From Aulosira sp. ZfuVER01 (GTDB lineage Bacteria; Cyanobacteriota; Cyanobacteriia; Cyanobacteriales; Nostocaceae): a DNA stretch of 64,000 nt. How positions within the stretch are numbered: the first letter of the stretch is position 1; every line of letters starts with the position of its first letter. The translations under genes were made by a program, and so were the position numbers. The DNA lies in the NCBI GenBank assembly GCA_034530615.2, contig JAVRCV020000052.1, positions 96,001 through 160,000 of the forward strand, in the 5' to 3' direction. This document shows positions 1-64,000 of the stretch, in pieces. The notes below the pieces were generated by a model. That model had not been told where the DNA came from and did not search any database. It was given only the letters and a program-made list of their open reading frames with translations.

Positions 1-145
1 GGGCTATTTTTGTACTTGCATTAGCATCTGTAGGTATCAGCTTTGGTACAGACAAGTCTGCATTATCAGAGTATTCAGCTTTTAACCTAGCACCATTGCT
101 AAAGTGAACAGGTCGGGTTATCGCAACCGGTTGATCTAAAAACAT
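1..145 (-). CDS. N-terminal part of a protein running off the window edge (MFLDQPVAITRPVHFSNG...), function unknown
   Basis: ATG at 145 on the minus strand with AGGAG about 11 nt upstream; frame open to position 1. Confidence 0.55.
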   Translation of the reverse strand, partial: MFLDQPVAITRPVHFSNGARLKAEYSDNADLSVPKLIPTDANASTKIA

Positions 146-801
146 AATTATGCGACTCCTAGGGTGTTTGAGAATTCTAGTAGCGCACTCCTGGTATGAG
201 GCAACGGAAATCTGCAAATCTCCGTGCAAAAAAAATATTCGCGATCGCTATAGATGCCTGGATAGTTGGTTTAAAGGCTAACAGCCCAATTTTTGAGCTA
301 AGTAAAGCCCTCACGCTGACGTTAAGTTGGTAAATTTTTGACAAACGATCTACGCTTGCTTGACAGGCGATTGTTTGGGTGAAATCGCTTGCTAAACCTG
401 AATTAGCTTACCATGCGTTTTTGTAACATCGGGTACAGCTATGCCACTTATAAAGCTGTCACAAGATATTGCTAATGAAAATACGAAAGGCATGGCTGTT
501 GTAATATGAGAATAAACAGAGAAAAGTAAAGTTGAGATGATAAATTAACTTTCTTTTCAATGTCATCAGAAGGTGTCGTAAATACTCACAAATTTCTCTG
601 TGTGTAATCGGAATTTATAACGTGCTGGTAATTTAGGTAGTATTTAACAGCCTACAGCAGGAGAAAACTTCCTAGAAAAAGTACCAGCTTTATCGAGTAG
701 CTATTACAGCTAGTAATAAAGCAAAGAGAGTAGATTCGGTAGCCTTCTGTATGTTCTACAGAATCAGCGATGCATCGCGCTCACCTGATGGAGGTGAAAT
801 T

Positions 802-1461
802 ATGTCTACAAAATTCCATACCCGCACGGAAGCTGGTAAGATGTTAGCCCGAGAACTGACAGCTTATACCGATTGCAAAGACTTGTTAGTTTTAGGTTTG
901 CCTCGTGGTGGTGTACCCGTCGCGTATGAAGTGGCAAAGTTACTCGGTGCAACCTTAGATATTTGTTTAGTGCGAAAACTCGGTGTACCTGGTCATAAAG
1001 AATTGGCAATGGGTGCAATCACGTCGGGAGGCATTCGTGTCTTAAATTACGATGTTATCAGTTCCTTGGGTATCACCAATCAGACGATTAACCAAGTAAC
1101 GGCGGATGAATTGCAGGAATTACAGCGTCGCGATCGCGTTTATCGTGGCGATCGCCCTCCATTAGATGTAAAAAATCGCACTGTAATTGTTGTAGATGAC
1201 GGTATTGCTACTGGCTCAACTATGCGTGCTGCCATTACTATGTTGCAACAGCAACAGCCTAAGCGTATCGTTGTTGCAGTTCCCATCGCACCGCCAGAAA
1301 CTTGTGAAGAATTAAGTAATCAGGTAGACGAAGTAGTGTGTCTAAAAATGCCAGAGCGAATGTATGCAGTAGGTGTCTGGTATGAAGACTTTTCGCAAAC
1401 TACTGATGAAGAGGTGCGTTATCTGCTTGGCAAACAGTCAGCTGTTAGCAGTCACAGTTGA
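802..1461 (+). CDS. Phosphoribosyltransferase family protein
   Basis: LGLPRGGVPVA and VIVVDDGIATG PRT motifs; GGAGG before ATG 802 favours this start over 751. Confidence 0.88.
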   Translation: MSTKFHTRTEAGKMLARELTAYTDCKDLLVLGLPRGGVPVAYEVAKLLGATLDICLVRKLGVPGHKELAMGAITSGGIRVLNYDVISSLGITNQTINQVTADELQELQRRDRVYRGDRPPLDVKNRTVIVVDDGIATGSTMRAAITMLQQQQPKRIVVAVPIAPPETCEELSNQVDEVVCLKMPERMYAVGVWYEDFSQTTDEEVRYLLGKQSAVSSHS

Positions 1462-1477
1462 GCATCCACAACGATCG

Positions 1478-2704
1478 CTACCTATTATCAGCAGCGCAGC
1501 GAAATCCTGTGAAAACCTGGCGCACGCTGGGATAATACCAGTTACGAAAACTTGGACGCAGTACCCAAGGACGAGTCGCCCAACTACCGCCTTTTAACAC
1601 GCGATGCTTTTGGTCAAAATAAACTTGCGAGTAACCTATATAAGGATAACTTTGAAACCCCTGATAGCCAGCAAACCAGGAAGCTGTCCACTCCCAGACA
1701 TTTCCTAGGGTGTCGTATAAACCATAAATACTTTGCCCGCCGGGATAAGCATCTACTGGTGTAGTTTTACCAATTAGGCGATCGCAATTACAATTCTCAA
1801 TTACTGCTTTTGCTTCTACATTCTGACTAGCCGCTTTTTCCCATTCGGCTTCTGTTGGTAGCCGCTTCCCGACAAACCTTGCGTATGCTTCAGCTTCGTA
1901 CCAACTAACACCACAAACTGGGTGATTATCCCAACTGAAATCATCTTGCCAATATAGCGGTTGTGTTACTTGCTCAGTTTGCAGCCAATTCCATCCAGCC
2001 TCTGACCAATAAGAAGAATCTTGATAACCACCTGCCTCCATAAATGCCCGATACTGCCTACAAGTAACTGGATATCTGTCAAGATAATAAGTATTTAAAT
2101 ATACTTTATATATGGGAGATTCATTATCTAGCGCATCAATAGAGTTACTACCCTGTGCAAATTCCCCGGCTGGGATTTCAATCATCTCTTCGAGATTGTC
2201 AGGTGCGGGTTGGTTTTCTCTGTCAGTGCGCAGTGACTTGTTATTCAATCGGGAAACTTTGACTAATTCCAACACCATGCTCATAATTTCGCAGTGTTGG
2301 CTTTCATGCTGAATTAAAAAGCGCCATAAACGTTCGTTTTGTTCAACATCAGCAACTTTCAGAGAATCTAGTACTTTGACTCTTACCGTATCCAAGTAAT
2401 AACGAATTTCCTCTAAATCGGGTAATTCCACACGCTTGGCTTTGGGTAAACCATCAGCCGCAAACAGCTGACGGTATTGAGGGAACAAACATGGTAAGCC
2501 TGCACTGCGTTCTAGTAGCCACAAAGATTCAGTGTAAGCAATATGTCCTAAGTGCCAGCCAACAGGACTAAAATCAGGATGCGGTTGAGCGCAAAAAGTC
2601 ATCCGATCCATACCCTCGAAGAGTGTCAGAGTTTTAGTCCGACATTCAACGAAAGCAAGAGTTATCGCCTCTCTCACACTAGATTTGCTCAAATTGGATA
2701 TCAC
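1478..2704 (-). CDS. egtB: Ergothioneine biosynthesis sulfoxide synthase EgtB (DinB_2 + FGE-sulfatase domains)
   Basis: SPVGWHLGH, QHESQH iron ligands, RLPTEAEWEKAA, GNVWEW; adjacent to egtC; start at GTG 2704 is inferred (ORF open to 2779). Confidence 0.85.
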   Translation of the reverse strand: MISNLSKSSVREAITLAFVECRTKTLTLFEGMDRMTFCAQPHPDFSPVGWHLGHIAYTESLWLLERSAGLPCLFPQYRQLFAADGLPKAKRVELPDLEEIRYYLDTVRVKVLDSLKVADVEQNERLWRFLIQHESQHCEIMSMVLELVKVSRLNNKSLRTDRENQPAPDNLEEMIEIPAGEFAQGSNSIDALDNESPIYKVYLNTYYLDRYPVTCRQYRAFMEAGGYQDSSYWSEAGWNWLQTEQVTQPLYWQDDFSWDNHPVCGVSWYEAEAYARFVGKRLPTEAEWEKAASQNVEAKAVIENCNCDRLIGKTTPVDAYPGGQSIYGLYDTLGNVWEWTASWFAGYQGFQSYPYIGYSQVYFDQKHRVLKGGSWATRPWVLRPSFRNWYYPSVRQVFTGFRCAADNR

Positions 2705-3467
2705 AGTCCACTCCCACACTGATGATGCTATTTTCTTGGACATCTGTCCAATTACCTGTAAATAGTGGTTCAGATGCAATAATTACTGCTCCGGGAAAAG
2801 TTGGATCGTCCCGCAACCAGTAAAGAGACGGAGCAGGCGATTTTGTACTAAAGCGACAAGCAATTAAGCGATCGCCATCACTAATTACCATATTGGCGGA
2901 AACATCAGCTTGATATTCTTCTGCCCATTCCCTCAACTGAAGTAATGTAATATGCAAAGCCTGCTCTACACTCTTACCAGGGTTAGCTTGTAAATGCTGG
3001 AGCAGTAAAGCAAAGATATGTTCCGAATCTGTACTTCCCTGAATGAATTGGTAAATTTCATCACTGAGTTGATTGCGAATCGGTCTGTATAGCGTCTGAC
3101 GGAACTTTTCAATCCGGCCATTGTGAGTAAACAACAAACGCTGATACTGAAATGGCTGAGAATTACTAAAATCTAAAGCTTGTCCTGGTGTAGCACTACG
3201 AACATAGGCTAATATTTGCCCCGATTCGACATAACGGCTGAGACTTGGCAGATTTTGGTCATTCCAAATCGGCAAGGTATTTTTGTAAATAAAGGGTTCG
3301 GTATCTTTTTGCGGATGATACCAACCCATACCAAAACCATCAGCGTTCACCACTCCCGAAAGCATTTCGCGAGGTTGATAACTCTGCACAATCAAGGAAT
3401 GTTCTGGTGTGTACAGTAGATGTTCTAAAGACACAGGTGAACCGAGGTAAGCAAGTAAACGGCACAT
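2679..3467 (-). CDS. egtC: Ergothioneine biosynthesis amidohydrolase EgtC (Ntn/GATase_4)
   Basis: N-terminal MCRLLAY nucleophile Cys, NADGFG, THNG, GSTDSE motifs. Confidence 0.9.
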   Translation of the reverse strand: MCRLLAYLGSPVSLEHLLYTPEHSLIVQSYQPREMLSGVVNADGFGMGWYHPQKDTEPFIYKNTLPIWNDQNLPSLSRYVESGQILAYVRSATPGQALDFSNSQPFQYQRLLFTHNGRIEKFRQTLYRPIRNQLSDEIYQFIQGSTDSEHIFALLLQHLQANPGKSVEQALHITLLQLREWAEEYQADVSANMVISDGDRLIACRFSTKSPAPSLYWLRDDPTFPGAVIIASEPLFTGNWTDVQENSIISVGVDCDIQFEQI

Positions 3468-3494
3468 AAATTAATTAGAATTTGGGATTGCTGA

Positions 3495-3989
3495 CTAGCT
3501 AGCAATAAACTTCAAAGCCACACCATTCATGCAATAGCGCTTACCAGTAGGTGCAGGGCCGTCGTTAAATACATGACCTAGGTGTCCACCACAACGATGA
3601 CAATGGACTTCAACTCTAGTCATAAAGAATGACTTGTCTACAGTTGTACCGATAGCTTCTTCCAGAGGTGCATAAAAACTCGGCCAGCCTGTACCACTGT
3701 TGAATTTAGTATCTGAAGAAAATAGAGGTAAATCGCATCCAGCACATACGTAAGTTCCCTGAGAATATTGCTTATCTAAAGGACTAGTACCAGCGCGTTC
3801 GGTGCCATGTTTACGCAGAACATGAAACTGTTCTGGTGTCAAGGTTTTGCGCCATTCTTCTTCAGTTTTGCTGATTTCAAATTCATTCTTTGCAGTTGCC
3901 ATAACTTCTGGTTTCCTTGTGAAATATTGTGATAAAAATGCTGTGCCAACTATGACTGCACTAGCTTCTAAAAGATACCGTCTGTTCAT
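3495..3989 (-). CDS. msrB: Peptide methionine-R-sulfoxide reductase MsrB with Tat-like N-terminal leader
   Basis: GTGWPSF, GHLGHVF, RYCMN, two CxxC; N-terminal NRRYLL followed by a hydrophobic stretch. Confidence 0.93.
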   Translation of the reverse strand: MNRRYLLEASAVIVGTAFLSQYFTRKPEVMATAKNEFEISKTEEEWRKTLTPEQFHVLRKHGTERAGTSPLDKQYSQGTYVCAGCDLPLFSSDTKFNSGTGWPSFYAPLEEAIGTTVDKSFFMTRVEVHCHRCGGHLGHVFNDGPAPTGKRYCMNGVALKFIAS

Positions 3990-4430
3990 TATCTAGTTGC
4001 CATTTACCTTGCTGATTCGCCATTATGAGCGATCGCTCTGAATTAGCCGTGATAGCAAGATTAAAATCATCTAAGAATCATTGAGATAGGTGCTATCAAC
4101 CGCTGATTGCAGGTCATCGGCTGCAAAATAGAATCGTTGAGCCGGAAAATAAATGCTGTTGTAGTCGCGGATAATTAATTCTGCTGGCAAATCCTCCTGG
4201 TTTCTGTTTAACGCTCTTTTTAAAGCTGTTACAAAACTACATTCACTCTAATAAATTATCGCTCCTGTAATCAAATCATTTGGGGTGGTGATTCCTGTAC
4301 CGCACTAGGTAGGGGTTTGGGTGAAGGGATTAGCAAACTGTCCGGTAAGTACGGTTGTCAGATTAATTGAGCGATTCTTCCTGAGGGGATGGGTCAGCAT
4401 TTGGAACAGATCGTCAAAGCAAATGGCAAG

Positions 4431-4485
4431 GAGTATATAGCTTGTTTGATGGGAGAGGTTAAAGATATATCGACCAATGATTTGG
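4431..4485 (+). pseudogene. Possible frameshifted 3' remnant of cas1
   Basis: Reads EYIACLMGEVK / (1-nt shift) IYRPMIW, which resembles my recollection of cyanobacterial type III (RT-)Cas1 C-termini; lies just upstream of the array leader. Confidence 0.45.
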
Positions 4486-4559
4486 CAACCTGAATCGAGA
4501 GATTGCATTATGTCGGTTGCTATGATACTGTTTATACCAACATCTGCACCTTAAAAATT

Positions 4560-4823
4560 TAATAAATACGTATTATTGACTGGTAGCCTAATGCTTAGTT
4601 TCCTCAAGCTATTTTGTTAAGAAATGTAAACTGAGGGGGTTGTCCAAAAGCCCAAAGGCTGATTGTTTCGTAGGCCCCCTCAGGTGGCTTATTGTATAAG
4701 GGTTTGAGTTACTTGGAGAATGTAGTTATTCTCAATAACTGCCGTCTGTTGACAAGTAAAATCTACCCCCCTCAGTTTTACAGGTCTGTAAGCCTTATTT
4801 GGTAAGCTTTCTGTAAGAGTAGG
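4560..4823 (+). promoter_or_regulatory. CRISPR leader of array 1
   Basis: Non-coding region abutting the first perfect repeat; contains inverted motifs AACTGAGGGGG (~4629) and CCCCCTCAGTT (~4766). Confidence 0.65.
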
Positions 4824-5728
4824 GTTTTAAATCTCTTACCCCTCACGGGGATGGAAACTACACCTTGTCTAACAGCTGTTATACAACCCTCTTCTGTTTT
4901 AAATCTCTTACCCCTCACGGGGATGGAAACGTTAGAACTTCCCGGTAATGTATGAGCGTAACATGTTTTAAATCTCTTACCCCTCACGGGGATGGAAACT
5001 GTACTTCATACCACCAATGTATACCATATTACCAAGTGTAGCGTTTTAAATCTCTTACCCCTCACGGGGATGGAAACTGTCGCGGCTCTTCCTTCATACC
5101 CTCGCAATGCATCCAGTTTTAAATCTCTTACCCCTCACGGGGATGGAAACTGCTCAACCGTCACATCTTTGCCGAAGATAGCTCTGGCAAATGTTTTAAA
5201 TCTCTTACCCCTCACGGGGATGGAAACAGATAATCTTGTAGATAATCATTTTCGATTAAGAGAGGTTTTAAATCATTCAGAAAGACAGGCCTTACTCACG
5301 CCTATAAAAATGATAATCATTTTCGATTAAGAGAGGTTTTAAATCTCTTACCCCTCACGGGGATGGAAACGCTTGGTCTCAGGTCGAGGATTAGGCTTGG
5401 TGTGATGAGTTTTAAATCTCTTACCCCTCACGGGGATGGAAACGTTACTAGGAGCTTGCAAATAGGCTTCGGCAATTTGTTTTAAATCTCTTACCCCTCA
5501 CGGGGATGGAAACGTCTTACAAAACTTGAGTATCTTTGCTTGAAATCTAGTTTTAAATCTCTTACCCCTCACGGGGATGGAAACTTAAAGCTAAAGGAGA
5601 ATCAGAACCAGAGGCCAAGCTTCCAGTTTTAAATCTCTTACCCCTCACGGGGATGGAAACCTTCCGACACGACCAGGAATGGACGCGGGAACTGTTTTAA
5701 ATCTCTTACCCCTCACGGGGATGTAAAA
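4824..5728 (+). CRISPR. CRISPR array 1: 12 repeats of 35 nt GTTTTAAATCTCTTACCCCTCACGGGGATGGAAAC
   Basis: Repeats start at 4824, 4896, 4965, 5043, 5116, 5193, 5336, 5409, 5479, 5550, 5626 and 5694 (last one degenerate); spacers 33-43 nt; one anomalous 108-nt interval at 5228-5335. Confidence 0.98.
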
Positions 5729-5838
5729 AGTTGAAAGTAGGTTGCGATCGCATTTGAAAAGTTGGCGTTGCATAAATGCGCGATCGCTCAATTATGTAAC
5801 CAAAGAATTATACTTTTTTGGTACATGAGGATTTTGAT

Positions 5839-6243
5839 ATGTCGCCCTGGACTAGTCTCATAACTGCTCTAACACTACTGCTGTACTTGGTCATCACCAT
5901 TAATGTTGGTCGAGCCAGAGCCAAATATAAAGTACTACCTCCCCAAATGACAGGAGATCCTGACTTTGAACGAGTGCTGCGCGTTCAGCAAAATACCCTA
6001 GAGCAAATAATTTTCTTCCTACCTGCTTTATGGTTATTTTCTTTTTACGTCAACCCGTTGTGGGGGGCGTTTATTGGTGCTATCTGGCTGCTGGGAAGAA
6101 TCGCCTACGCTTGGGGATATTATCAAGCGGCGGAAAAGCGGGCAGTTGGCTTTGGTATTAGTTCTATTAGCGGTATAGTGCTACTTTTAGGTTCTCTCGT
6201 TGGGATCATCTTGTCTCTGGTGCAGCCATTAAGTCATGCTTAG
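5839..6243 (+). CDS. MAPEG family membrane protein
   Basis: VGRARAKY, FERVLRVQQNTLE, GRIAYAWGY motifs; GAGG before ATG 5839. Confidence 0.88.
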   Translation: MSPWTSLITALTLLLYLVITINVGRARAKYKVLPPQMTGDPDFERVLRVQQNTLEQIIFFLPALWLFSFYVNPLWGAFIGAIWLLGRIAYAWGYYQAAEKRAVGFGISSISGIVLLLGSLVGIILSLVQPLSHA

Positions 6244-6376
6244 AAGCGATCGCTATTGTTATACCAATTCCCGAAAATCCTGATACAGATAGATTGTTCG
6301 TGAATTGCTATCAGCAGATGCTCCTCTAAATATTCAACTTTGCGTTGGGGCATCTCGTCTAGTCTCAATAAAGCTC

Positions 6377-6477
6377 ATACCATTTTGGATTTTGGATTTT
6401 AGATTTTGGATTGTAAAAGATTGATTGACCAAGCTTTTGGGCGCTCCATCTGTCGCAATCATTTTTCAAATTGGTAT
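6377..6477. repeat. MITE-like element containing TTTTGGA heptamers; related inverted copy at 9932-10015
   Basis: Ends ATACCATTTT...AAATTGGTAT; its reverse complement matches ATACCAATTTGAAAAATGATT at 9932. Confidence 0.6.
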
Positions 6478-6523
6478 CAGTTAATCTCCGACGGGATACT
6501 GGGAGCCACGAACAAGCCCACAC

Positions 6524-7681
6524 TCACTGCTTGCGGGAGTGTGGGAGTATCTCACGAATCGACCCTTCAATCCCCTCAACATACCAATCCATTTCTAGTT
6601 GTGCTTTATTATCCAGTATTTTACCCTTGGGTACTCGGACTACTCCCTTTTGGTCTTTTACTGGGCCATCGAAAGGATTGGCAGTACCTTGAATAAACTG
6701 TTCTCGTTTGGTGTTGACTAATTGCTGAACATCGCTAGGAATCACTGGATTCATCGGGGAAATATCTACCATCCCTTGAGCAATACCATGCCAAACAGCT
6801 TGTGACTTCCATGTGTTGTTAATAACAGCCAAAGCTGTATCTATATAAAATTTTCCCCATTTATTAATTGCTGATGTCAGGTGTGCTTGGGCACCAAACC
6901 TACTCATATCGGTATTGTAGCCGAAAGCATAAATACCTTTTTCTGCTGCCAGTTGAATAGCCGCCGCAGAGTTAGTATGTTGGGTTAGCACATCTGCACC
7001 TAAATTAATCAAAGCTTGGGCGGCTTCCCTTTCTTTGGCAGGATCGTACCAATTTTTTACCCACATCACCCTAACTTTGGCCTGAGGATTTGTTGTCCGC
7101 AGTCCTTGAGTAAATGCGTTGATACCGCGAATTACTTCTGGGATGGGATGTGATCCAATAAAACCAATGACATTAGATTTGGTCATCTTGCCTGCAATTA
7201 TGCCGGTTAAATAGTGCGGTTCTTCAAAGCGTCCTGAATAAGTACCGACATTGGCAGCAAGTGTGTATCCTGTACAATTTTCAAAAAAAACATTAGGAAA
7301 ATCTTTGGCAACTTTAATTGTGGGGTTTATGTAGTCAAAGGCAGTAGTAAAAATTAATTTATTCCCGTCTAATGCTAGTTGCCGAATCACCCTCTCAGCA
7401 TCAACACCTGCATTAACATTTTCCACAAAGGTAGTTTTTACCTTATCTTGGAGATTCGCTTCCATTTCTCTGCGACCTAAATCATGAGAGTAAGTCCAGC
7501 CAAAATCACCGACAGGCCCCGCATACACAAACCCCACTTTTAGCGGTTCGTTGACTACTACAGGGGAAGCTGTTGGCACTACTTCGCTTTGAGATTTGGG
7601 ATTTTTACCTTGAATACAACTATTCAAGGCAAAGCTAGATCCTGCTAAAGTCGCATACTTGAGAAAATTCCGACGATCCAT
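6524..7681 (-). CDS. BMP family ABC transporter substrate-binding lipoprotein (purine/nucleoside type)
   Basis: Tat motif DRRNFLK, lipobox-like LNSC, VGFVYAGPVGDFGWTYSH, WYVEGIEG. Confidence 0.88.
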   Translation of the reverse strand: MDRRNFLKYATLAGSSFALNSCIQGKNPKSQSEVVPTASPVVVNEPLKVGFVYAGPVGDFGWTYSHDLGRREMEANLQDKVKTTFVENVNAGVDAERVIRQLALDGNKLIFTTAFDYINPTIKVAKDFPNVFFENCTGYTLAANVGTYSGRFEEPHYLTGIIAGKMTKSNVIGFIGSHPIPEVIRGINAFTQGLRTTNPQAKVRVMWVKNWYDPAKEREAAQALINLGADVLTQHTNSAAAIQLAAEKGIYAFGYNTDMSRFGAQAHLTSAINKWGKFYIDTALAVINNTWKSQAVWHGIAQGMVDISPMNPVIPSDVQQLVNTKREQFIQGTANPFDGPVKDQKGVVRVPKGKILDNKAQLEMDWYVEGIEGSIREILPHSRKQ

Positions 7682-7955
7682 TGTTAAGCGATTTAAAATT
7701 CAACAACAGTCAAGAGGTATTTGATTACTGATAACGGTAGACTTAGCCTAGTACCGCTTTGCGGAATTTAATGATTTACTGATAATAGCAATTCTCTACT
7801 AGAGTAAGCGATCGCATCTTCATCTCTTAACTCTGAAGAATGGCTCTCTGCGCCGGAATTTCTAAAGAAAATCTAATGTAGCAAATTGTGCCAGCTACAA
7901 AACCGGATAATGCATTAGGATTTGTCAAACTATCAACCTTAAAGCATTTATACCT

Positions 7956-8534
7956 ATGACATATACACCGAAAATTCTGGCCTTTGCTGGCAGTACTCGC
8001 GTAGATTCTTACAACAAAAAATTGGCTAAAATTGCCGCGAATGGTGCTAGGTCAGCAGGTGCGGAAGTCACTTATTTAGATCTGCGCGATTTACCCATGC
8101 CTCTTTTCGATGAGGATCTCGAAAAGCAACAAGGACAACCTGAAAACGCAGGTAAATTTAAAGAATTGTTACTTTCGCATCAAGGGTTCTTGATTGCTTC
8201 GCCTGAATATAACAGTTCAATTTCCGCAGTTTTGAAAAATGCGATCGATTGGGCATCTCGTCCCGCGCCAAACGAACCGCCTCTAGCAGCTTTTACAGGC
8301 AAAGTGGCTGCGCTGATGAGTGCTTCCCCTGGCGCACTAGGTGGTTTGCGGGGATTGGTTCATCTGCGCAGTATTTTAGGAAACATCAGAGTTTTAGTGC
8401 TTCCCGATCAAATAGCTGTCTCCAAAGCTTACGAAGCTTTCAATGCTGACGATTCATTAAAAGATGAAAAGCAACAGCAATCTATTGAAAAACTGGGTGA
8501 AAGTTTAGCCACAATTTTAGCAAAGCTTAACTAA
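7956..8534 (+). CDS. NADPH-dependent FMN reductase (ChrR/SsuE-like)
   Basis: AFAGSTR, SPEYNSS, LKNAIDW, SPGALGG motifs. Confidence 0.9.
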   Translation: MTYTPKILAFAGSTRVDSYNKKLAKIAANGARSAGAEVTYLDLRDLPMPLFDEDLEKQQGQPENAGKFKELLLSHQGFLIASPEYNSSISAVLKNAIDWASRPAPNEPPLAAFTGKVAALMSASPGALGGLRGLVHLRSILGNIRVLVLPDQIAVSKAYEAFNADDSLKDEKQQQSIEKLGESLATILAKLN

Positions 8535-8539
8535 ACTTT

Positions 8540-8911
8540 TCAGCGATTAATTAAATAGCGAGCACCTAGGAGTAGCAAAAAGATACCATACAATTTTTTC
8601 ATGGTCTCGCTGCTAATAAACGGCTGATTTGCAAACAATGCTCCAAATAAATTACCCACTACTAAACCAACTGCAATAATCACAGCATATTTGATATTCA
8701 GCTGACCATTGCGATAGTAAACTGCGGCTCCTAAAATCCCAATTGGTAATATTTGTGCAGCAATGGAAGTACCTGTGGCAAACTTCTGATCTAGACCCAT
8801 AAGTAAGACCATTGCTGGCACCATTATTGCTCCGCCACCAATACCAAACATTCCGCCAGCGACACCAGCAACTAAACCAATTAGTAACAGTTGAACGAGA
8901 ATATTAGACAT
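8540..8911 (-). CDS. TauE/SafE sulfite exporter family protein (short form)
   Basis: GGMFGIGGGAIMVP motif, hydrophobic helices. Confidence 0.82.
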   Translation of the reverse strand: MSNILVQLLLIGLVAGVAGGMFGIGGGAIMVPAMVLLMGLDQKFATGTSIAAQILPIGILGAAVYYRNGQLNIKYAVIIAVGLVVGNLFGALFANQPFISSETMKKLYGIFLLLLGARYLINR

Positions 8912-8917
8912 AAGAAG

Positions 8918-9883
8918 TTACAAACTAATTGTCCCAGACAAAATTGATTTAGGCAGCATACCATGAACTCCTTTTTGGGGACTGTTCACAACTTGGGTAA
9001 TCCGAAAATTTACTGCTAAACTACACAGCACATAAGCATCTTCTGGCGATAAATGTGTGAAGCGTTCTAGAAAATCAATCATATTTTTTAAGGCTTTTTC
9101 TAAGGCTTCATCTAAGGTTTTACCAAAGCCCATAGTTATGATATCGGTAGGAGTTTCAGCGATTGGTGTTGTTAAATGTAAATCTTTACGAACCTTCAGT
9201 TTAATTGAACCGTTCATAGAAGTTTCAATAGCAGTGACATTCACTTCACCATCTCCTTGTGCTGCATGACCATCACCAACAGAAAATAATGCACCGGGAA
9301 TAAAAATCGGCAAAAATAAGCGAGAACCTGCTTGTAATTCTCGGTTATCAATATTACCCCCATAACTACCAGGAGGAATAGAAGTGCGAGATAGTTCTGG
9401 AGTAGCAACACCAAGGATACCAAAAAATGGTTTGAGGGGAATTTTGATGCCAGTACCTTGAGGAAATTCAGCAATCTTGTTTTCTAAATCGAGGGGAATA
9501 AATCTTAAGGCTGGTTGATGAAATCTTTCTGGTAAAGCTCCCCAACCTGCACGAATTGCATTGAAACCTACAGGTAAACTTGGTGCGATCGCTTTTAATT
9601 GTACTTCCAAAACATCTGCTGGTTCCGCACCCCGCACATAAATTGGCCCTGTTAGCAAATGCGGCCCCCCGGCAATTTTACGTTCTGAGGATAAATTTTG
9701 GCAGATATCCAGAAATTCTGGGTTAACAAACTCAGGTGGTGCTTTATCGTACACATAATAACCACTGTAAGTTTCTACCTCAACGGTGTCACCAGAATCA
9801 ACAGTTAACACAGGTGATAGCAAGTGCGAAAAACCACCGAGATGAACTGTTTCTTTGGTTGCTTTTAAAATGTGATGGGTCAT
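8918..9883 (-). CDS. Acetamidase/formamidase family protein
   Basis: HLLTGPIYV, GGNIDN, GDGHAAQGDGEV motifs. Confidence 0.9.
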   Translation of the reverse strand: MTHHILKATKETVHLGGFSHLLSPVLTVDSGDTVEVETYSGYYVYDKAPPEFVNPEFLDICQNLSSERKIAGGPHLLTGPIYVRGAEPADVLEVQLKAIAPSLPVGFNAIRAGWGALPERFHQPALRFIPLDLENKIAEFPQGTGIKIPLKPFFGILGVATPELSRTSIPPGSYGGNIDNRELQAGSRLFLPIFIPGALFSVGDGHAAQGDGEVNVTAIETSMNGSIKLKVRKDLHLTTPIAETPTDIITMGFGKTLDEALEKALKNMIDFLERFTHLSPEDAYVLCSLAVNFRITQVVNSPQKGVHGMLPKSILSGTISL

Positions 9884-10040
9884 CTGAGCATCATTCTGAT
9901 TTAGCAGTATTAGTGCAATTTAATATACTTAATACCAATTTGAAAAATGATTATGTCAGATGAATTCACACCAAGCCAGACCAAGAGAGTGATTCCCAAC
10001 CCCAAATCTAAAATAGGAATTGTGATTGGCTCAAATGAAT

Positions 10041-10657
10041 CTTTCAATCCCCTTGCGGGGTAATAGTTAGTGGAAACCTAAATTTATATAAATTAAGTCT
10101 AAATCTTCGTTTCAATCCCCTTGCGGGGTAATAGTTAGTGGAAACTCACTAATATCTATTGCCATACGTTTTAAATATGTCCAGTTTCAATCCCCTTGCG
10201 GGGTAATAGTTAGTGGAAACAACTCTTTCTTAGTTTATGTAGTTTCTAATCACAGAAGTTTCAATCCCCTTGCGGGGTAATAGTTAGTGGAAACTTTCCA
10301 GGGTGGAAGCCCACAAACCCTAGAAGGGAGTTTCAATCCCCTTGCGGGGTAATAGTTAGTGGAAACTGCACTAGCAGCAGTGAACCCAGATGCTTTAAGT
10401 TTCAATCCCCTTGCGGGGTAATAGTTAGTGGAAACTTGGTTGGGTCTCCACCCAGAGCCAATTGATTCTAGGAGTTTCAATCCCCTTGCGGGGTAATAGT
10501 TAGTGGAAACTGCCACCGAAGTAGCGAAGTAAAGGAGGATTCACTAGTTTCAATCCCCTTGCGGGGTAATAGTTAGTGGAAACCGCTGCTTATCGTCAGC
10601 TAAACCTACAGATTGCAAACGTTTCAATCCCCTTGCGGGGTAATAGTTAGTGGAAAC
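10041..10657 (-). CRISPR. CRISPR array 2: 9 repeats of 37 nt GTTTCCACTAACTATTACCCCGCAAGGGGATTGAAAC (minus strand), 8 spacers of 31-38 nt
   Basis: Repeats start at 10041 (one mismatch, taken as trailer end), 10109, 10184, 10258, 10330, 10399, 10474, 10547 and 10621. Confidence 0.98.
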
Positions 10658-10900
10658 ACCTCGGTGCTGAAACTCTTACAGAGTAAGTTTCCTGGGAAGG
10701 GTTTTGACGGGTCGAAAAAAAAGGTCATTTTCAGCCGCTCTTATTGCAAATAATTTGCATCTTCCCGAATTGTTGAAACGCTGTAATTATTAACTTGTCA
10801 AGGTTCTGGCGATTTTGGCAGATCCCCTAGGGTTTTTGCCCTCGCTTCGACTTGCCAAACGTCAAGTTGTTAGATTCATCATAAAACTACTTTCAGATCT
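10658..10900 (-). promoter_or_regulatory. CRISPR leader of array 2
   Basis: Non-coding region next to the perfect terminal repeat; shares ACTCTTACAGA near the repeat with the array 1 leader. Confidence 0.6.
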
Positions 10901-10974
10901 TGTCGAGCTTTGATTAAAAATTAGGTGATGGCTTCAATCTTACCTATAAAAGCCGACCTCGAAGTAAGTGGTTT

Positions 10975-11022
10975 GCGATCGCCTGACTCTCTCCCTGGTA
11001 TTTATAGAGTAAGCGCAATCGC
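10975..11022. repeat. 48-bp direct repeat, copy 1 (HIP1-bounded)
   Basis: 42/48 identical to 11561-11608. Confidence 0.85.
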
Positions 11023-11061
11023 ATGAACATCACAAGCGTTAAACGTTTTTAGCAAGCGCGA

Positions 11062-11280
11062 TTAGGCAGCTTGATTAACAGTTGGCTCCGGAAGAGGTTC
11101 ATTTGTGGCTTCATAAGCCATAATTAAAGACTCTAAAGCTTCAATACCGTTTGCCGCAGCCTCCTCATAAGTATCGCCATGAGTCCGCCAACGTTGTCCA
11201 GGAAAATCAGGAAATCCAACCAGAAAGCAGCTGTCTTCTTCAGACCATTGAATTAACATTTGATACTTAAATTTACTCAT
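11062..11280 (-). CDS. hicB: HicB family antitoxin
   Basis: IQWSEED..VGFPDFPG..THGDTYEEA pattern; follows hicA. Confidence 0.88.
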   Translation of the reverse strand: MSKFKYQMLIQWSEEDSCFLVGFPDFPGQRWRTHGDTYEEAAANGIEALESLIMAYEATNEPLPEPTVNQAA

Positions 11281-11500
11281 CTTCCTGCTTGTCCTGCTGT
11301 CGTTTCTCCTCTACCTCTTTTATAGCTTGTTGCACATCCTTTTCTTGGTAGGGTTTAGCGTCAGAACTATCTTTGCCTGAAACTGTTAGCTTTCCAGCAT
11401 ATAAGGGATGTATCCAGTTAGTGTGGCTTCCTTTTCCTGGGAGTTCAGTAAAGCCTACTTGACGTAGCCATTGTTTTAACTCTCTGATTTTCTTGGGCAT
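11273..11500 (-). CDS. hicA: HicA family toxin (mRNA interferase)
   Basis: MPKKIRELK..GF..GKGSH motif. Confidence 0.88.
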   Translation of the reverse strand: MPKKIRELKQWLRQVGFTELPGKGSHTNWIHPLYAGKLTVSGKDSSDAKPYQEKDVQQAIKEVEEKRQQDKQEDE

Positions 11501-11560
11501 TATCAGACGTTGACTATTAACCACAGCATATTAATTTCAATCTCACCCGTATCGAGTCAG

Positions 11561-11608
11561 GCGATCGCCTCACACTCTCTCTGATATTTATAGAGTAAGA
11601 GCGATCGC
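11561..11608. repeat. 48-bp direct repeat, copy 2 (HIP1 at both ends)
   Basis: GCGATCGCCT...TATTTATAGAGTAAGAGCGATCGC. Confidence 0.85.
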
Positions 11609-11742
11609 TCACATCTACCCAGTCAATGCACAACGGGGGAGTAGAGGAGAATTTGCTGGATAATTATACTTTTTAGTCGATGCTTAAAGAAATATAAAAT
11701 TTAATTGCGGTATTGTAAAAGAGGCTTTTCATTAAATGAATT

Positions 11743-14010
11743 ATGAGCCAGTCAGAAGACAACGCTGTCCAAACTGCTTCTTTGACTAACCACGATCGCA
11801 AACCAATTCACATCCCTGGCTCAATCCAACCTCATGGTGTATTGCTGGTTCTTAGTCCTCAGCTAGAGATACTGCAAGTTAGCGATAATACCCTGGACTA
11901 CTTAAGCAAAACTACCCAAGAATTACTTGGACAACCTCTAAATATCTTGCTAGACCAGCAACAAGTTGCAGCTATTAAACAATGCTGGTCAAAAAAAATT
12001 GGTAGTCTATCTTATTACAAAGTATCAATAAATACTTTTAATGGAAAACAATACTTCGACTGTATTGCCCATCGTATAGAAGATGTTGTCATTCTGGAAC
12101 TAGAATTGATTGACTCTACATCTGAGGTGAGTTTCTTAAGTTTCCATGCTTTGGTCAATGAAGCGATCGCCCAAATGCAAAAGACATCGAACCTGACAGA
12201 ATTTTTGCATCTAGCGGCAACAGAAATCCGAGAAATCACAGATTTTGACCGAGTCATGGTCTATCAATTCGATCGTAACGCAGCAGGTTCCGTCATTGCT
12301 GAAGCCAAACGAGAGGATTTACCAACATATTTAGGGTTACATTATCCTGCTACAGATATTCCAGCGTCAGCCAGAGATTTATACACACGTTGTTTACTGC
12401 GATTTATCCCTAATTTAACTGCTAAACCAGTTAAGCTAGTTCCCACTGAAAACCCCATTACACATCAACCTCTCGATTTAAGCCTATCTGTACTTAGAAG
12501 TGTTGATTCATGCTGTCTTGAATATCACCACAATATGGGTGTGGCGTCACTTTTGGTAATCTCGCTGATTCAAGAACAGCAGCTTTGGGGTTTAATTTCC
12601 TGCCATCATCACACACCTAAGCATATTTCCCACGAAATCCGTCAAATCTGCGAGTTTTTGGGACGGATTGTATCTTCAGAGTTAACGCACAAAGTTAATC
12701 AATTGGAATTAGATTATAAAGTCAAACTTAAATCTCTACAGTCTGAGTTTATTGAGTCTATTTCCCAAGCAGATAATTTTATCGATGCTCTAATTAAACC
12801 AGAACTCCGCTTATTAGATGTTGTTAGTGCCTCTGGAGCAGCAGTTTGTTTAGATAATGAAATCACACTTGTAGGTGCAACACCCAATGTTGAGCAAGTT
12901 CGGACTCTAATGGAATGGGCAGATACTCAAGTCAAAGAAAATCTGTTTTCCACCGATTCTCTACCGCAGCTTTACCCTGATAGCACTGCCTTTAAAGATA
13001 CTGCTAGTGGCTTATTACTACTGCGAATTTCTCAAGTCCGACGCTATTACATTCTCTGGTTTCGTCCTGAAGTTATCCAAACGGTCAATTGGGCAGGTAA
13101 TCCCAATGAAGCTGTTGTTCAAATTGAAAAAGCAGATGGCACTATTACTTTGGGGCCGCGAAAATCCTTTGCCAAATGGCAAGAAACGGTACAATTAACT
13201 TCTTTACCGTGGAAACAATGTGAACTTGATAGTGCGATCGCTCTCAGGAATGCCATCGTTGGTATTGTACTTTCTAAAGCAGATGAGTTAGCCAAAATTA
13301 ACCTAGAGTTAGAACGCAGCAACCGCGAACTAGCCTCTTTTGCCTATGCGGCTTCCCACGATCTCAAGGAACCTTTGCGAGGTATATATAATTACTCAAC
13401 AATTATCTTAGAAGATTACGGTCAAATTCTCGATGATGACGGTATTGAGTGCTTAGAGACAGTAGTGACTTTATCAGTGCGCATGGAAACTCTGATTAAT
13501 GCGCTGCTGCGACTCGCCCAGTTAGGAAAAGCACAACTGCGTAAGCAAGCCACTGATCTCAACGAATTGCTCAACCAGTTACTTGATGTCTTTCATGCTA
13601 GTCGTCAAGATTCTGAGCTTTTGGATATTCGCATTCCTCAACCTTTGCCAACAATTCAATGTGATGCAGTTCTGGTTAACGAAGTCTTTAGTAACCTGAT
13701 TGCTAATGGGCTGAAATACAACGATAAAGCCGAGCAATGGGTTGAGATTGGCTATTTAGATCCCTCTGAGCAGCAGCAAACTTTAGCCGCCCCTCTGTTT
13801 TATGTCCGAGATAACGGTATTGGGATTCCAGAACATCATCGCGAAACTATCTTTCGACTGTTTAAGCGACTTCACTCCCAGGAAAAATACGGCGGAGGAG
13901 TAGGTGCGGGGCTAGCTATTGTTAAGAAGATTGTCGAACTTCATAACGGTCAGATTTGGGTTGAATCTACTGTAGGCATTGGCTCGACGTTCTATTTTTC
14001 CCTGGAATAG
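11743..14010 (+). CDS. PAS-GAF-PHY phytochrome histidine kinase, tandem-cysteine type
   Basis: PIHIPGSIQPHG, YPATDIP, LRSVDSCC, PRKSF tongue, SHDLKEPL H-box, HATPase boxes. Confidence 0.92.
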   Translation: MSQSEDNAVQTASLTNHDRKPIHIPGSIQPHGVLLVLSPQLEILQVSDNTLDYLSKTTQELLGQPLNILLDQQQVAAIKQCWSKKIGSLSYYKVSINTFNGKQYFDCIAHRIEDVVILELELIDSTSEVSFLSFHALVNEAIAQMQKTSNLTEFLHLAATEIREITDFDRVMVYQFDRNAAGSVIAEAKREDLPTYLGLHYPATDIPASARDLYTRCLLRFIPNLTAKPVKLVPTENPITHQPLDLSLSVLRSVDSCCLEYHHNMGVASLLVISLIQEQQLWGLISCHHHTPKHISHEIRQICEFLGRIVSSELTHKVNQLELDYKVKLKSLQSEFIESISQADNFIDALIKPELRLLDVVSASGAAVCLDNEITLVGATPNVEQVRTLMEWADTQVKENLFSTDSLPQLYPDSTAFKDTASGLLLLRISQVRRYYILWFRPEVIQTVNWAGNPNEAVVQIEKADGTITLGPRKSFAKWQETVQLTSLPWKQCELDSAIALRNAIVGIVLSKADELAKINLELERSNRELASFAYAASHDLKEPLRGIYNYSTIILEDYGQILDDDGIECLETVVTLSVRMETLINALLRLAQLGKAQLRKQATDLNELLNQLLDVFHASRQDSELLDIRIPQPLPTIQCDAVLVNEVFSNLIANGLKYNDKAEQWVEIGYLDPSEQQQTLAAPLFYVRDNGIGIPEHHRETIFRLFKRLHSQEKYGGGVGAGLAIVKKIVELHNGQIWVESTVGIGSTFYFSLE

Positions 14011-14063
14011 TTTAAGATAAGTAACAAAAATCTTTTAATTATTACATTTTGTTAAGACAACTA

Positions 14064-14513
14064 ATGACCACGAAACTTCATGAACCTCTACTAGTTGTTG
14101 AGGACAGCAATGAAGATTTTAGGATGCTGCAACGCCTGATGCGACGCATGGCTGTCCAGAACCCTATATATCGCTGTACCAATGGGGACGAGGTTTTAGA
14201 TTTGCTCTATAAAGAGAGCAGCAATGAAAATTCTAGTGCAGTGCTGCGACCCTCTGTGATTCTGCTCGACCTCAATTTACCAGGGATTGACGGTCGTGAT
14301 ATCCTAGAGCGCCTCAAGCAAGATATAACTTATAGAGACATCCCTATTGTTGTTTTCACCACATCATCCAACCCTAGGGATATTGAATTGTGTTACCAAA
14401 AAGGTGCAAATGGCTATCTCGTCAAGCCTATGGATGCGCAAGGATTGCGAAAGACGATTCAGGCATTTGTAGACTATTGGTTGGAAACTAACACTCCACC
14501 AGTGTCACGTTAA
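14064..14513 (+). CDS. Rcp1-like single-domain response regulator
   Basis: LVVEDS, LLDLNLP, FTTS, YLVKP; directly follows the phytochrome. Confidence 0.9.
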   Translation: MTTKLHEPLLVVEDSNEDFRMLQRLMRRMAVQNPIYRCTNGDEVLDLLYKESSNENSSAVLRPSVILLDLNLPGIDGRDILERLKQDITYRDIPIVVFTTSSNPRDIELCYQKGANGYLVKPMDAQGLRKTIQAFVDYWLETNTPPVSR

Positions 14514-14954
14514 TTTGTGTATTTCTGGTTGATGAGGTAGCTAGAAGCAGAAAAGGACGCGGAGCGCGGTACAGCAGCAGACTGTATTCGTCTGTTGGTG
14601 CTGGGATTTGATATCCAGACTGCATAGAGGCTCTGAGTGAGTCTGTATGAGAGACACTCTGTTCAACCGGGGAAACCTCCATAAGCAAGTGTCCTCCCCT
14701 GTGTCTTCGCGATCGCTTCGTTCTCCGCATCAGGCTGTTTCCCCCTCTCTCTGCTGATTTCTCAGAATTACCACCAATTCCTTGCTGACGACTTAGTACT
14801 TACGTAGTGTTCTTGGCACGGTAGTCGCTTGCTTTAAGTTTTTTCACTAAACTTTAGATTTTATTTATATTTATTTTAGATTATTTTTAGAATTATGCAA
14901 GAGATTGCAACCTAGAGCAAAAAATCTCTATATTCCCCAGATCCTCATACTTTT

Positions 14955-16619
14955 ATGGTGGACACATGGACGCTACTGATCGTGGATGATTGTGCAGCGG
15001 ATCGAAAAATTTATCGTCGGTATCTTTTACAAGATCCTTACCAGTCCTACCAAATTTTGGAGGCAGACTGTGCAGAGGGCGGACTAGCCTTGTGTAAAAA
15101 AAATCATTGCGATGTCATTCTGTTAGATTTCTGCCTACCTGACATGAGTGGCTTGGAACTCTTTGATCGGCTGGAGAAAGAAATATTTGATACACCACCG
15201 ACTGTGATTATGCTGACTGGGCGGGGTGATGAAGAGGTTGCCGTGCAGGCAATGAAACGGGGTGCCCAAGATTATTTAGTCAAGCAATATCTGAAACCAG
15301 ATGTACTGCAACTAGCTGTTCGCAATGCCATCAAACAATCGTGCTTGCAAGCCCAGCTGTGTAAAAATCGAGAACGACAGCGCTTAATTGCTACGACAGC
15401 GTTACGAATTCGTCAATCTCTCGATTTGGAGCAAATTTTAAATACGGCGGTGGTGGAGGTACAACAGCTTCTCAAGTGCGATCGCGTCTTGGTGTATCAG
15501 TTTGCCCCAGAGAATGGCGGTAAGACTGTAGCCTCCTCCGTTGAGTCATGGGAGACTGTACTACCAAACCATAATATCCAAGATATCTGTCATGAGGTGG
15601 GGGGCGAAAACCATTATTGGGGATGTAAATTAGCCATTTCTCAAGTTTATGAAGCTGATTTGAGTCATAGTTACTTCAATCTATTAGAACAATTTAAGAC
15701 CAAGGAAAATTTAGTAGTTCCCATTCATTTGAGTAATAATGGCAAACTAGAAGATCCGCTTTGGGGCTTGTTGATTGCTCACCACAGTTCAGGAGAACGA
15801 GAGTGGCAAGCGGATGAAGTAGAAATACTCAATGAATTGTCAGTACAACTAGCGATCGCTATTCAACAGGCTGAATTGTTGGCGCAAACGCAAGCAGCGC
15901 TTGTCAAAGAAAAGCAACTCAATGCATTTAAATCCCAAATAGTAGCCACAGTTTCCCATGAGTATCGCACACCGTTAACTTCCATCTTGGCTGCTGCATC
16001 AACTGTGATTAAATATGGCAGGCAATTGGATGAATCTAAACAACAAAGGTTGTTGGGAATTATTGAGCAAAAAGCCAGGTCAATGTCTAAACTTGTGGAT
16101 GATATGCTGATGGTTAACCAAATTGAACTCGACAAAACCGGGTTTAAGCCCATCCCACTCGATCTGCTGCAATTTTTCTCCGATCTCATCGAACAAGCAC
16201 GAGAGACATTGACAGAGCAACATGAATTAATTTTTAACACCAGTGGAAATCACAAAGACTTCTGGGGCGATCGCGGGCTTTTGCAGCAAATATTTGTGAA
16301 TTTAATTTCTAATGCTATTAAGTATTCTCCTCATGGAGGTAGTGTAGAGGTTTACCTGATTGGCACAGAATCAGCGGTGATGTTTTACATTAAAGATGAG
16401 GGGATTGGCATACCAACAGCAGATCAAGAAAACTTATTCCAATCCTTCAGTCGTGGAAGTAACGTTGGTACAATTCCCGGGACAGGTTTAGGGTTAGCGA
16501 TCGCTAAATCTTGTGTAGAGTTACATGGAGGCAATATTACTTTGTCCAGTCAAATGGGGCAAGGAACTAAAGTGACAGTCAGCTTACCGAAGCAACCTCC
16601 TTTAAATATTTATAAATAA
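14955..16619 (+). CDS. Hybrid REC-GAF-histidine kinase
   Basis: N-terminal receiver, GAF (DRVLVYQF, LWGLLIAH), SHEYRTPL, NAIKYS, GTGLGL. Confidence 0.9.
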   Translation: MVDTWTLLIVDDCAADRKIYRRYLLQDPYQSYQILEADCAEGGLALCKKNHCDVILLDFCLPDMSGLELFDRLEKEIFDTPPTVIMLTGRGDEEVAVQAMKRGAQDYLVKQYLKPDVLQLAVRNAIKQSCLQAQLCKNRERQRLIATTALRIRQSLDLEQILNTAVVEVQQLLKCDRVLVYQFAPENGGKTVASSVESWETVLPNHNIQDICHEVGGENHYWGCKLAISQVYEADLSHSYFNLLEQFKTKENLVVPIHLSNNGKLEDPLWGLLIAHHSSGEREWQADEVEILNELSVQLAIAIQQAELLAQTQAALVKEKQLNAFKSQIVATVSHEYRTPLTSILAAASTVIKYGRQLDESKQQRLLGIIEQKARSMSKLVDDMLMVNQIELDKTGFKPIPLDLLQFFSDLIEQARETLTEQHELIFNTSGNHKDFWGDRGLLQQIFVNLISNAIKYSPHGGSVEVYLIGTESAVMFYIKDEGIGIPTADQENLFQSFSRGSNVGTIPGTGLGLAIAKSCVELHGGNITLSSQMGQGTKVTVSLPKQPPLNIYK

Positions 16620-16655
16620 CTTTCTTAGTCAGGACTTTAGTCCTAGCCTTGAGGA

Positions 16656-17465
16656 TTATTCAATTGCTCCTTGTTGAGCAACAACTCCCACTGTGGCGTG
16701 ATAGATAGCCCAAGTACTTGGATCGTCAGCAAATTGACAATACTGCTCAATATCATGATCAGTTGCTTGACCAGTTGCAATGTATTTCTCTACAAGTTGT
16801 ATAGCAGACATTTTCATCACTGTTGCGATCCCAAAACCACCATTGGCTAGAGGTGTATCATTCTCTACAGATAAATTTTGTAATCCTAGCCTTTGCAAGA
16901 TAGCAGGTAACTTTACCCCCAGAGCGTAATCTAGTCCTTTATTTGTAAACATCCGCAGAATAGCTTGATTGACTCTATTCACAGACTGGAGTGTTTCTGA
17001 ATTACCCACAATAGCCCTCGCCGCCGCAAAATCAGGTTCCTCAAGTACAATCCATCCACCTGGTTTTAGCAGACTCAGCATTTGGGACAAAGCAACTCGA
17101 AAATCGGGTATATGAATCAGAACAAAACGCGCATGAATCAGGTCAAAAGATTGATTCTCCAGCGCGAGATGGCGAATATCTTCTTTTAATACTTCAACAT
17201 TAGATGGCAGTGGATCTTTTAAAAACTGAGTATCTAGATCTACAGCAACAACACTACCATTTTTGCCTACTATATCTGCCATCCATCGCATAATTGAGCC
17301 AGCCCCAGCTCCTACTTCCAGACATCGCCAATCGGTTGTCAAACCTGTTGCTAAAATTCGTCGTCGGCTGGCTGGATCAAATACTGTTTCAATTGTTTGC
17401 AGTCTTTCAATCTCTCTGAGATGTTGGGAATTAGCAAAAACGTAGCTAGACTCTGTCAAACTCAT
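16656..17465 (-). CDS. Class I SAM-dependent methyltransferase
   Basis: LEVGAGAG, FDLIHARF, LKPGGW motifs. Confidence 0.87.
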   Translation of the reverse strand: MSLTESSYVFANSQHLREIERLQTIETVFDPASRRRILATGLTTDWRCLEVGAGAGSIMRWMADIVGKNGSVVAVDLDTQFLKDPLPSNVEVLKEDIRHLALENQSFDLIHARFVLIHIPDFRVALSQMLSLLKPGGWIVLEEPDFAAARAIVGNSETLQSVNRVNQAILRMFTNKGLDYALGVKLPAILQRLGLQNLSVENDTPLANGGFGIATVMKMSAIQLVEKYIATGQATDHDIEQYCQFADDPSTWAIYHATVGVVAQQGAIE

Positions 17466-17709
17466 ATTACTTTATTCCTTTTTCAACATACCCTTAGCAA
17501 TTTTAAGATTCAGGGGACTAATGGTAAATAGGTTGGAAAAATACCTTATATGCTGTAATATTTTAGACTTTCAGTACTTTTTTAACATATAGATTCTAGA
17601 TGAGCCTAAGCGAACATACGCTTATATGGATGTGTTAGTTGCACAAATGGACGAAAAAGCATCTCGTGCGCCTAACACACCTCCTTTAATTGAATGTTTT
17701 ACTCAATTT

Positions 17710-18462
17710 TTAGTCAATCTTGCAGTGTCCAGCAAAAATAAAATGTGTGTCTCGGTTAGCTTTAGTTTTGTCAGGCCACTTCACCCAATAATGGTGTTCT
17801 TCAAAACGAGCATCTAAAACTGGGTACTTTCCTGGAGCAATCTCAACTAAAGACTCTTTAGGTAGATCTGATGATTGCTCTGTAGATGGTTTTAAAATAG
17901 TTGGTGTTGTAATCTCCAAAACGCGATCTTTATCAGCTTTGACTGGTTCTTCTTTTGATTCACCAATTAATCCATCTTTGATGGCTTCAGCCATTTTTTC
18001 AGCATCAAAGATATCCATATCTGTTTGAGAGTCACAAAAGCAACACTCAATTAAAATAGCTGGCATATTTGTATTTTTCAAAACAAATAAACCTGTATTT
18101 TTAACACCTCTATTATTAAATCCAAGTTTCACAATCTCTTTGAGAACTGATTGAGCTATTCCTTTAGAAGCGTTACTAATAGCGAAAACTTCTGTACCAT
18201 TAACTTTACCGTTGAATGCATTAAAATGAATAGAAACAAAAATATTTACATTATTTGCATTCGCTTTATTTGCTCTTTGAAGCAGAGAATTTGTAACACT
18301 ACTAGCTGTTTGAGGAGTACAATCAATAACAGTATGACCAGCTGCTTTTAATTTTTGCATTAGCAGCGTACCGACTTCTTTAGTTAAAATATCTTCTTTC
18401 TTGACGCCTAATGCTCCTGTGTCAGGAGGGCAATTGTGCCCCATATCAATACCAAATTTCAT
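17710..18462 (-). CDS. N-acetylmuramoyl-L-alanine amidase (Amidase_3) with C-terminal extension
   Basis: IDMGH, E, SIHFNA, PAILIE zinc amidase motifs. Confidence 0.9.
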   Translation of the reverse strand: MKFGIDMGHNCPPDTGALGVKKEDILTKEVGTLLMQKLKAAGHTVIDCTPQTASSVTNSLLQRANKANANNVNIFVSIHFNAFNGKVNGTEVFAISNASKGIAQSVLKEIVKLGFNNRGVKNTGLFVLKNTNMPAILIECCFCDSQTDMDIFDAEKMAEAIKDGLIGESKEEPVKADKDRVLEITTPTILKPSTEQSSDLPKESLVEIAPGKYPVLDARFEEHHYWVKWPDKTKANRDTHFIFAGHCKID

Positions 18463-18655
18463 AACTGATCTCCTGGTGATTCGCTGGGAAAGAAATTTAT
18501 CTGTACGGACAATTCCATATAGTAATCTAAGAGCGATCGCCTTGTCGGTGAGAAAAAGTGAGTAATTACTGTAAAAAAATGTAAAGGTTAACGTAATCTG
18601 CTCTTGAACAAGTGAAATCTCACAAAGTTCAACTATATAGAGAAGCTGATTGAAA

Positions 18656-18988
18656 ATGAAAGCACAAGAGGCCCTAAACCTAGTTGATATTCTCTTATGC
18701 TCTACTCAGTTTGGGCAAAAGCTCAATGACACTCAATCTGCGGTGTTTGTAGAAAGTTGGCTGGGACGCACTTATGCAGAAATTGCCAAGCAGTTGAGTT
18801 ATGAACACGACTATATTAAACAAGTTGGTTCTCAGTTGTGGCGATCGCTGTCTTTAGCCGTTGGGGAAGAAGTATCTAAAAAAAATATTCAAGCTGTTTT
18901 GCGCCGCTATCAACATTCACAAGGCAGCAAACAGCTATCTTCAGTCAAGAATGCCCAAGAATGGCAAGAAATAGTTGTTATTTCCTAA
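18656..18988 (+). CDS. Stand-alone HTH domain resembling the N-terminus of cyanobacterial NB-ARC/WD40 proteins
   Basis: LNDTQSAVF..W.GRTYAEIA..YEHDYIKQVGSQLW..LS...GEEVSKKN pattern. Confidence 0.7.
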   Translation: MKAQEALNLVDILLCSTQFGQKLNDTQSAVFVESWLGRTYAEIAKQLSYEHDYIKQVGSQLWRSLSLAVGEEVSKKNIQAVLRRYQHSQGSKQLSSVKNAQEWQEIVVIS

Positions 18989-19050
18989 TTTTACGTGCAG
19001 CAAACTCTAGCAACTGAGATTGCTGCTCAAGCAAAGCATTAAATCTTGGC

Positions 19051-19635
19051 TTACAGCCAGTACTTGGGATAAACCCTCTCTTGTGCCAGATTATTGAAAA
19101 CTACGGCGCAGAGTACCAAAATTATCGAACCTTCTAGAGCAGGTGTGAACAGAAATTGCCATTGAGCTTTTGTCATCATCACAACTAATGCCACTGCTCC
19201 CGAAGGCGGGTGTAAAGTACCAGTTAGCTGCATCATCCCGATGGCTGTCGCCACCGCCATTCCCATCGCCCAAGGTTCCGATCCGAAAAGATGCAGAATA
19301 GTGAGGCTGACTAGAGCAGCTATAAAATTACCGCCAATCACATTACGAGGTTGGGCTAAAGGACTGTCAGGTATACCAAATATTAAAACGCTAGTAGCAC
19401 CAAAGGGAGCCATTAGCAAAGGAGAATTAGTTTTGACAGAGAGGTAAGCAGTTGCCGCTATTCCAATAAAACTACCAAGCCAAGACCAGAAAATATGTCT
19501 GTGATGGGGTCTATCTAGAGGGACTGAACGCTTGCTGCCGCAGAGCTTAACACAGTAATTTTTCCATTTCAAGGAAATGCTTTTGGAATTTAACTTGGGC
19601 AGATATGTGTAATTAATTCGCTCTTTGGGTAGCAT
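19051..19635 (-). CDS. HPP family membrane protein (NitM-like)
   Basis: APFGATSVL, SPLAQPRN, HPP motif. Confidence 0.88.
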   Translation of the reverse strand: MLPKERINYTYLPKLNSKSISLKWKNYCVKLCGSKRSVPLDRPHHRHIFWSWLGSFIGIAATAYLSVKTNSPLLMAPFGATSVLIFGIPDSPLAQPRNVIGGNFIAALVSLTILHLFGSEPWAMGMAVATAIGMMQLTGTLHPPSGAVALVVMMTKAQWQFLFTPALEGSIILVLCAVVFNNLAQERVYPKYWL

Positions 19636-20378
19636 AGTTTTTTGTAAGTCTCATCAACAACCACATCAAAAAAACAGCAACTTTAGAAAAGTTAGCTGCA
19701 CAATACTTCCCTTGTCACCCTCAAATTTAGGAATTAACAAAGGAAATTACTCCAGTTCATTGGGAAACAAATGTCTCAAGTTTGAATAAATGCTGAATCT
19801 GCAATGCAAAATCTCAGCCTCATATCTAATTGTTAGACAAGGCTTCCACTGAATAAATCAGCATTTTTAGGGCAAGATTTGTCTCCACCCATAAATGCAA
19901 ACTTAAGAACTTTGTTTAATTATTATTGAATGTCATGATTACATAACATTTTAAACTTAATATTCCTTTAAATTCGTAAAAGTAGAGTTATTAAATATAT
20001 AAAAAAGTCATCTATCTCATAAATATTGCTTATAAATGCCTAATCAGCAAGATTTGAAAGGCTTGGTAAGCTGATGTGGGCCTAGATTGTACATTTTTGT
20101 GAGACTCTCCCCGAAGTTCATGTGGTTTCTCGTTTACCGAAGACTGGTAGATCTGACCAATATCCGCAAAACTAGCCCTAATAGATTCACACTTAGATGT
20201 CGCTTGCGCCTATGTATCTTTTTCAGAGCGTCATACTGATTGATATCATTTCCAGTTGAACACTTGTCATTGCGACTGGAGGGAAGCAATTCCAACACCT
20301 TTGCGATTGCTTCCCTTCGGGTTCAGTAGTTGCTACCCTGCGGGAACGCTTTCAGTGAACAAAGTTCTAACTACGAAA

Positions 20379-21563
20379 TTATTCACCCAATTCTGCAAAT
20401 AACTCTGCCAAGATGACATTAGAAAATAAAAATCCTTGGGGATCGCTTAACCGCAATCGTCCCTTGCTAACTTCTACCCAACCTTTCTGAAAATACGGCT
20501 GTAAAAACTTATCAATCTCTTCTACTTTCTCTTCCCCAAATTTTGTCGCCAACGCCGTTAAACTAACACCTTCAGCCAAACGCAATCCCAACATGAGAGT
20601 TTCTAACAAAACTTCATTTGCTGGTGTGGCTTCACAATCAATTACACACCCGGCTTCTACCCATTGGTAATACTCCTTAGTCTTACGGGGACGAGTAAAC
20701 CGTTTACCCTGCACGTAGCTGGCCGCACCCATACCAAAACCATAATAAGAACGATTTTCCCAATAAACCCGATTATGCTGACATTGATGGCCAGGTTGGG
20801 CATAGTTAGAGATTTCATAATGCTCGTAACCCTCACCAGTCAAAACTTGCTGTGCCATCTGGTACATTTTGACTGTGGTTTCATCTGTGGGTAAAGGGCG
20901 ATCGCCTGGTTTGTAATAACGACCAAAAGCCGTACCCGGCTCAATGGTAAGGTCATAGATAGAGATGTGAGTTGGAGATAACCCCACAGCTTTTGTTAGA
21001 GAATCCTGCCAACGATCCAAAGACTGATGCGGTAAACCAGAAATCAAATCTAAACTGAATTCGGGTATCTCGACTTTGCGGACTAATTCCACAGATGCAA
21101 GAATATCTGCAATTGAGTGCGATCGCCCAGCAACTTTGAGTAACTCTTCTTGAAAAGCCTGTACACCCAAACTTACCCTATTCACCCCTAGACTGCGGTA
21201 GCCTGCTATATGTGCTAAATCAAACGTGCCAGGGTCCATTTCCATTGAAATCTCTGCTCCTGGTACAATACCAAAACGCCTTTCTAGTGCTTCTAGTATC
21301 TGTTGTAACTGCTCTATTGAGAGTAGCGAAGGAGTTCCGCCACCGAAAAAAATTGTTTTTAAGGGTTGACCAAATATCGGTGTAGTGCTGATTTCTTGAG
21401 TTAGCAGTTCCACATACTGGGAGATAGTACCAGATGTTTCACCACGCAAGCGATCGCCCACAACAGATATTGGAAAATCACAATAAAAGCACCTACGTCT
21501 GCAAAATGGAATATGCACATAAGCAGAACTGGGAACGCTATAAAAATTAACCTTTTTATTCAT
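20379..21563 (-). CDS. hemW: Radical SAM heme chaperone HemW (HemN-like)
   Basis: YVHIPFCRRRCFYCDF, GGGTPS, YEISNY, HNRVYW. Confidence 0.9.
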   Translation of the reverse strand: MNKKVNFYSVPSSAYVHIPFCRRRCFYCDFPISVVGDRLRGETSGTISQYVELLTQEISTTPIFGQPLKTIFFGGGTPSLLSIEQLQQILEALERRFGIVPGAEISMEMDPGTFDLAHIAGYRSLGVNRVSLGVQAFQEELLKVAGRSHSIADILASVELVRKVEIPEFSLDLISGLPHQSLDRWQDSLTKAVGLSPTHISIYDLTIEPGTAFGRYYKPGDRPLPTDETTVKMYQMAQQVLTGEGYEHYEISNYAQPGHQCQHNRVYWENRSYYGFGMGAASYVQGKRFTRPRKTKEYYQWVEAGCVIDCEATPANEVLLETLMLGLRLAEGVSLTALATKFGEEKVEEIDKFLQPYFQKGWVEVSKGRLRLSDPQGFLFSNVILAELFAELGE

Positions 21564-21816
21564 TGTGAGAAATAATAAAATTAATCATCCTGAGAATTAA
21601 AAACAATAAAAATTTAGTAGTTTATTTAAGGGTTTTATCGTTTTACAACAAAACAATGAAAAATATAAAGTTAAAACTATTTGGTTATAATATTTGCAGA
21701 TATTGCCTGCTTAAACCCCTAGAGTTAAGTAAACATTTATCAATCTGTTTTGCCGATGAAATAAAAAATACTTAAACTCTTTCGGTTAATACCAGTTGCA
21801 GGAAAACAAAAAAACC

Positions 21817-22893
21817 ATGCTGGATGCAATTATTATTCTCTCATTTATCCTAGCAGCAGCGGGAATAGGGTTCTATAGCATTGAACTACTACCCAATGGC
21901 TCGCTAGATCGGGTGACAAACCTAGAAGCTTTACGCTTAGTTGTTGCCGTCTTTGCCGCCATTATTGGCGGTGCAGTTGGGCTGAGTTTCCAAACGACAT
22001 ATCGTCGCTTAGAAGCACAAGTCAGAGAAATGCCTCTGGAAATGATCTTAACGCGGGCGATCGGTTTGGTGATTGGACTATTGTTAGCCAACTTGATGCT
22101 AGCCCCGCTATTTTTGCTACCTATTCCGCCCGATTTTAGTTTTATTAAGCCCTTAGTGGCAGTTGTCGGCAGTATTATACTAGCCGTCACTGGTATGAAT
22201 TTGGCTGACACCCACGGGCGAGGTTTATTGCGATTCATTAATCCCAACACCGTAGAAACAATGGTAGCGGAAGGGACTCTCAAACCTGCCAATACTAAAG
22301 TGTTAGATACTAGCTGTATTATTGATGGTCGCATTGAAACACTTTTAGAAACCGGCTTTCTAGAAGGGCAAATTATCGTACCGCAGTTTGTCTTACAAGA
22401 ATTGCAACAAGTAGCCGATGCTAGTAAAGACCAAAAGCGGGTGCGGGGAAGGCGAGGACTAGAAATTCTCAACCGCATTAAAGAAGCTTATCCCGATCGC
22501 ATTCTCATCAACCCATCTGACTACGAAGATATTCCCACAGTAGATGCCAAGTTAGTGCGATTCGCGCAAGAAATCAACGGTACGCTGCTAACTAACGACT
22601 ACAATCTATCAAAAGTTGCTAGCGTGCAGAAAGTACCAGTCTTGAATGTCAATGATTTAGTTAACGCTGTACGTCCCACCTATTTACCTGGTGATAACCT
22701 TGATTTGAAGATTCTCAAAGAAGGTAAAGAACCCAGTCAGGGAATTGGCTACCTAGATGATGGCACAATGGTTGTCGTGGAAGAAGGTAGCAGTTATGTA
22801 GGTGGTGAATTGCGAGTGGTAGTCACCAGTGCTTTACAAACCTCCGCAGGACGCATGATTTTTGCTAAACCACAGGCTTCAGCATTGGCATAA
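21817..22893 (+). CDS. PIN/TRAM domain membrane protein (YacL-like)
   Basis: N-terminal TM helices, LDTSCIIDGR, TNDYNL, GYLDDGTMVVVE. Confidence 0.9.
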   Translation: MLDAIIILSFILAAAGIGFYSIELLPNGSLDRVTNLEALRLVVAVFAAIIGGAVGLSFQTTYRRLEAQVREMPLEMILTRAIGLVIGLLLANLMLAPLFLLPIPPDFSFIKPLVAVVGSIILAVTGMNLADTHGRGLLRFINPNTVETMVAEGTLKPANTKVLDTSCIIDGRIETLLETGFLEGQIIVPQFVLQELQQVADASKDQKRVRGRRGLEILNRIKEAYPDRILINPSDYEDIPTVDAKLVRFAQEINGTLLTNDYNLSKVASVQKVPVLNVNDLVNAVRPTYLPGDNLDLKILKEGKEPSQGIGYLDDGTMVVVEEGSSYVGGELRVVVTSALQTSAGRMIFAKPQASALA

Positions 22894-22927
22894 GACAATA
22901 GAATGTTTACTTCAAGTGAATTTAGCG

Positions 22928-22952
22928 ATCGGTGTAGGTTAACTGCACCGAT
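22928..22952. terminator. Hairpin between convergent genes
   Basis: ATCGGTGTAG-GTTAA-CTGCACCGAT inverted repeat. Confidence 0.5.
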
Positions 22953-22998
22953 TGTTTATTATATTCATGAGACTAACTTAATCAAGAAAGAATGAACT

Positions 22999-23817
22999 CT
23001 ATTGTTTATCGTTGCTCCCTAATTCCGCCTGTAAATTCTCTAACCGATCTGTTGATAAGCCGGTAACATTTGCTATTTGTTCTAATGGCATACCAGTATT
23101 AATTAGATTTCTCGCCACTTCAAGTAAAGCCTCAGCCTTACCTTCGGCTTTACCCTCAGCTTTACCTTCGGCTTTACCTTCTGCCTTACCCTCTTCTAGA
23201 ATATCTTGATAAATTACTGATTCACGCATAATATCTGACCTCAAAACTCGTTTTATCACCTCTTTATCTAATACTAAACCAGCTAAAACTGCTGTAGCAG
23301 CAGCAATATTACTTTGAGCTTTCAATTCCGTTATGCTGTTAATTTGTTGTGCGACATCATTAAGCACTACTTCTGGTTCAATTGTACTGCTTAATGCTGC
23401 AAAGGGTAACAGTCCAGGCGTTCTTATAAATACTTCAGTCGGTTGTTCCCAAAGTCTGATAACTGTAAATTCATGGCGCGTCTTAGGAATTGAAAATGTA
23501 TTTTGTTGCACCAAATCTGAGTTTGTCTGTTTGAGATAGATTACGACTTGATGCATTGCTTTTTTTGGGAATCGGCGATAAACGCGAACCCGATAATCTA
23601 GCATCCGAAAAGGGATTTCAGCATCAATTTGGGTTTGAAATTCTAGATGCAGTATATTTTGTGCTGACTGTAGCAAAATCAGCGCATCAGCACGAATCGG
23701 TTCAAGGGATAATTCTTGAGGACTCAGTTCCGTTAAAGTGATGGGTTCACCTAACAACCACGTAGCGAAGTCTGAGGAGAAATTTTCAGCGAGGAATTTG
23801 CAAATGTTGTCAAACAT
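22999..23817 (-). CDS. Rpn family PD-(D/E)XK nuclease / putative transposase
   Basis: MFDNICKFLAE, EPIRAD, LHLEFQT, MRESVIYQ, tandem EGKA repeats. Confidence 0.87.
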   Translation of the reverse strand: MFDNICKFLAENFSSDFATWLLGEPITLTELSPQELSLEPIRADALILLQSAQNILHLEFQTQIDAEIPFRMLDYRVRVYRRFPKKAMHQVVIYLKQTNSDLVQQNTFSIPKTRHEFTVIRLWEQPTEVFIRTPGLLPFAALSSTIEPEVVLNDVAQQINSITELKAQSNIAAATAVLAGLVLDKEVIKRVLRSDIMRESVIYQDILEEGKAEGKAEGKAEGKAEGKAEALLEVARNLINTGMPLEQIANVTGLSTDRLENLQAELGSNDKQ

Positions 23818-23866
23818 ATTGCAATTTTAGCAATTAGTGCGTACATGCTGTATTTGTATAAGAAGA

Positions 23867-24055
23867 ATGCCAAGTAAAATTCGAGTTAAATTATGCGATA
23901 GCTGTAGTCAATCTGCATCAATTTTGTACAGAGTGAAATATGAAGAAGGCGGTAAATGGATATTTGTTTGTCCTGAATGTTGGAATTTAGTAAGTGAAAA
24001 CAACCCGTTTTATGTTTACGGAGGAACCTGGAAAGCTCAAAAAAATAGAAGGTGA
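23867..24055 (+). CDS. Small putative zinc-binding hypothetical protein
   Basis: CDSC...CPEC pair and YVYGGTWKA tail. Confidence 0.65.
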   Translation: MPSKIRVKLCDSCSQSASILYRVKYEEGGKWIFVCPECWNLVSENNPFYVYGGTWKAQKNRR

Positions 24056-24056
24056 A

Positions 24057-24443
24057 TTAATGCTCATAAATCTCTAATGGCAAGTTATCTGGGTCTTTGA
24101 AGAAAGTAAACTTCTTGCCTGTAATTTCATCGATTCTGATATTTTCTACTTCTATACCTTGCGATTGTAAATCAATAACAGTTTGCTCAATATCATCAAC
24201 GGCAAATGCAAGATGTCTTAAACCACAAGCTTCTGGCGTACTAGGTCTTTGTGGAGGATTGGGAAAAGAAAATAACTCAATTTGGCTATTTTCGCCAACT
24301 CGTAAATCTAATTTATAAGAATTTCTGTGAGCGCGGAAAGTTTCGTGAATAATCGGAAAACCCAAAACTTCTACATAAAATTTTTTTGAGCGTTCGTAGT
24401 CAGAGCAAATGATAGCTATGTGATGAATATCATTGATTTTCAT
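24057..24443 (-). CDS. VOC/glyoxalase family metalloprotein (YaeR-like)
   Basis: IHHIAIICSDY, GLRHLAF, FFKDPDNLPLE. Confidence 0.9.
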   Translation of the reverse strand: MKINDIHHIAIICSDYERSKKFYVEVLGFPIIHETFRAHRNSYKLDLRVGENSQIELFSFPNPPQRPSTPEACGLRHLAFAVDDIEQTVIDLQSQGIEVENIRIDEITGKKFTFFKDPDNLPLEIYEH

Positions 24444-24502
24444 AAATTACGAATTATGAATTATGAATTATAAGGGCAGGCGATCGCCCACCCTCACCTA
24501 AA

Positions 24503-25783
24503 TTAATCTTGTAAAATCGTCTTTGAGACAATTCTAGTTTTCTTGCGGTCTGCTTCCGACAGTTCTTCACCAGCTTGCAGGCGGGTGGCAGAAGTTTGTA
24601 ATACTGTGGCTGCACCTTTATCTCCTATCTGTAGGGCAGTTTTAGCGGCTGTTTGCAACATGGTTGCAGCACCAATGAGATCGCCCTGTTGTAATTTCGC
24701 TTCTGCTAACTGAGTTTGGCGATACTTGGCTAATGCTAAAATCGATTGCTGTACCTGAGGATTGGGATTTGGCTGGTAAACGCGAACCACATCTGCATAC
24801 ACAGGTGCGATCGCAGAAAGTAAGCCTTGTCTATCTACAGATGGATCGTCATAACGGATTTGCACATGGCCGATCTCTTGTCTACCTTCTGGTAAATTGC
24901 CTAGATAAATATTGACTAAAACTACCCGTTCCACATCTTGCATCAAGTCTCCCAAGCGCACAATAAAGCGTCCATCGGCTTCTTGCTGCACTGGTAACTC
25001 AATTGTATCTGGTGCTACTTGGGCAATCGGTTTGAGTTCTGCTAGCCGGACATTTGGCATTAAGGACAATAACAAGTAGGCGTTAGTTAGCCCAACAGAC
25101 TGAATCCTTCTAAATAAACGGCTAAATTCATCTACTGCTTGTTCGGGATGCTCAATATAAGCTAGAGTTCCACCACCAGCATCGGCAATTTTTTCTAGTA
25201 AATCAGAGTTCCAATTAGTCCCAAATCCCAAGGTGTTGAGAGTCAAGTTGAACTTAGTTGCTTTATGAGCAAGTTCTAGACAGCGTTTGTTGTCATCTGG
25301 CCCTAACTCCCATTTCCAAATTCGCAAGCTGCTTTCACCATGTCCATCTGTCAGCAAAAACGCCTGGGAAACAGCACCTTTTGTACCTTTCATCAATTCT
25401 GTAATTCCCAGCGCCAAACCTTCAGCAATTACCGTACCACCGCTAGCGCTAAGTTTGTTTTTAATTTGTGATTTAATGCTTTCGATGTCTTGAACTACTT
25501 GGTTGGGGATAATAACTTCTGCTGAACCAGCAAAGGCGACAACGGAAATGCGATCGCCTGGTTTTAGTCGATCGAGTAATCCTTCTACTGCTTGAATTAC
25601 GGTGTTGATTGGTTTTCCATGCATGGAACCACTCTTATCGAGAATCAAGCATAAGTTGATGGGCAAATTGCTATCAAATTCGCCAGCGATCGCAGAAATG
25701 GAAATGCCCAGTTGACGCTGGCTAGTTGCTTGCGCCACATCAACATTACTATCATTGAGTACCGACAGTAATTTTACTTTCAT
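24503..25783 (-). CDS. VWA domain protein (paralog 2)
   Basis: MIDAS DKSGS, GGT, LLTDG; ATGA overlap with the upstream paralog. Confidence 0.88.
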   Translation of the reverse strand: MKVKLLSVLNDSNVDVAQATSQRQLGISISAIAGEFDSNLPINLCLILDKSGSMHGKPINTVIQAVEGLLDRLKPGDRISVVAFAGSAEVIIPNQVVQDIESIKSQIKNKLSASGGTVIAEGLALGITELMKGTKGAVSQAFLLTDGHGESSLRIWKWELGPDDNKRCLELAHKATKFNLTLNTLGFGTNWNSDLLEKIADAGGGTLAYIEHPEQAVDEFSRLFRRIQSVGLTNAYLLLSLMPNVRLAELKPIAQVAPDTIELPVQQEADGRFIVRLGDLMQDVERVVLVNIYLGNLPEGRQEIGHVQIRYDDPSVDRQGLLSAIAPVYADVVRVYQPNPNPQVQQSILALAKYRQTQLAEAKLQQGDLIGAATMLQTAAKTALQIGDKGAATVLQTSATRLQAGEELSEADRKKTRIVSKTILQD

Positions 25784-27036
25784 TGGCGAGGAGTATCCTG
25801 CAAAACTGTTTTTGAGACAATTCTAGTTTTCTTGCGATCGCTTTCCGATAACTCTTCACCAGCTTGCAACCGAGTGGCGGAAGTTTGCAACACTGTGGCT
25901 GCGCCTGTATCTCCCATTTGTAAGGCAGTTTTCGCAGCAGTTTGTAACATTGTCGCTGCACCAGCGCGATCGCCTTGTTGCAATTTGGCTTCTGCTAACT
26001 GAGTTTGGCGATATTTAGCTAATGCCAAAATAGACTGTTGTACTTGAGTATTAGCAGCAGGTTGGTAAACTCTAGCTACATTCACATAAACTGGGACGTT
26101 GGGCGTGAATAACCCTGTCTTGTTATTAGCGGGGTCATCGTAGCGGACTTGCACATTGGCGATCGCTTGTTTACCTTCGGGCAATTGTCCCAGATAAATA
26201 TTAGCTAAAATCACCCGTTCCACATCCTTCATCAAGTCTCCCAAACGCACGGCAAAGCGTCCATCACCTTCTGGTTGCACTGGTAACTCAATCGTATCTG
26301 GAGAAACCTGGGCAATTGGCTTGAGTTCTGCTAGCCGGACATTTGGCATCAGGGAGAATAGTAAATAAGCATTAGTCAAGCCAATGGTTTGAATCCGGTT
26401 AAACAGGCGGCTAAACTCCTCCACTACCCGATCGGGGTTTTGAATATAAGACAGCGTGCCTAAACCAGCATCAGCAATTTTTTCTAAAATATCCTGATTC
26501 CAGTTGTCACCAAATCCCAAGGTATTTAAAGTCAAGTTATAGTTAGCAGCCAATTGCGCAAATTTCAAACAGCGATCGTTATCACCATGTTCATTTTCGC
26601 CATCAGTTAACAAAAAAACTTGAGAAACAGTGTCTTTTTTCCCCTTTGCTAACTCCTCAATGCCCAAACGCAAACCTTCATCAATTGCCGTCCCACCATC
26701 AGCACTCAAGCGGTTAATTTGCTTTTTGATGTGTTCTCGGTCTTCAATAACTTGATTGGGTACTAAGACTTTGGCCCGGTGATCGAAAACCACAACAGTC
26801 AGACGATCCCCTGGATTGAGTCTATCAACCAAACGATTTGCCGCTTGCTTGACAGTTTCTAGAGGTCGCCCATTCATCGAACCACTATGATCGAGAATTA
26901 AACATAAATTAAGTGGGACATTGCGATCCAAAATTTCCCCGATCGCAGAAATCGAAAGCGATAACTGACGCTGGCTGTTCGGTTGATTAGCATCTAAATT
27001 ACTATCATTCAGGACGGGCTGTAAGTTAACTTTCAT
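25780..27036 (-). CDS. VWA domain protein (paralog 1)
   Basis: MIDAS DHSGS, GGT, LLTDG. Confidence 0.88.
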   Translation of the reverse strand: MKVNLQPVLNDSNLDANQPNSQRQLSLSISAIGEILDRNVPLNLCLILDHSGSMNGRPLETVKQAANRLVDRLNPGDRLTVVVFDHRAKVLVPNQVIEDREHIKKQINRLSADGGTAIDEGLRLGIEELAKGKKDTVSQVFLLTDGENEHGDNDRCLKFAQLAANYNLTLNTLGFGDNWNQDILEKIADAGLGTLSYIQNPDRVVEEFSRLFNRIQTIGLTNAYLLFSLMPNVRLAELKPIAQVSPDTIELPVQPEGDGRFAVRLGDLMKDVERVILANIYLGQLPEGKQAIANVQVRYDDPANNKTGLFTPNVPVYVNVARVYQPAANTQVQQSILALAKYRQTQLAEAKLQQGDRAGAATMLQTAAKTALQMGDTGAATVLQTSATRLQAGEELSESDRKKTRIVSKTVLQDTPRQ

Positions 27037-27374
27037 AACGCAAAATTCCTAGTAAGGATATACATTTTTATAAATAACTTCAAAGCTTAACATTAGCGCT
27101 ACGGAAAACAGATACATTTAACTATCTGTCAAAAGTCTAGATTCCAAAGTCCAGAATAATTAATCTTGACCACTGACCATTGACCACTGACTCTTAACGA
27201 AAAAATATGCAACTTAAAATCGCAGTAGCTTATATTCAAGAATATCTTAGAAGCTAAGGATTGGCAGATGTTCAGCCCCCTGAACCATTAGCCAGAAATC
27301 CACACCTTGAAGATAGCTAGCATCGCGCTAGTATGTATTACAGTTAACGGCATAATTTCAGGCGATCAGTTGCT

Positions 27375-28037
27375 ATGGACATTTCCCCCATCAAGGCTGT
27401 TCAAGCCCCCTATTACGGCGATAATTCTTACCGGACGCCGCCGCCAGATTTACCTTCCCTATTGTTGAAGGAGCGAATTGTCTATCTTGGGATGCCCCTG
27501 GTACCTGCTGTCACAGAATTGATCGTCGCGCAACTACTCTATTTGCAGTCCGACGACCCCGAGAAGCCTATTAAAATTTATATCAACTCAACCGGCACAT
27601 CCGGTTATAGTGGCGAGCCGATTGGCTTTGAAACCGAAGCCTTCGCCATCTATGACACCATGAAGTACATCAAGCCACCCATCCACACTATCTGCATCGG
27701 TTCAGCAATGGGTATGGCAGCGATGCTACTCGGTGCCGGTACTAAAGGTTGCCGCGCTAGTTTACCCAACGCCAATATTATCCTGCACCAGCCCAAGAGC
27801 TACGCCCAAGGTCAAGCAACGGATATCCAAATTCGGGCGAAGGAAGTTCTGGCAAATAAGGCATCAATGGTTGATATCATATCTCGCACCACTGGGCAAA
27901 CCCCAGAAAAAATTACCAAAGATATGGATCGCCTCTTCTACATGACTCCCTATCAAGCTAAGGAATACGGTTTGATCGATCGAGTTTTTGAAAAAGAAGA
28001 ACTTGCCAATCCACCTCTGCCTGCGAGCATTCTTTAA
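27375..28037 (+). CDS. clpR: Clp protease non-catalytic subunit ClpR
   Basis: RTPPPDLPSLLLKERIVYLG; catalytic Ser motif altered (SAMGMAA); upstream of clpP. Confidence 0.9.
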   Translation: MDISPIKAVQAPYYGDNSYRTPPPDLPSLLLKERIVYLGMPLVPAVTELIVAQLLYLQSDDPEKPIKIYINSTGTSGYSGEPIGFETEAFAIYDTMKYIKPPIHTICIGSAMGMAAMLLGAGTKGCRASLPNANIILHQPKSYAQGQATDIQIRAKEVLANKASMVDIISRTTGQTPEKITKDMDRLFYMTPYQAKEYGLIDRVFEKEELANPPLPASIL

Positions 28038-28130
28038 TGAGTCAAGAGTCAAAAGTCAAAGGTCAATATCATTTTGACTGTGGATTGTGGACTTTGGACT
28101 AAGTAATAAATTACAAATGGAGTAGCAAAA

Positions 28131-28724
28131 ATGCCTATAGGTGTTCCTAAAGTTCCTTACCGGATGCCCGGCGGGCAGTTTACAGATTGGATTAGCATCT
28201 ACGATCGCCTTTACCGAGAAAGAATTATTTTTTTGGGGCGAGACATTGATGACGAAATTGCCAACCAAATTATCGCGGTTATGTTATACCTGGACTCGGA
28301 AGATCCAGGTAAGGACATTTATTTGTACATCAATTCCCCCGGTGGTATGGTTACTTCCGGCTTGGCAATTTATGACACCATGCAACACATCAAATCAGAT
28401 GTGGTAACAATTTGCGTGGGTTTAGCCGCCTCAATGGGGTCTTTCCTCTTGGCTGCTGGCACCAAAGGCAAACGCATGGCATTGCCTCACTCACGGATTA
28501 TGATTCACCAACCTTCTGGTGGAACCCGTGGACAAGCAACGGATATCGAAATTGAAGCTAGAGAGATTCTGCGGATTCGTAACCAGCTCAATCAGATTTA
28601 TGTCAATAACACTGGTCAGACTTTGGCCAAAATTGAAAAAGACATGGATCGTGACTTTTTCATGTCTGCTCAAGAAGCTAAAGAATACGGTTTGATTGAC
28701 CGTGTGATTGAAGAACGTCCTTAG
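28131..28724 (+). CDS. clpP: ATP-dependent Clp protease proteolytic subunit (ClpP3 type)
   Basis: YINSPGG, GLAASMG, RIMIHQP. Confidence 0.95.
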
Positions 28725-28734
28725 TAGGTAGCAC

Positions 28735-28887
28735 AGGGGCAGGGAGCAGGGGGGACAAGGAAGACAAGGAGGACAAGAAATTTTAGGTTTTGGATTTTAG
28801 ATTGAAAACTAATCCAAAATCGTAAATCCAAAATCCAAAATTGTTTCCAATGCCCCATGCCCAATGCCCAATGCCCCATGCCCCACA
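28735..28887. repeat. Cluster of short tandem repeats (STRR-like heptamers)
   Basis: TTTTGGA/TCCAAAA and CCCAATG/CCCCATG units; similar clusters at ~24445-24470, 27168-27192, 28039-28101 and 29648-29785. Confidence 0.75.
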
Positions 28888-29003
28888 CCTAAAATAAATT
28901 GTCAATCGTGAACTTTCAATTAGAATATAAATCTTTATTATTAATAACTTCAGACTTTAAGCGGAAAGCTTGAAGCTGAATATTCGATAGCTGATAGCTC
29001 AAG

Positions 29004-29633
29004 ATGGATCTTGGAGATTGCTACCGTGTATTGGGTTTAAGATCGGGGGCCTCTTTTGCCGACATCAAAGCGTCTTACAGACGATTGGCGCAGCAATATC
29101 ATCCCGACATCAACCCTGATGACAACAAAGCTAAAGACAAATTTATTGCATTGACAGAGGCTTACAAACTCCTGCTGACGGTAGTCATACCAACAGATAC
29201 TGTTGGCACTGCGAGTCAATCGCAGGTGTCTGCGCGTGAGGGAAAAAACGCAACAGCAACACCGCAGGAGAAAGCACCAGCAGCTTCGGTGAAAACCCAA
29301 CAAGTGACAACACCAAAGCCACCAAGTGTTACAGCCATAGAAGAGCGGCTCAAGTGGAAGACTTACGAGCAGTTGCAGCGATTTTTAAAAGAAAAACGAT
29401 ATCCGCAAGCGATCGCACTTGTCGAAGCGTTGGCAGATCGCTTACCAGAAGACACAGAAGTTCGTCAGTGGCAAGCTATTGCTTATCAAGTTTGGGGACG
29501 GGTGCTAATCGAGCAACATCAGGTGCTAAAAGCCAGAATTTATCTCAAAAAAGCCCTCAAAACTGACCCCAACAATAAAGCTTTGTGTAATGAGGTGCAG
29601 CGAGATTTCCAGCGTTTGGATCAGATTTTTTAA
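29004..29633 (+). CDS. DnaJ (J-domain) protein with TPR-like C-terminus
   Basis: CYRVLGL..IKASYRRLAQQYHPD. Confidence 0.88.
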   Translation: MDLGDCYRVLGLRSGASFADIKASYRRLAQQYHPDINPDDNKAKDKFIALTEAYKLLLTVVIPTDTVGTASQSQVSAREGKNATATPQEKAPAASVKTQQVTTPKPPSVTAIEERLKWKTYEQLQRFLKEKRYPQAIALVEALADRLPEDTEVRQWQAIAYQVWGRVLIEQHQVLKARIYLKKALKTDPNNKALCNEVQRDFQRLDQIF

Positions 29634-29785
29634 CGATCATTTTTTATTGGGCATGGGGCAAACAAGGAGTGTGGGAAGTGTGGGAGGATGGGGAAGATAG
29701 GGAAAGCTAATAAAGTGTGTTTATTTTCTCCCCTCTCTCCCCTCTCTACCCAAACTCCCCCATCTCCCCTGCACCCCTACCTCCC

Positions 29786-31141
29786 CTATCTTTGGGCGTG
29801 TATATAGTCCACAAAGTAAAATTTAGGACGAAGCCAGAATTTTAACCAAGTGTAAACTCCTAAACTAATTAGGGCTGTAATCATTAAGGGTAAGCCTAGC
29901 TTGACTCGCAGCGCATCAGGGAGAAGGGCAACTACTGAGAGTGTAATAATAAAGTACGCTACAAGTATTACCTGCGATCGCTCTATATTTTTCAGGGCCT
30001 GACGACAGCTACTACAATGCTGAGTATGTTGTTTGTAGCGATCTAGCATCACCGAGCGATCTTCGTTGATTGTTGGGCTTTCTGGAACTTTAATACCCAC
30101 TTCGCTCCAAGGTAGTTGTCCGTGACAATACTTATCAAACCAATTCCGAAATTCAATGACTAAGCGATCTGCGCTTGTAGGTAGTTTGTAAGCAGTTTTC
30201 CAACTTTCAACTGATGTTTTTTGTTGAAGAAAGTACTCTTGTTGTTGCAAAAGTATCATATCTCCATCAAGAACCGAATTTCGAGTTTTGATATGAGTCC
30301 ACCAGCGAGGTATTAAACGATGAAGTGTTGTGGCAAAATTACGACTAAATTGCGCTACAATCCTTGATTTACCTGGAGACACGGGAATGCAATAGGTAAC
30401 GAGTCCCATCTGCTTGTCAGAGTTAGGAATACCAATCGCATACTCCAAGTGGCAAGGTGGTTCAAAAGTAATTTTTGTTTTATAGAATACTTCACTATTT
30501 ACTTCAATCAAATTTGGTGTTGATTGCAAAACTTTCAGAGGGATGGGTCTTGCTTGTTCGCGATCGCCTTGAAATCCATGATGGGCAAAAGGAACATGGC
30601 TAGGATCTGCAATATTTTCTACAAGGGTTTGCCAATCGTATTCTAAATCACGTACATAAGAATCCCAAACAAAACCTTTGCTAGCATCTACTAAAGGTGA
30701 TAAAGGTAACGGTGTAGCATCAGCATTGGCAGTTGATTTCGCATCTGGCCAGACCCAAAGTAAATCATTTTGTTGGCGTACAGGCAGCGAAACTACGCAG
30801 AAATTTTGTTGATTTTTAGTAACAATTTGTGGATCTTCAGCTTGGGGAATATGGGTACAAATTCCTTGCGCATCAAATTGCCAGCCGTGATAGCTACACA
30901 TTAAATTGCCTGTTTTCTCGTCAACCCTTCCTTCACTCAAGGGAGCTAGGCGATGAGGACATTGATCTAAAAATACTCGGTAAGTTTCAGATGATTGGGG
31001 CTTCCATACGACTAAACGAAGTCCCAAAAGAGTTACTGATGTTGGTTGCTTGGGGTCGATATCTTCAATTGGCAACAGAGGATACCAGTGCTGAAAAAAG
31101 TTGAATTCGGATTGCATTTTACTTTGTTTACCTTTAATCAT
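29786..31141 (-). CDS. Rieske non-heme oxygenase, pheophorbide a oxygenase (PaO) family
   Basis: CPHRLAPLSEG..CSYHGW, ENIADPSHVPFAHH, HTQHCSSC, C-terminal TM helices. Confidence 0.88.
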   Translation of the reverse strand: MIKGKQSKMQSEFNFFQHWYPLLPIEDIDPKQPTSVTLLGLRLVVWKPQSSETYRVFLDQCPHRLAPLSEGRVDEKTGNLMCSYHGWQFDAQGICTHIPQAEDPQIVTKNQQNFCVVSLPVRQQNDLLWVWPDAKSTANADATPLPLSPLVDASKGFVWDSYVRDLEYDWQTLVENIADPSHVPFAHHGFQGDREQARPIPLKVLQSTPNLIEVNSEVFYKTKITFEPPCHLEYAIGIPNSDKQMGLVTYCIPVSPGKSRIVAQFSRNFATTLHRLIPRWWTHIKTRNSVLDGDMILLQQQEYFLQQKTSVESWKTAYKLPTSADRLVIEFRNWFDKYCHGQLPWSEVGIKVPESPTINEDRSVMLDRYKQHTQHCSSCRQALKNIERSQVILVAYFIITLSVVALLPDALRVKLGLPLMITALISLGVYTWLKFWLRPKFYFVDYIHAQR

Positions 31142-31574
31142 TTAATGAATTAGATTTGAGAACCAACAAATCTAAAACATCATTTAATGGCAGATTTAAT
31201 CACTATTTATCATATTGACGAACTAAAACTGATGTTACATCTATGATTGCACAGGCCTTATTTCAGGTTACTATCCTATTTATAGACTTTTCTTTGCTGT
31301 AAGGCTTAATTATTGTATATAATAAAAAATCTCTATAAATTACACTTTTAATTATTTTACTGAGGCAATCGTTAATTATTCTGAAAAATGAGTAAATAAA
31401 AAAGTGTGACTTGACGATATAAAAAGTAGTATTATAAGCGCTAGAAAATTTTGTGTTTCAAAATTAAGTCTAAAGCATAATAATATTACCTTGTGTAGGT
31501 GAAACCCTACTAGAGAGAGTAAAATCTGAAAACTAGAAATCCTCGGATTTATGGCTGGGGAATACTAAAAGTTT

Positions 31575-31835
31575 ATGTCTAATTCTGTAATTACTATAAC
31601 AGTCAAGTTATTTGCTGCTTATCAAGAAGCTTATAAAGCATCAGAATTGGTGTTAGAATTTCCCGATGGTACACCGGTGAGAGCAGTATGCGATCGCTTG
31701 ATTGCGGAACATCCAGAACTGCGCCAATTGCGAGATATTACCCGCTTTGGGATTAACTTAATATTTGTCGAACCGGATACACCCTTGCAAAATGGGGATG
31801 AAGTGGTGTTAATTCCCCCTGTCAGTGGTGGTTAA
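31575..31835 (+). CDS. moaD: MoaD/ThiS sulfur carrier
   Basis: VKLFAAY..., C-terminal IPPVSGG. Confidence 0.9.
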   Translation: MSNSVITITVKLFAAYQEAYKASELVLEFPDGTPVRAVCDRLIAEHPELRQLRDITRFGINLIFVEPDTPLQNGDEVVLIPPVSGG

Positions 31836-31865
31836 CATAAATAGGCTCGCTAATCATGAAATCTG

Positions 31866-32282
31866 ATGACTAAACCAATAGTTTGGGTACATGGAGACTG
31901 TCTAAGTCCCCACAATCCTGCACTCCAACAATATCCTAACGTTCCAGCCATCTGGGTTTGGGACGATGCGTTGATAGAAGAATGGCAACTGAGTCTCAAA
32001 CGCATTACCTTTATCTACGAATGCTTGCTAGAGTTACCTGTGGAAATTCGGCGTGGTAATGTAGCCCAGGAAATTGTCGCCTTTGCTCAAGAGCATGATG
32101 CCGATTTAGTTGTTACCACAGCAAGTCCTAGCCCGCGCTTTGCGAATATCTGCAAGGAAGTTGAATCTGCTTTAGCTATGGAAGTGCTAGAGGTGGAACC
32201 GTTTTTTGATTACGACGGCTATATCGATCTGAAGCGGTTCTCTCGCTATTGGAAAGTTGCCGAGAAGTATGTTTTAGAATAA
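31866..32282 (+). CDS. Hypothetical protein resembling a photolyase N-terminal domain
   Basis: IVWVHGDCL..NPAL, LKRFSRYW; family call from recall only. Confidence 0.6.
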   Translation: MTKPIVWVHGDCLSPHNPALQQYPNVPAIWVWDDALIEEWQLSLKRITFIYECLLELPVEIRRGNVAQEIVAFAQEHDADLVVTTASPSPRFANICKEVESALAMEVLEVEPFFDYDGYIDLKRFSRYWKVAEKYVLE

Positions 32283-32399
32283 GCAGCGATTTCTTTGTGA
32301 GGCTGCGCCAAATAGCCTTGACTTCTTTCTCATTTCTTTCTTTGTGTCCTACCCTTCGGGAAGCCACTTCGTGTCTATGCGTTCTTTGCGGTTCGTTCC

Positions 32400-32732
32400 T
32401 CAATCCAACCTACTCATCTGCTCATTAATGGAGTTCAAAGGCTCATTAACGGAGTAAAAAGCCTCATTAACGGAGCAAAAAGCCTCGTTCACGGAGCTAA
32501 AAGCCTCATTAACGGAGCTAAAAGCCTCATTCACGGAGTAAAAAGCCTCGTTCACGGAGTAAAAAGCCTCATTAATGGAGCTAAAAGCTTCATTAACGGA
32601 GTAAAAAGCCTCATTAACGGAGCTAAAAGCCTCGTTCACGGAGTAAAAAGCCTCATTAATGGAGCTAAAAGCCTCGTTCACGGAGTAAAAAGCCTCATTA
32701 ATGGAGCTAAAAGCCTCATTAACGAATATCAA
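32400..32732 (-). CDS. Putative heptad-repeat (F-x-S-V/I-N-E-A)n protein
   Basis: Frame open through the repeat; several repeat variants are synonymous in this frame; weak TTG start. Confidence 0.4.
   Translation of the reverse strand: MIFVNEAFSSINEAFYSVNEAFSSINEAFYSVNEAFSSVNEAFYSVNEAFSSINEAFYSVNEAFYSVNEAFSSVNEAFSSVNEAFCSVNEAFYSVNEPLNSINEQMSRLD
32421..32724. repeat. 21-bp tandem repeat, 14 full units plus a partial unit
   Basis: Consensus CTCATTAACGGAGTAAAAAGC with variant units. Confidence 0.95.
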
Positions 32733-32911
32733 AAGCTCAACCGCATAACATCTTGTGAAAAAACTATTCTCAGACTCCGGCTAAGAGCAAGAAATATCGT
32801 GGCTAGGGACAGAAAATTGTTGTGCTACTAAGTTTGTATCATTATCTCCCTAAGTTTACTGAAAAAATTCCTTATAATCGTTTGTAATGGTCTAATATCG
32901 TACTCAACCAC

Positions 32912-33367
32912 ATGGAACCAATAACCATCGGTGCGATCGCTCTTTTAACTTTAATCGGCAATAAGGTCATCGATTGGTCAACAGAAAAGGCTTTGGATGC
33001 TGGTTTAGACAAAGCCAAGCAAGTTCTTAAAGCTAAATCACCTGAAACAGCCGCCGCTTTAGAAACCGCAGCCGCACAAGCAGCCTTACCACCAGGAGAA
33101 CGAGAATATATTGGTGAAGCTGTGTTGGTAGAAGAGGTAAAAAAAGCAGCAGAAGCAGACTCGGAAATTAAGGAAGCTGTCGAAGCATTAGGAAATCAAG
33201 CCAGTACTGCTGCACAAGCTAACCCAGAACTGGCAAAGGCTATTGCAGAGTTAACCGCTGCTATTAAAGCGCAAAGTCCGACAACGGTAGAAAACTGGCA
33301 AGGTATAAATATCAAAGGTGGCGAGAATAGTATCAGTAATCCCACATTCAACTTTGGCAGCAAATGA
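32912..33367 (+). CDS. Bell-like helical effector with C-terminal putative amyloid signalling motif
   Basis: Hydrophobic N-terminal helix MEPITIGAIALLTL, Ala/Glu-rich helical body, C-terminal 24-aa motif shared with the next gene. Confidence 0.8.
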   Translation: MEPITIGAIALLTLIGNKVIDWSTEKALDAGLDKAKQVLKAKSPETAAALETAAAQAALPPGEREYIGEAVLVEEVKKAAEADSEIKEAVEALGNQASTAAQANPELAKAIAELTAAIKAQSPTTVENWQGINIKGGENSISNPTFNFGSK

Positions 33368-36300
33368 CCAACGAGAATTGGCAAGGGATAAACATTAAGG
33401 GTGGCGAGACTAACATCAACAACCCAATCATCAATTTTGGGTCATCACAACAGACTTCTCCACCAAATATCCCCAACAATTTAATTTACAAAGGCGCGGT
33501 CGAGTTTGTTGGGCGAGAAAATGAACTTACCGATATCCATCAGAAATTGCAGCAGTCGGCTAACGTAGCAATTTCGGCGGTAGCTGGGATGGGTGGTATC
33601 GGCAAAACAGAACTAGCAACCCAGTACGCATTAAGACATGAAGCTGATTATCCTGGCGGTATCTGCTGGCTAAATGCAAGAGAATCAGAATTAGCAGCTA
33701 GCATTGTGCAATTTTATCTGTTGTACATTGGTCAAGAAATCCCAAAAGAATTGGGGGGAAAACTGCTGAACCTCCAAGAACAAGTACGGTGGTGTTGGCA
33801 GCATTGGCAACCATCTGAGGGTTTGGTGTTGGTAGTATTAGATGATGTCACTAATTTAGAGAATCTGCGAGAATTACAACCAACAACCAACCGCTTCCGG
33901 GTACTCATCACCACCCGCTTACGCAATCTCAACCGCAATTTTGTCAAGGAAATTTCCTTAGATGTACTCCCGGAAATCAAAGCTTTAGAACTGCTAACAG
34001 CTTTTGTAGGTGAAAAGCGAATACAACGGGAAGAAACAACAGCTAAACAATTGTGTCAATGGCTGGGATATTTACCCTTGGGGTTGGAATTAGTCGGACA
34101 GTATTTAGCTGAAGATCCAGATTTATCCTTAGCAGAAATGTTGGAACGGCTGAAAGTGCAACGCATAGAGGATGAAGCACTAGAACGGAGACAGCCAACC
34201 CTGAGTGCAGCACAGCTGGGAGTGAAAGCCGCCTTTGAATTAAGCTGGCGAGAACTGGATGAAAAAACTCAGCTTGTAGGTGCGTTGTTGAGTTTATTTG
34301 CTCCTGATGTTATACCTTGGCAATTGGCAGAGGCTACCAGTGAGTTGCTGAATTGGGCAAAGGCAGATGTAACGGAAGCGAGAAAGCAACTCTACAAACG
34401 CCATCTCATTCAAAGATTAGAAGATACAAACGCTTGTTATCAAATTCATCCATTAATTCGACAATTTCTCCAAGGAAAATTTGGACAAATTCCTCTCATT
34501 ACTGGCAAGGAAGAGTTAGGAATGGAATTCAAACAAGCTTTTGCAACTGCGATGGTAGCAAAGGCAAAAGAAATTCCTAAAACTCCCACCCGTGAATTTA
34601 TTGAGTCAATACAAGGTACTATTCCCCATGTCCAAGAAGTTGCCCAGAACTTAATTCATGCCGTCAAGGATGAAGATTTAACTTGGGTATTTGTTGGCTT
34701 GGGTAATTTTTATGAAGGACAGGGTTTGTATGCGTTAGCAGAACCTTGGCGTATACAATGTTTATCAACAGTCAAAACTCGTTTGGGAGAAGAACATCCC
34801 GAAGTTGCTACCAGCCTCAACAACTTGGCTAATCTCTACGAATCCCAAGGAAATTACACCGCAGCCGAACCCTTGTTTCAGCAAGCTTTGGCAATGAGAA
34901 AACGCCTGCTGGGAGAAGAACATCCCAACATTGCCCAAAGCCTCAACAACTTGGCTAATGTCTACGAATCCCAAGGAAATTACACTGTAGCTAAACCCTT
35001 GTATCAGCAAGCTTTGGCAATGTATAAACGCCTGCTGGGAGATGAACATCCCCACGTCGCCACCAGCCTCAGCAACTTGGCTAATGTCTACTATTTCCAA
35101 GGAAATTATACTGTAGCTAAACCCTTGTATCAGCAAGCTTTGGCAATGAGAAAACGCCTGCTGGGAGATCAACATCCCGACATCGCCACCAGCCTCAGCA
35201 ACTTGGCTAATCTCTACTATTCCCAAGGAAGGTACTCCGAAGCCGAACCTTTGCATCAGCAAGCTTTGGCAATGAGAAAACGCCTGCTGGGAGATCAACA
35301 TCCCGACACCGCTACAAGCCTTATCGACTTGGCTGATCTCTACTCTTCCCAAGGAAATTACACCGCAGCCGAACCCTTGTATCAGCAAGCTTTGGCAATG
35401 CATAAACATCTGCTGGGAGATGAACATCCCCACGTCGCCATTAGCCTCAACAGCTTGGCTAATCTCTACTCTTCCCAAGGAAATTACACCGCAGCCGAAC
35501 CCTTGTATCAGCAAGCTTTGGCAATGCATAAACATCTGCTGGGAGATGAACATCCCCGAGTCGCCACCAGCCTCAACAACTTGGCTAATCTCTACTATTC
35601 CCAAGGAAGGTATGCCGATGCCGAACCCTTATATCAGCAAGCTTTGGCAATGAGAAAACGGCTGCTGGGAAATGAACATCCCCGAGTCGCCACCAGCCTC
35701 AACAACTTGGCTAATCTCTACAAATCCCAAGGAAATTACACCGCAGCTGAACCTTTGTATCTGCAAGCTTTGGCAATGAGTAAACGCCTGCTGGGAGATG
35801 AACATCCCGATGTTGCCGCCAGCCTCAACAACTTGGCTTTACTCTACTCTTCCCAAGGAAATTACACCGCAGCCGAACCCTTGTATCAGCAAGCTTTGGC
35901 AATGCATAAACATCTGCTGGGAGATGAACATCCCCACGTCGCCATCAGCCTTAATAACTTGGCTTTACTCTACTCTTCCCAAGGAAATTACACCGCAGCT
36001 GAACCTTTGTATCTGCAAGCTTTGGCAATGAGTAAACGCCTGCTGGGAGATGAACATCCCGACATCGCCACCAGCCTTAACAACTTGGCTTATCTCTACT
36101 CTTCCCAAGGAAATTACACCGCAGCTGAACCTTTGTATCTGCAAGCTTTGGCAATGAGTAAACGCCTGCTGGGAGATGAACATCCCGATGTTGCCGCCAG
36201 CCTCAACAACTTGGCTTTACTCTACTCTTCCCAAGGAAATTACACCGCAGCCGAACCCTTGTATCAGCAAGCTTTGGCAATGCATAAACATCTGCTGGGA

Positions 36301-36492
36301 GATGAACATCCCCACGTCGCCATCAGCCTCAACGACTTGGCTTTACTCTACTATTCCCAAGGAAATTACGCCGCCGCCGCACCCTTGTATCTGCAAGCTT
36401 TGGCAATTTTTGAGCAAAAATTAGGTGTCGATCATCCTCGTACAGTTAAGTGTCGTCAAAATCTTGAACTTCTTCATGCTGCTAACTCTTAA
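33364..36492 (+). CDS. NLR-like STAND ATPase: N-terminal motif + NB-ARC + 13 x 42-aa TPR
   Basis: FVGRE, Walker A GMGGIGKT, Walker B LVVLDDV, LITTR, GYLPLGL, IHPLIRQF; TPR array 34789-36426. Confidence 0.93.
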   Translation: MTNENWQGINIKGGETNINNPIINFGSSQQTSPPNIPNNLIYKGAVEFVGRENELTDIHQKLQQSANVAISAVAGMGGIGKTELATQYALRHEADYPGGICWLNARESELAASIVQFYLLYIGQEIPKELGGKLLNLQEQVRWCWQHWQPSEGLVLVVLDDVTNLENLRELQPTTNRFRVLITTRLRNLNRNFVKEISLDVLPEIKALELLTAFVGEKRIQREETTAKQLCQWLGYLPLGLELVGQYLAEDPDLSLAEMLERLKVQRIEDEALERRQPTLSAAQLGVKAAFELSWRELDEKTQLVGALLSLFAPDVIPWQLAEATSELLNWAKADVTEARKQLYKRHLIQRLEDTNACYQIHPLIRQFLQGKFGQIPLITGKEELGMEFKQAFATAMVAKAKEIPKTPTREFIESIQGTIPHVQEVAQNLIHAVKDEDLTWVFVGLGNFYEGQGLYALAEPWRIQCLSTVKTRLGEEHPEVATSLNNLANLYESQGNYTAAEPLFQQALAMRKRLLGEEHPNIAQSLNNLANVYESQGNYTVAKPLYQQALAMYKRLLGDEHPHVATSLSNLANVYYFQGNYTVAKPLYQQALAMRKRLLGDQHPDIATSLSNLANLYYSQGRYSEAEPLHQQALAMRKRLLGDQHPDTATSLIDLADLYSSQGNYTAAEPLYQQALAMHKHLLGDEHPHVAISLNSLANLYSSQGNYTAAEPLYQQALAMHKHLLGDEHPRVATSLNNLANLYYSQGRYADAEPLYQQALAMRKRLLGNEHPRVATSLNNLANLYKSQGNYTAAEPLYLQALAMSKRLLGDEHPDVAASLNNLALLYSSQGNYTAAEPLYQQALAMHKHLLGDEHPHVAISLNNLALLYSSQGNYTAAEPLYLQALAMSKRLLGDEHPDIATSLNNLAYLYSSQGNYTAAEPLYLQALAMSKRLLGDEHPDVAASLNNLALLYSSQGNYTAAEPLYQQALAMHKHLLGDEHPHVAISLNDLALLYYSQGNYAAAAPLYLQALAIFEQKLGVDHPRTVKCRQNLELLHAANS
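34789..36426 (+). repeat. 13 tandem 126-bp TPR-coding repeats
   Basis: Units start every 126 nt from 34789; units 9 (35797) and 12 (36175) read identical. Confidence 0.95.
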
Positions 36493-36573
36493 CTCTTTAC
36501 TTTGGCTTTCGGTAGCAGACAGCGATCAAATAATTGCACAATAAAAGTAGTTCGTCATAGTTACTACTTAGAA

Positions 36574-37968
36574 ATGCCGACTAAACTAGCAGATGCACAA
36601 AATTTACTTTCCGATCTAATTGCCCGCTACTCATCTCGTGTAGATTATTTGATGATTCGCCTGGAAGAAGCCGAAGGTACTGATATCTTGTTGCGTGGTG
36701 ACAAGGTAGAAACCCTCAGCGAAGGTATCTCAATGGGCGGACATATTCGCGCTTGTTATAAAGGCGGGTGGGGCTTAAGCTGCTTTAATCGGCTTTCGAC
36801 AATTCAAGAACGGATCGAAGAAGCGATCGCAGCTGCGCGCATGGTAGGTGATGAAGAGACTGTACTAGCTCCAATTGACCCAGTGCAAGCAGTATGCAGT
36901 CTACCCCTCACAGGAACCGATCCGCGCAAAATTTCGTTGAGTCAGAAAAAAGAATTATGCGATCGCTATTCCGATCTACTCAAAAGCGTTGATTCCCGAA
37001 TTACTACAACTTCAGTCCGCTACGGTGATACTGCCCAAAAAATTATTCTTGCCACCTCAGATGGTACATTCATTGAACAATCTTGGGTGGACATGGAAAT
37101 GCGCTTCGCTGCTACTGCGAGAAACGGCGAAACTGTCCAAACCGGCAGAGAAACCACCGGTTCACGCAAAGCCTACGAAGATTTAACCAAATTAGACGAA
37201 CAAGTTAAGAGTGCTTCTCAAAGAGCGATCGCAGCTTTATCTCTACCATCAGTAAAAGGTAATACTTATACCGTCGTAATTGACCCTATACTTACTGGTT
37301 TATTTGTTCACGAAGCCTTTGGACATCTGTCTGAAGCTGATATGGCTTACGAAAACCCGGATATTTTAGAAGTCATGACCATTGGACGGCGATTTGGCCC
37401 AGAAGAACTGCAAATTTTTGATGGTGCTGCGCCCGAAGGACATCGCGGTAGTTATTTTTACGACGATGAAGGCACACCTGCCACAACAACCCAACTAATT
37501 AAAGATGGAGTTTTGGTAGGACGTTTGCATTCCCGTGAAACCGCAGGCAAATTGGATGAAGCACCCACAGGCAATGCCCGTTGCCTTAATTATCACTTCA
37601 CTCCCATTGTACGGATGACAAATACCTGGATTGAAAGAGGTAAAACACCAGTTGCAGACTTATTTAGCCATATCAAAGAAGGCGTATATGCCCGTAATTG
37701 GCTAGGTGGAATGACCAATGGGGAAATGTTTACCTTTAGCGCCGGGGAAGCATGGATGATTAGAAACGGCAAAATCGCTGAACCTGTCAGAGATGTCACC
37801 CTTTCTGGTAACGTTTTCCAAACCTTAGCAGATATTGAAGCAATTGGTGATGACTTTTACTGGGATGAATCTGGCGGTTGTGGTAAAGGTGGACAAAATG
37901 GCTTACCTGTAGGTTGTGGCGGCCCCAGCCTGCGAATTCGAGATGTAGTAGTTGGCGGTGAAACTTAA
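36574..37968 (+). CDS. tldD: TldD/PmbA family metalloprotease
   Basis: HEAFGHLSEAD, YDDEG, RMTNT, GCGKGGQ; start at ATG 36574 is inferred. Confidence 0.88.
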   Translation: MPTKLADAQNLLSDLIARYSSRVDYLMIRLEEAEGTDILLRGDKVETLSEGISMGGHIRACYKGGWGLSCFNRLSTIQERIEEAIAAARMVGDEETVLAPIDPVQAVCSLPLTGTDPRKISLSQKKELCDRYSDLLKSVDSRITTTSVRYGDTAQKIILATSDGTFIEQSWVDMEMRFAATARNGETVQTGRETTGSRKAYEDLTKLDEQVKSASQRAIAALSLPSVKGNTYTVVIDPILTGLFVHEAFGHLSEADMAYENPDILEVMTIGRRFGPEELQIFDGAAPEGHRGSYFYDDEGTPATTTQLIKDGVLVGRLHSRETAGKLDEAPTGNARCLNYHFTPIVRMTNTWIERGKTPVADLFSHIKEGVYARNWLGGMTNGEMFTFSAGEAWMIRNGKIAEPVRDVTLSGNVFQTLADIEAIGDDFYWDESGGCGKGGQNGLPVGCGGPSLRIRDVVVGGET

Positions 37969-38331
37969 AAAATTCGTAATTCAACACGTTTCAGTCAGGG
38001 TCTAAATCTTGTTCTGAAACTTAAGCTAAGTGTAGCCAAAAGGCAATTCCCATCATAATCAAAAGGTGACGAATCTGCCTGTACCAATCAGCAATCTGTA
38101 GGCTATGCTTTTAAGCATAGGGCAAACACATATTTTTTAGCTGTTCAAAACATGAAGAACAGTTAGAGTAATTTGCATGACATGATGCTCAGAAAAATTT
38201 TGTGACATTGGTCATGCTTTGCGTAAATCCTGTTGTATTTTTATCGGCAATCAGCTAACAGAGGGGAAATTTACAATCACAAGGCTTTTGCCCTGCTGTT
38301 AAACAGGATTGACTTGAGAGGTATTTCATCA

Positions 38332-39732
38332 ATGAATAAAACTTCCCAGACGCAAAGCAGCGCCAGTATTTCCCTATTGGGCAGAATCAATTTAAAAGTT
38401 ACAAAAAAGAAAATTTTATTCACTTCCCTTGTCTTATTTGTGGCTTTACTCAGTGTGGGTGGTGTGTGGTTTTCTAGCAGGTATAAGTTTGCTAATAAAA
38501 TGGCAATCAAACTACAAGAACTATCTAATGCTGAGTATCCTGCTAATCCGGCTCTATTAAGTAAAAACTTCCAAAGATATTCTAGCCGTAAATTAACCAT
38601 TATCAAGAGAGATGCTACTCACTTTGATTTTGTGTTAGAGCCAACAAACACAAAAACAGCAAAAATAGTCATCAAAAATGTTGATCTAAAATTATTAGTA
38701 CCTAAAGTACCAGAATGGGTTAAAAAAGACAAAGATTTAGAATTAATTGCTTTTGTCGAACGGGAATGGAACAGACAGCAAGTAAGTTTTCCGGCTAACT
38801 CAGAAAATATAGAAATTAGTGGCGGTGATGGTTTTGAAAAGCAAAATCTCTATGAAATTGCTTTAAGCAACAATTGCTTAAATGCAGGATTTTGGGAAAT
38901 TGCACTTTTTACTAAAGAGGATGGCAATAAATCTCTTTATTATCAAACTTGGTTTACCTTCCCCATAGGACATTACAAAAATATCTTTGAAAAGATTAAT
39001 AAAATATCTTATTGGCAGTATTGGTGGAGATTAGAACACTGGCAAGAACCCAGTGATTCTATTATGAGAAATAATCTGCTAAGAAATATAATCGATCAAA
39101 AAGAAGCTCCCGTTAATTTTCCTCTAGATGAAAGAATAATTGCATCCGGAGAACAGAGTAGAAAAATCAGAACTACCTTAACGAAAAACCTCACAACTTG
39201 GAGAGATTTTTACAGCAATAAACAAGAAATTAAATTTGCGGCTTTTCAACCACCAGGATTTTATAACCCTGACCAAATTTGGAATACTCAATACTGGAGA
39301 ATAGGTAAATTTGAAAAAGCTATTTTGAAAAACATTAAGCCTGTGAATAATGACACAACCTTACAGGAAATTGAGTTATTATTCACTGATACTAAGACTG
39401 GTGAAAAAAATAGATTATTTATCAGTGGTATTAATTTCAAAGATTTGCCTAGTTTGGCTATTTCAGATTATGCTAAGGGCTTAACTATGCCTCTAGGAAT
39501 TGGGGTTCCGCCATTTTTGCAAAGCTACGAAGAATTAAACAAGAATCATCCAGATGAAAGCCCTTACTTTAGTTTCTTGCTAGATTCTCAAGATAGATGG
39601 ATCAATCATCACCAATTAGGAGTTGATGGTTCAATCATGCATCTGGATAAGAACAACCCCAATCTTTTGCATCTTTACTTACTTTCTTATGAACGAAATA
39701 CTTTAATTGCTCATTTTTTGGTGAATCTATAG
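38332..39732 (+). CDS. Hypothetical protein with a single N-terminal TM/signal segment
   Basis: Long ORF with KKKILFTSLVLFVALLSVGGVWF anchor; no family recognised. Confidence 0.7.
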   Translation: MNKTSQTQSSASISLLGRINLKVTKKKILFTSLVLFVALLSVGGVWFSSRYKFANKMAIKLQELSNAEYPANPALLSKNFQRYSSRKLTIIKRDATHFDFVLEPTNTKTAKIVIKNVDLKLLVPKVPEWVKKDKDLELIAFVEREWNRQQVSFPANSENIEISGGDGFEKQNLYEIALSNNCLNAGFWEIALFTKEDGNKSLYYQTWFTFPIGHYKNIFEKINKISYWQYWWRLEHWQEPSDSIMRNNLLRNIIDQKEAPVNFPLDERIIASGEQSRKIRTTLTKNLTTWRDFYSNKQEIKFAAFQPPGFYNPDQIWNTQYWRIGKFEKAILKNIKPVNNDTTLQEIELLFTDTKTGEKNRLFISGINFKDLPSLAISDYAKGLTMPLGIGVPPFLQSYEELNKNHPDESPYFSFLLDSQDRWINHHQLGVDGSIMHLDKNNPNLLHLYLLSYERNTLIAHFLVNL

Positions 39733-39758
39733 CAATCTTAAATCATTAATTGTAAACA

Positions 39759-39791
39759 ATATCCCCGAATTCTCAAAGAATTCGGGGATAT
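39759..39791. terminator. Perfect 15-bp-stem hairpin between convergent genes
   Basis: ATATCCCCGAATTCT-CAA-AGAATTCGGGGATAT. Confidence 0.65.
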
Positions 39792-39822
39792 GTAGCTTGC
39801 ATACACAGTTTATGATGGCTAC

Positions 39823-40149
39823 TTAGTCAACTCTTACTTGCTTCAGTAAAGCAATCCACATATCTGATGGATTTGAATAGTAATCAATTTCTTCAACTTG
39901 ATACCGATAATTTTGATAGCCATGTTGCAAAATAATATAGTCACGGGGTTTAATACCTTTTCCTGTTCCGGTCATGTAACCCCCCAAGCCTCCTTGTCGC
40001 GTTTCAAATATGTAGTCTTTGCCTCGCATTAATTGGCTATAATCGTGTATTTTATGCTTTTGTTGTGTTTCATTTAATATAACGAGCATTGGCAAGAACC
40101 CACTAAATAAACTAAAGCTAAAATTAATACCTGTTCTAGGAATAGACAT
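39823..40149 (-). CDS. Small hypothetical protein
   Basis: 108-aa ORF with GYMTG.GKGIK..DYIIL..YQVEEIDYYSNPSDMWIALL. Confidence 0.65.
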   Translation of the reverse strand: MSIPRTGINFSFSLFSGFLPMLVILNETQQKHKIHDYSQLMRGKDYIFETRQGGLGGYMTGTGKGIKPRDYIILQHGYQNYRYQVEEIDYYSNPSDMWIALLKQVRVD

Positions 40150-40835
40150 AGTGAGTTTTCCAAAAGATTATGTTTACAAAAAGAGTTTTAGCTAGATGAG
40201 TATTAGGTTTTTCCAAAAACTAAGCGAGAAAAATGTTGTGTAAATTGTAATTAGAAAATAACCTTACAAGATTGTACTCTGGATATGAGTCTAACTAATT
40301 ACAAGCCACTGCACTTATATGTGCAAAAATTTAACCAATACAGTTCAGTTAATTCTGCTTATTCTTCAGATAATACTGAACCCTATTGAATTTATGGAAT
40401 ATATAACCCAAGTCTTATCTGCACCCTATTGCAACATAAACTCAAAAATTATTAGCAGTTCTCTGAGAACATACTCAAAAACGATCCCACGATCAGTATT
40501 TATAATTGGGAATCATTTTTTTAAAACTAATTAGATAAAAATCTTTCAAATTGTTACTACATAAAATTTCTATGGTTTCTCATGCCAGATAAATAATGAA
40601 AATAGAAGTAGCAAAGCTATTACTAGCTAACTATAGTGCCCTCAAGATTAAATGTGAGCCTAATAATCAGTTTACAGTAATAGCGATCTTAGCGTCTACT
40701 GTAAAATTACCAAAATATTATGTGCAGTATATCCATATATAGGCTTCTATCCTCGACATAGGTATACACATTAATCTATCAATATCTGATGTCCTGGCAA
40801 CATCACTAAGATGTATTTTAAACAACAAAAATGCT

Positions 40836-41432
40836 CTATTTTGCGCTAACTTTTTTTATAGCAGTATCTACTTGCTTCAGTAATAATTCTAATGCTTGAG
40901 AATTATCTAATACAACATCGGCACGAGCCACTTTTTCTGTAATAGGCATTTGGCTATTGATTCTAGCTTCTGCTTGTTCTTGAGTTAAGTGATTTCGATG
41001 TATTAATCTTTGCAACTGTTGCGACTCAGAACAATGCACTACCCAAATTTCTGTTACTAAATTAGCCATCTGAGCTTCAAATAGCAGAGGTATGACTAAA
41101 ACTAATGTTGGTGCAGAGGTTTCAGCAATTGCTTTGAAAAAGCGATCGCCTACATAAGGATGAATTAAATTCTCTATCCAATTGCGTTCATCTGGACTAG
41201 CAAAAATAATTTCGCCCAGCTTTTGGCGGTTCAAGTTGCCATCTGGAAGTAAAATTTGTGCGCCGTAACGTTGTGCGATCGCGCCCAGAAGAGGCGAACC
41301 TACAGACACTGCATCTCTAGCATAAATATCTGCATCGAAAATCGGCAAATTATAAGCGCTAGCTAAATAGTTAGCGACAGTAGTTTTACCTGTAGCGATA
41401 CCTCCAGTTAAACCGATCAAGCGTTTGGTCAT
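40836..41432 (-). CDS. coaE: Dephospho-CoA kinase
   Basis: IGLTGGIATGKTT, IHPYV, IPLLFE, RINSQ. Confidence 0.95.
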   Translation of the reverse strand: MTKRLIGLTGGIATGKTTVANYLASAYNLPIFDADIYARDAVSVGSPLLGAIAQRYGAQILLPDGNLNRQKLGEIIFASPDERNWIENLIHPYVGDRFFKAIAETSAPTLVLVIPLLFEAQMANLVTEIWVVHCSESQQLQRLIHRNHLTQEQAEARINSQMPITEKVARADVVLDNSQALELLLKQVDTAIKKVSAK

Positions 41433-41462
41433 TTGTCGTTTTTATATGTCATTTTTTCTTTT

Positions 41463-43028
41463 TTAATTGTCATTTATTGCCCATGTAATTAATGCTTGGG
41501 TCAATCCATCTAAAGTATATTCTTCCGCTTCTACATCTACTCTTCGGAGTAAATCGTGACAAGTTTTGGAAGTTTGGGGGCCAATTGAGGCAATACAGAC
41601 TCCTGCTAAGACATCTGAATTGTTGCTGAATTTATTTTCAATCAGTTGACAGAAAAATTGCACAGTTTTAGAACTGGCAAAAGTAATTATATCGACCTCA
41701 TGATTTTGCAGCGCTAATTCTGCGGTTTGGGGGATACTGCTGGGACAACAAGATTGATATGCTGCAACTTCTATCACTTCTGCGCCCTTCGCAGTTAATT
41801 CTTTAACTAAAACTTCTCGTCCACCGCTTTCAACTCTCGGAAATAAAACTTTTTTCCCCGATAGTTCCTCTGGGAATTTTTCTACTAAAGAATCTGCGAC
41901 AAAATTAGGGGGAATAAAATCTGGTTGCAAACCGCGTTTTTTGAGGCTTTGGGCTGTTTTTTCGCCAACCACAGCAATTTTGACATTAGCTAAGGTACGC
42001 GCATCTTTACCTTGTGCAGTTAATCTGTCAAAAAAGTAGTCTACACCATTAGTAGAAGTGAGAATTAACCAGTCAAAGTTAGCTAAATTAGCGATCGCAT
42101 TATCCAACGCTTCCCAACTTGAAGGCGGGCCAATTTCTAAGGTAGGCATTTCAATGACAGTTGCGCCTGCGGCTGAGAGGCGATCGCAAAATTGGCTGGA
42201 CTGTCCAACGGCACGTGTGACTAAGATTGTTTTACCACTGAGAGCTGACATAGTTGAAGGGCTGGAATTTTTATCTGTAGTTAAGTTCGCTGAGGATATT
42301 TTCTCAGGTTGTAGGTAATTCCGTAGCCCGACAACCTCGCCAATGACAATTACAACTGGCGAAAGAGATAAGCCTGCTGTTGTTTCTAAAATATTGCCCA
42401 GTTGATCTATCCAAATTTGTTGATTGGGAGTTCCTGCCCAGCGGATGATGGCAATAGGTGTGAGATGCGATCGCCCTTGTCGCAGCAGCCGATGTACAAT
42501 CTCTGCTAGATGTTGCCCACCCATCAAAATTACTAAAGTTTCTAGCCTTGACAACGCTTCCCAATCTAAAGCATCTGGTTCATGTGCTGTCAACACTGCA
42601 AAACAGCGACTCAAAACCGGATCTGTCAGGGGAATTCCGGCTAATAACGGTGCTGCTAAAGCCGAAGAAATTCCTGGTACAACTTCAAATGCACAGCCAG
42701 ATGACTTCAATGCCTCAATTTCGGCAGTACAGCGCCCAAAGATAAACGGATCGCCTGATTTTAGCCGCACAACTTGTTTGCCCTGCTGGCAATACTTGAC
42801 TAATAACTTATTAATTTCAGCTTGCGGTGTGCTGGGTTTACCACCACGTTTGCCTACATCTAACTTCAAACAATCAAGTGGTACACACTCCAACAATTGC
42901 TCATCTACTAGGGCATCGTATACCAATACCTGAGCTTGCTTTAAGAGATTGTTAGCTTTTACCGTTAGATATGCCACATCTCCTGGCCCAGCACCTACCA
43001 GGTAAACTTTGCCCATTTCTTCAATCAT
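41463..43028 (-). CDS. cobA: Uroporphyrinogen-III C-methyltransferase / synthase fusion (CobA-HemD)
   Basis: VYLVGAGPGD, RLKSGDPFIFGR; HemD motifs ILVTR, LTSTNGV, FASSKTV, SIGPQT. Confidence 0.93.
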   Translation of the reverse strand: MIEEMGKVYLVGAGPGDVAYLTVKANNLLKQAQVLVYDALVDEQLLECVPLDCLKLDVGKRGGKPSTPQAEINKLLVKYCQQGKQVVRLKSGDPFIFGRCTAEIEALKSSGCAFEVVPGISSALAAPLLAGIPLTDPVLSRCFAVLTAHEPDALDWEALSRLETLVILMGGQHLAEIVHRLLRQGRSHLTPIAIIRWAGTPNQQIWIDQLGNILETTAGLSLSPVVIVIGEVVGLRNYLQPEKISSANLTTDKNSSPSTMSALSGKTILVTRAVGQSSQFCDRLSAAGATVIEMPTLEIGPPSSWEALDNAIANLANFDWLILTSTNGVDYFFDRLTAQGKDARTLANVKIAVVGEKTAQSLKKRGLQPDFIPPNFVADSLVEKFPEELSGKKVLFPRVESGGREVLVKELTAKGAEVIEVAAYQSCCPSSIPQTAELALQNHEVDIITFASSKTVQFFCQLIENKFSNNSDVLAGVCIASIGPQTSKTCHDLLRRVDVEAEEYTLDGLTQALITWAINDN

Positions 43029-43181
43029 TTACTTAAATTTATTTGTGATTTTTCTAAAATATGAAACTGAGATACTTGCATTTATTTAAATATTAAATTT
43101 TGATTTCGTAGTCAGCATTTTAGTGCTGTCAAATCTAGGACTAAAGTCCTGACTACGAACTTAATTTACCCCTGAATATTG

Positions 43182-43649
43182 TTAATTTGATTTAGCATTC
43201 ATTTTATCGAGAATACTGGTAATTTTCTCAGCCTTTTCCGGTTGACGTTGTTTCTGCAATAAATCTCTAGCTATTTGCAGGTTAGTTTTAACTGCTTCTT
43301 TCTGTTCTTGCTGCATCATTAAATTGGCTAAACGCAAGTAAGCTTGAGGGTTTTTAGGACTGCGCTGAATTACGTCTTCAAACCATTCTTGTCCCTCCTC
43401 AACTTTGCCTTGCTCCTTTAACACATCTCCTAACAGCAACCGAACCATATCATTGGTCGAGTTAAGAGAAATCACTTTCCGAAAAGCCGCTTCTGCACCT
43501 TCATAATCTTGCTGTTGGTAAAGATTAACACCTTTTTGGAAAAAGTTTGAGGTAATCAAAGTTTTCCCAGCAAAATAAATGAGTAAAACAATACTGGAAA
43601 CTACGACAACAATGGCAACAATATCATTAGTGTGAAAGGTTTCTAGCAT
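43182..43649 (-). CDS. Membrane-anchored TPR protein
   Basis: N-terminal TM helix followed by TPR-like helices. Confidence 0.75.
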   Translation of the reverse strand: MLETFHTNDIVAIVVVVSSIVLLIYFAGKTLITSNFFQKGVNLYQQQDYEGAEAAFRKVISLNSTNDMVRLLLGDVLKEQGKVEEGQEWFEDVIQRSPKNPQAYLRLANLMMQQEQKEAVKTNLQIARDLLQKQRQPEKAEKITSILDKMNAKSN

Positions 43650-43653
43650 TTTT

Positions 43654-44586
43654 TTAAGCCAAAAGACAGGCGATGGGAAAAATCAGATATTCAATGAAAA
43701 ACAGTTTCCAGATAAATTGGTAAAACTGAGCGATCGCACGTTTTTCTTGTAAGTCTACTGCCAAACTGCGCACCCACATCAAACACAGCAATACTAGATG
43801 AGTAATTACTAAGAATAGAGCGTTAACAGCGGCTATGTGTAACACACCCACTAAAATCATCCCCAAATAGCAAACAGTTAACACCCAAAGTGCCAGATTA
43901 AAGACTGTTCGCGGCCCGAGTTGGATAGTCAAAGTATTGATATTGTACAAGCGATCGCCTTCCATATCGGGGACATCTTTAAAGATAGCGATCGCAAATG
44001 TAAACACCAAAATAAACACCGTCAGCACCCAAACCGACGGTGGAATTGACGTGTTTTGTTGTAATAGCCAACTAAAGTGCAAAAATAACCCTAAATTAAC
44101 AATCGTTCCCCTTACTGAAAAAATGCAGAAAGCTGCCCAAAAAGGAAAACGCTTCAAACGAATTGGTGGTAAAGAATAAGCAGTCCCAAGTGCTAGACTA
44201 ATAGCCACCATCCCCAATAAAAAAGGGCCATTCAGCCAAGCTACAACTAGTGCCAAAACACCAGTAATTGCAACAATTAATTGCCCTTGGATTTTAGAAA
44301 ATGCCCCTGATGCCAGTGGGAGATGAGGCTTATTAATCTTGTCAATCTCAATATCTTCGAGTTGATTCAGTCCCACAATATAAACATTGCCACACAAACA
44401 GGCAATCCAAGCTCCCAAGACAGGTATCAGGGAAAAATGACGATTGCCTACAGCAATAGCAATCAAATACAAAGCCAAGACACTTAAACTCGTGCCAATA
44501 ATTGTATGTGGACGAGAAAATTGCCAAAAAGCATAAAACCAGCGACCCCACACACTCAAAGACTTTTGTCTAGAAAACTGATTCAT
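43654..44586 (-). CDS. hpt: Homogentisate phytyltransferase (UbiA family, tocopherol synthesis)
   Basis: FSRPHTIIGT, NQLEDIEIDKINKP, KDVPDMEGD, YQFIWKLF. Confidence 0.93.
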   Translation of the reverse strand: MNQFSRQKSLSVWGRWFYAFWQFSRPHTIIGTSLSVLALYLIAIAVGNRHFSLIPVLGAWIACLCGNVYIVGLNQLEDIEIDKINKPHLPLASGAFSKIQGQLIVAITGVLALVVAWLNGPFLLGMVAISLALGTAYSLPPIRLKRFPFWAAFCIFSVRGTIVNLGLFLHFSWLLQQNTSIPPSVWVLTVFILVFTFAIAIFKDVPDMEGDRLYNINTLTIQLGPRTVFNLALWVLTVCYLGMILVGVLHIAAVNALFLVITHLVLLCLMWVRSLAVDLQEKRAIAQFYQFIWKLFFIEYLIFPIACLLA

Positions 44587-44589
44587 GCT

Positions 44590-45432
44590 CTACTTATTCC
44601 CGCACAACAACCCAAACCGAATCAAGCCACGCTGATAACCTCGACGCATCAAACCTAGTGATAGCGCCCCAACAATCGTCGTCCAGCCGGAAGTTAGTAA
44701 CCCCCAAATCGCTTTGGGAGTAAATGCCGAATCAATCACAAAATCCCAAAATGGCGCAACAGCAGTTGACCAATCGGCAGTACGAATATTTTGTAAGGGA
44801 AGTTGAGATGCGATCGCGGTATACTCTGGCAACGAAATCACATAAGGTAAACAATACACTTGATAAATTTCTTGCAAGTGTTTTTGTTCATCCTCTGTCA
44901 ATGGAGAGTTGTCAATCGGGCGATGACACCAAGTCACCATAATCAACTTGCCACCAGGTTTCAGCACTCGGTAGCACTCCTGCATAAACTTGGTTTTATC
45001 TGGCATATGTTCGCCACTTTCCAAAGACCAAACCAAGTCAAAAGTATTGTCATCAAAAGGCATTGCTTGCGCATCTACGACCAAGAATTGACTTCTATGG
45101 CTTAAATTAAGCTCTTGGGCACGTTCTGTGGCTCTAGTCGCTTGTACTGGACTCAGAGTAATCCCCGTTGCCCTAGCATGAAACTTTTCTGCTAGGTACA
45201 GAGAACTACCGCCAATACCACAGCCTACATCCAAGATATTTTCCGCTGTTGTTACCCCTGCCCAATTAAGCAGTTCTTCGATTAAATCAATTTGAGCTTG
45301 TCGGCGGTCTTTTTTTTGCGTCCCATCTGGCCCGTAGTAGCCATGATGCATGTGTTCGCCCCAAATGTCTTCCCAAAGACCAGAGGAGGCATCGTAAAAC
45401 TGCTGGATTTTTTGGTAAAGTATTGCACTCAT
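44590..45432 (-). CDS. Gamma-tocopherol methyltransferase (VTE4-like)
   Basis: FYDASSGLWEDIWGEHMHHGYY, LDVGCGIGGS, SLESGEHMPDK; next to hpt. Confidence 0.9.
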   Translation of the reverse strand: MSAILYQKIQQFYDASSGLWEDIWGEHMHHGYYGPDGTQKKDRRQAQIDLIEELLNWAGVTTAENILDVGCGIGGSSLYLAEKFHARATGITLSPVQATRATERAQELNLSHRSQFLVVDAQAMPFDDNTFDLVWSLESGEHMPDKTKFMQECYRVLKPGGKLIMVTWCHRPIDNSPLTEDEQKHLQEIYQVYCLPYVISLPEYTAIASQLPLQNIRTADWSTAVAPFWDFVIDSAFTPKAIWGLLTSGWTTIVGALSLGLMRRGYQRGLIRFGLLCGNK

Positions 45433-45583
45433 GAAGAAAGCAGTGTTAAGACAAAGCAGAATTTAAATAAACATATTCGTAGGCTACCATGTGTGTTTTT
45501 AATTAAATAAGGGTGTTTTGGATTTTAGAGAAGGTAAACCCCATGCATACCCCCTTCGCAAAATTTATGAATCTTACCTTGGT

Positions 45584-46918
45584 ATGACTGTTTCTCGCAC
45601 AATTTGTTTAGGGTTTTTAGCTGTCATCACTGTAGGAACTATCCTACTGATGTTGCCTTTTTCTACTACTAGTGGTAATTGGAACGACCCAATTGTGGCG
45701 TTATTCACTTCAACATCCGCAGTTTGTGTTACTGGGTTATCGGTAGTCGATCCTGGCACTTATTTTTCCTTTTGGGGTCAGTTTTTTATTGCGCTATTGG
45801 TTCAAATAGGTGGTTTGGGCTACATGACAACTACCACTTTTTTGATTTTGCTCATTGGGCGCAAGTTTGACTTGCGAGACAAAATTGCAATTCAACAAGC
45901 TTTAGATCGACCAGGGATGAGTGGTAGTGCCCAAGTGATTCGCTCGATTATTGCCACTACCCTAATTTTTGAAATCACTGGAGTGTTTTTACTCCTACCA
46001 GCATTTGTGCCAGATCATGGTTGGAACAAAGGACTCTGGTTGGCGATTTTCCATAGTGTTAATTCTTGGAATAATGCAGGTTTTAGCCTTTTCAAGGATA
46101 ATTTAATTGGCTATCAGTCATCATTACTCGTAGTATTCACAGTTACAACATTAATTATTTTTGGGGGCATTGGTTATCAGGTAATTTTAGAAATGTACCT
46201 CTGGTTACGCGATCGCATCTTCAAAAAAATAGCCTGCCAAGTATTTTCACTAGATTTTAAAGTTGCTACTAGCACAACATTATTACTTTTATTTGTTGGA
46301 ACTCTTGCCTTTTTATCAATCGAGTTTAGAAACCCTGAAACTTTTGGAGGAATGAATTTACGCGACCAATTATTATTAGCTTGGTTTCAATCTGTTACTC
46401 CTAGAACTGCTGGTTTTAACACCATTGATATTGGTAAAATGACAACTGCTGGTTTATTTATCACTATTGCACTGATGTTTATTGGTGCAAGTCCAGGCGG
46501 GACAGGCGGTGGTATGAAAACCACAACATTGAGAATTCTCACCAGTTGTACCCAATCAATTCTCCAAGGGAAAGAAGAAGTTTTATTATATGAGCGTAAA
46601 ATCGCAATCAATCTAATTTTGAAAGCTGTGGGTGTGTTAGTTGGTTCTGTAGCGCTCGTGATTTTGTCTACAATTTTAATTGCCCTGACAGATCCAAATT
46701 TAGATTTTATTCAAATTTTGTTTGAAGTAGTATCAGCCTTTGCTACAGTTGGTCTTTCAACTGGTATTACAGGAAGTGTCTCCACTGCTGCCAAGCTAAT
46801 ATTAATTCTCACAATGTATATTGGACGGGTTGGTGTTTTACTCCTCATGTCTGCTATATTAGGCGACCCACGCCCAACCCGAATTCACTACCCCGAAGAA
46901 AACTTGTTAGTGGGATAA
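45584..46918 (+). CDS. ktrB: Ktr/Trk potassium uptake membrane subunit
   Basis: SAVCVTGL, NNAGF, RTAGF, SAFATVGLS selectivity motifs. Confidence 0.9.
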   Translation: MTVSRTICLGFLAVITVGTILLMLPFSTTSGNWNDPIVALFTSTSAVCVTGLSVVDPGTYFSFWGQFFIALLVQIGGLGYMTTTTFLILLIGRKFDLRDKIAIQQALDRPGMSGSAQVIRSIIATTLIFEITGVFLLLPAFVPDHGWNKGLWLAIFHSVNSWNNAGFSLFKDNLIGYQSSLLVVFTVTTLIIFGGIGYQVILEMYLWLRDRIFKKIACQVFSLDFKVATSTTLLLLFVGTLAFLSIEFRNPETFGGMNLRDQLLLAWFQSVTPRTAGFNTIDIGKMTTAGLFITIALMFIGASPGGTGGGMKTTTLRILTSCTQSILQGKEEVLLYERKIAINLILKAVGVLVGSVALVILSTILIALTDPNLDFIQILFEVVSAFATVGLSTGITGSVSTAAKLILILTMYIGRVGVLLLMSAILGDPRPTRIHYPEENLLVG

Positions 46919-47065
46919 ACATAGTCAATATATTAATACCGAGATGATAATAACATTCAATAAATAACCTGATAAAATTTACACTGATAGGCAAAACTAG
47001 ATTTTTGTTTATCAGTGTATTTTTTATGCCCTAAATCCAGGGAGCGCTATTTAAGGATAAAACTT

Positions 47066-47761
47066 GTGAATCTTTCAGCATTAAGCTTTTTTCGCAGTTT
47101 ACGTAAAGATAACCATCAATTTGCAGTAGTTGGTTTAGGTCGTTTTGGTCGCTCTGTATCTTCTACACTGCATAGATTAGGTTATGAAGTATTAGCAACA
47201 GATATTGATGAAAAGCGAGTATCTGAAGCATTGACGGATCAGATAGTTGGTCATGCTTTGCAGTTAGACTCTACAGAACCTGCTGCACTGAAAGAAGCAG
47301 GAATTTTTGAATTTGATACAGTTATCGTGGCAATTGGTAACTATGTTCAAGAAAGTATTATCACTACTTTAAATGTCAAAGAGGGGGGTGTACCCCATGT
47401 AGTGGCTAAAGCTTCTAGCGAAGTTCACCAAAAGCTGTTGAAACGAGTGGGTGCAGATCATGTTGTTTTCCCAGAATACGAAGCAGGTTGTGCCCTTGCA
47501 CGCACACTCACCAAACCATCAATCATAGAGCGATTTGACCTCGATCCAGACAACAGTATTGTAGAGTTGATTGTCCCTGATGAATTTCACGGTAGAACTA
47601 TTACTGAACTCCAACTGCGTAACCGCTATGGGGTGAATTTGGTGGCAATGAGTCAGGATGGTAAATTTGTCATTAATCCTGACCCAACTAAACGTCTACA
47701 GCGTGGTTCAGCGATGGTAGTTATTGGCCACAACAAAGATATTAATCGCTTGCCAATTTGA
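47066..47761 (+). CDS. ktrA: Ktr/Trk NAD-binding RCK subunit
   Basis: VVGLGRFG, GADHVVFPE; start uncertain (47015-47066). Confidence 0.9.
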   Translation: MNLSALSFFRSLRKDNHQFAVVGLGRFGRSVSSTLHRLGYEVLATDIDEKRVSEALTDQIVGHALQLDSTEPAALKEAGIFEFDTVIVAIGNYVQESIITTLNVKEGGVPHVVAKASSEVHQKLLKRVGADHVVFPEYEAGCALARTLTKPSIIERFDLDPDNSIVELIVPDEFHGRTITELQLRNRYGVNLVAMSQDGKFVINPDPTKRLQRGSAMVVIGHNKDINRLPI

Positions 47762-47903
47762 TCTCTAACCTAGCTCTTGATGAGCGATCGCGTCTGGAAT
47801 TTCTTCAACAGAAATCACATATTTGAATCTTCCACCCACAAAAACGAAAAAATACGTCCAAGCTAATCTTGAACGTATTTTAATTGGCAGCTAAAGCTAA
47901 ATC

Positions 47904-49100
47904 TTAAAGGGGATTCATGGAAGTAGGTTGTGGTTCCAAAACTGGAACATAGCCAGGATCTTCTTGCGCGGCTTGCGGAACTTCTACTTGATTTGGCTGT
48001 TGTGCCTCAGTTGGTTTGAATATGATAGTTCTAGTGCTTGCAGCCGCAGCAGGAGTCGCTCGTTCCCTAGCTTGAGCTTGCCGCGCTGCTTCTTTTTGGG
48101 CAATTTGCAGCATTAAAGAATCAATTTTATCGGTTTGTGCGATGTTGCTTTGTCCTTGATACTCTTGACGGGCACGTTTCAAGGCGCTGTTAGCTTCTTT
48201 GATATGGCCTTGATTGTATAAAGTCACTCCCAAATTGTAGAAAGCCAAAGCATTTTTAGGATTCTGACGCACAGCTTGCTGGTAAACAGCAATCGCCTCA
48301 GATGTTTGACCTTGCATTACCATCAAACTGCCCAAGTTGTTGTAAGCTGTGGCATTTTCAGGATCTCGTTGTAAGGCTTGTTGATAAGCAGCGATCGCTT
48401 CTGGAAGTTGACCTTGCTGTTGTAGGGCGATCGCTAAATTAAAATAAGCATTGGCATTACTGCCATTAAGATTAAGTGCCTGCTGATAAGCAGCGATCGC
48501 TTCTTGGATTTGTCCTTGTTCGTAAAGTGCCAATCCTAGGTTATATTGGGCTGCTGCCATTGTTGGATCTATCACCAGGCTTTGGCGATAAGCGGTAATC
48601 GCTGCTTCTCTTTGACCTTGTTGGTGCAACGCTAACCCTAAGTTGTAATAAGCCTCGCCGTAATTAGGATTTATCCTAATTGCCTCTGCATACTCTTGTG
48701 CTGCAACATCCAAGCGGTTTTGTTGTAAAAGAATATTGCCCAAGTAATTCCGTGCTATTGCCAGATTAGAGTCTCGTCGCAAGGCTTCGCGGAAGGCATA
48801 TTCTGCGCCTTGTAAGTCTTGGCGGTTATAGCGCATAAATCCCTGCTGGAAAAAGCTAGCTGCATCCAGATCCTTACTGACAACGTTCTGGGCTAAGAGC
48901 TTGCTTCCTGGTAAATTAATTATTGTGGGTGCAGCTAATACCAAAAATGCAACGGAAGTGGAAAGCAACTGCCGATGAGCACTCCGATGCTGCGCTACTT
49001 GAGAAAAACTGCGAAACCACTGGCGAAGTTGATGTTGGTTAAACATGAGTGGCAGGCCTGTACTTATTGTTAGATCCTTATAAGTCAGAGTACCCACCAC
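47904..49100 (-). CDS. Secreted TPR repeat protein
   Basis: Signal-like hydrophobic segment followed by multiple 34-aa YNLG.AL TPR units. Confidence 0.85.
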   Translation of the reverse strand: MVGTLTYKDLTISTGLPLMFNQHQLRQWFRSFSQVAQHRSAHRQLLSTSVAFLVLAAPTIINLPGSKLLAQNVVSKDLDAASFFQQGFMRYNRQDLQGAEYAFREALRRDSNLAIARNYLGNILLQQNRLDVAAQEYAEAIRINPNYGEAYYNLGLALHQQGQREAAITAYRQSLVIDPTMAAAQYNLGLALYEQGQIQEAIAAYQQALNLNGSNANAYFNLAIALQQQGQLPEAIAAYQQALQRDPENATAYNNLGSLMVMQGQTSEAIAVYQQAVRQNPKNALAFYNLGVTLYNQGHIKEANSALKRARQEYQGQSNIAQTDKIDSLMLQIAQKEAARQAQARERATPAAAASTRTIIFKPTEAQQPNQVEVPQAAQEDPGYVPVLEPQPTSMNPL

Positions 49101-49133
49101 AACATGAAAAATTAAAAGTCAAATTTAAAGATT

Positions 49134-50390
49134 TTAAATACTTGACTCAGAACTTGAACCTGTTACCGCTTCTGGCAAAATTAACATCGCATCCCCGAAA
49201 GAATAGAAACGATATCGAGCAGCGATCGCTTCTTGGTATATCTTTAACAATCTTTCCCTACCAATCAAAGCACTTACCAGCATTAATAAACTAGAGCGTG
49301 GCAAGTGAAAATTAGTAATTAGACCATCCACTACCCGCCATTGGTAGCCAGGGTAGATGAATAAGTCTGTCTTACCACAAAATGGTTGTAAATTCCCAGA
49401 TTGCGCCGCCCCTTCTAAAGCTCTGACTGCTGTTGTACCCACAGCAATAATCCGACCACCTGCTGCTTTAGTAGCCTCGATCTGCTCTACTGTGGAGGCG
49501 GGAACTTCAATCCATTCTTCATGCATTTGGTGGCTAGTGACATCTTCCACTTCCACAGGGCGAAATGTTCCTACACCAACGTGCAGTGTAATAAAAGCTT
49601 GATTAATGCCGCGATCGCGCAACTTTTCGAGTAATTCTGGAGTAAAGTGTAACCCCGCCGTTGGTGCTGCGATCGCTCCGGGATATTTAGCATAAACAGT
49701 CTGATACTGTTCGTCATCAGCTTCCGATGCAGTGATATAGGGCGGTAAAGGTACTTCACCAAATACATCCAACAATTGCACCAAAGAAACTCCCTCTGGC
49801 AGTTCAAATTGTAATAGCCGCCCCCCAGTCGCCTTATCCGTTGCGAGTACAGTAGCTGTGAGAGATGAGGGAGACTCGGAGAGGGGGAGACGCGGAGACG
49901 AGGTGAAAGAATTCCCCGCGTCCCCGCGTCTCCATGTCCCCGCGTCCTCTGCTCCCCCTACTCCCCTTCCCCTTGGCTCAAAAATAATTTTCGCTCCCCG
50001 TTTGAAGCGTTTTCCTGGCTTGACTAAAGCCAACCAACAGTTATACTGTTGTTCCTCTAGCAATAACACCTCAATTTCCGCACCAGTAGATTTACGGCCA
50101 TAAAGTCGAGCCGGAATAACTTTTGTGTTATTCATTATCAGTAAATCTCCGGATCGTAAAATTTCTGGCAGATCGCGGAAAATATGGTGTATACTTCGGG
50201 GATTTACTACTAGTAACCGAGAGCTATCTCTAGGTAATACTGGATTTTGGGCTATGAGTTCGGGCGGAAGTTCGTAGTCATAACCAGCTAATGAACAGTC
50301 TAAGTTCACATTTTCTACCCCTAGGTTCGAGGTATGGTTTAAATTGGCTTGTGTTAGTTGTTGCTTCATTGAGATTGAGTCTGCCTTCAA
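49134..50390 (-). CDS. queA: S-adenosylmethionine:tRNA ribosyltransferase-isomerase
   Basis: [47 protein letters not shown]. Confidence 0.95.
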
Positions 50391-50609
50391 TCAACCTGTT
50401 TGAGCTTTTCTGATTTATCAAGCTCAAGGGGATCGCTGCTCGATTTAATTCCTTGATTTTAAGATTGATAGTATTACGTAACACGGAACCCCCAACATAA
50501 AAATTGGGTAAACCTCCCTATCTAAAAACGGGGGCTTTTACCCTACCGGGATCTGGCATTTATTGACGAATATATAAATGTAGGATTGGCTTTGATCCCA
50601 AGCACCAAC

Positions 50610-50999
50610 ATGGAATACTTGTATTACCTGGCAAATGCCAGTCTAACACTGAGGGTCGTTCAATACCTGCATGGCAGACCCCAGATGCCCGTTTCCTTCG
50701 TCACCGTAATTCATCAAATAGATGGCTGGGTGGTGAGGATCAAACTCAAAGGTCAAGTCTCGCCTCAGGTTGACGGTGACTTTCGAGCTTTTCTTAATGA
50801 ATTAGGAATCAGCTACGAACCACCCATGCGGGTACAAATGGCACTTTGGAGTTTGGAAGCTGGACAGTGTCCTGTAGACGTAATGCGTCGCTACCAAGTA
50901 GCTATCGTTTCTCATGGTAGCCCCGAAAGAGAAGAAATTGAGGCATTCCGACAACAGTTTGTTCGCGGATTAGGTTACTGTCCCGAAACATTGGCGTAA
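50610..50999 (+). CDS. Conserved cyanobacterial hypothetical protein
   Basis: MEYLYYLANASLTLRVV...GLGYCPETLA; clean ORF. Confidence 0.7.
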   Translation: MEYLYYLANASLTLRVVQYLHGRPQMPVSFVTVIHQIDGWVVRIKLKGQVSPQVDGDFRAFLNELGISYEPPMRVQMALWSLEAGQCPVDVMRRYQVAIVSHGSPEREEIEAFRQQFVRGLGYCPETLA

Positions 51000-51086
51000 T
51001 GACCTTTGGCTTTAAGACTGTGGCAAAATAATTTGGTAATTGGTTGTTAGTAACTAGAGATTGTATCTATAAATACTAGTGACCAA

Positions 51087-51569
51087 TTACGTGTTATCAA
51101 CTACAGAGTCAAAAGCGGCAGGAATGTATTCTTGTAGTTGTAACTCGTAACCATCTACTAATGAACTGGCTAGGGCTTTCTGTGTAAATTTTCTTTCAGA
51201 GAAATTTTTTGCTACCCTCTGACAGGAAACAATAGCAACATCAAATCGGCATGGGTAATCTGCCTTTTCGGGGTAATTAGCTAAAAACATCTCAGCAGTA
51301 CGCCAAAGCTTTGCTTGTTTTTTGGCAGTGATAGCACTTCTTCCCCCGGAATCCCAATTACCTGGACTGCGAGTTTTGACTTCCACAAATGCCAAGGTTG
51401 AGTCTTGAGTGACTCGGCCATCATATTGGGCAATAATATCGATTTCTCCCCAACGAGAATAAAAGCGCTGATGGAGTATTAACCAACCTGTAGATTGCAG
51501 CCATTGTGCTACTAGGTCTTCACCTAAGTCACCAATGTCGGGATAATGAGATGCAGGAGGGTTCGCCAT
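51087..51569 (-). CDS. YraN family (UPF0102) putative nuclease
   Basis: GDLGEDL, GEIDIIA, FVEVKTR, CRFDVA. Confidence 0.88.
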   Translation of the reverse strand: MANPPASHYPDIGDLGEDLVAQWLQSTGWLILHQRFYSRWGEIDIIAQYDGRVTQDSTLAFVEVKTRSPGNWDSGGRSAITAKKQAKLWRTAEMFLANYPEKADYPCRFDVAIVSCQRVAKNFSERKFTQKALASSLVDGYELQLQEYIPAAFDSVVDNT

Positions 51570-51584
51570 TGGCTAAAAATTTTT

Positions 51585-52094
51585 ATGACTAAAAGATTAA
51601 ATATTCGGATTTGGACAAGTGTATTCAGTGTATTACTTTGGGGATTGATTGGCATCACAGCAATTATAGGTTATGCCCCCATAGCCTTGGCACTGGAATA
51701 CAACAAAGAAATTTTGGTAGAGTCGGATTTTTCGGGACGGGATTTAACAGACTCCAGCTTTACTAAAGCTAATCTCAAAAAGAGCAACTTCAGTAAAGCA
51801 AACTTGAGTGGTGTTAGCTTCTTTGCTGCAAATCTAGAATCAGCAAATTTGGAAGGAGCAAATCTAACTAATGCTACGTTAGATTCAGCTCGCTTCATTA
51901 AAGCCAATTTGACTAATGCAGTGTTAGAAGGTGCTTTTGCAGCGAATGCTAAGTTTGATGGTGCAATAGTTGATGGCGCAGATTTTACGGATGTGCTGCT
52001 GCGTCCGGATGAGCAAAAAAAATTATGTCAGGTAGCTAAAGGTACTAATCCCACTACAGGAAGAGATACTCGCGATACCTTGTTTTGTCCTTAG
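51585..52094 (+). CDS. Pentapeptide repeat protein with signal peptide
   Basis: A(N/D)LxxA repeats; C-terminal LC..A.GTNPTTGRDTRDTLFCP. Confidence 0.88.
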   Translation: MTKRLNIRIWTSVFSVLLWGLIGITAIIGYAPIALALEYNKEILVESDFSGRDLTDSSFTKANLKKSNFSKANLSGVSFFAANLESANLEGANLTNATLDSARFIKANLTNAVLEGAFAANAKFDGAIVDGADFTDVLLRPDEQKKLCQVAKGTNPTTGRDTRDTLFCP

Positions 52095-52173
52095 TGCTTC
52101 AATATTTGGGGACGAAAGTCCTCACTACAAACGTATTTACCCTCAAAGATAGTAGCGATCGCCTATAAAATAC

Positions 52174-52509
52174 TTAAACTAAGCGAAAGATAAATGGGTA
52201 GCGATACAATACATCGCGATCGCCCAAGATTTTGACAATGGCAATGATGGGCATGATAATACTGATGACCCACAACCCAATCAATAGCAAAATCCCAATC
52301 CCCACCAGGGTTAGCAATCCAAAAATAATTCCGTAAATGTAAAGGTTGATGTGAAAATTGAGGGATTCTCTGGCATTGTCTTTAACAACGGGGTCGTTAC
52401 TCATCAACAAAATTGCAATCGGTATGCCAATAGATACAATTGTGGAGCTAAAAAATATCGCTCCATGACTTAGGGCAGATAACAACTTGCGTTGTGGGAA
52501 GTCTTCCAT
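52174..52509 (-). CDS. DUF4870 membrane protein
   Basis: SALSH, NARESLNF, YRYPFIFR. Confidence 0.8.
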   Translation of the reverse strand: MEDFPQRKLLSALSHGAIFFSSTIVSIGIPIAILLMSNDPVVKDNARESLNFHINLYIYGIIFGLLTLVGIGILLLIGLWVISIIMPIIAIVKILGDRDVLYRYPFIFRLV

Positions 52510-52594
52510 GACTCAATCCCTCTGGTTTTGCTCACTTCTCGATTTTACGATCGCAAGTTGCGATCGCCATCATTCTGTCAGAATATATTTGCAA

Positions 52595-54178
52595 CTAAAC
52601 TGAGGGATTTAATTTTTTCTCCCACAACCACCCCAATACACCTAAAGCTAATAACAAAGGTGTCAACCAATCACCCCAACGCACATATAAAGTTTGAGTT
52701 TGACGTTGATAAATTGTTTCGGCATAAGTTTCGTAGGTATTATATCTAGATATCCACAAGGTTCTACCATGAGGGTTGATAAACGCTGAATATCCGGTAT
52801 TAGTCGCCCGCACTGACCATCTATCAGTTTCAATTGCCCGCATGATATCCTGTGCATGGTGCTGGAAGGGCATGGCAGCAGTGTAATGTGCATCGTTGGA
52901 GGAACTGAGGATAAATTTCCCACCCGCCGCAGCTTGACGACGAAATTGCGAAGAAAAGGCTGAGTCGTAACAAATACCAACAATTACACGCCCAAAAGGG
53001 GTATTAAATAGTTGATTGGGCGAACCAGGAACTTGATGTTCATCCAGAGGTGACAGGCGTTGAATGATCTGTCCTAAAATCGCCTCGAAAGGGATATATT
53101 CACCTAATGGTACTAGTTTGGTTTTGTCGTAGCGGCTAAAAGCTTCTCCTTTACTAGTATAGGTAAACAAGCTATTGGTGTAACTGCGTCCTCTTTCTCC
53201 AAAAGCACCAATCCAAGCAACTACGCCTTTTTCCTTCACTGCTGAGATGATGGGAGTTGTGCTTAAGTCACGTTGGAAAAAAGGTAAGGCTCCTTCTGGG
53301 GTGAGGACTGCATCTACACCTCGATCTGCTAAAGTTAAATATCCGTTGGTGTAGCCTGCGATCGCCCGTCGCAATCCTTCTGGTTTTAGTTTAATAATGT
53401 TGGGAATGTTACCTTGAACAATTCCTATTTTTAAGGCTTGTTCTGGAGTTTGGCTGAGGGGAACACTGTAGAAGCTAAAACCGATGAGGTGTAGGGTGAT
53501 GAATAGTAATGTTGCAAGTGCAAAGTATTTATTAACGAACCGCTGAGGCGCAGAGGAACCAGAGGAGGAGATTTTACGGTTAATCCAGGCTTCGGCAATA
53601 AAGCCATTTACGGCGACAATTGCGGCTGTAATAGCGCTTGGCCCGGCGAGTTGACCGAGGTGTAAAATTACTAAATTCTGCGGACTTTGGGTGTATGAAA
53701 GAGAACTCCACCATAAAGCGCCAGCACTCCAAATTCCTTCTAATAAGCACCAGATAGCTGTGCCGATAAGTACCCGCAATACAGGTTTTGAGACAGCTAA
53801 ACGCACCATCAAAGCTGCCCAAGCAACGACAATGGCTGCACCCCAAAGGGTAACGAATGTCAAACAGAAGATGGTAATTGCCAAACTCGCCAGCCAAGGA
53901 ACACCCAACCAATCCATTGGATGGATGCCGGTAATCCAGAATAAAGCTAATCCGTGATAACCAATACCCCAAAATAAAGGTAAAAAGAAGAATTTTCGCC
54001 TTTTACCTTCTAAGTTTGTACTTTTTTGAACAACTAACACCCAGAGAGGGACGAGGGCAATCCAAGCTAGAAACCATGCGCCTACAGGGGCTACAGTTAG
54101 CCCCATTAATACCCCACTAATGAAGGATAAAATGTAAAGGCTAAAGGATGAAAATAGCTTTTTTGTTTGATACTTCAT
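52595..54178 (-). CDS. lnt: Apolipoprotein N-acyltransferase
   Basis: VQGNIP, PE, KTKLVPLGEYIP, ICYDS, RAIETDR, ATNTGYS. Confidence 0.93.
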   Translation of the reverse strand: MKYQTKKLFSSFSLYILSFISGVLMGLTVAPVGAWFLAWIALVPLWVLVVQKSTNLEGKRRKFFFLPLFWGIGYHGLALFWITGIHPMDWLGVPWLASLAITIFCLTFVTLWGAAIVVAWAALMVRLAVSKPVLRVLIGTAIWCLLEGIWSAGALWWSSLSYTQSPQNLVILHLGQLAGPSAITAAIVAVNGFIAEAWINRKISSSGSSAPQRFVNKYFALATLLFITLHLIGFSFYSVPLSQTPEQALKIGIVQGNIPNIIKLKPEGLRRAIAGYTNGYLTLADRGVDAVLTPEGALPFFQRDLSTTPIISAVKEKGVVAWIGAFGERGRSYTNSLFTYTSKGEAFSRYDKTKLVPLGEYIPFEAILGQIIQRLSPLDEHQVPGSPNQLFNTPFGRVIVGICYDSAFSSQFRRQAAAGGKFILSSSNDAHYTAAMPFQHHAQDIMRAIETDRWSVRATNTGYSAFINPHGRTLWISRYNTYETYAETIYQRQTQTLYVRWGDWLTPLLLALGVLGWLWEKKLNPSV

Positions 54179-54295
54179 AAGATTTCTTGCAAAAATCCGA
54201 ATAAGAATAAAAAACCACAGATGAACACCGATTAACACCGATATTTATCTGTGGTTCGATATCCAAAAAATCGACTTATGCAAAAGGTCTATACT

Positions 54296-56896
54296 TCATT
54301 CTGCCTCTTCTAAAAGACCTGTATCACCCGTATCAGGAGGAACTATGGCTACTCCGGTGATGGCATCATCTTCGTCTAAGCGCTGAACTCTCACGCCTGT
54401 TGCCGATCGCGATTGTACGGAAATTGCATTCACCGCTTGGCGTATAATAATACCGCGATTTGTTACCATCATGATTTCGTCGTCGCTGTTGACAATCTGC
54501 AAGGTGGCTAATTTGTCTTTGGTTTTGCGGTTTTTGAATTTGGTTGCCATCAAACCCTGACCGGCACGATTTTGCAACCGGAATTGGGCAACTGGGACGC
54601 GCTTGCCATATCCACCCATCGTAATTACCAACACCCAAGGGCCAGTACTACCAATAGCTGCTACTTCTGTGGATTCTTCATTTTCGATATCTTCGGTTTC
54701 GAGGATCTCTTCAATATCGGCCTCGGTTTCGGTATCTGTACTCAAGGTGTCGAGAATGGCGGCGGGAAGGATATCCATCCCGACTAATTCATCACCGGGC
54801 TTAAGTTTCATGGATTTTACACCACGAGTTGCCCTACCTAGAGGACGCAATTGTTCGTGGTTACAGCGAAAATGAATTGCCATCCCATGACGAGAACCTA
54901 CAATTACACTGTCTTCTACCCTAGCGCGTCGTACCCAGCGTAATTGGTCGCCTTCTTCTAAGGAAATTGCTATTAAGCCGTTGGCGCGAATGTTACTAAA
55001 TGCTGTCAAATCAGTTTTCTTGATATTGCCACCTTTGGTGAGCATCACCAGATATTCTTCACTGGTAAACTCATCAACTGGAACAATGGAAGTAATTTTT
55101 TCTTCCTTGGGAATGGGCAACATTTGCACAATTGGTGTACCGCGACTGGTACGGGAACCCACGGGAATTTGATAAGCTTTCAGGCAGTAGACTACACCGC
55201 GATCGCTAAAAAATAAAACACTGTCGTGATCGCAGCAAGTCAAGAAATGTTCAATGGTGTCATCATCTTTGACCTTAGCCCCGGCTTTGCCTCTGGTAGC
55301 GCGGCTTTGAGCTTCAAAGGTGTTGACTGGCATCCGTTTGATATAACCTTGCTCTGTTAGCAAAATGATTGCTTTTTCATTTGCTATCAGGTCAAGATCG
55401 TCTAATTCTCCTTCTGCATGGGTAATTACAGTGCGTCGGGGTGTGGCGAAGCTAGTTTTGATTTGCGCAACTTCGTCTTCAATGATTGCCAGCACTCTTT
55501 CCCGCCGTGCCAAAATATCTTGCAAGTCGGCAATTTGTGTTTGTAAATCTTCGTGTTCTTGGCGAATTTTATCTGCTTCTAGGGCTGTTAAGCGCCGCAG
55601 TTGCATCTGTAAAATTGCATCTGCTTGGACTTCCGAAAGCCCGTATGTGGTAATTAGTTCACCTTTGGCTGTGGGTGCATCGGAAGCATGGCGAATTAAG
55701 TTAATGATTGCATCTAAATGCGATAGAGCAATTAACAATCCTTGTAAGATATGGTCACGGTCTTCCGCTTTCCGCAGTTCATAGCGTGTGCGTCTGTTAA
55801 TCGATTCAATACGGAAATCTAAGAAGACTTCTAAGAACTGCTTGATGGTGAGGGTTTGAGGTTCACCATTCACCAACGCCAGCATATTTGCCCCAAAGTT
55901 GGCTTGCAGTGGGGTTTGCTTGTAGAGGTTATTCAGTACTACCCTAGGATAGGCATCGCGCTTGAGTTCGATGACAATTCGCATCCCATCGCGATCGCTT
56001 TCATCCCGAATATCTGCAATTCCCTCGATGCGTTTATCATTCACCAACTCGGCAATTTTTTCAATTAATGCGGCTTTGTTGGTTTGATAGGGCAATTCGG
56101 TGATGATAATTGCTTCTCTTTCTGGTCTTCCTCTTTGTTCAATGGTTTCGATGTTAGCCACGCCGCGCATGGTAATCGAACCGCGCCCGGTGGTGTAAGC
56201 TTCTTTAATTGCAGCCGTTCCCAAAACCTGGGCCCCAGTGGGAAAATCTGGGCCGTGGATATACTGCATTAACTGGAGATTGGTGATTTCTGGATTGTGA
56301 ATCAATGCCACTAATCCATCAATCAATTCGCCTAAATTGTGCGGCGGGATGTTTGTTGCCATCCCCACAGCAATCCCAGAGGAACCATTCAGCAACAGCT
56401 GGGGAATCCGTGATGGTAGAACTGTTGGTTCTTGTTGGGAACCGTCGAAGTTATCAATAAAATCTACGGTTTCCGATTCGATGTCGTGGAGTAAGGCTAG
56501 GCTAGTTAAGGCTTGCAAGCGACATTCTGTGTACCGCATTGCCGCTGGCGGATCGTTGTCTACTGAACCGAAGTTACCATGCCCGTTGATTAAGGGCGAT
56601 CGCATGGAAAAATCCTGCGCCATCCGCACCAAGGCATCATATACTGCCGTGTCGCCGTGAGGGTGATATTTACCCAAAACTTCCCCCACCACACGGGCGC
56701 ATTTACGGAATGGGCGATCGTGCGTCAAACCTAGCTCGTGCATTGCGTAGAGGATGCGACGATGCACAGGTTTCAGACCATCCCTGGCATCTGGCAGCGC
56801 CCGACCCACAATCACACTCATGGCGTATTCCAGATAAGACCGGGACATTTCGTTCCGCAGATCTGTCGGGATAATCCTCTCCTGTGAGGTTGTCAT
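54296..56896 (-). CDS. gyrA: DNA gyrase subunit A
   Basis: [25 protein letters not shown]-terminal pinwheel with QSRATRG box. Confidence 0.97.
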
Positions 56897-57350
56897 AACC
56901 TAAAAAACTCCAAAAATCGCAGATTTTAGCCCTTGTACTTGACAAATTGCAAAATTATTCCAATTTACTCTTGAATAATTGCTAGATTTTGGTACAATTC
57001 TAGCACATATTGCTTTTTGTTGCCGGGAGAGGTAAGTCTGAGGGTTAAGGAGAAACCTGACGAATCAATGGTAAATGACTGTACCTGAGAGGCTTTTGGC
57101 TGAGGGTTAAGCGAATCTAACTAAAACGCCTGCCAAATATAAGCAATTTAAAATCAAAAAAAGTATAAATAAACTAACCATTACACAGCAGGCATTATAG
57201 CTAATGAGCGTACCTCAATTAAATGTTTGACAGAGCATTCAGATTGATTTAGCTATAGACATCACAGAGCAAATATTAGATAACGGTGTAGATTATTGCC
57301 ATCAGTTTTTACTTCTGTAACTGTGATTTTCCATATCATCTGAGACTACC

Positions 57351-57563
57351 ATGACTTTTCAACAATTACGAATTGGCGATTACTTTCGGATTCCTGGTAT
57401 AAGTTTCAAATGTGTGTATAGAAAAGCTAGTAATTCATCTTGCAGTTTGAATTCTCTATTAGAACCTATTCGACCAGGAACAACAGTTGTACCGTTAAAT
57501 CAAGCACAAATTGCTAAGTATATGGCAGAAAAGCGAGATTTCTGGAAAAGCTTACAGGAATAG
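57351..57563 (+). CDS. Small hypothetical protein
   Basis: 70-aa ATG-started ORF in an otherwise intergenic gap. Confidence 0.55.
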   Translation: MTFQQLRIGDYFRIPGISFKCVYRKASNSSCSLNSLLEPIRPGTTVVPLNQAQIAKYMAEKRDFWKSLQE

Positions 57564-57710
57564 TGCTGCTGTGTGGAAGTCAAAAGTCAAAAGAATTGTA
57601 TTCTGGGCTTTTGCGCCCTTTCCTTTTTAATGGGATCTCTATTTACGCCGTGCTTTACTAGATATCAAGTACTCAGGGAAAGACAGATTTCAATTATGTA
57701 TTGAAGAGTA

Positions 57711-58007
57711 CTAGCAATACATTGTGACATCTTCACCACATTCATCTGCTAAATAACTTAGAGCCTTGAACCGTAGTTCAACTAACTGTTCGTAGAAAGG
57801 ATTGAGTTTACATAGAGGGGGAATGTAAACAAGCGTGCGATCGCAGAATTTAATTTCTCGCTCAAAAGGACAACTGGAAGGAATAATCGTACAAATTAAC
57901 CGCGCTAATTGGTAATTTTCTATTTTGATGGATTCTAGGAGTTGGCGGATTGGTTGGAGTAGAACCTTGCCAAAATGAATTGAAGTGGATTTAGTGGTAA
58001 ACATCAT
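57711..58007 (-). CDS. Mo-dependent nitrogenase C-terminal domain-like protein
   Basis: LQPIRQ..IPSSCPFER..IPPLCKLNPFYEQLVELRFKAL.YLADECGED. Confidence 0.85.
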   Translation of the reverse strand: MMFTTKSTSIHFGKVLLQPIRQLLESIKIENYQLARLICTIIPSSCPFEREIKFCDRTLVYIPPLCKLNPFYEQLVELRFKALSYLADECGEDVTMYC

Positions 58008-58522
58008 TTTTTTAGGGAATAAACTTGTTTAGGAGTTAGTAAGACTTTTTCTATTAGGAGTCTATCGGAATCGGAAGTATCTGCTATGATTATGTCTTTC
58101 GTCTTTTCATGCAGCAAAATTTTACCTTGAGCATCAAAACTAAAGTCTTGGCTAGGAATAAATCCTTTTTCAATAAGTTTTTTGAGAACAAATTTAGTAA
58201 CAGTTGCTAGTAACTGAGCATAGGGTTTCCAACCAGACAAATTATCTAAAATCCAGTGAAATGTATCTGTATCAGTTACAGATAACTCTAGTACTGCTGC
58301 TGTTAAAAAAGATTCTGTATATTGAAAACCCATGCTACTGTTTAGCTGAGTTATCCAACATTCTGCTAATTTTTTATCTTTAAAGTTTAAGATGTAGATT
58401 GCTCTCTCCAGATGAAAGTGAAATAGCTCTAAATCTTCCATATTGCACCAATGAGTTACAGCAAGAAATCTAACCAATTCATTAAAGAGAGGAAGTAGGG
58501 TGGAGGTGAATTTGGACTCCAC
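58004..58522 (-). CDS. Hypothetical protein
   Basis: 172-aa ORF overlapping the next gene; LIEKGFIPSQDFS motif. Confidence 0.6.
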   Translation of the reverse strand: MESKFTSTLLPLFNELVRFLAVTHWCNMEDLELFHFHLERAIYILNFKDKKLAECWITQLNSSMGFQYTESFLTAAVLELSVTDTDTFHWILDNLSGWKPYAQLLATVTKFVLKKLIEKGFIPSQDFSFDAQGKILLHEKTKDIIIADTSDSDRLLIEKVLLTPKQVYSLKK

Positions 58523-58634
58523 CCTGAGTTAAGGTGTATTAGGTTAGTTGTTTTCTACTTGCTTTTAACTTTAAAACTCAAAAATGCAGAAATTGTGGAG
58601 ATGGAAAGAAATTAGAAAAAATTTTTTGAGTAGT

Positions 58635-59009
58635 CTACCAGTTGAGAGCGGCTGCAATTTGAGCAGGTAATTTCATGGCTTTGAAAGGCTTGGTGATAAC
58701 TGCTCGCACTGCGAGTTCAGCAAATCGCCGTTTTTCAGTAGCTTGGGCTTTCGCCGTCAGCAAAATAACGGGAATTGATTGAGTTGCAGGATTCGCTTGT
58801 AATGCTTGAAAGGTAGCGATTCCGTCCATATCAGGCATCATAACATCCAAGAGAATCGCATCTGGCTGTTCGGCAACTGCTTTAGCTATGCCCTCACTAC
58901 CAGAAGCAGCCGTGGAAACTTGCCAAGCACCTACTGCTTTCAAGGCGAGTTCAGCTACTGCCCGGATATCATATTCATCATCAATGATAAGAATGTGTTT
59001 GGTGGTCAT
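58635..59009 (-). CDS. Single-domain response regulator
   Basis: ILIIDDE, LLDVMMP, LLTAK, ITKPF; start set at MTTKH (59009) because the longer ORF runs through a repeat element. Confidence 0.9.
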   Translation of the reverse strand: MTTKHILIIDDEYDIRAVAELALKAVGAWQVSTAASGSEGIAKAVAEQPDAILLDVMMPDMDGIATFQALQANPATQSIPVILLTAKAQATEKRRFAELAVRAVITKPFKAMKLPAQIAAALNW

Positions 59010-59046
59010 AACAAGTCTACCTAATATATTTAGGTTAAAGAAGAAA

Positions 59047-59115
59047 AGAAACGAACCGCATAGACGCGCTAGCGGCTTCCCGCAGGGTAGGACACAAAGG
59101 GCACAAAGGAAAGAG
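59047..59115. repeat. Small dispersed repeat (CTACCCTGCGGGAAGCCGC..GCGTCTA core); related copies at ~32340-32399 and ~20332-20350
   Basis: Reverse complement aligns with CTTTGTGTCCTACCCTTCGGGAAGCCAC..GTCTATGCG..GCGGTTCGTT at 32340. Confidence 0.7.
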
Positions 59116-59145
59116 ATTTTCAGAGATATTTTGTGTAAGCTCTGA

Positions 59146-62100
59146 TTAGTCTTGGCTGACTTCGCGATGATCGCCAATCATGCGGTTGAGTAAGTTAATT
59201 ACTCGCTGCTCAAATTCTTGGGGAGTAATGCGTCCTTTGGTGAAGAATAGGGTTTGCCCTAACTTTAAGCGATCGCGATCGCTCTCATCCAAATCCCGCG
59301 CTGTATATACAATTAACGGCACTTGGCACAAACGTTGATGTTGGCGTAGCCAATCGACAACCGCAAAACCGTCATTTTCTGGCAATCCCAAATCGAGTAC
59401 CAACAAGTCAGGCAGAATGTTCTGGCTGATCTGGATAGCTTCCCGTCCTGTTTGCGCATAAAAGGTAGTAATGCCGTGACGATTGAATAAGGCAATAAGT
59501 ACCTGTGCTAAATCTAGGTCATCTTCGACAATTAAAACTTTGATACAGGGATTTTGTGTAGCAGTAGCTTTTTCTAAAGCTTGACACAACAACTTAGGAT
59601 TGGGCGGTTTAACAATCCAATCGCTAACACTTTGCGGTAGACCTTTCTTGGCATCGGGTAACAAACCACTAAGAATAATTACAGGGATATTTTGAGTGTG
59701 TGGCTGCTGTTTGAGAATTGCTAGGGTTTCCCAACCATCCATACCCGGCATCATTAAGTTGAGAATAATTGCATCCGGATGGTACAACTTTGCTTGCTCT
59801 ACAGCTTCTTGTCCCGATGCAGCTGCCATGACGCGATAACCTTGTCTTTCTAGCATAGTTTGCACTACCACCCGAATAGAAGGATCGTCATCGCACTCTA
59901 TTACTAGAGGTGAGGCTGAGGATGCAGTAATTGGGATCAGCACAGATGGCGAGAGATTTTCTTGATTTTCTCTATTCCTTTGTCTGGTTTCATCTTCGGA
60001 AAGCAGTGGCAAAGTAAAGAAGAAACTGCTACCTTCACCCAAAGTACTTTCAACCCAGATTTGCCCGTTATGATGTTGCAAAATACTGCGACAAATCGCT
60101 AAACCTAAACCTGTTCCTCCCTTTTGGCGAGAGTCGGAAGCATCAACTTGTCCAAAGCGCTCAAATACAGATTCCAGTTTCTCTGCTGGGATACCCCGAC
60201 CTTGGTCTTTGACTTGGAAGCGGATTCGTTTTGCTGCGAGAACTTCGCCACTCAAGCAAATTGTTGAACCTGGTGGAGAAAATTTAATTGCATTGCTGAG
60301 TAAATTGGTAAAAACTTGAATTATCCGGTCAGGGTCAGCCCAAATTGGTGCTGATAGGGGCAAAACTGATAATGTCACCTCTGCTTGCTCTGCCATTTCT
60401 TCAACAATTTCTATTGATTCAGTCATTAAGTCGCCAGCATCGCAGATTTCTGGGGTCATTTGTACCTTACCGGACTCGATGCGCTCAATATCCAAGATGT
60501 CATTTATTAGACGAACCAACCGATCTGTATTACTAGCAGCAATATTTAACATCCGTTGCGCTTCTTCAGGCTCTGCTAAGAGAACTTCACCTGCTAATAA
60601 ATCCAAGGCACCAGAAATAGAAGTTAGGGGTGTGCGCAATTCGTGACTGACTACGGAAACAAATTCATCTTTGAGGCGTTCGATTTCGCGGCGATCGCTA
60701 ATATCTTTCATAAAGCAATAATGCCCCATGAATTGCTGCTGCTGGTCATAGGCTTTGACCATCACCACTTGTTTATCAAAAACCGATTTGTCTTTGCGCA
60801 CACCTCTAGCTTCCGCTTCCACCTTGCCGTTGGTCAGCATTAGTTGATAGGCTGCATTCAATTTTTCTAAATCTTCTGGGTGGACGGTTAATACCCATTC
60901 CATACCAATCATTTCCTCTGGTTGATAACCAACCGCGTTGGCATAAGCTGGATTGACTTTGAGATAACGTCCCTGAGTATCTAACTGTGAAATACCTTCG
61001 ACTGCGCTTTCAAGTGCCAGACTGAGGTGGCGAAGTTCTTCTTCGGCTCGCTTGCGTTCGGTAATATCATTATTCATCTCCAGCATTCTCTGCGATCTAC
61101 CTTGCTCATCGCGCTGCAATGCCCAACGGCTGTCCACCACAATAGGAGTACCATCACGTTTAATGTGTATGAGTTCACCTTCCCAACGCCCTGTTTGCAA
61201 AAGTTGGGCTTCAATTTCTGCGAACGGCTGAGGAAATTGGGTTTGTAGAAATTCATGAGAAATTTGTCCAATTGCTTCTGCTTTCGCCCAGCCGTACATT
61301 TCCTCTGCACCGCGATTCCAAAAGGTAATCCTGGCGTTGGCGTCACGGACTATGATCGTGTCGTGAGTTAGGTCAAGAAGAAATGCTTGTTTTTGTAGTT
61401 CTTCTTCTGATTGCTTGCGCTCGCTAATATCTTCAACTATGTAAGAAAATCGCGGATGGCTACTGCGATCGCTACTAATTGCCGAAACTGTCGCTGACAG
61501 CCATCTCTTACCTGTGAGGGTATCGTGAGTATACTCAAAGCGAACAGGAGAATGGCTGCGTTCGGCTTCGTGATAATTCTCAATCCACTGGTGTATATAA
61601 TTTGGTGGCGCACCCAATTCGCTGGCTAGCCGATTTTGCATGAGCGCTGGTGTCAGTCCATAAAATTTCGCGGCGGCAGCATTATCAGAAATATGTAGAA
61701 TGTCATCATCTATCACCTCAACAACTCCCATCAGCATTGGTGCGCTATCAAAGAAACTGCGGAGAGTGGCTTCACTGTGGCTCAGTGCTTCTTCTGAGCG
61801 TTTGCGATCGCTAATATCTGTGATTGTGCCAATAAAGCCAGTAACTTCTCCTACCGTTCCAATCTCCGCTATTGCCTGAGCTAACACCCAAGTTGTTTTT
61901 CCCCTGGAATTCCGAAAACGATGCTCAGATTTAAAGGGCAATTTTTGTTGTATAGTTTGATGCCACTGTCTAATCACACGCTGGCGATCTTCATGATGCA
62001 AAAATTTTATCCAGCCTTCTTCAACTAGTTCTTCTGGAATAGTGCCAATAATCTCACACGCTTGCTTGTTCAGGAAGATGCAGTGGCCAAAAGCATCGGT

Positions 62101-63558
62101 ACGGAAAATTCCCACTGGTGCGGCTTTTGCTAAGGTGGCATACCGATGTTCGCTTTGGAGCAAAGCCTCCTGTGCTGCTTTGCGATCGCTAATGTCGCTG
62201 CCAATGCCGAGGAAGCCTGTAATATTATTTTCTGCGTCACGCAAAGCTGTTACTGACAGCAGCACCGGAAAGTGCGAACCGTCTTTGCGGATGTAAGTCC
62301 ATTCGCGCTCCTCTATTTGCCCAGATCGCGCCTTAGCTACAAATACCTCAAATCCAGGCTCAATAGTCACGCCCAGTTCTTGAGAAAGTTCTTTTGCTAC
62401 TTTTACAATTTCATCCCAGTCATGGATGATTGCTGGAGTTGTTTTCCCAACTACCTCATGGGCAGCATATCCCAGCCATCGTTCTGCGGCTGCATTAAAA
62501 GTTTGAATGATACCTTCTGGTGTGGTGGAAATAATTGTGTAGTTAGCACTATTTAAAATCGCGCGTTGCAGTGTTGTTGTATTCCTTAGCTGTGATTCTA
62601 TGCGTTGACGTTCAGTAATTTCAGCCTGTAAAGCTTCATTAGCTTCTAATAACTCTGTAGTTCGTTCTTGAACTCGAATTTCTAACTCATCGTGCGCCTT
62701 GCGTAACGCGGCCTCTGCTTGTTTGCGTAAGTGCAGCTCATAGTAGACAGCGCTAATATCACGACCTTCAGCGATGAGTATGACTACTTGCCCAGCTTCA
62801 TCAAACACAGGTTTGAGGGAAAAATCAACCATTGCTTGTGTATCTTCTGCACCCCTGAGTTCGACTTCATAACGGACAAATTGACCACAAGCTGCTTGAG
62901 CGATCGCGGTTTTTAAGCGGTTTTGGATTTGCGGGGAAATTGTCCACCACCGCGTTTCCCAAAACGAGCGATTGATGACATCAGCATGAGTCAGCCCACC
63001 AAAGTTGAGGGCGGTGCGGTTGATTTCCAAGAGTGTGCCATCTGGTTGGAGTAGCCCGATAAATTGGAAAGTCTGGTCAAAGATAGCCCGAAATCTTCTT
63101 TCGCTATCCCGTAGTGCAGCTTCTACTCTTTGCCGTTCAATAATTTGCTGTTGCAGTTTTTGGTTAGTTGCTTCTAACTGGACTGTACTAAGTATTTCTA
63201 AAGCTTTGGGTAATAATTTCACCAGCACAAGCGCTGCATAAACTGAAACCATTGCCGTCACGGCTTTGACAGCACCGGATACCCAATAATGTGGATACCA
63301 AAGTGTCCAAACTGTCATGAGATGGCTCGTGCCACAAGCGACTATAAAAGCGCTAAATAACAGAAAGATAGTTTTAAAGGGAAAGGTGTTGCCCTTGTAG
63401 ACGAAATAAAGCAACGTTAAAGGAATCGAATAATATGCCAGAGCAATTAGTGAATCGGAAAGTACGTGTAAAAATACCAGTCCTGGATTCCAGAGATAGC
63501 AATGCCCGTGGGGGATAAAGGGGCTTGAGGTAAAAAAGGTGTGTAGTAAGTCTGGCAT
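59146..63558 (-). CDS. Hybrid histidine kinase: ethylene-receptor-like TM domain, multiple PAS, HisKA/HATPase, two receiver domains
   Basis: SDSLIALAYYSIP...FIVACGTSH; repeated DISDRK/DITERK PAS ends; SHELRTPL, NAIKFS, GTGLGL. Confidence 0.92.
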   Translation of the reverse strand: MPDLLHTFFTSSPFIPHGHCYLWNPGLVFLHVLSDSLIALAYYSIPLTLLYFVYKGNTFPFKTIFLLFSAFIVACGTSHLMTVWTLWYPHYWVSGAVKAVTAMVSVYAALVLVKLLPKALEILSTVQLEATNQKLQQQIIERQRVEAALRDSERRFRAIFDQTFQFIGLLQPDGTLLEINRTALNFGGLTHADVINRSFWETRWWTISPQIQNRLKTAIAQAACGQFVRYEVELRGAEDTQAMVDFSLKPVFDEAGQVVILIAEGRDISAVYYELHLRKQAEAALRKAHDELEIRVQERTTELLEANEALQAEITERQRIESQLRNTTTLQRAILNSANYTIISTTPEGIIQTFNAAAERWLGYAAHEVVGKTTPAIIHDWDEIVKVAKELSQELGVTIEPGFEVFVAKARSGQIEEREWTYIRKDGSHFPVLLSVTALRDAENNITGFLGIGSDISDRKAAQEALLQSEHRYATLAKAAPVGIFRTDAFGHCIFLNKQACEIIGTIPEELVEEGWIKFLHHEDRQRVIRQWHQTIQQKLPFKSEHRFRNSRGKTTWVLAQAIAEIGTVGEVTGFIGTITDISDRKRSEEALSHSEATLRSFFDSAPMLMGVVEVIDDDILHISDNAAAAKFYGLTPALMQNRLASELGAPPNYIHQWIENYHEAERSHSPVRFEYTHDTLTGKRWLSATVSAISSDRSSHPRFSYIVEDISERKQSEEELQKQAFLLDLTHDTIIVRDANARITFWNRGAEEMYGWAKAEAIGQISHEFLQTQFPQPFAEIEAQLLQTGRWEGELIHIKRDGTPIVVDSRWALQRDEQGRSQRMLEMNNDITERKRAEEELRHLSLALESAVEGISQLDTQGRYLKVNPAYANAVGYQPEEMIGMEWVLTVHPEDLEKLNAAYQLMLTNGKVEAEARGVRKDKSVFDKQVVMVKAYDQQQQFMGHYCFMKDISDRREIERLKDEFVSVVSHELRTPLTSISGALDLLAGEVLLAEPEEAQRMLNIAASNTDRLVRLINDILDIERIESGKVQMTPEICDAGDLMTESIEIVEEMAEQAEVTLSVLPLSAPIWADPDRIIQVFTNLLSNAIKFSPPGSTICLSGEVLAAKRIRFQVKDQGRGIPAEKLESVFERFGQVDASDSRQKGGTGLGLAICRSILQHHNGQIWVESTLGEGSSFFFTLPLLSEDETRQRNRENQENLSPSVLIPITASSASPLVIECDDDPSIRVVVQTMLERQGYRVMAAASGQEAVEQAKLYHPDAIILNLMMPGMDGWETLAILKQQPHTQNIPVIILSGLLPDAKKGLPQSVSDWIVKPPNPKLLCQALEKATATQNPCIKVLIVEDDLDLAQVLIALFNRHGITTFYAQTGREAIQISQNILPDLLVLDLGLPENDGFAVVDWLRQHQRLCQVPLIVYTARDLDESDRDRLKLGQTLFFTKGRITPQEFEQRVINLLNRMIGDHREVSQD

Positions 63559-63559
63559 A

Positions 63560-63607
63560 GGGAGTGTGGGAGGTGTGGGGAGTGTGGGGGGTGTGGGGAG
63601 TGTGGGA
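63560..63607. repeat. Tandem 9-10-bp GGGAGTGTG-like repeats
   Basis: GGGAGTGTGGGAGGTGTGGGGAGTGTGGGGGGTGTGGGGAGTGTGGGA. Confidence 0.8.
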
Positions 63608-63640
63608 AGATGGAGAATAGAGCGGTCGAAATTAAAGAAG

Positions 63641-64000
63641 ATGGAAGAAAAAGGGAAAAAGTATTTTAGAACTCATGAGGATTTAGCTGTTTATCAATTG
63701 GCATTTGAAATAGCGATGCAAATTTTTGAATATTCTAAAAAATTCCCAGATGAAGAAAAATATTCATTAACCGATCAAATTCGGCGCTCCTCTCGCTCAG
63801 TCTGTGCGAATCTGGCGGAAGCTTGGAGAAAACGGAGATATAAAGCCGCTTTTATCGCTAAACTAAATGATTGTGAATCTGAAGCAGCAGAAACTCAAGT
63901 TTGGTTAAAGTTTGCCGTAAAATGCCAGTATCTCACCGTCGAAGAAGGAAGAGAACTCTACGGAAATTACAATCAAGTCCTTAGTGGCTTAGTCAAAATG
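63641..64000 (+). CDS. Four-helix-bundle protein (23S rRNA intervening-sequence protein family), truncated by the window edge
   Basis: Not in the ORF track; translates HEDLAVYQLAF..FPDEEKYSLTDQIRRSSRSVCANLAEAW..EAAETQVWL. Confidence 0.88.
   Translation, partial: MEEKGKKYFRTHEDLAVYQLAFEIAMQIFEYSKKFPDEEKYSLTDQIRRSSRSVCANLAEAWRKRRYKAAFIAKLNDCESEAAETQVWLKFAVKCQYLTVEEGRELYGNYNQVLSGLVKM

Follow-up and report, generated by a model that had tools for sequence, protein, structure and literature searches.

CRISPR array 1 of the cyanobacterium Aulosira sp. ZfuVER01 carries, between its sixth and seventh repeats, a structure that was probably left by an off-register full-site integration, i.e., by a Cas1-Cas2-type integrase that inserted a 37-nt foreign fragment into the array at the wrong place. 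The two staggered attacks, whose usual targets are the opposite ends of one repeat, would in this case have hit spacer 6 and the point after position 10 of repeat 7, and the repair of the gap would have duplicated the 34 bp lying between the cuts, in the way in which the 35-bp repeat is normally duplicated. Such an integration at a mis-registered, non-leader site had been proposed in the original prediction, and the present analysis supports it: the insert has the length of a spacer, is unique, lacks terminal inverted repeats and is flanked on both sides by a 34-nt duplication, approximately the length of the repeat, in a genome that itself encodes intact Cas1 integrases. Events of this kind are known, but to our knowledge none had been described for this lineage and type of system, where the present case occurred naturally.

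The window, i.e., the whole 64,000-nt stretch of DNA that was analysed, corresponds to positions 96001-160000 of contig C52 in a draft genome of 8.03 Mb and 83 contigs. Array 1 has the attributes of a CRISPR array, with near-identical and regularly spaced direct repeats, unique spacers, a leader and a degenerate far end (Table 1). Eleven of its 12 repeats are identical, the terminal one (5694-5728) differing at two positions, and all 12 exceed the gathering score of the Rfam model CRISPR-DR37, which is written on the strand opposite to the direction assigned here to the array. Across 13 arrays of this repeat family, from this genome and from its relatives, the 110 nt that precede the first repeat are conserved, and the leader together with the first repeat is 87-91% identical in four other species; it is this conserved leader upstream, together with the degenerate repeat at the right end, that led the direction to be taken as forward. 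The array is an orphan, in a sense that no cas genes were found among the 14 ORFs scanned around it (window 751-18462) and none of the four Cas1 matches of the genome lies on its contig. A second orphan array, with eight copies of a different 37-nt repeat (GTTTCAATCCCCTTGCGGGGTAATAGTTAGTGGAAAC), is found at 10109-10657, 4.4 kb away from array 1 and separated from it by ordinary metabolic genes; its repeat family also occurs on contigs C3 and C28.

Table 1. Coordinates, in the window, of array 1, its leader and the elements of the interval between repeats 6 and 7.
Feature	Position	Strand	Remark
CRISPR array 1, 12 repeats of 35 nt (GTTTTAAATCTCTTACCCCTCACGGGGATGGAAAC)	4824-5728	+	Orphan; Rfam CRISPR-DR37
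Leader of array 1	4714-4823	+	Ends in ...GTAGG, abutting the first repeat
Repeat 6, intact	5193-5227	+	Would supply the 5' handle of the spacer-6 crRNA
Spacer 6, complete, 37 nt, 27% GC	5228-5264	+	
34-nt target-site duplication, copy 1	5241-5274	+	26% GC; joins positions 14-37 of spacer 6 to positions 1-10 of the repeat
Repeat stump, first 10 nt of the repeat (GTTTTAAATC)	5265-5274	+	Near-palindrome, without the hairpin
37-nt insert	5275-5311	+	Read as a mis-integrated spacer
34-nt duplication, copy 2	5312-5345	+	Runs into intact repeat 7, whose first 10 nt it includes
Repeat 7, intact	5336-5370	+	

The periods of array 1 range from 68 to 78 nt, the sole exception being the 143 nt that lead from repeat 6 to repeat 7. 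The 108-nt interval between these two repeats consists, in this order, of spacer 6 (37 nt), the repeat stump (10 nt), the insert (37 nt) and a second copy of the last 24 nt of spacer 6 (5312-5335). The direct duplication of 34 nt, made up of 24 nt of spacer 6 and 10 nt of the repeat, was reproduced exactly as originally described, and a repeat search of the window recovered its two copies at 100% identity, abutting both ends of the insert; a third apparent copy at 7411 reaches only 65% and was discarded as noise. An exact duplication of 24 nt of a spacer is beyond chance. The duplication is one base shorter than the repeat (34 vs 35 nt) and, added to the insert, amounts to 71 nt, a length that falls within the range of periods of the array. 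The 10-nt stump received no repeat call from Rfam. An in-register ectopic acquisition was also considered for this interval and rejected, given that the insert is preceded by the 10-nt stump only and followed by 24 nt of spacer 6 before the next repeat.

A scan of the genome for CRISPR arrays found 12 of them, and the length of the insert coincides with both the mode and the median of the 139 spacers that the arrays of this genome contain (27 of the 139 measure 37 nt, within a range of 31-46). Its uniqueness, which had been claimed from the window, was confirmed there (one occurrence when up to 3 mismatches are allowed, against an expectation of 0 from 100 shuffles) and extends to the 8.03-Mb genome, where it is single-copy under the same tolerance and has no partial relatives of at least 18 nt at 85% identity or more (blastn-short). 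The insert is likewise absent, at up to 3 mismatches, from the 400 other genomes of the order that were searched. Regarding its source, no credible match was obtained in phages, the best one being 27 nt at 85% in a Sulfolobus virus (E = 6), there was no match in plasmids, and no exact match was found in viral, metagenome and genome contigs. The original prediction would have been contradicted by a donor genome in which the insert and the duplicated sequence were contiguous or by the insert belonging to a known MITE; none of the searches above gave such a donor, and a sequence with one copy in the genome is not a multi-copy element. The missing donor weighs less as counter-evidence, since none of the 11 regular spacers of array 1 matched phages, plasmids or the own genome either, and the array as a whole only retrieved, from phages and plasmids, chance matches (E near 1) or arrays of similar repeats on Nostoc and Calothrix plasmids. 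Spacers of RT-linked arrays have been reported to be nearly all untraceable, according to the relevant part of PMC5513706. As for the state that preceded the insertion, the 34-mer formed by spacer 6 and the repeat stump is absent from the metagenome contigs searched, no strain sharing spacer 6 was found, no spacer 14-mer is common to array 1 and the related loci compared, and no ancestral allele free of the insert was seen in a collection that holds one genome per species. With no sister strain of that kind found, the integration event is something that we infer from its product.

The original prediction was to be checked against raw reads, and read-derived contigs do back both junctions of the insert, in three public runs (X1, X2 and X3, labelled root metagenome) that contain the locus and that may be the very sample from which the genome was assembled. 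In each run, a Logan contig of 101 nt covers positions 5245-5345 with 0 differences, and both junctions are thereby covered, as it joins the insert to the duplicated sequence on either side. Its depth is 245, 191 and 857 in X1, X2 and X3, as compared with 175-204, 128-148 and 786-834 for the flanking contigs (i.e., 0.9-1.5 times the flank depth), so the insert is present approximately once per genome copy, bearing in mind that contigs built on 31-mers cannot reveal a minority allele without it. The flanking contigs are identical to the assembly except for one letter in one X3 contig. Misassembly of the duplication and the insert is thus unlikely. The specific artefact to be feared is a cycle bounded by the duplication that is absent from the chromosome and that the assembler, working on short reads, followed once: the genome is in draft form, the 34 nt of the duplication exceed a 31-mer and hence form a cycle in the k-mer graph, and no single listed contig spans the whole interval (5228-5370). 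Against it stand the link that the 101-nt contig establishes between the insert and both sides of the duplication, in three runs and at about the depth of the flanks, and the fact that the insert has one set of neighbours in the genome, which makes the assembled path the only one that uses it. We consider an artefact of this sort highly improbable.

Taking the structure as real DNA, it might have arisen without any integrase through a two-step rearrangement, in which the unit of spacer 6 and its repeat was duplicated in tandem and 38 nt of the product, namely repeat positions 11-35 and the 13 nt with which the second copy of spacer 6 begins, then gave way to 37 unrelated nt in a repair patch or a gene conversion. 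Recombinational duplications of spacers are reported to be common, affecting 26.4% of array families in the section of bioRxiv 10.1101/2022.05.19.492656 that deals with them, the 108 nt of the interval equal a spacer, a repeat and a spacer (37+35+36), and the CTTA...CTCACG of the insert resembles the CTTACCCCTCACG of the repeat. That resemblance is, however, non-significant (best local alignment p = 0.12 in 5000 shuffles; 21 of the 139 real spacers score as high), for which reason the idea that the insert is a decayed repeat was rejected. The rearrangement also needs two events, the second of them with no known mechanism for a clean replacement of spacer length, it requires the middle to have diverged completely while the flanking 34 nt remained 100% identical, and the genome offers no template for the 37 nt; it is an unlikely origin. 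Quite improbable, too, is an insertion by something other than Cas1-Cas2, be it a very small mobile element, a MITE remnant or templated filler at the repair of a staggered break. Mobile elements do enter arrays of this repeat family, as exemplified by an element of ~125 nt in the locus of a relative (L014), but the insert of array 1 has no terminal inverted repeats (the end positions match at 3 of 6 and 6 of 10), is single-copy and has no counterpart in the other genomes of the order mentioned above. Transposases usually generate target duplications of 2-14 bp, and the 34 bp observed here are far above that size and equal to the repeat-length stagger of Cas1-Cas2. The absence of terminal inverted repeats, the single copy and the size of the duplication led to the rejection of a MITE or an insertion sequence as the identity of the insert.

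Events of the same kind as the off-register integration preferred here have mainly been seen in the laboratory. Nivala, Shipman and Church reportedly described in 2018 that non-canonical integration by the E. coli type I-E system gives rise to "neo-CRISPR" units. As in that case, Cas1-Cas2 would have placed a spacer in vivo outside its proper site, with non-repeat DNA of repeat length duplicated on both sides; unlike it, which concerned overexpression, a type I-E laboratory system and mostly chromosomal sites outside arrays, the present one belongs to a wild cyanobacterium, a type III family and the interior of an array. The closest experimental parallel is provided by the in vitro activity of a Cas6-RT-Cas1-Cas2 system, for which the assay reported by Wang et al. 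(2021, PMC8102632) gives 14 full-site events out of 25 insertion events, each duplicating the adjacent 35 bp, 12 of the 14 at the leader-repeat junction and hence 2 of the 14 off-target. Judging from that part of the paper, both systems duplicate the adjacent sequence whatever its letters, have a 35-bp repeat and are linked to a type III RT-Cas1, whereas the former was assayed on plasmids, using a protein purified from a different bacterium and having a Cas6 domain in the fusion, and ours is a natural chromosomal fossil whose enzyme is deduced, with a duplication of 34 instead of 35 bp that lies inside the array and straddles spacer and repeat.

New spacers in the middle of an array, away from the leader end, are also known from ectopic acquisition in the CRISPR1 and CRISPR3 arrays of S. 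thermophilus (Achigar et al. 2021, PMC7999890) and in leader-anchor mutants (McGinn and Marraffini 2016, as related in PMC8047081 and bioRxiv 10.1101/2022.05.19.492656). In the portions of these works that describe them, such events keep the register, duplicate an entire repeat and yield a functional unit; in array 1, in contrast, the register is off by 24-25 nt, what was duplicated is a hybrid of spacer and repeat, and no processing site is expected for the new spacer. Regarding the missing base, in the experiments of Wang et al. (2016, PMC4872114) on the type I-B system of Haloarcula hispanica that treat the ruler anchor, the size of the duplication was off by 1-3 bp when that anchor was shifted. 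A second cut set by distance and not by sequence would be common to both cases and fits 34 vs 35, although the repeat mutants of H. hispanica, as presented there, were engineered and integration started at the leader-repeat junction, whereas both cuts are displaced here. Finally, a type III-A Cas1-Cas2 has been reported to be promiscuous without HU, in the passage of PMC13769266 devoted to it. In a limited search of full-text literature, no paper was seen that describes an off-register scar of natural origin within an array.

Since array 1 has no cas genes of its own, the enzyme would have acted in trans. The repeat closest to that of array 1 (GTTTTCAAATCATTACCCCTCACGGGGATGGAAAC) belongs to an array on contig C22 (C22:36101-37226); the two repeats differ at a few positions, and the leaders of the two arrays are alike. 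Directly upstream of the C22 array lies an RT-Cas1 gene whose 673-aa product matches both RVT_1 and Cas1 over their full length, and within 16 kb of it on the same contig there are a separate Cas1, Cas2, Cas10, Csm2, RAMP proteins, Csx3 and CARF/WYL proteins, so that the cas genes beside this array assign the repeat family of array 1 to a type III system with RT-Cas1. Either the RT-Cas1 or the Cas1 + Cas2 pair of the type III locus on C22 probably acted on array 1 in trans, these being the candidates that the kinship of the repeats and leaders singles out from the four Cas1 of the genome. The RT-Cas1 gene (L030 15732-17753, i.e., G000:C22:33731-35752) has no adjoining cas2, the nearest one encoding a Cas2 of 93 aa (L030 11325-11606) that sits with the second, RT-less Cas1, and three arrays with nearly the same repeat surround these two adaptation genes of C22. 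In its portion on RT-Cas1 fusions, PMC5513706 describes a branch of them that is specific to cyanobacteria.

The position of the two cuts can be read from the ends of the duplication. On the top strand, the attacked phosphodiester is 5240|5241, inside spacer 6 and 5' of GATAATCATT, and on the bottom strand it is the one opposite 5274|5275, 5' of GATTTAAAAC and past the tenth position of repeat 7. The first three bases (+1 to +3) are GAT on both attacked strands, and the canonical sites start with G as well (GTTTTAAATC on the top strand and GTTTCCATCC on the bottom one). The bottom-strand half-site shares 8 of 10 positions with the canonical GTTTTAAATC: given that positions 1-10 of the repeat are nearly palindromic, this cut is the exact mirror of the one normally made on the leader side. 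In spacer 6, the half-site of the top strand agrees with the canonical one at no more than 4 of 10 positions. When the 1920 site-strands of the leader and array 1 were scored after removing the 71 nt in silico, 12 of them reached 10/10, which are the canonical sites, and 14 reached 8/10, of which 12 are the mirror site, present once per repeat. Being found in all 12 repeats, the mirror site alone gives no reason for the choice of repeat 7.

What, then, distinguishes repeat 7 from the others? Among the 11 regular spacers, the one that precedes it is the poorest in GC (27%, the remaining ten spanning 31-61%), and its inverted match to the repeat, 7 nt long (TAAGAGA vs TCTCTTA), exceeds those of all the others (3-5 nt). 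These features constitute weak evidence because they were noticed after the fact. Off-target sites of the E. coli Cas1-Cas2 favour AT-rich DNA beside palindromes. With the 71 nt removed, positions 5257-5279 form an imperfect inverted repeat (TAAGAGA, 9 nt including TTTAAA, and TCTCTTA), which is the strongest among the 11 spacer-repeat junctions, and in the predicted RNA fold the end of spacer 6 is drawn in a matching pairing with repeat 6. A different proposal, according to which the 3' end of spacer 6 mimics the end of the leader through a common TAAGAG, was rejected, as those positions are variable among the 13 related leaders; the only bases conserved next to the repeat are ...TAGG (11 of the 13 leaders), and spacer 6 lacks TAGG.

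Concerning the order and orientation of the attacks, the complex might have docked backwards after recognising the wrong strand of repeat 7 at its palindromic 5' end; a ruler of about repeat length would then have set the second cut upstream, in the AT-rich spacer 6, and the distance of 34 rather than 35 could reflect a preference for G at +1. We put forward only tentatively, and as the less probable state of affairs, the set of ideas that this entails: that the integrase docked backwards on repeat 7, that half-site recognition is confined to ~10 bp at the 5' end of the repeat, with orientation and register imposed by something else (the leader or a host DNA-bending protein), that an AT-rich spacer 6 with its 7-nt inverted match made repeat 7 the favoured wrong target, and that the 34-nt hybrid duplication amounts to a nested "neo-repeat". 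The mirror-site reading is a new idea of this analysis, which we infer from the letters at the cuts and which may explain them. Were it true, the 34-nt hybrid "neo-repeat" would represent raw material for a new repeat variant, and spacer 6 plus repeat 7 would make a simple target for integration assays.

At the RNA level, the predicted fold preserves the CCCC/GGGG hairpins of both repeat 6 and repeat 7, and no site of crRNA processing is expected at the stump, since its 10 nt lack that hairpin. In type III systems, Cas6 cuts within full repeats, leaving an 8-nt 5' handle, and the effector complex trims the 3' end of the crRNA. On these grounds, the interval should yield a long intermediate but a normal mature crRNA with spacer 6, and the inserted spacer, devoid of a 5' handle, is probably silent. 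The abnormally long crRNA that had been announced for the interval would thus be right for the intermediate and wrong for the mature molecule, whose 3' end would be trimmed. With the spacer-6 crRNA still normal and the new spacer silent, the scar would be neutral and could persist, which suggests that type III arrays can tolerate such scars, 3' trimming still giving the working crRNA of the older spacer.

Among the 275 distinct spacer-repeat units of this repeat family that were compared, from the own genome and from related loci, only the one studied here carries such a scar. A genome-wide scan for comparable footprints outside arrays (exact duplications of 28-42 nt around 28-50 nt) found no other, its 15 isolated candidates being all short-period tandem repeats, and without a second scar there is no independent sign of a sloppy integrase in this genome. 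Off-target or off-register CRISPR integration is known mainly from test-tube and overexpression experiments, and scars of natural origin reveal that wild genomes undergo it too, as well as what the enzyme measures. In array 1, a stagger of approximately repeat length was retained, and sequence recognition would have been reduced to a short palindromic half-site. The matching arrays lie beside an RT-Cas1 fusion in a cyanobacterium, a group whose integration rules have been little studied.

Two other odd units appear among the 275, namely one long gap before a terminal repeat and one repeat split by a MITE-like element. The latter is the last repeat of an array in a related species (L014 ~2055-2195; G002:C1, near 7555200), interrupted after its 15th base by an element of ~125 nt that, in contrast to the scar of array 1, has terminal inverted repeats (GGGACTTCC...GGAAGTCCC / GGGACTTCCAA...TTGGAAGTCCC). 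Elsewhere in the window, tandem repeats at 34784-36407 (12.9 copies of a 126-nt unit) and 32421-32724 (14.5 copies of a 21/42-nt unit) look in-frame and are probably genes encoding repeat proteins.

Follow-up and report, generated by a model that had tools for sequence, protein, structure and literature searches.

Within the window (the whole stretch of 64,000 nt that was analysed), two genes on the forward strand make up the locus. The upstream gene (32912..33367, with the stop codon TGA at 33365-33367) codes for an effector of 151 aa with a Bell-like helical domain and a C-terminal BASS7 motif. The downstream gene (33364..36492) codes for a receptor of 1042 aa, in which a BASS7 motif, a linker, an NB-ARC domain and a TPR array follow one another. 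The start codon ATG of the receptor shares bases with the stop codon of the effector in a 4-bp overlap, ATGA (33364..33367), and the two genes are probably co-translated. The initial annotation had described this overlap as well as a motif common to the 151-aa ORF and the NB-ARC/TPR gene; the ORF listing, the domain search and the translations agreed with it on both points. According to the Dyrka preprint (bioRxiv 10.1101/2020.01.06.895854), 91.3% of Bell/NLR pairs are collinear and 42% overlap; with its 4-bp overlap, the window pair follows this pattern of collinear genes that lie very close or overlap. The genes around the pair code for a PaO/Rieske oxygenase, ThiS, a photolyase-like protein and TldD/PmbA, and the genes neighbouring the pair form no defence island. 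A scan for promoters and terminators returned fewer sites than did shuffled sequences.

The receptor has the architecture of an NLR, i.e. NB-ARC or NACHT plus TPR or WD repeats. The Pfam search placed the NB-ARC NTPase domain (PF00931, E 2.1e-15) at residues 52-269 (33517..34170, forward strand), followed by 14 TPR_12 stretches (E 1.3e-247). In the TPR sensor array (34784..36407, forward strand), Tandem Repeats Finder detected a unit of 126 nt in 12.9 copies with 88% matches among the copies. A high similarity of the TPR units in such receptors was noted in the discussion of the Dyrka preprint (bioRxiv 10.1101/2020.01.06.895854), and the units in the window match this remark. Since the motif and a short linker are all that precedes the NB-ARC domain, the receptor has no effector domain at its N-terminus, as had been stated in the initial annotation.

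For the effector, no Pfam, NCBIfam or PADLOC family scored over the cut-off. We found 36 homologues, the named ones in Nostocaceae genera and none with a Pfam domain; the nearest relatives of the pair as a whole are filamentous Nostocaceae. Pfam assigned no family to any of the 32 members of alignment A1 (the window effector and 31 relatives), nor to six effectors of the single-ORF relatives described below. In the ESM Atlas, the clusters found were cyanobacterial and unnamed; 20% of one cluster pointed to PF20701, a lead that these Pfam scans did not confirm. The AlphaFold2 model made from alignment A1 was of middling confidence (mean pLDDT 66.2). Its predicted helices span residues 6-16, 26-42, 44-57, 69-82, 84-103 and 105-121, all within the helical domain (residues 1-121, 32912..33274, forward strand), and residues 123-151 had pLDDT below 50, i.e. 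the motif is predicted to be disordered in the monomer. With this model, Foldseek returned 0 matches in the PDB at E<=0.001, and a wide VIA-align search gave a best Z of 4.3 and no convincing solved pore-forming domain. When PDB sequences were searched with a profile, the best E was 0.23. The structure prediction, a check proposed at the outset, yielded a predicted helical domain and no convincing match to a solved structure.

As described by Dyrka et al. (bioRxiv 10.1101/2020.01.06.895854), Bell domains are alpha-helical and about 100-120 aa long; their N-terminal helix is hydrophobic, and the residue at position 2 or 3 is acidic. The effector begins with Met-Glu-Pro, which places a Glu at position 2; a hydrophobic stretch and first helix follow, and the six predicted helices fall within residues 6-121. 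Its putative membership among Bell proteins rests on orthologues present in the set that those authors derived from Bell proteins. In relatives, the same helical domain bears other C-terminal motifs, as would be expected of exchangeable signalling modules.

The 24-aa motif is located at residues 127-150 of the effector (33290..33361) and at residues 4-27 of the receptor (33373..33444), with a distance of 11 nt between the two copies, both on the forward strand. The copies are identical in 19 of 24 residues and in 51 of 72 bases. In the first 12 codons we counted 6 synonymous differences and no non-synonymous one, and over all 24 codons 11 synonymous versus 5 non-synonymous differences. The former count had been given in the initial annotation along with the claim that conservation is of the peptide and not of the DNA; the translated copies reproduced the count, and the full-length comparison upheld the claim. 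Selection on the motif acts at the peptide level. When residues 1-46 of the receptor were shuffled (n=20000), the best match without gaps to the effector motif never had more than 11/24 identical residues (mean 5.8), compared to the observed 19/24; a chance origin of the shared motif is therefore excluded.

Judged by its sequence, the shared motif is the published BASS7 of Dyrka et al. (internal name C12) and not the new BASS family that the initial annotation thought it might be. Two fragments of the motif occur 78 and 85 times under C12 in supplement 1 of PMC8086366, and the README of that data set equates C12 with BASS7. The assignment was made from these fragment matches and from orthologue tails identical to entries: the effector tail at locus L014 is entry C12_s015, and the receptor N-terminus at locus L009, where the effector is 87% identical to that of the window, is entry C12_s011, both letter for letter. 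A full-text literature search for the fragments gave nothing relevant, and the supplement of PMC8086366 was the only place where the motif was found.

A motif of about 20-25 aa at the C-terminus of an effector and at the N-terminus of the neighbouring NLR characterises BASS systems, and the window pair has this arrangement. It agrees with the BASS7 Bell/NLR pairs of Dyrka et al. in the motif family, the Bell-type effector, the NB-ARC/TPR receptor, the collinear genes with a 4-bp overlap and the Nostocaceae host range, with no difference of substance. The anatomy thus bears out the earlier comparison of the layout with bacterial NLR and Bell pairs that carry BASS motifs. Membership in BASS7 also supports the reading as an amyloid-signalling module, while the supposed novelty of the motif has to be dropped. 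The locus is an ordinary member of an already known class, one more clean example of BASS7, and needs no new explanation.

The initial annotation had also recommended a search for co-varying motif pairs in adjacent genes. Both motif copies were kept in all 19 two-gene loci examined, across effectors with identity down to about 54%. In 16 of these loci, 5 nt separate the effector stop from the receptor-side motif, as in the window; in three loci 127-245 nt lie between the genes, and both copies are still present. Motifs of partners were more alike (mean identity 16.05/23) than those of non-partners (13.4/23), and 0 of 10000 label permutations reached the observed sum of partner identities, although this test overstates independence because the 19 loci are kin. 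For only 10 of the 19 effectors was the own partner among the best-scoring receptor motifs. Variant motifs changed together on both sides at loci L009, L011 and L023.

Taken by analogy with characterised systems, the locus is likely to be a two-gene amyloid-signalling module of the BASS7 class, a reading to which we assign a probability of about 0.85. The mechanism that we propose is modelled on the fungal NWD2/HET-S pair, on the experiments with BASS1 and BASS3 and on Bab/Agp (BASS11) of E. coli. Binding of a ligand by the TPR array would make the NB-ARC domains oligomerise; the N-terminal motifs gathered in this way would adopt a cross-beta fold, and this fold would in turn be passed on by templating to the C-terminal motif of the effector. 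Once released, the helical domain would kill the cell by inserting its hydrophobic first helix into the membrane. By analogy with other BASS families and the fungal systems, such killing may serve abortive infection or another form of regulated, programmed death.

In NWD2/HET-S, the motif is HRAM (with two pseudo-repeats in HET-S), the effector has a HeLo fold and the receptor is of the NACHT/WD type, so that this system differs from the window pair in motif family, effector fold and receptor type. The likeness is one of layout: as presented in the Dyrka preprint (bioRxiv 10.1101/2020.01.06.895854), the Podospora anserina NLR with an N-terminal amyloid motif adjoins the gene of a pore-forming helical effector, which has the motif at its C-terminus and is signalled to by templating. 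Bab/Agp of E. coli likewise consists of adjacent genes with a common amyloid motif, and its effector, a small Bell-type protein, kills the cell once a phage has infected it (bioRxiv 10.1101/2024.11.07.622273). It differs from the window pair in motif family and host phylum, and in the accessible part of that preprint Agp is not described as an NB-ARC/TPR receptor, unlike the receptor in the window.

Two other explanations of the repeated motif were considered. The motif could be a tag for hetero-oligomerisation or docking, e.g. by beta-strand pairing in a fixed complex, with no prion-like templating. Such a tag would agree with the evidence on the two copies, which is one of sequence conservation. 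Also, the prion and fibril tests described in the Dyrka preprint (bioRxiv 10.1101/2020.01.06.895854) were made for BASS1 and BASS3 only, phage defence was tested for BASS11 (bioRxiv 10.1101/2024.11.07.622273), and the accessible parts of Dyrka et al. and of the BASS11 preprint contain no BASS7 experiments. However, the length of the motif, its N/G/Q/I-rich composition and its C- and N-terminal positions match the prion- and fibril-forming families as that literature presents them, and the motif is predicted to be disordered in the monomer; we consider a mere docking function improbable. The repeat could also be a recent local duplication of DNA at the gene boundary, with no function, as the short distance of 11 nt between the copies might suggest. 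To this we give hardly any credence, given that 21 of 72 bases differ with an excess of synonymous codon changes, that both copies persist in every two-gene locus down to the most diverged effectors and that they persist even where a long intergenic gap separates the genes.

The single-ORF relatives matter more than the window locus itself. These loci, which we call type B, have one motif copy and include a paralogue on contig C37 of the same genome as well as dozens of cyanobacterial loci spread over eight or more families of the order. A TGA closes the effector ORF, and the NTPase follows in frame, in many cases without a start codon of its own. The frame was the same and the distance was 0 in 8/8 single-copy loci, and also in 24 loci found by protein search. 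The stop codon was TGA in all 37 junctions and was followed by C in 36 of them, compared to 64 of 680 for TGA in the long ORFs of this genome. Among the matches listed, all 32 that ran past query residue 140 contained TGA, and none beyond query residue 129 was free of stops. In codons 15-26 we observed selection at the protein level.

A hairpin is located 8 nt after the type B stop. Its stem of 5 bp (nt +11..+15 with +24..+28, counted from the U of UGA) was 95% paired over 32 sequences, with changes on both sides in four of the five pairs. None of 500 shuffles reached the observed values, and slid controls were 21-55% paired. A search of Rfam gave no match. A second stem (GGG with CCC) that would make a pseudoknot is possible and weakly supported: compensatory changes are few, and in 19 of 32 sequences a fourth pair fails. 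Type B junctions combine features expected of programmed UGA readthrough: a conserved stop of one kind, a weak context, a conserved frame and a covarying RNA structure downstream.

Readthrough signals with comparable parts are found in MuLV gag-pol (a stop, a spacer of about 8 nt and a pseudoknot), in phage Qbeta A1 (a leaky UGA) and in bacterial SECIS elements (hairpins). Type B resembles them in the in-frame UGA, the C at +4, the 8-nt spacer and the covarying stem-loop, and differs from them in that the genes are cellular genes of cyanobacteria. We lean towards the view that type B is a case of programmed UGA readthrough, with effector and receptor made from one ORF, and a second format that is so far unreported. 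We found no published account of a format with an in-frame stop; tables S1-S2 of Dyrka et al. may list single-copy loci. The type B frame would run from the helical effector through the BASS motif, the UGA and a linker to the NTPase receptor. A minority of ribosomes would read through the weak UGA-C stop with the covarying hairpin 8 nt on. Translation would yield plenty of a short product, the effector, and little of a long one, the receptor, which would bear the very same motif copy. Readthrough could then set the ratio of sensor to executioner in an immune or death module, and the two-gene format of the window would be the duplicated-motif counterpart of type B.

For type B only, ribosomes could instead re-initiate at a non-canonical codon downstream of the TGA to make the NTPase, or the loci could be decaying fusions. 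The downstream frames are merely 97-436 codons long in 5 of 29 loci found by pattern and 99-104 codons long in 3 of 24 loci found by protein search, so some of the type B copies are broken. As an account of the whole set, we find re-initiation or decay unlikely. Neither the frame nor the zero distance varies, and no stop other than TGA occurs. In 29 of 37 junctions the next codon is CTA, two mismatches from ATG, and when ATG, GTG and TTG were considered as start codons, the first one downstream was the P-loop Met itself in four loci. The compensatory changes in the hairpin and the protein-level selection in codons 15-26 also speak against it.

Selenocysteine was another candidate for the type B UGA. 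The genome has SelD; no SelA was found, no SelB scored over the cut-off, and none of the 74 tRNAs found has a UCA anticodon. With SelA and SelB not found, insertion of selenocysteine is unlikely.

If the UGA is read through as programmed readthrough would have it, amyloid signalling modules could be encoded with one motif copy, which would explain many proteins that have an effector motif and no matching receptor motif. Type B would also be one of the rare cases of structured readthrough in cellular genes of bacteria. One protein in the database, P0037 (1108 aa), carries a W at the position that is TGA in the others, which a gene call with table 4 may explain.

The effector gene (151 aa, 32912..33367, + strand) and the receptor gene (1042 aa, 33364..36492, + strand) in the ORF listing share the ATGA at 33364-33367 (+), where inspection of the sequence placed the receptor ATG over the effector TGA. 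In translation, the effector ends with a 24-aa motif (33290-33361, +) and the receptor begins with its counterpart (33373-33444, +); the two agree in 19 of 24 amino acids and in 51 of 72 nucleotides. For comparison, when receptor residues 1-46 were shuffled 20000 times, no ungapped match to the effector motif exceeded 11/24. The two copies differed by 6 synonymous and 0 non-synonymous changes in the first 12 codons and by 11 and 5, respectively, in all 24; selection acts on the peptide. The receptor carries no N-terminal effector domain, as the motif and a linker alone precede the NB-ARC domain (residues 52-269, Pfam, E 2.1e-15); Pfam also reported 14 TPR_12 stretches. We found that the initial annotation, which had pointed to the shared motif, the synonymous changes, the overlap and the bare receptor N-terminus, holds in every detail for this pair.

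The suggestion that the motif could represent an unnamed, perhaps new family of bacterial amyloid signalling sequences (BASS) was not borne out. Ten BASS families were defined by Dyrka et al. (10.1101/2020.01.06.895854), with BASS7-10 being specific to cyanobacteria. We searched fragments of the motif in the training data of a follow-up paper (supplement of PMC8086366), where they occurred 78 and 85 times; the passages shown all stood under C12_ headers, and the archive README states "C12 == BASS7". For example, entry C12_s015 is the effector tail of the fetched locus L014, and C12_s011 is identical to the receptor N-terminus of locus L009 (the effectors of L014 and L009 are 58% and 87% identical to that of the window). 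The pair, correctly read as to its kind, is therefore a member of the published BASS7 family, and its novelty is low because that family is already in print.

None of Pfam, NCBIfam and PADLOC assigned the effector itself to a family. A sequence search gave 36 relatives of 108-158 aa, all lacking a precomputed Pfam domain; those with names came from genera of Nostocaceae such as Aulosira, Nostoc, Rhizonema, Gloeotrichia, Cylindrospermum and Calothrix. In their alignment the N-terminus was conserved (Met, an acidic residue, Pro and a hydrophobic stretch), followed by a conserved helical body and a modular C-terminal tail, which was the window's motif in most members and a quite different N/Q/G/I-rich sequence on the same body in the others. 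The AlphaFold2 model built on this alignment (mean pLDDT 66.2) predicts six helices between residues 6 and 121, with residues 123-151 disordered. Foldseek returned no solved structure at E<=0.001 and the best VIA-align score was Z 4.3, so that the predicted fold tells no more than "helical bundle". In two database proteins, precomputed Pfam assignments placed another region ahead of a body like that of Bell, a helical effector domain, with a BASS7 tail: a CHAT-type region in P0039 and a PGAP1-like hydrolase (PF07819) in P0040.

Co-varying motif pairs in adjacent genes were looked for in 28 related loci, fetched from species-representative genomes and sorted by layout. Eighteen had two genes with one motif copy each, as in the window (type A, 19 loci with the window included), 8 had a single copy followed by an in-frame TGA (type B), and 2 were unclassified (in L020 the small ORF extends to 191 aa; L025 lies at a contig end). 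Both motif copies were kept in all 19 type A loci. The receptor motif began 5 nt past the effector stop in 16 of them, including the window, and in the other three (L013, L015, L019) the genes were 127-245 nt apart with TAA as the effector stop. The motifs of partners agreed on average at 16.05 of 23 positions and those of non-partners at 13.4 of 23. When the labels were permuted 10000 times, the observed partner-identity sum was never attained; as the loci are kin, this test overstates independence. The own partner was among the best-scoring receptor motifs for only 10 of the 19 effectors. Co-variation was clearest in three loci: L023, and L009 and L011, in which the middle and the end of the motif diverge alike in both copies. 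In three type A loci of Brasilonema/Scytonema type (L021, L022, L027) the partner was not an NLR; it was an ORF of ~260 aa that carries the motif N-terminally and has no Pfam family, located at 4462-5241 (+) in L021 and at the same position in the other two.

The working of the pair can be proposed from model systems, namely NWD2/HET-S, Bab/Agp and the prion and fibril assays on BASS1/BASS3 (10.1101/2020.01.06.895854). By analogy, binding of a ligand by the TPR array would lead to NB-ARC oligomerisation; the N-terminal motifs, once clustered, would form a cross-beta nucleus templating the C-terminal motif of the effector, whose helical domain may then attack the membrane. A defence role finds no independent support in the genomic surroundings, where the neighbouring genes are of housekeeping type (PaO/Rieske oxygenase, ThiS, a photolyase-like fragment and TldD/PmbA). 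The TPR region of the receptor (34784-36407) consists of 12.9 copies of a 126-nt unit, 88% alike in DNA; highly alike repeat units have been tied to rapid diversification of recognition by NLR sensors (10.1101/2020.01.06.895854). Another tandem array separates the effector gene from the gene upstream of it (32421-32724; 21-nt unit, 14.5 copies, 83% matches, alternatively a 42-nt unit in 7.2 copies), and a 110-aa minus-strand ORF (32400..32732) is made up of these repeats.

A search of the same genome with the window effector revealed a paralogue of 124 aa with a C-terminal BASS7 motif on contig C37 (C37:24397-24879, equal to L004:1303-1785, - strand). Directly behind its TGA (distance 0) the frame continues into a linker and then an NB-ARC/TPR protein, which has no motif copy of its own. 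It is this single-ORF format that merits testing at the bench. In the 8 fetched loci with this layout several different motif types stood upstream. Besides L004, the single-copy loci are L024, L026, L028-L033, L035-L048, L050-L064, L065-L080, L083-L085, L088-L091 and L094. A DNA pattern of the junction gave 31 hits spread over 24 of 401 genomes in the order, compared to a single hit for the reversed control pattern. Among 30 loci found by the pattern, 29 showed a helical effector, the motif, TGA and an in-frame NTPase (L049 was a chance match); in 24 the downstream frame met no stop within the 506 codons that had been fetched, and in 5 it closed after 97-436 codons. We also searched 151 genomes of the family with a protein query, the C37 effector plus the 36 following residues with TGA read as W. 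All 32 matches listed that pass residue 140 hold one TGA, two of them a TAG too, and no stop-free match beyond residue 129 was seen among the matches listed (57 further matches exist). Of 30 protein-found loci, 24 had TGA and then at least 99 open in-frame codons, with a P-loop in 22 of the 24. In L093 a second stop came two codons after the first. Five of the 30 ended in TAA or TAG, 4 of them without continuation; L082, with such a stop, is a two-motif pair whose receptor has its own ATG and shares the frame by coincidence. Loci L030 and L031 had near-identical effector-motif modules and junctions and different downstream NTPases (NB-ARC and another P-loop type), pointing to an exchange of modules at this conserved boundary.

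We consider type B a candidate for programmed UGA readthrough because of the missing starts, the apparently selected downstream codons, the avoided stop context and a covarying stem, and put the probability that it is both genuine programmed readthrough and unreported slightly above even (about 0.55). The NTPase often has no start codon: the first in-frame ATG/GTG/TTG was the Met inside the P-loop in L042, L043, L045 and L061, and lay 18-56 codons past the TGA in most other loci. In the 14 of 24 loci aligning without gaps, codons 15-26 past the TGA, which in several loci sit upstream of any such start, had 4, 6 and 8 variable sites at codon positions 1, 2 and 3 and 221 synonymous versus 194 non-synonymous pairwise differences, a pattern consistent with a translated, selected peptide. 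The first ten codons (5, 5 and 4 variable sites; 76 versus 287 differences) evolved unlike a constrained peptide. They contain a 5-bp hairpin 8 nt downstream of the stop, in which nt +11..+15 and +24..+28 were paired in 95% of cells in an alignment of 32 junctions found by protein similarity. Four of the five pairs had changed on both sides (one pair was CG in 22 and UA in 7, another CG in 17, UA in 6, UG in 4 and GC in 3); none of 500 shuffles reached the observed values, and slid controls paired at 21-55%. A possible pseudoknot stem (GGG with downstream CCC) showed little covariation, and the hairpin had no match in Rfam. The stop context is one that the genome avoids: TGA ends 680 of its 3349 long ORFs; the next base is C in 64 of these 680, and the next codon is CTA or CTG in 11. 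In type B junctions C follows TGA in 36 of 37.

As for proteins crossing the junction, P0037 (1108 aa, from an assembly collection) is genuinely fused and carries W in place of the TGA; this W may be the product of a gene call under table 4. No junction-spanning protein was among the best 150 of 244 matches at E<=0.001 in cluster representatives. We found no mention of a single-ORF readthrough format in the text of the preprints on BASS (10.1101/2020.01.06.895854) and on Bab/Agp (10.1101/2024.11.07.622273), and none of readthrough in the BASS papers listed; further literature searches turned up nothing relevant. Selenocysteine at the UGA is unlikely: the searches gave no SelB over the cut-off, no SelA and no UCA-anticodon tRNA among the 74 tRNAs found, although a SelD homologue scored over the cut-off within a 761-aa frame of the genome (contig C51:127422-128360, +). 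The genome also has a tRNA-like gene whose anticodon loop is irregular (contig C46:55056-55127) and an array of 28 tRNA genes (contig C32:178953-181564, -) including a second, divergent tRNA-Trp(CCA); any link of these to UGA decoding would be speculation. A stress-induced tRNA operon has been described in Anabaena (PMC10272220).
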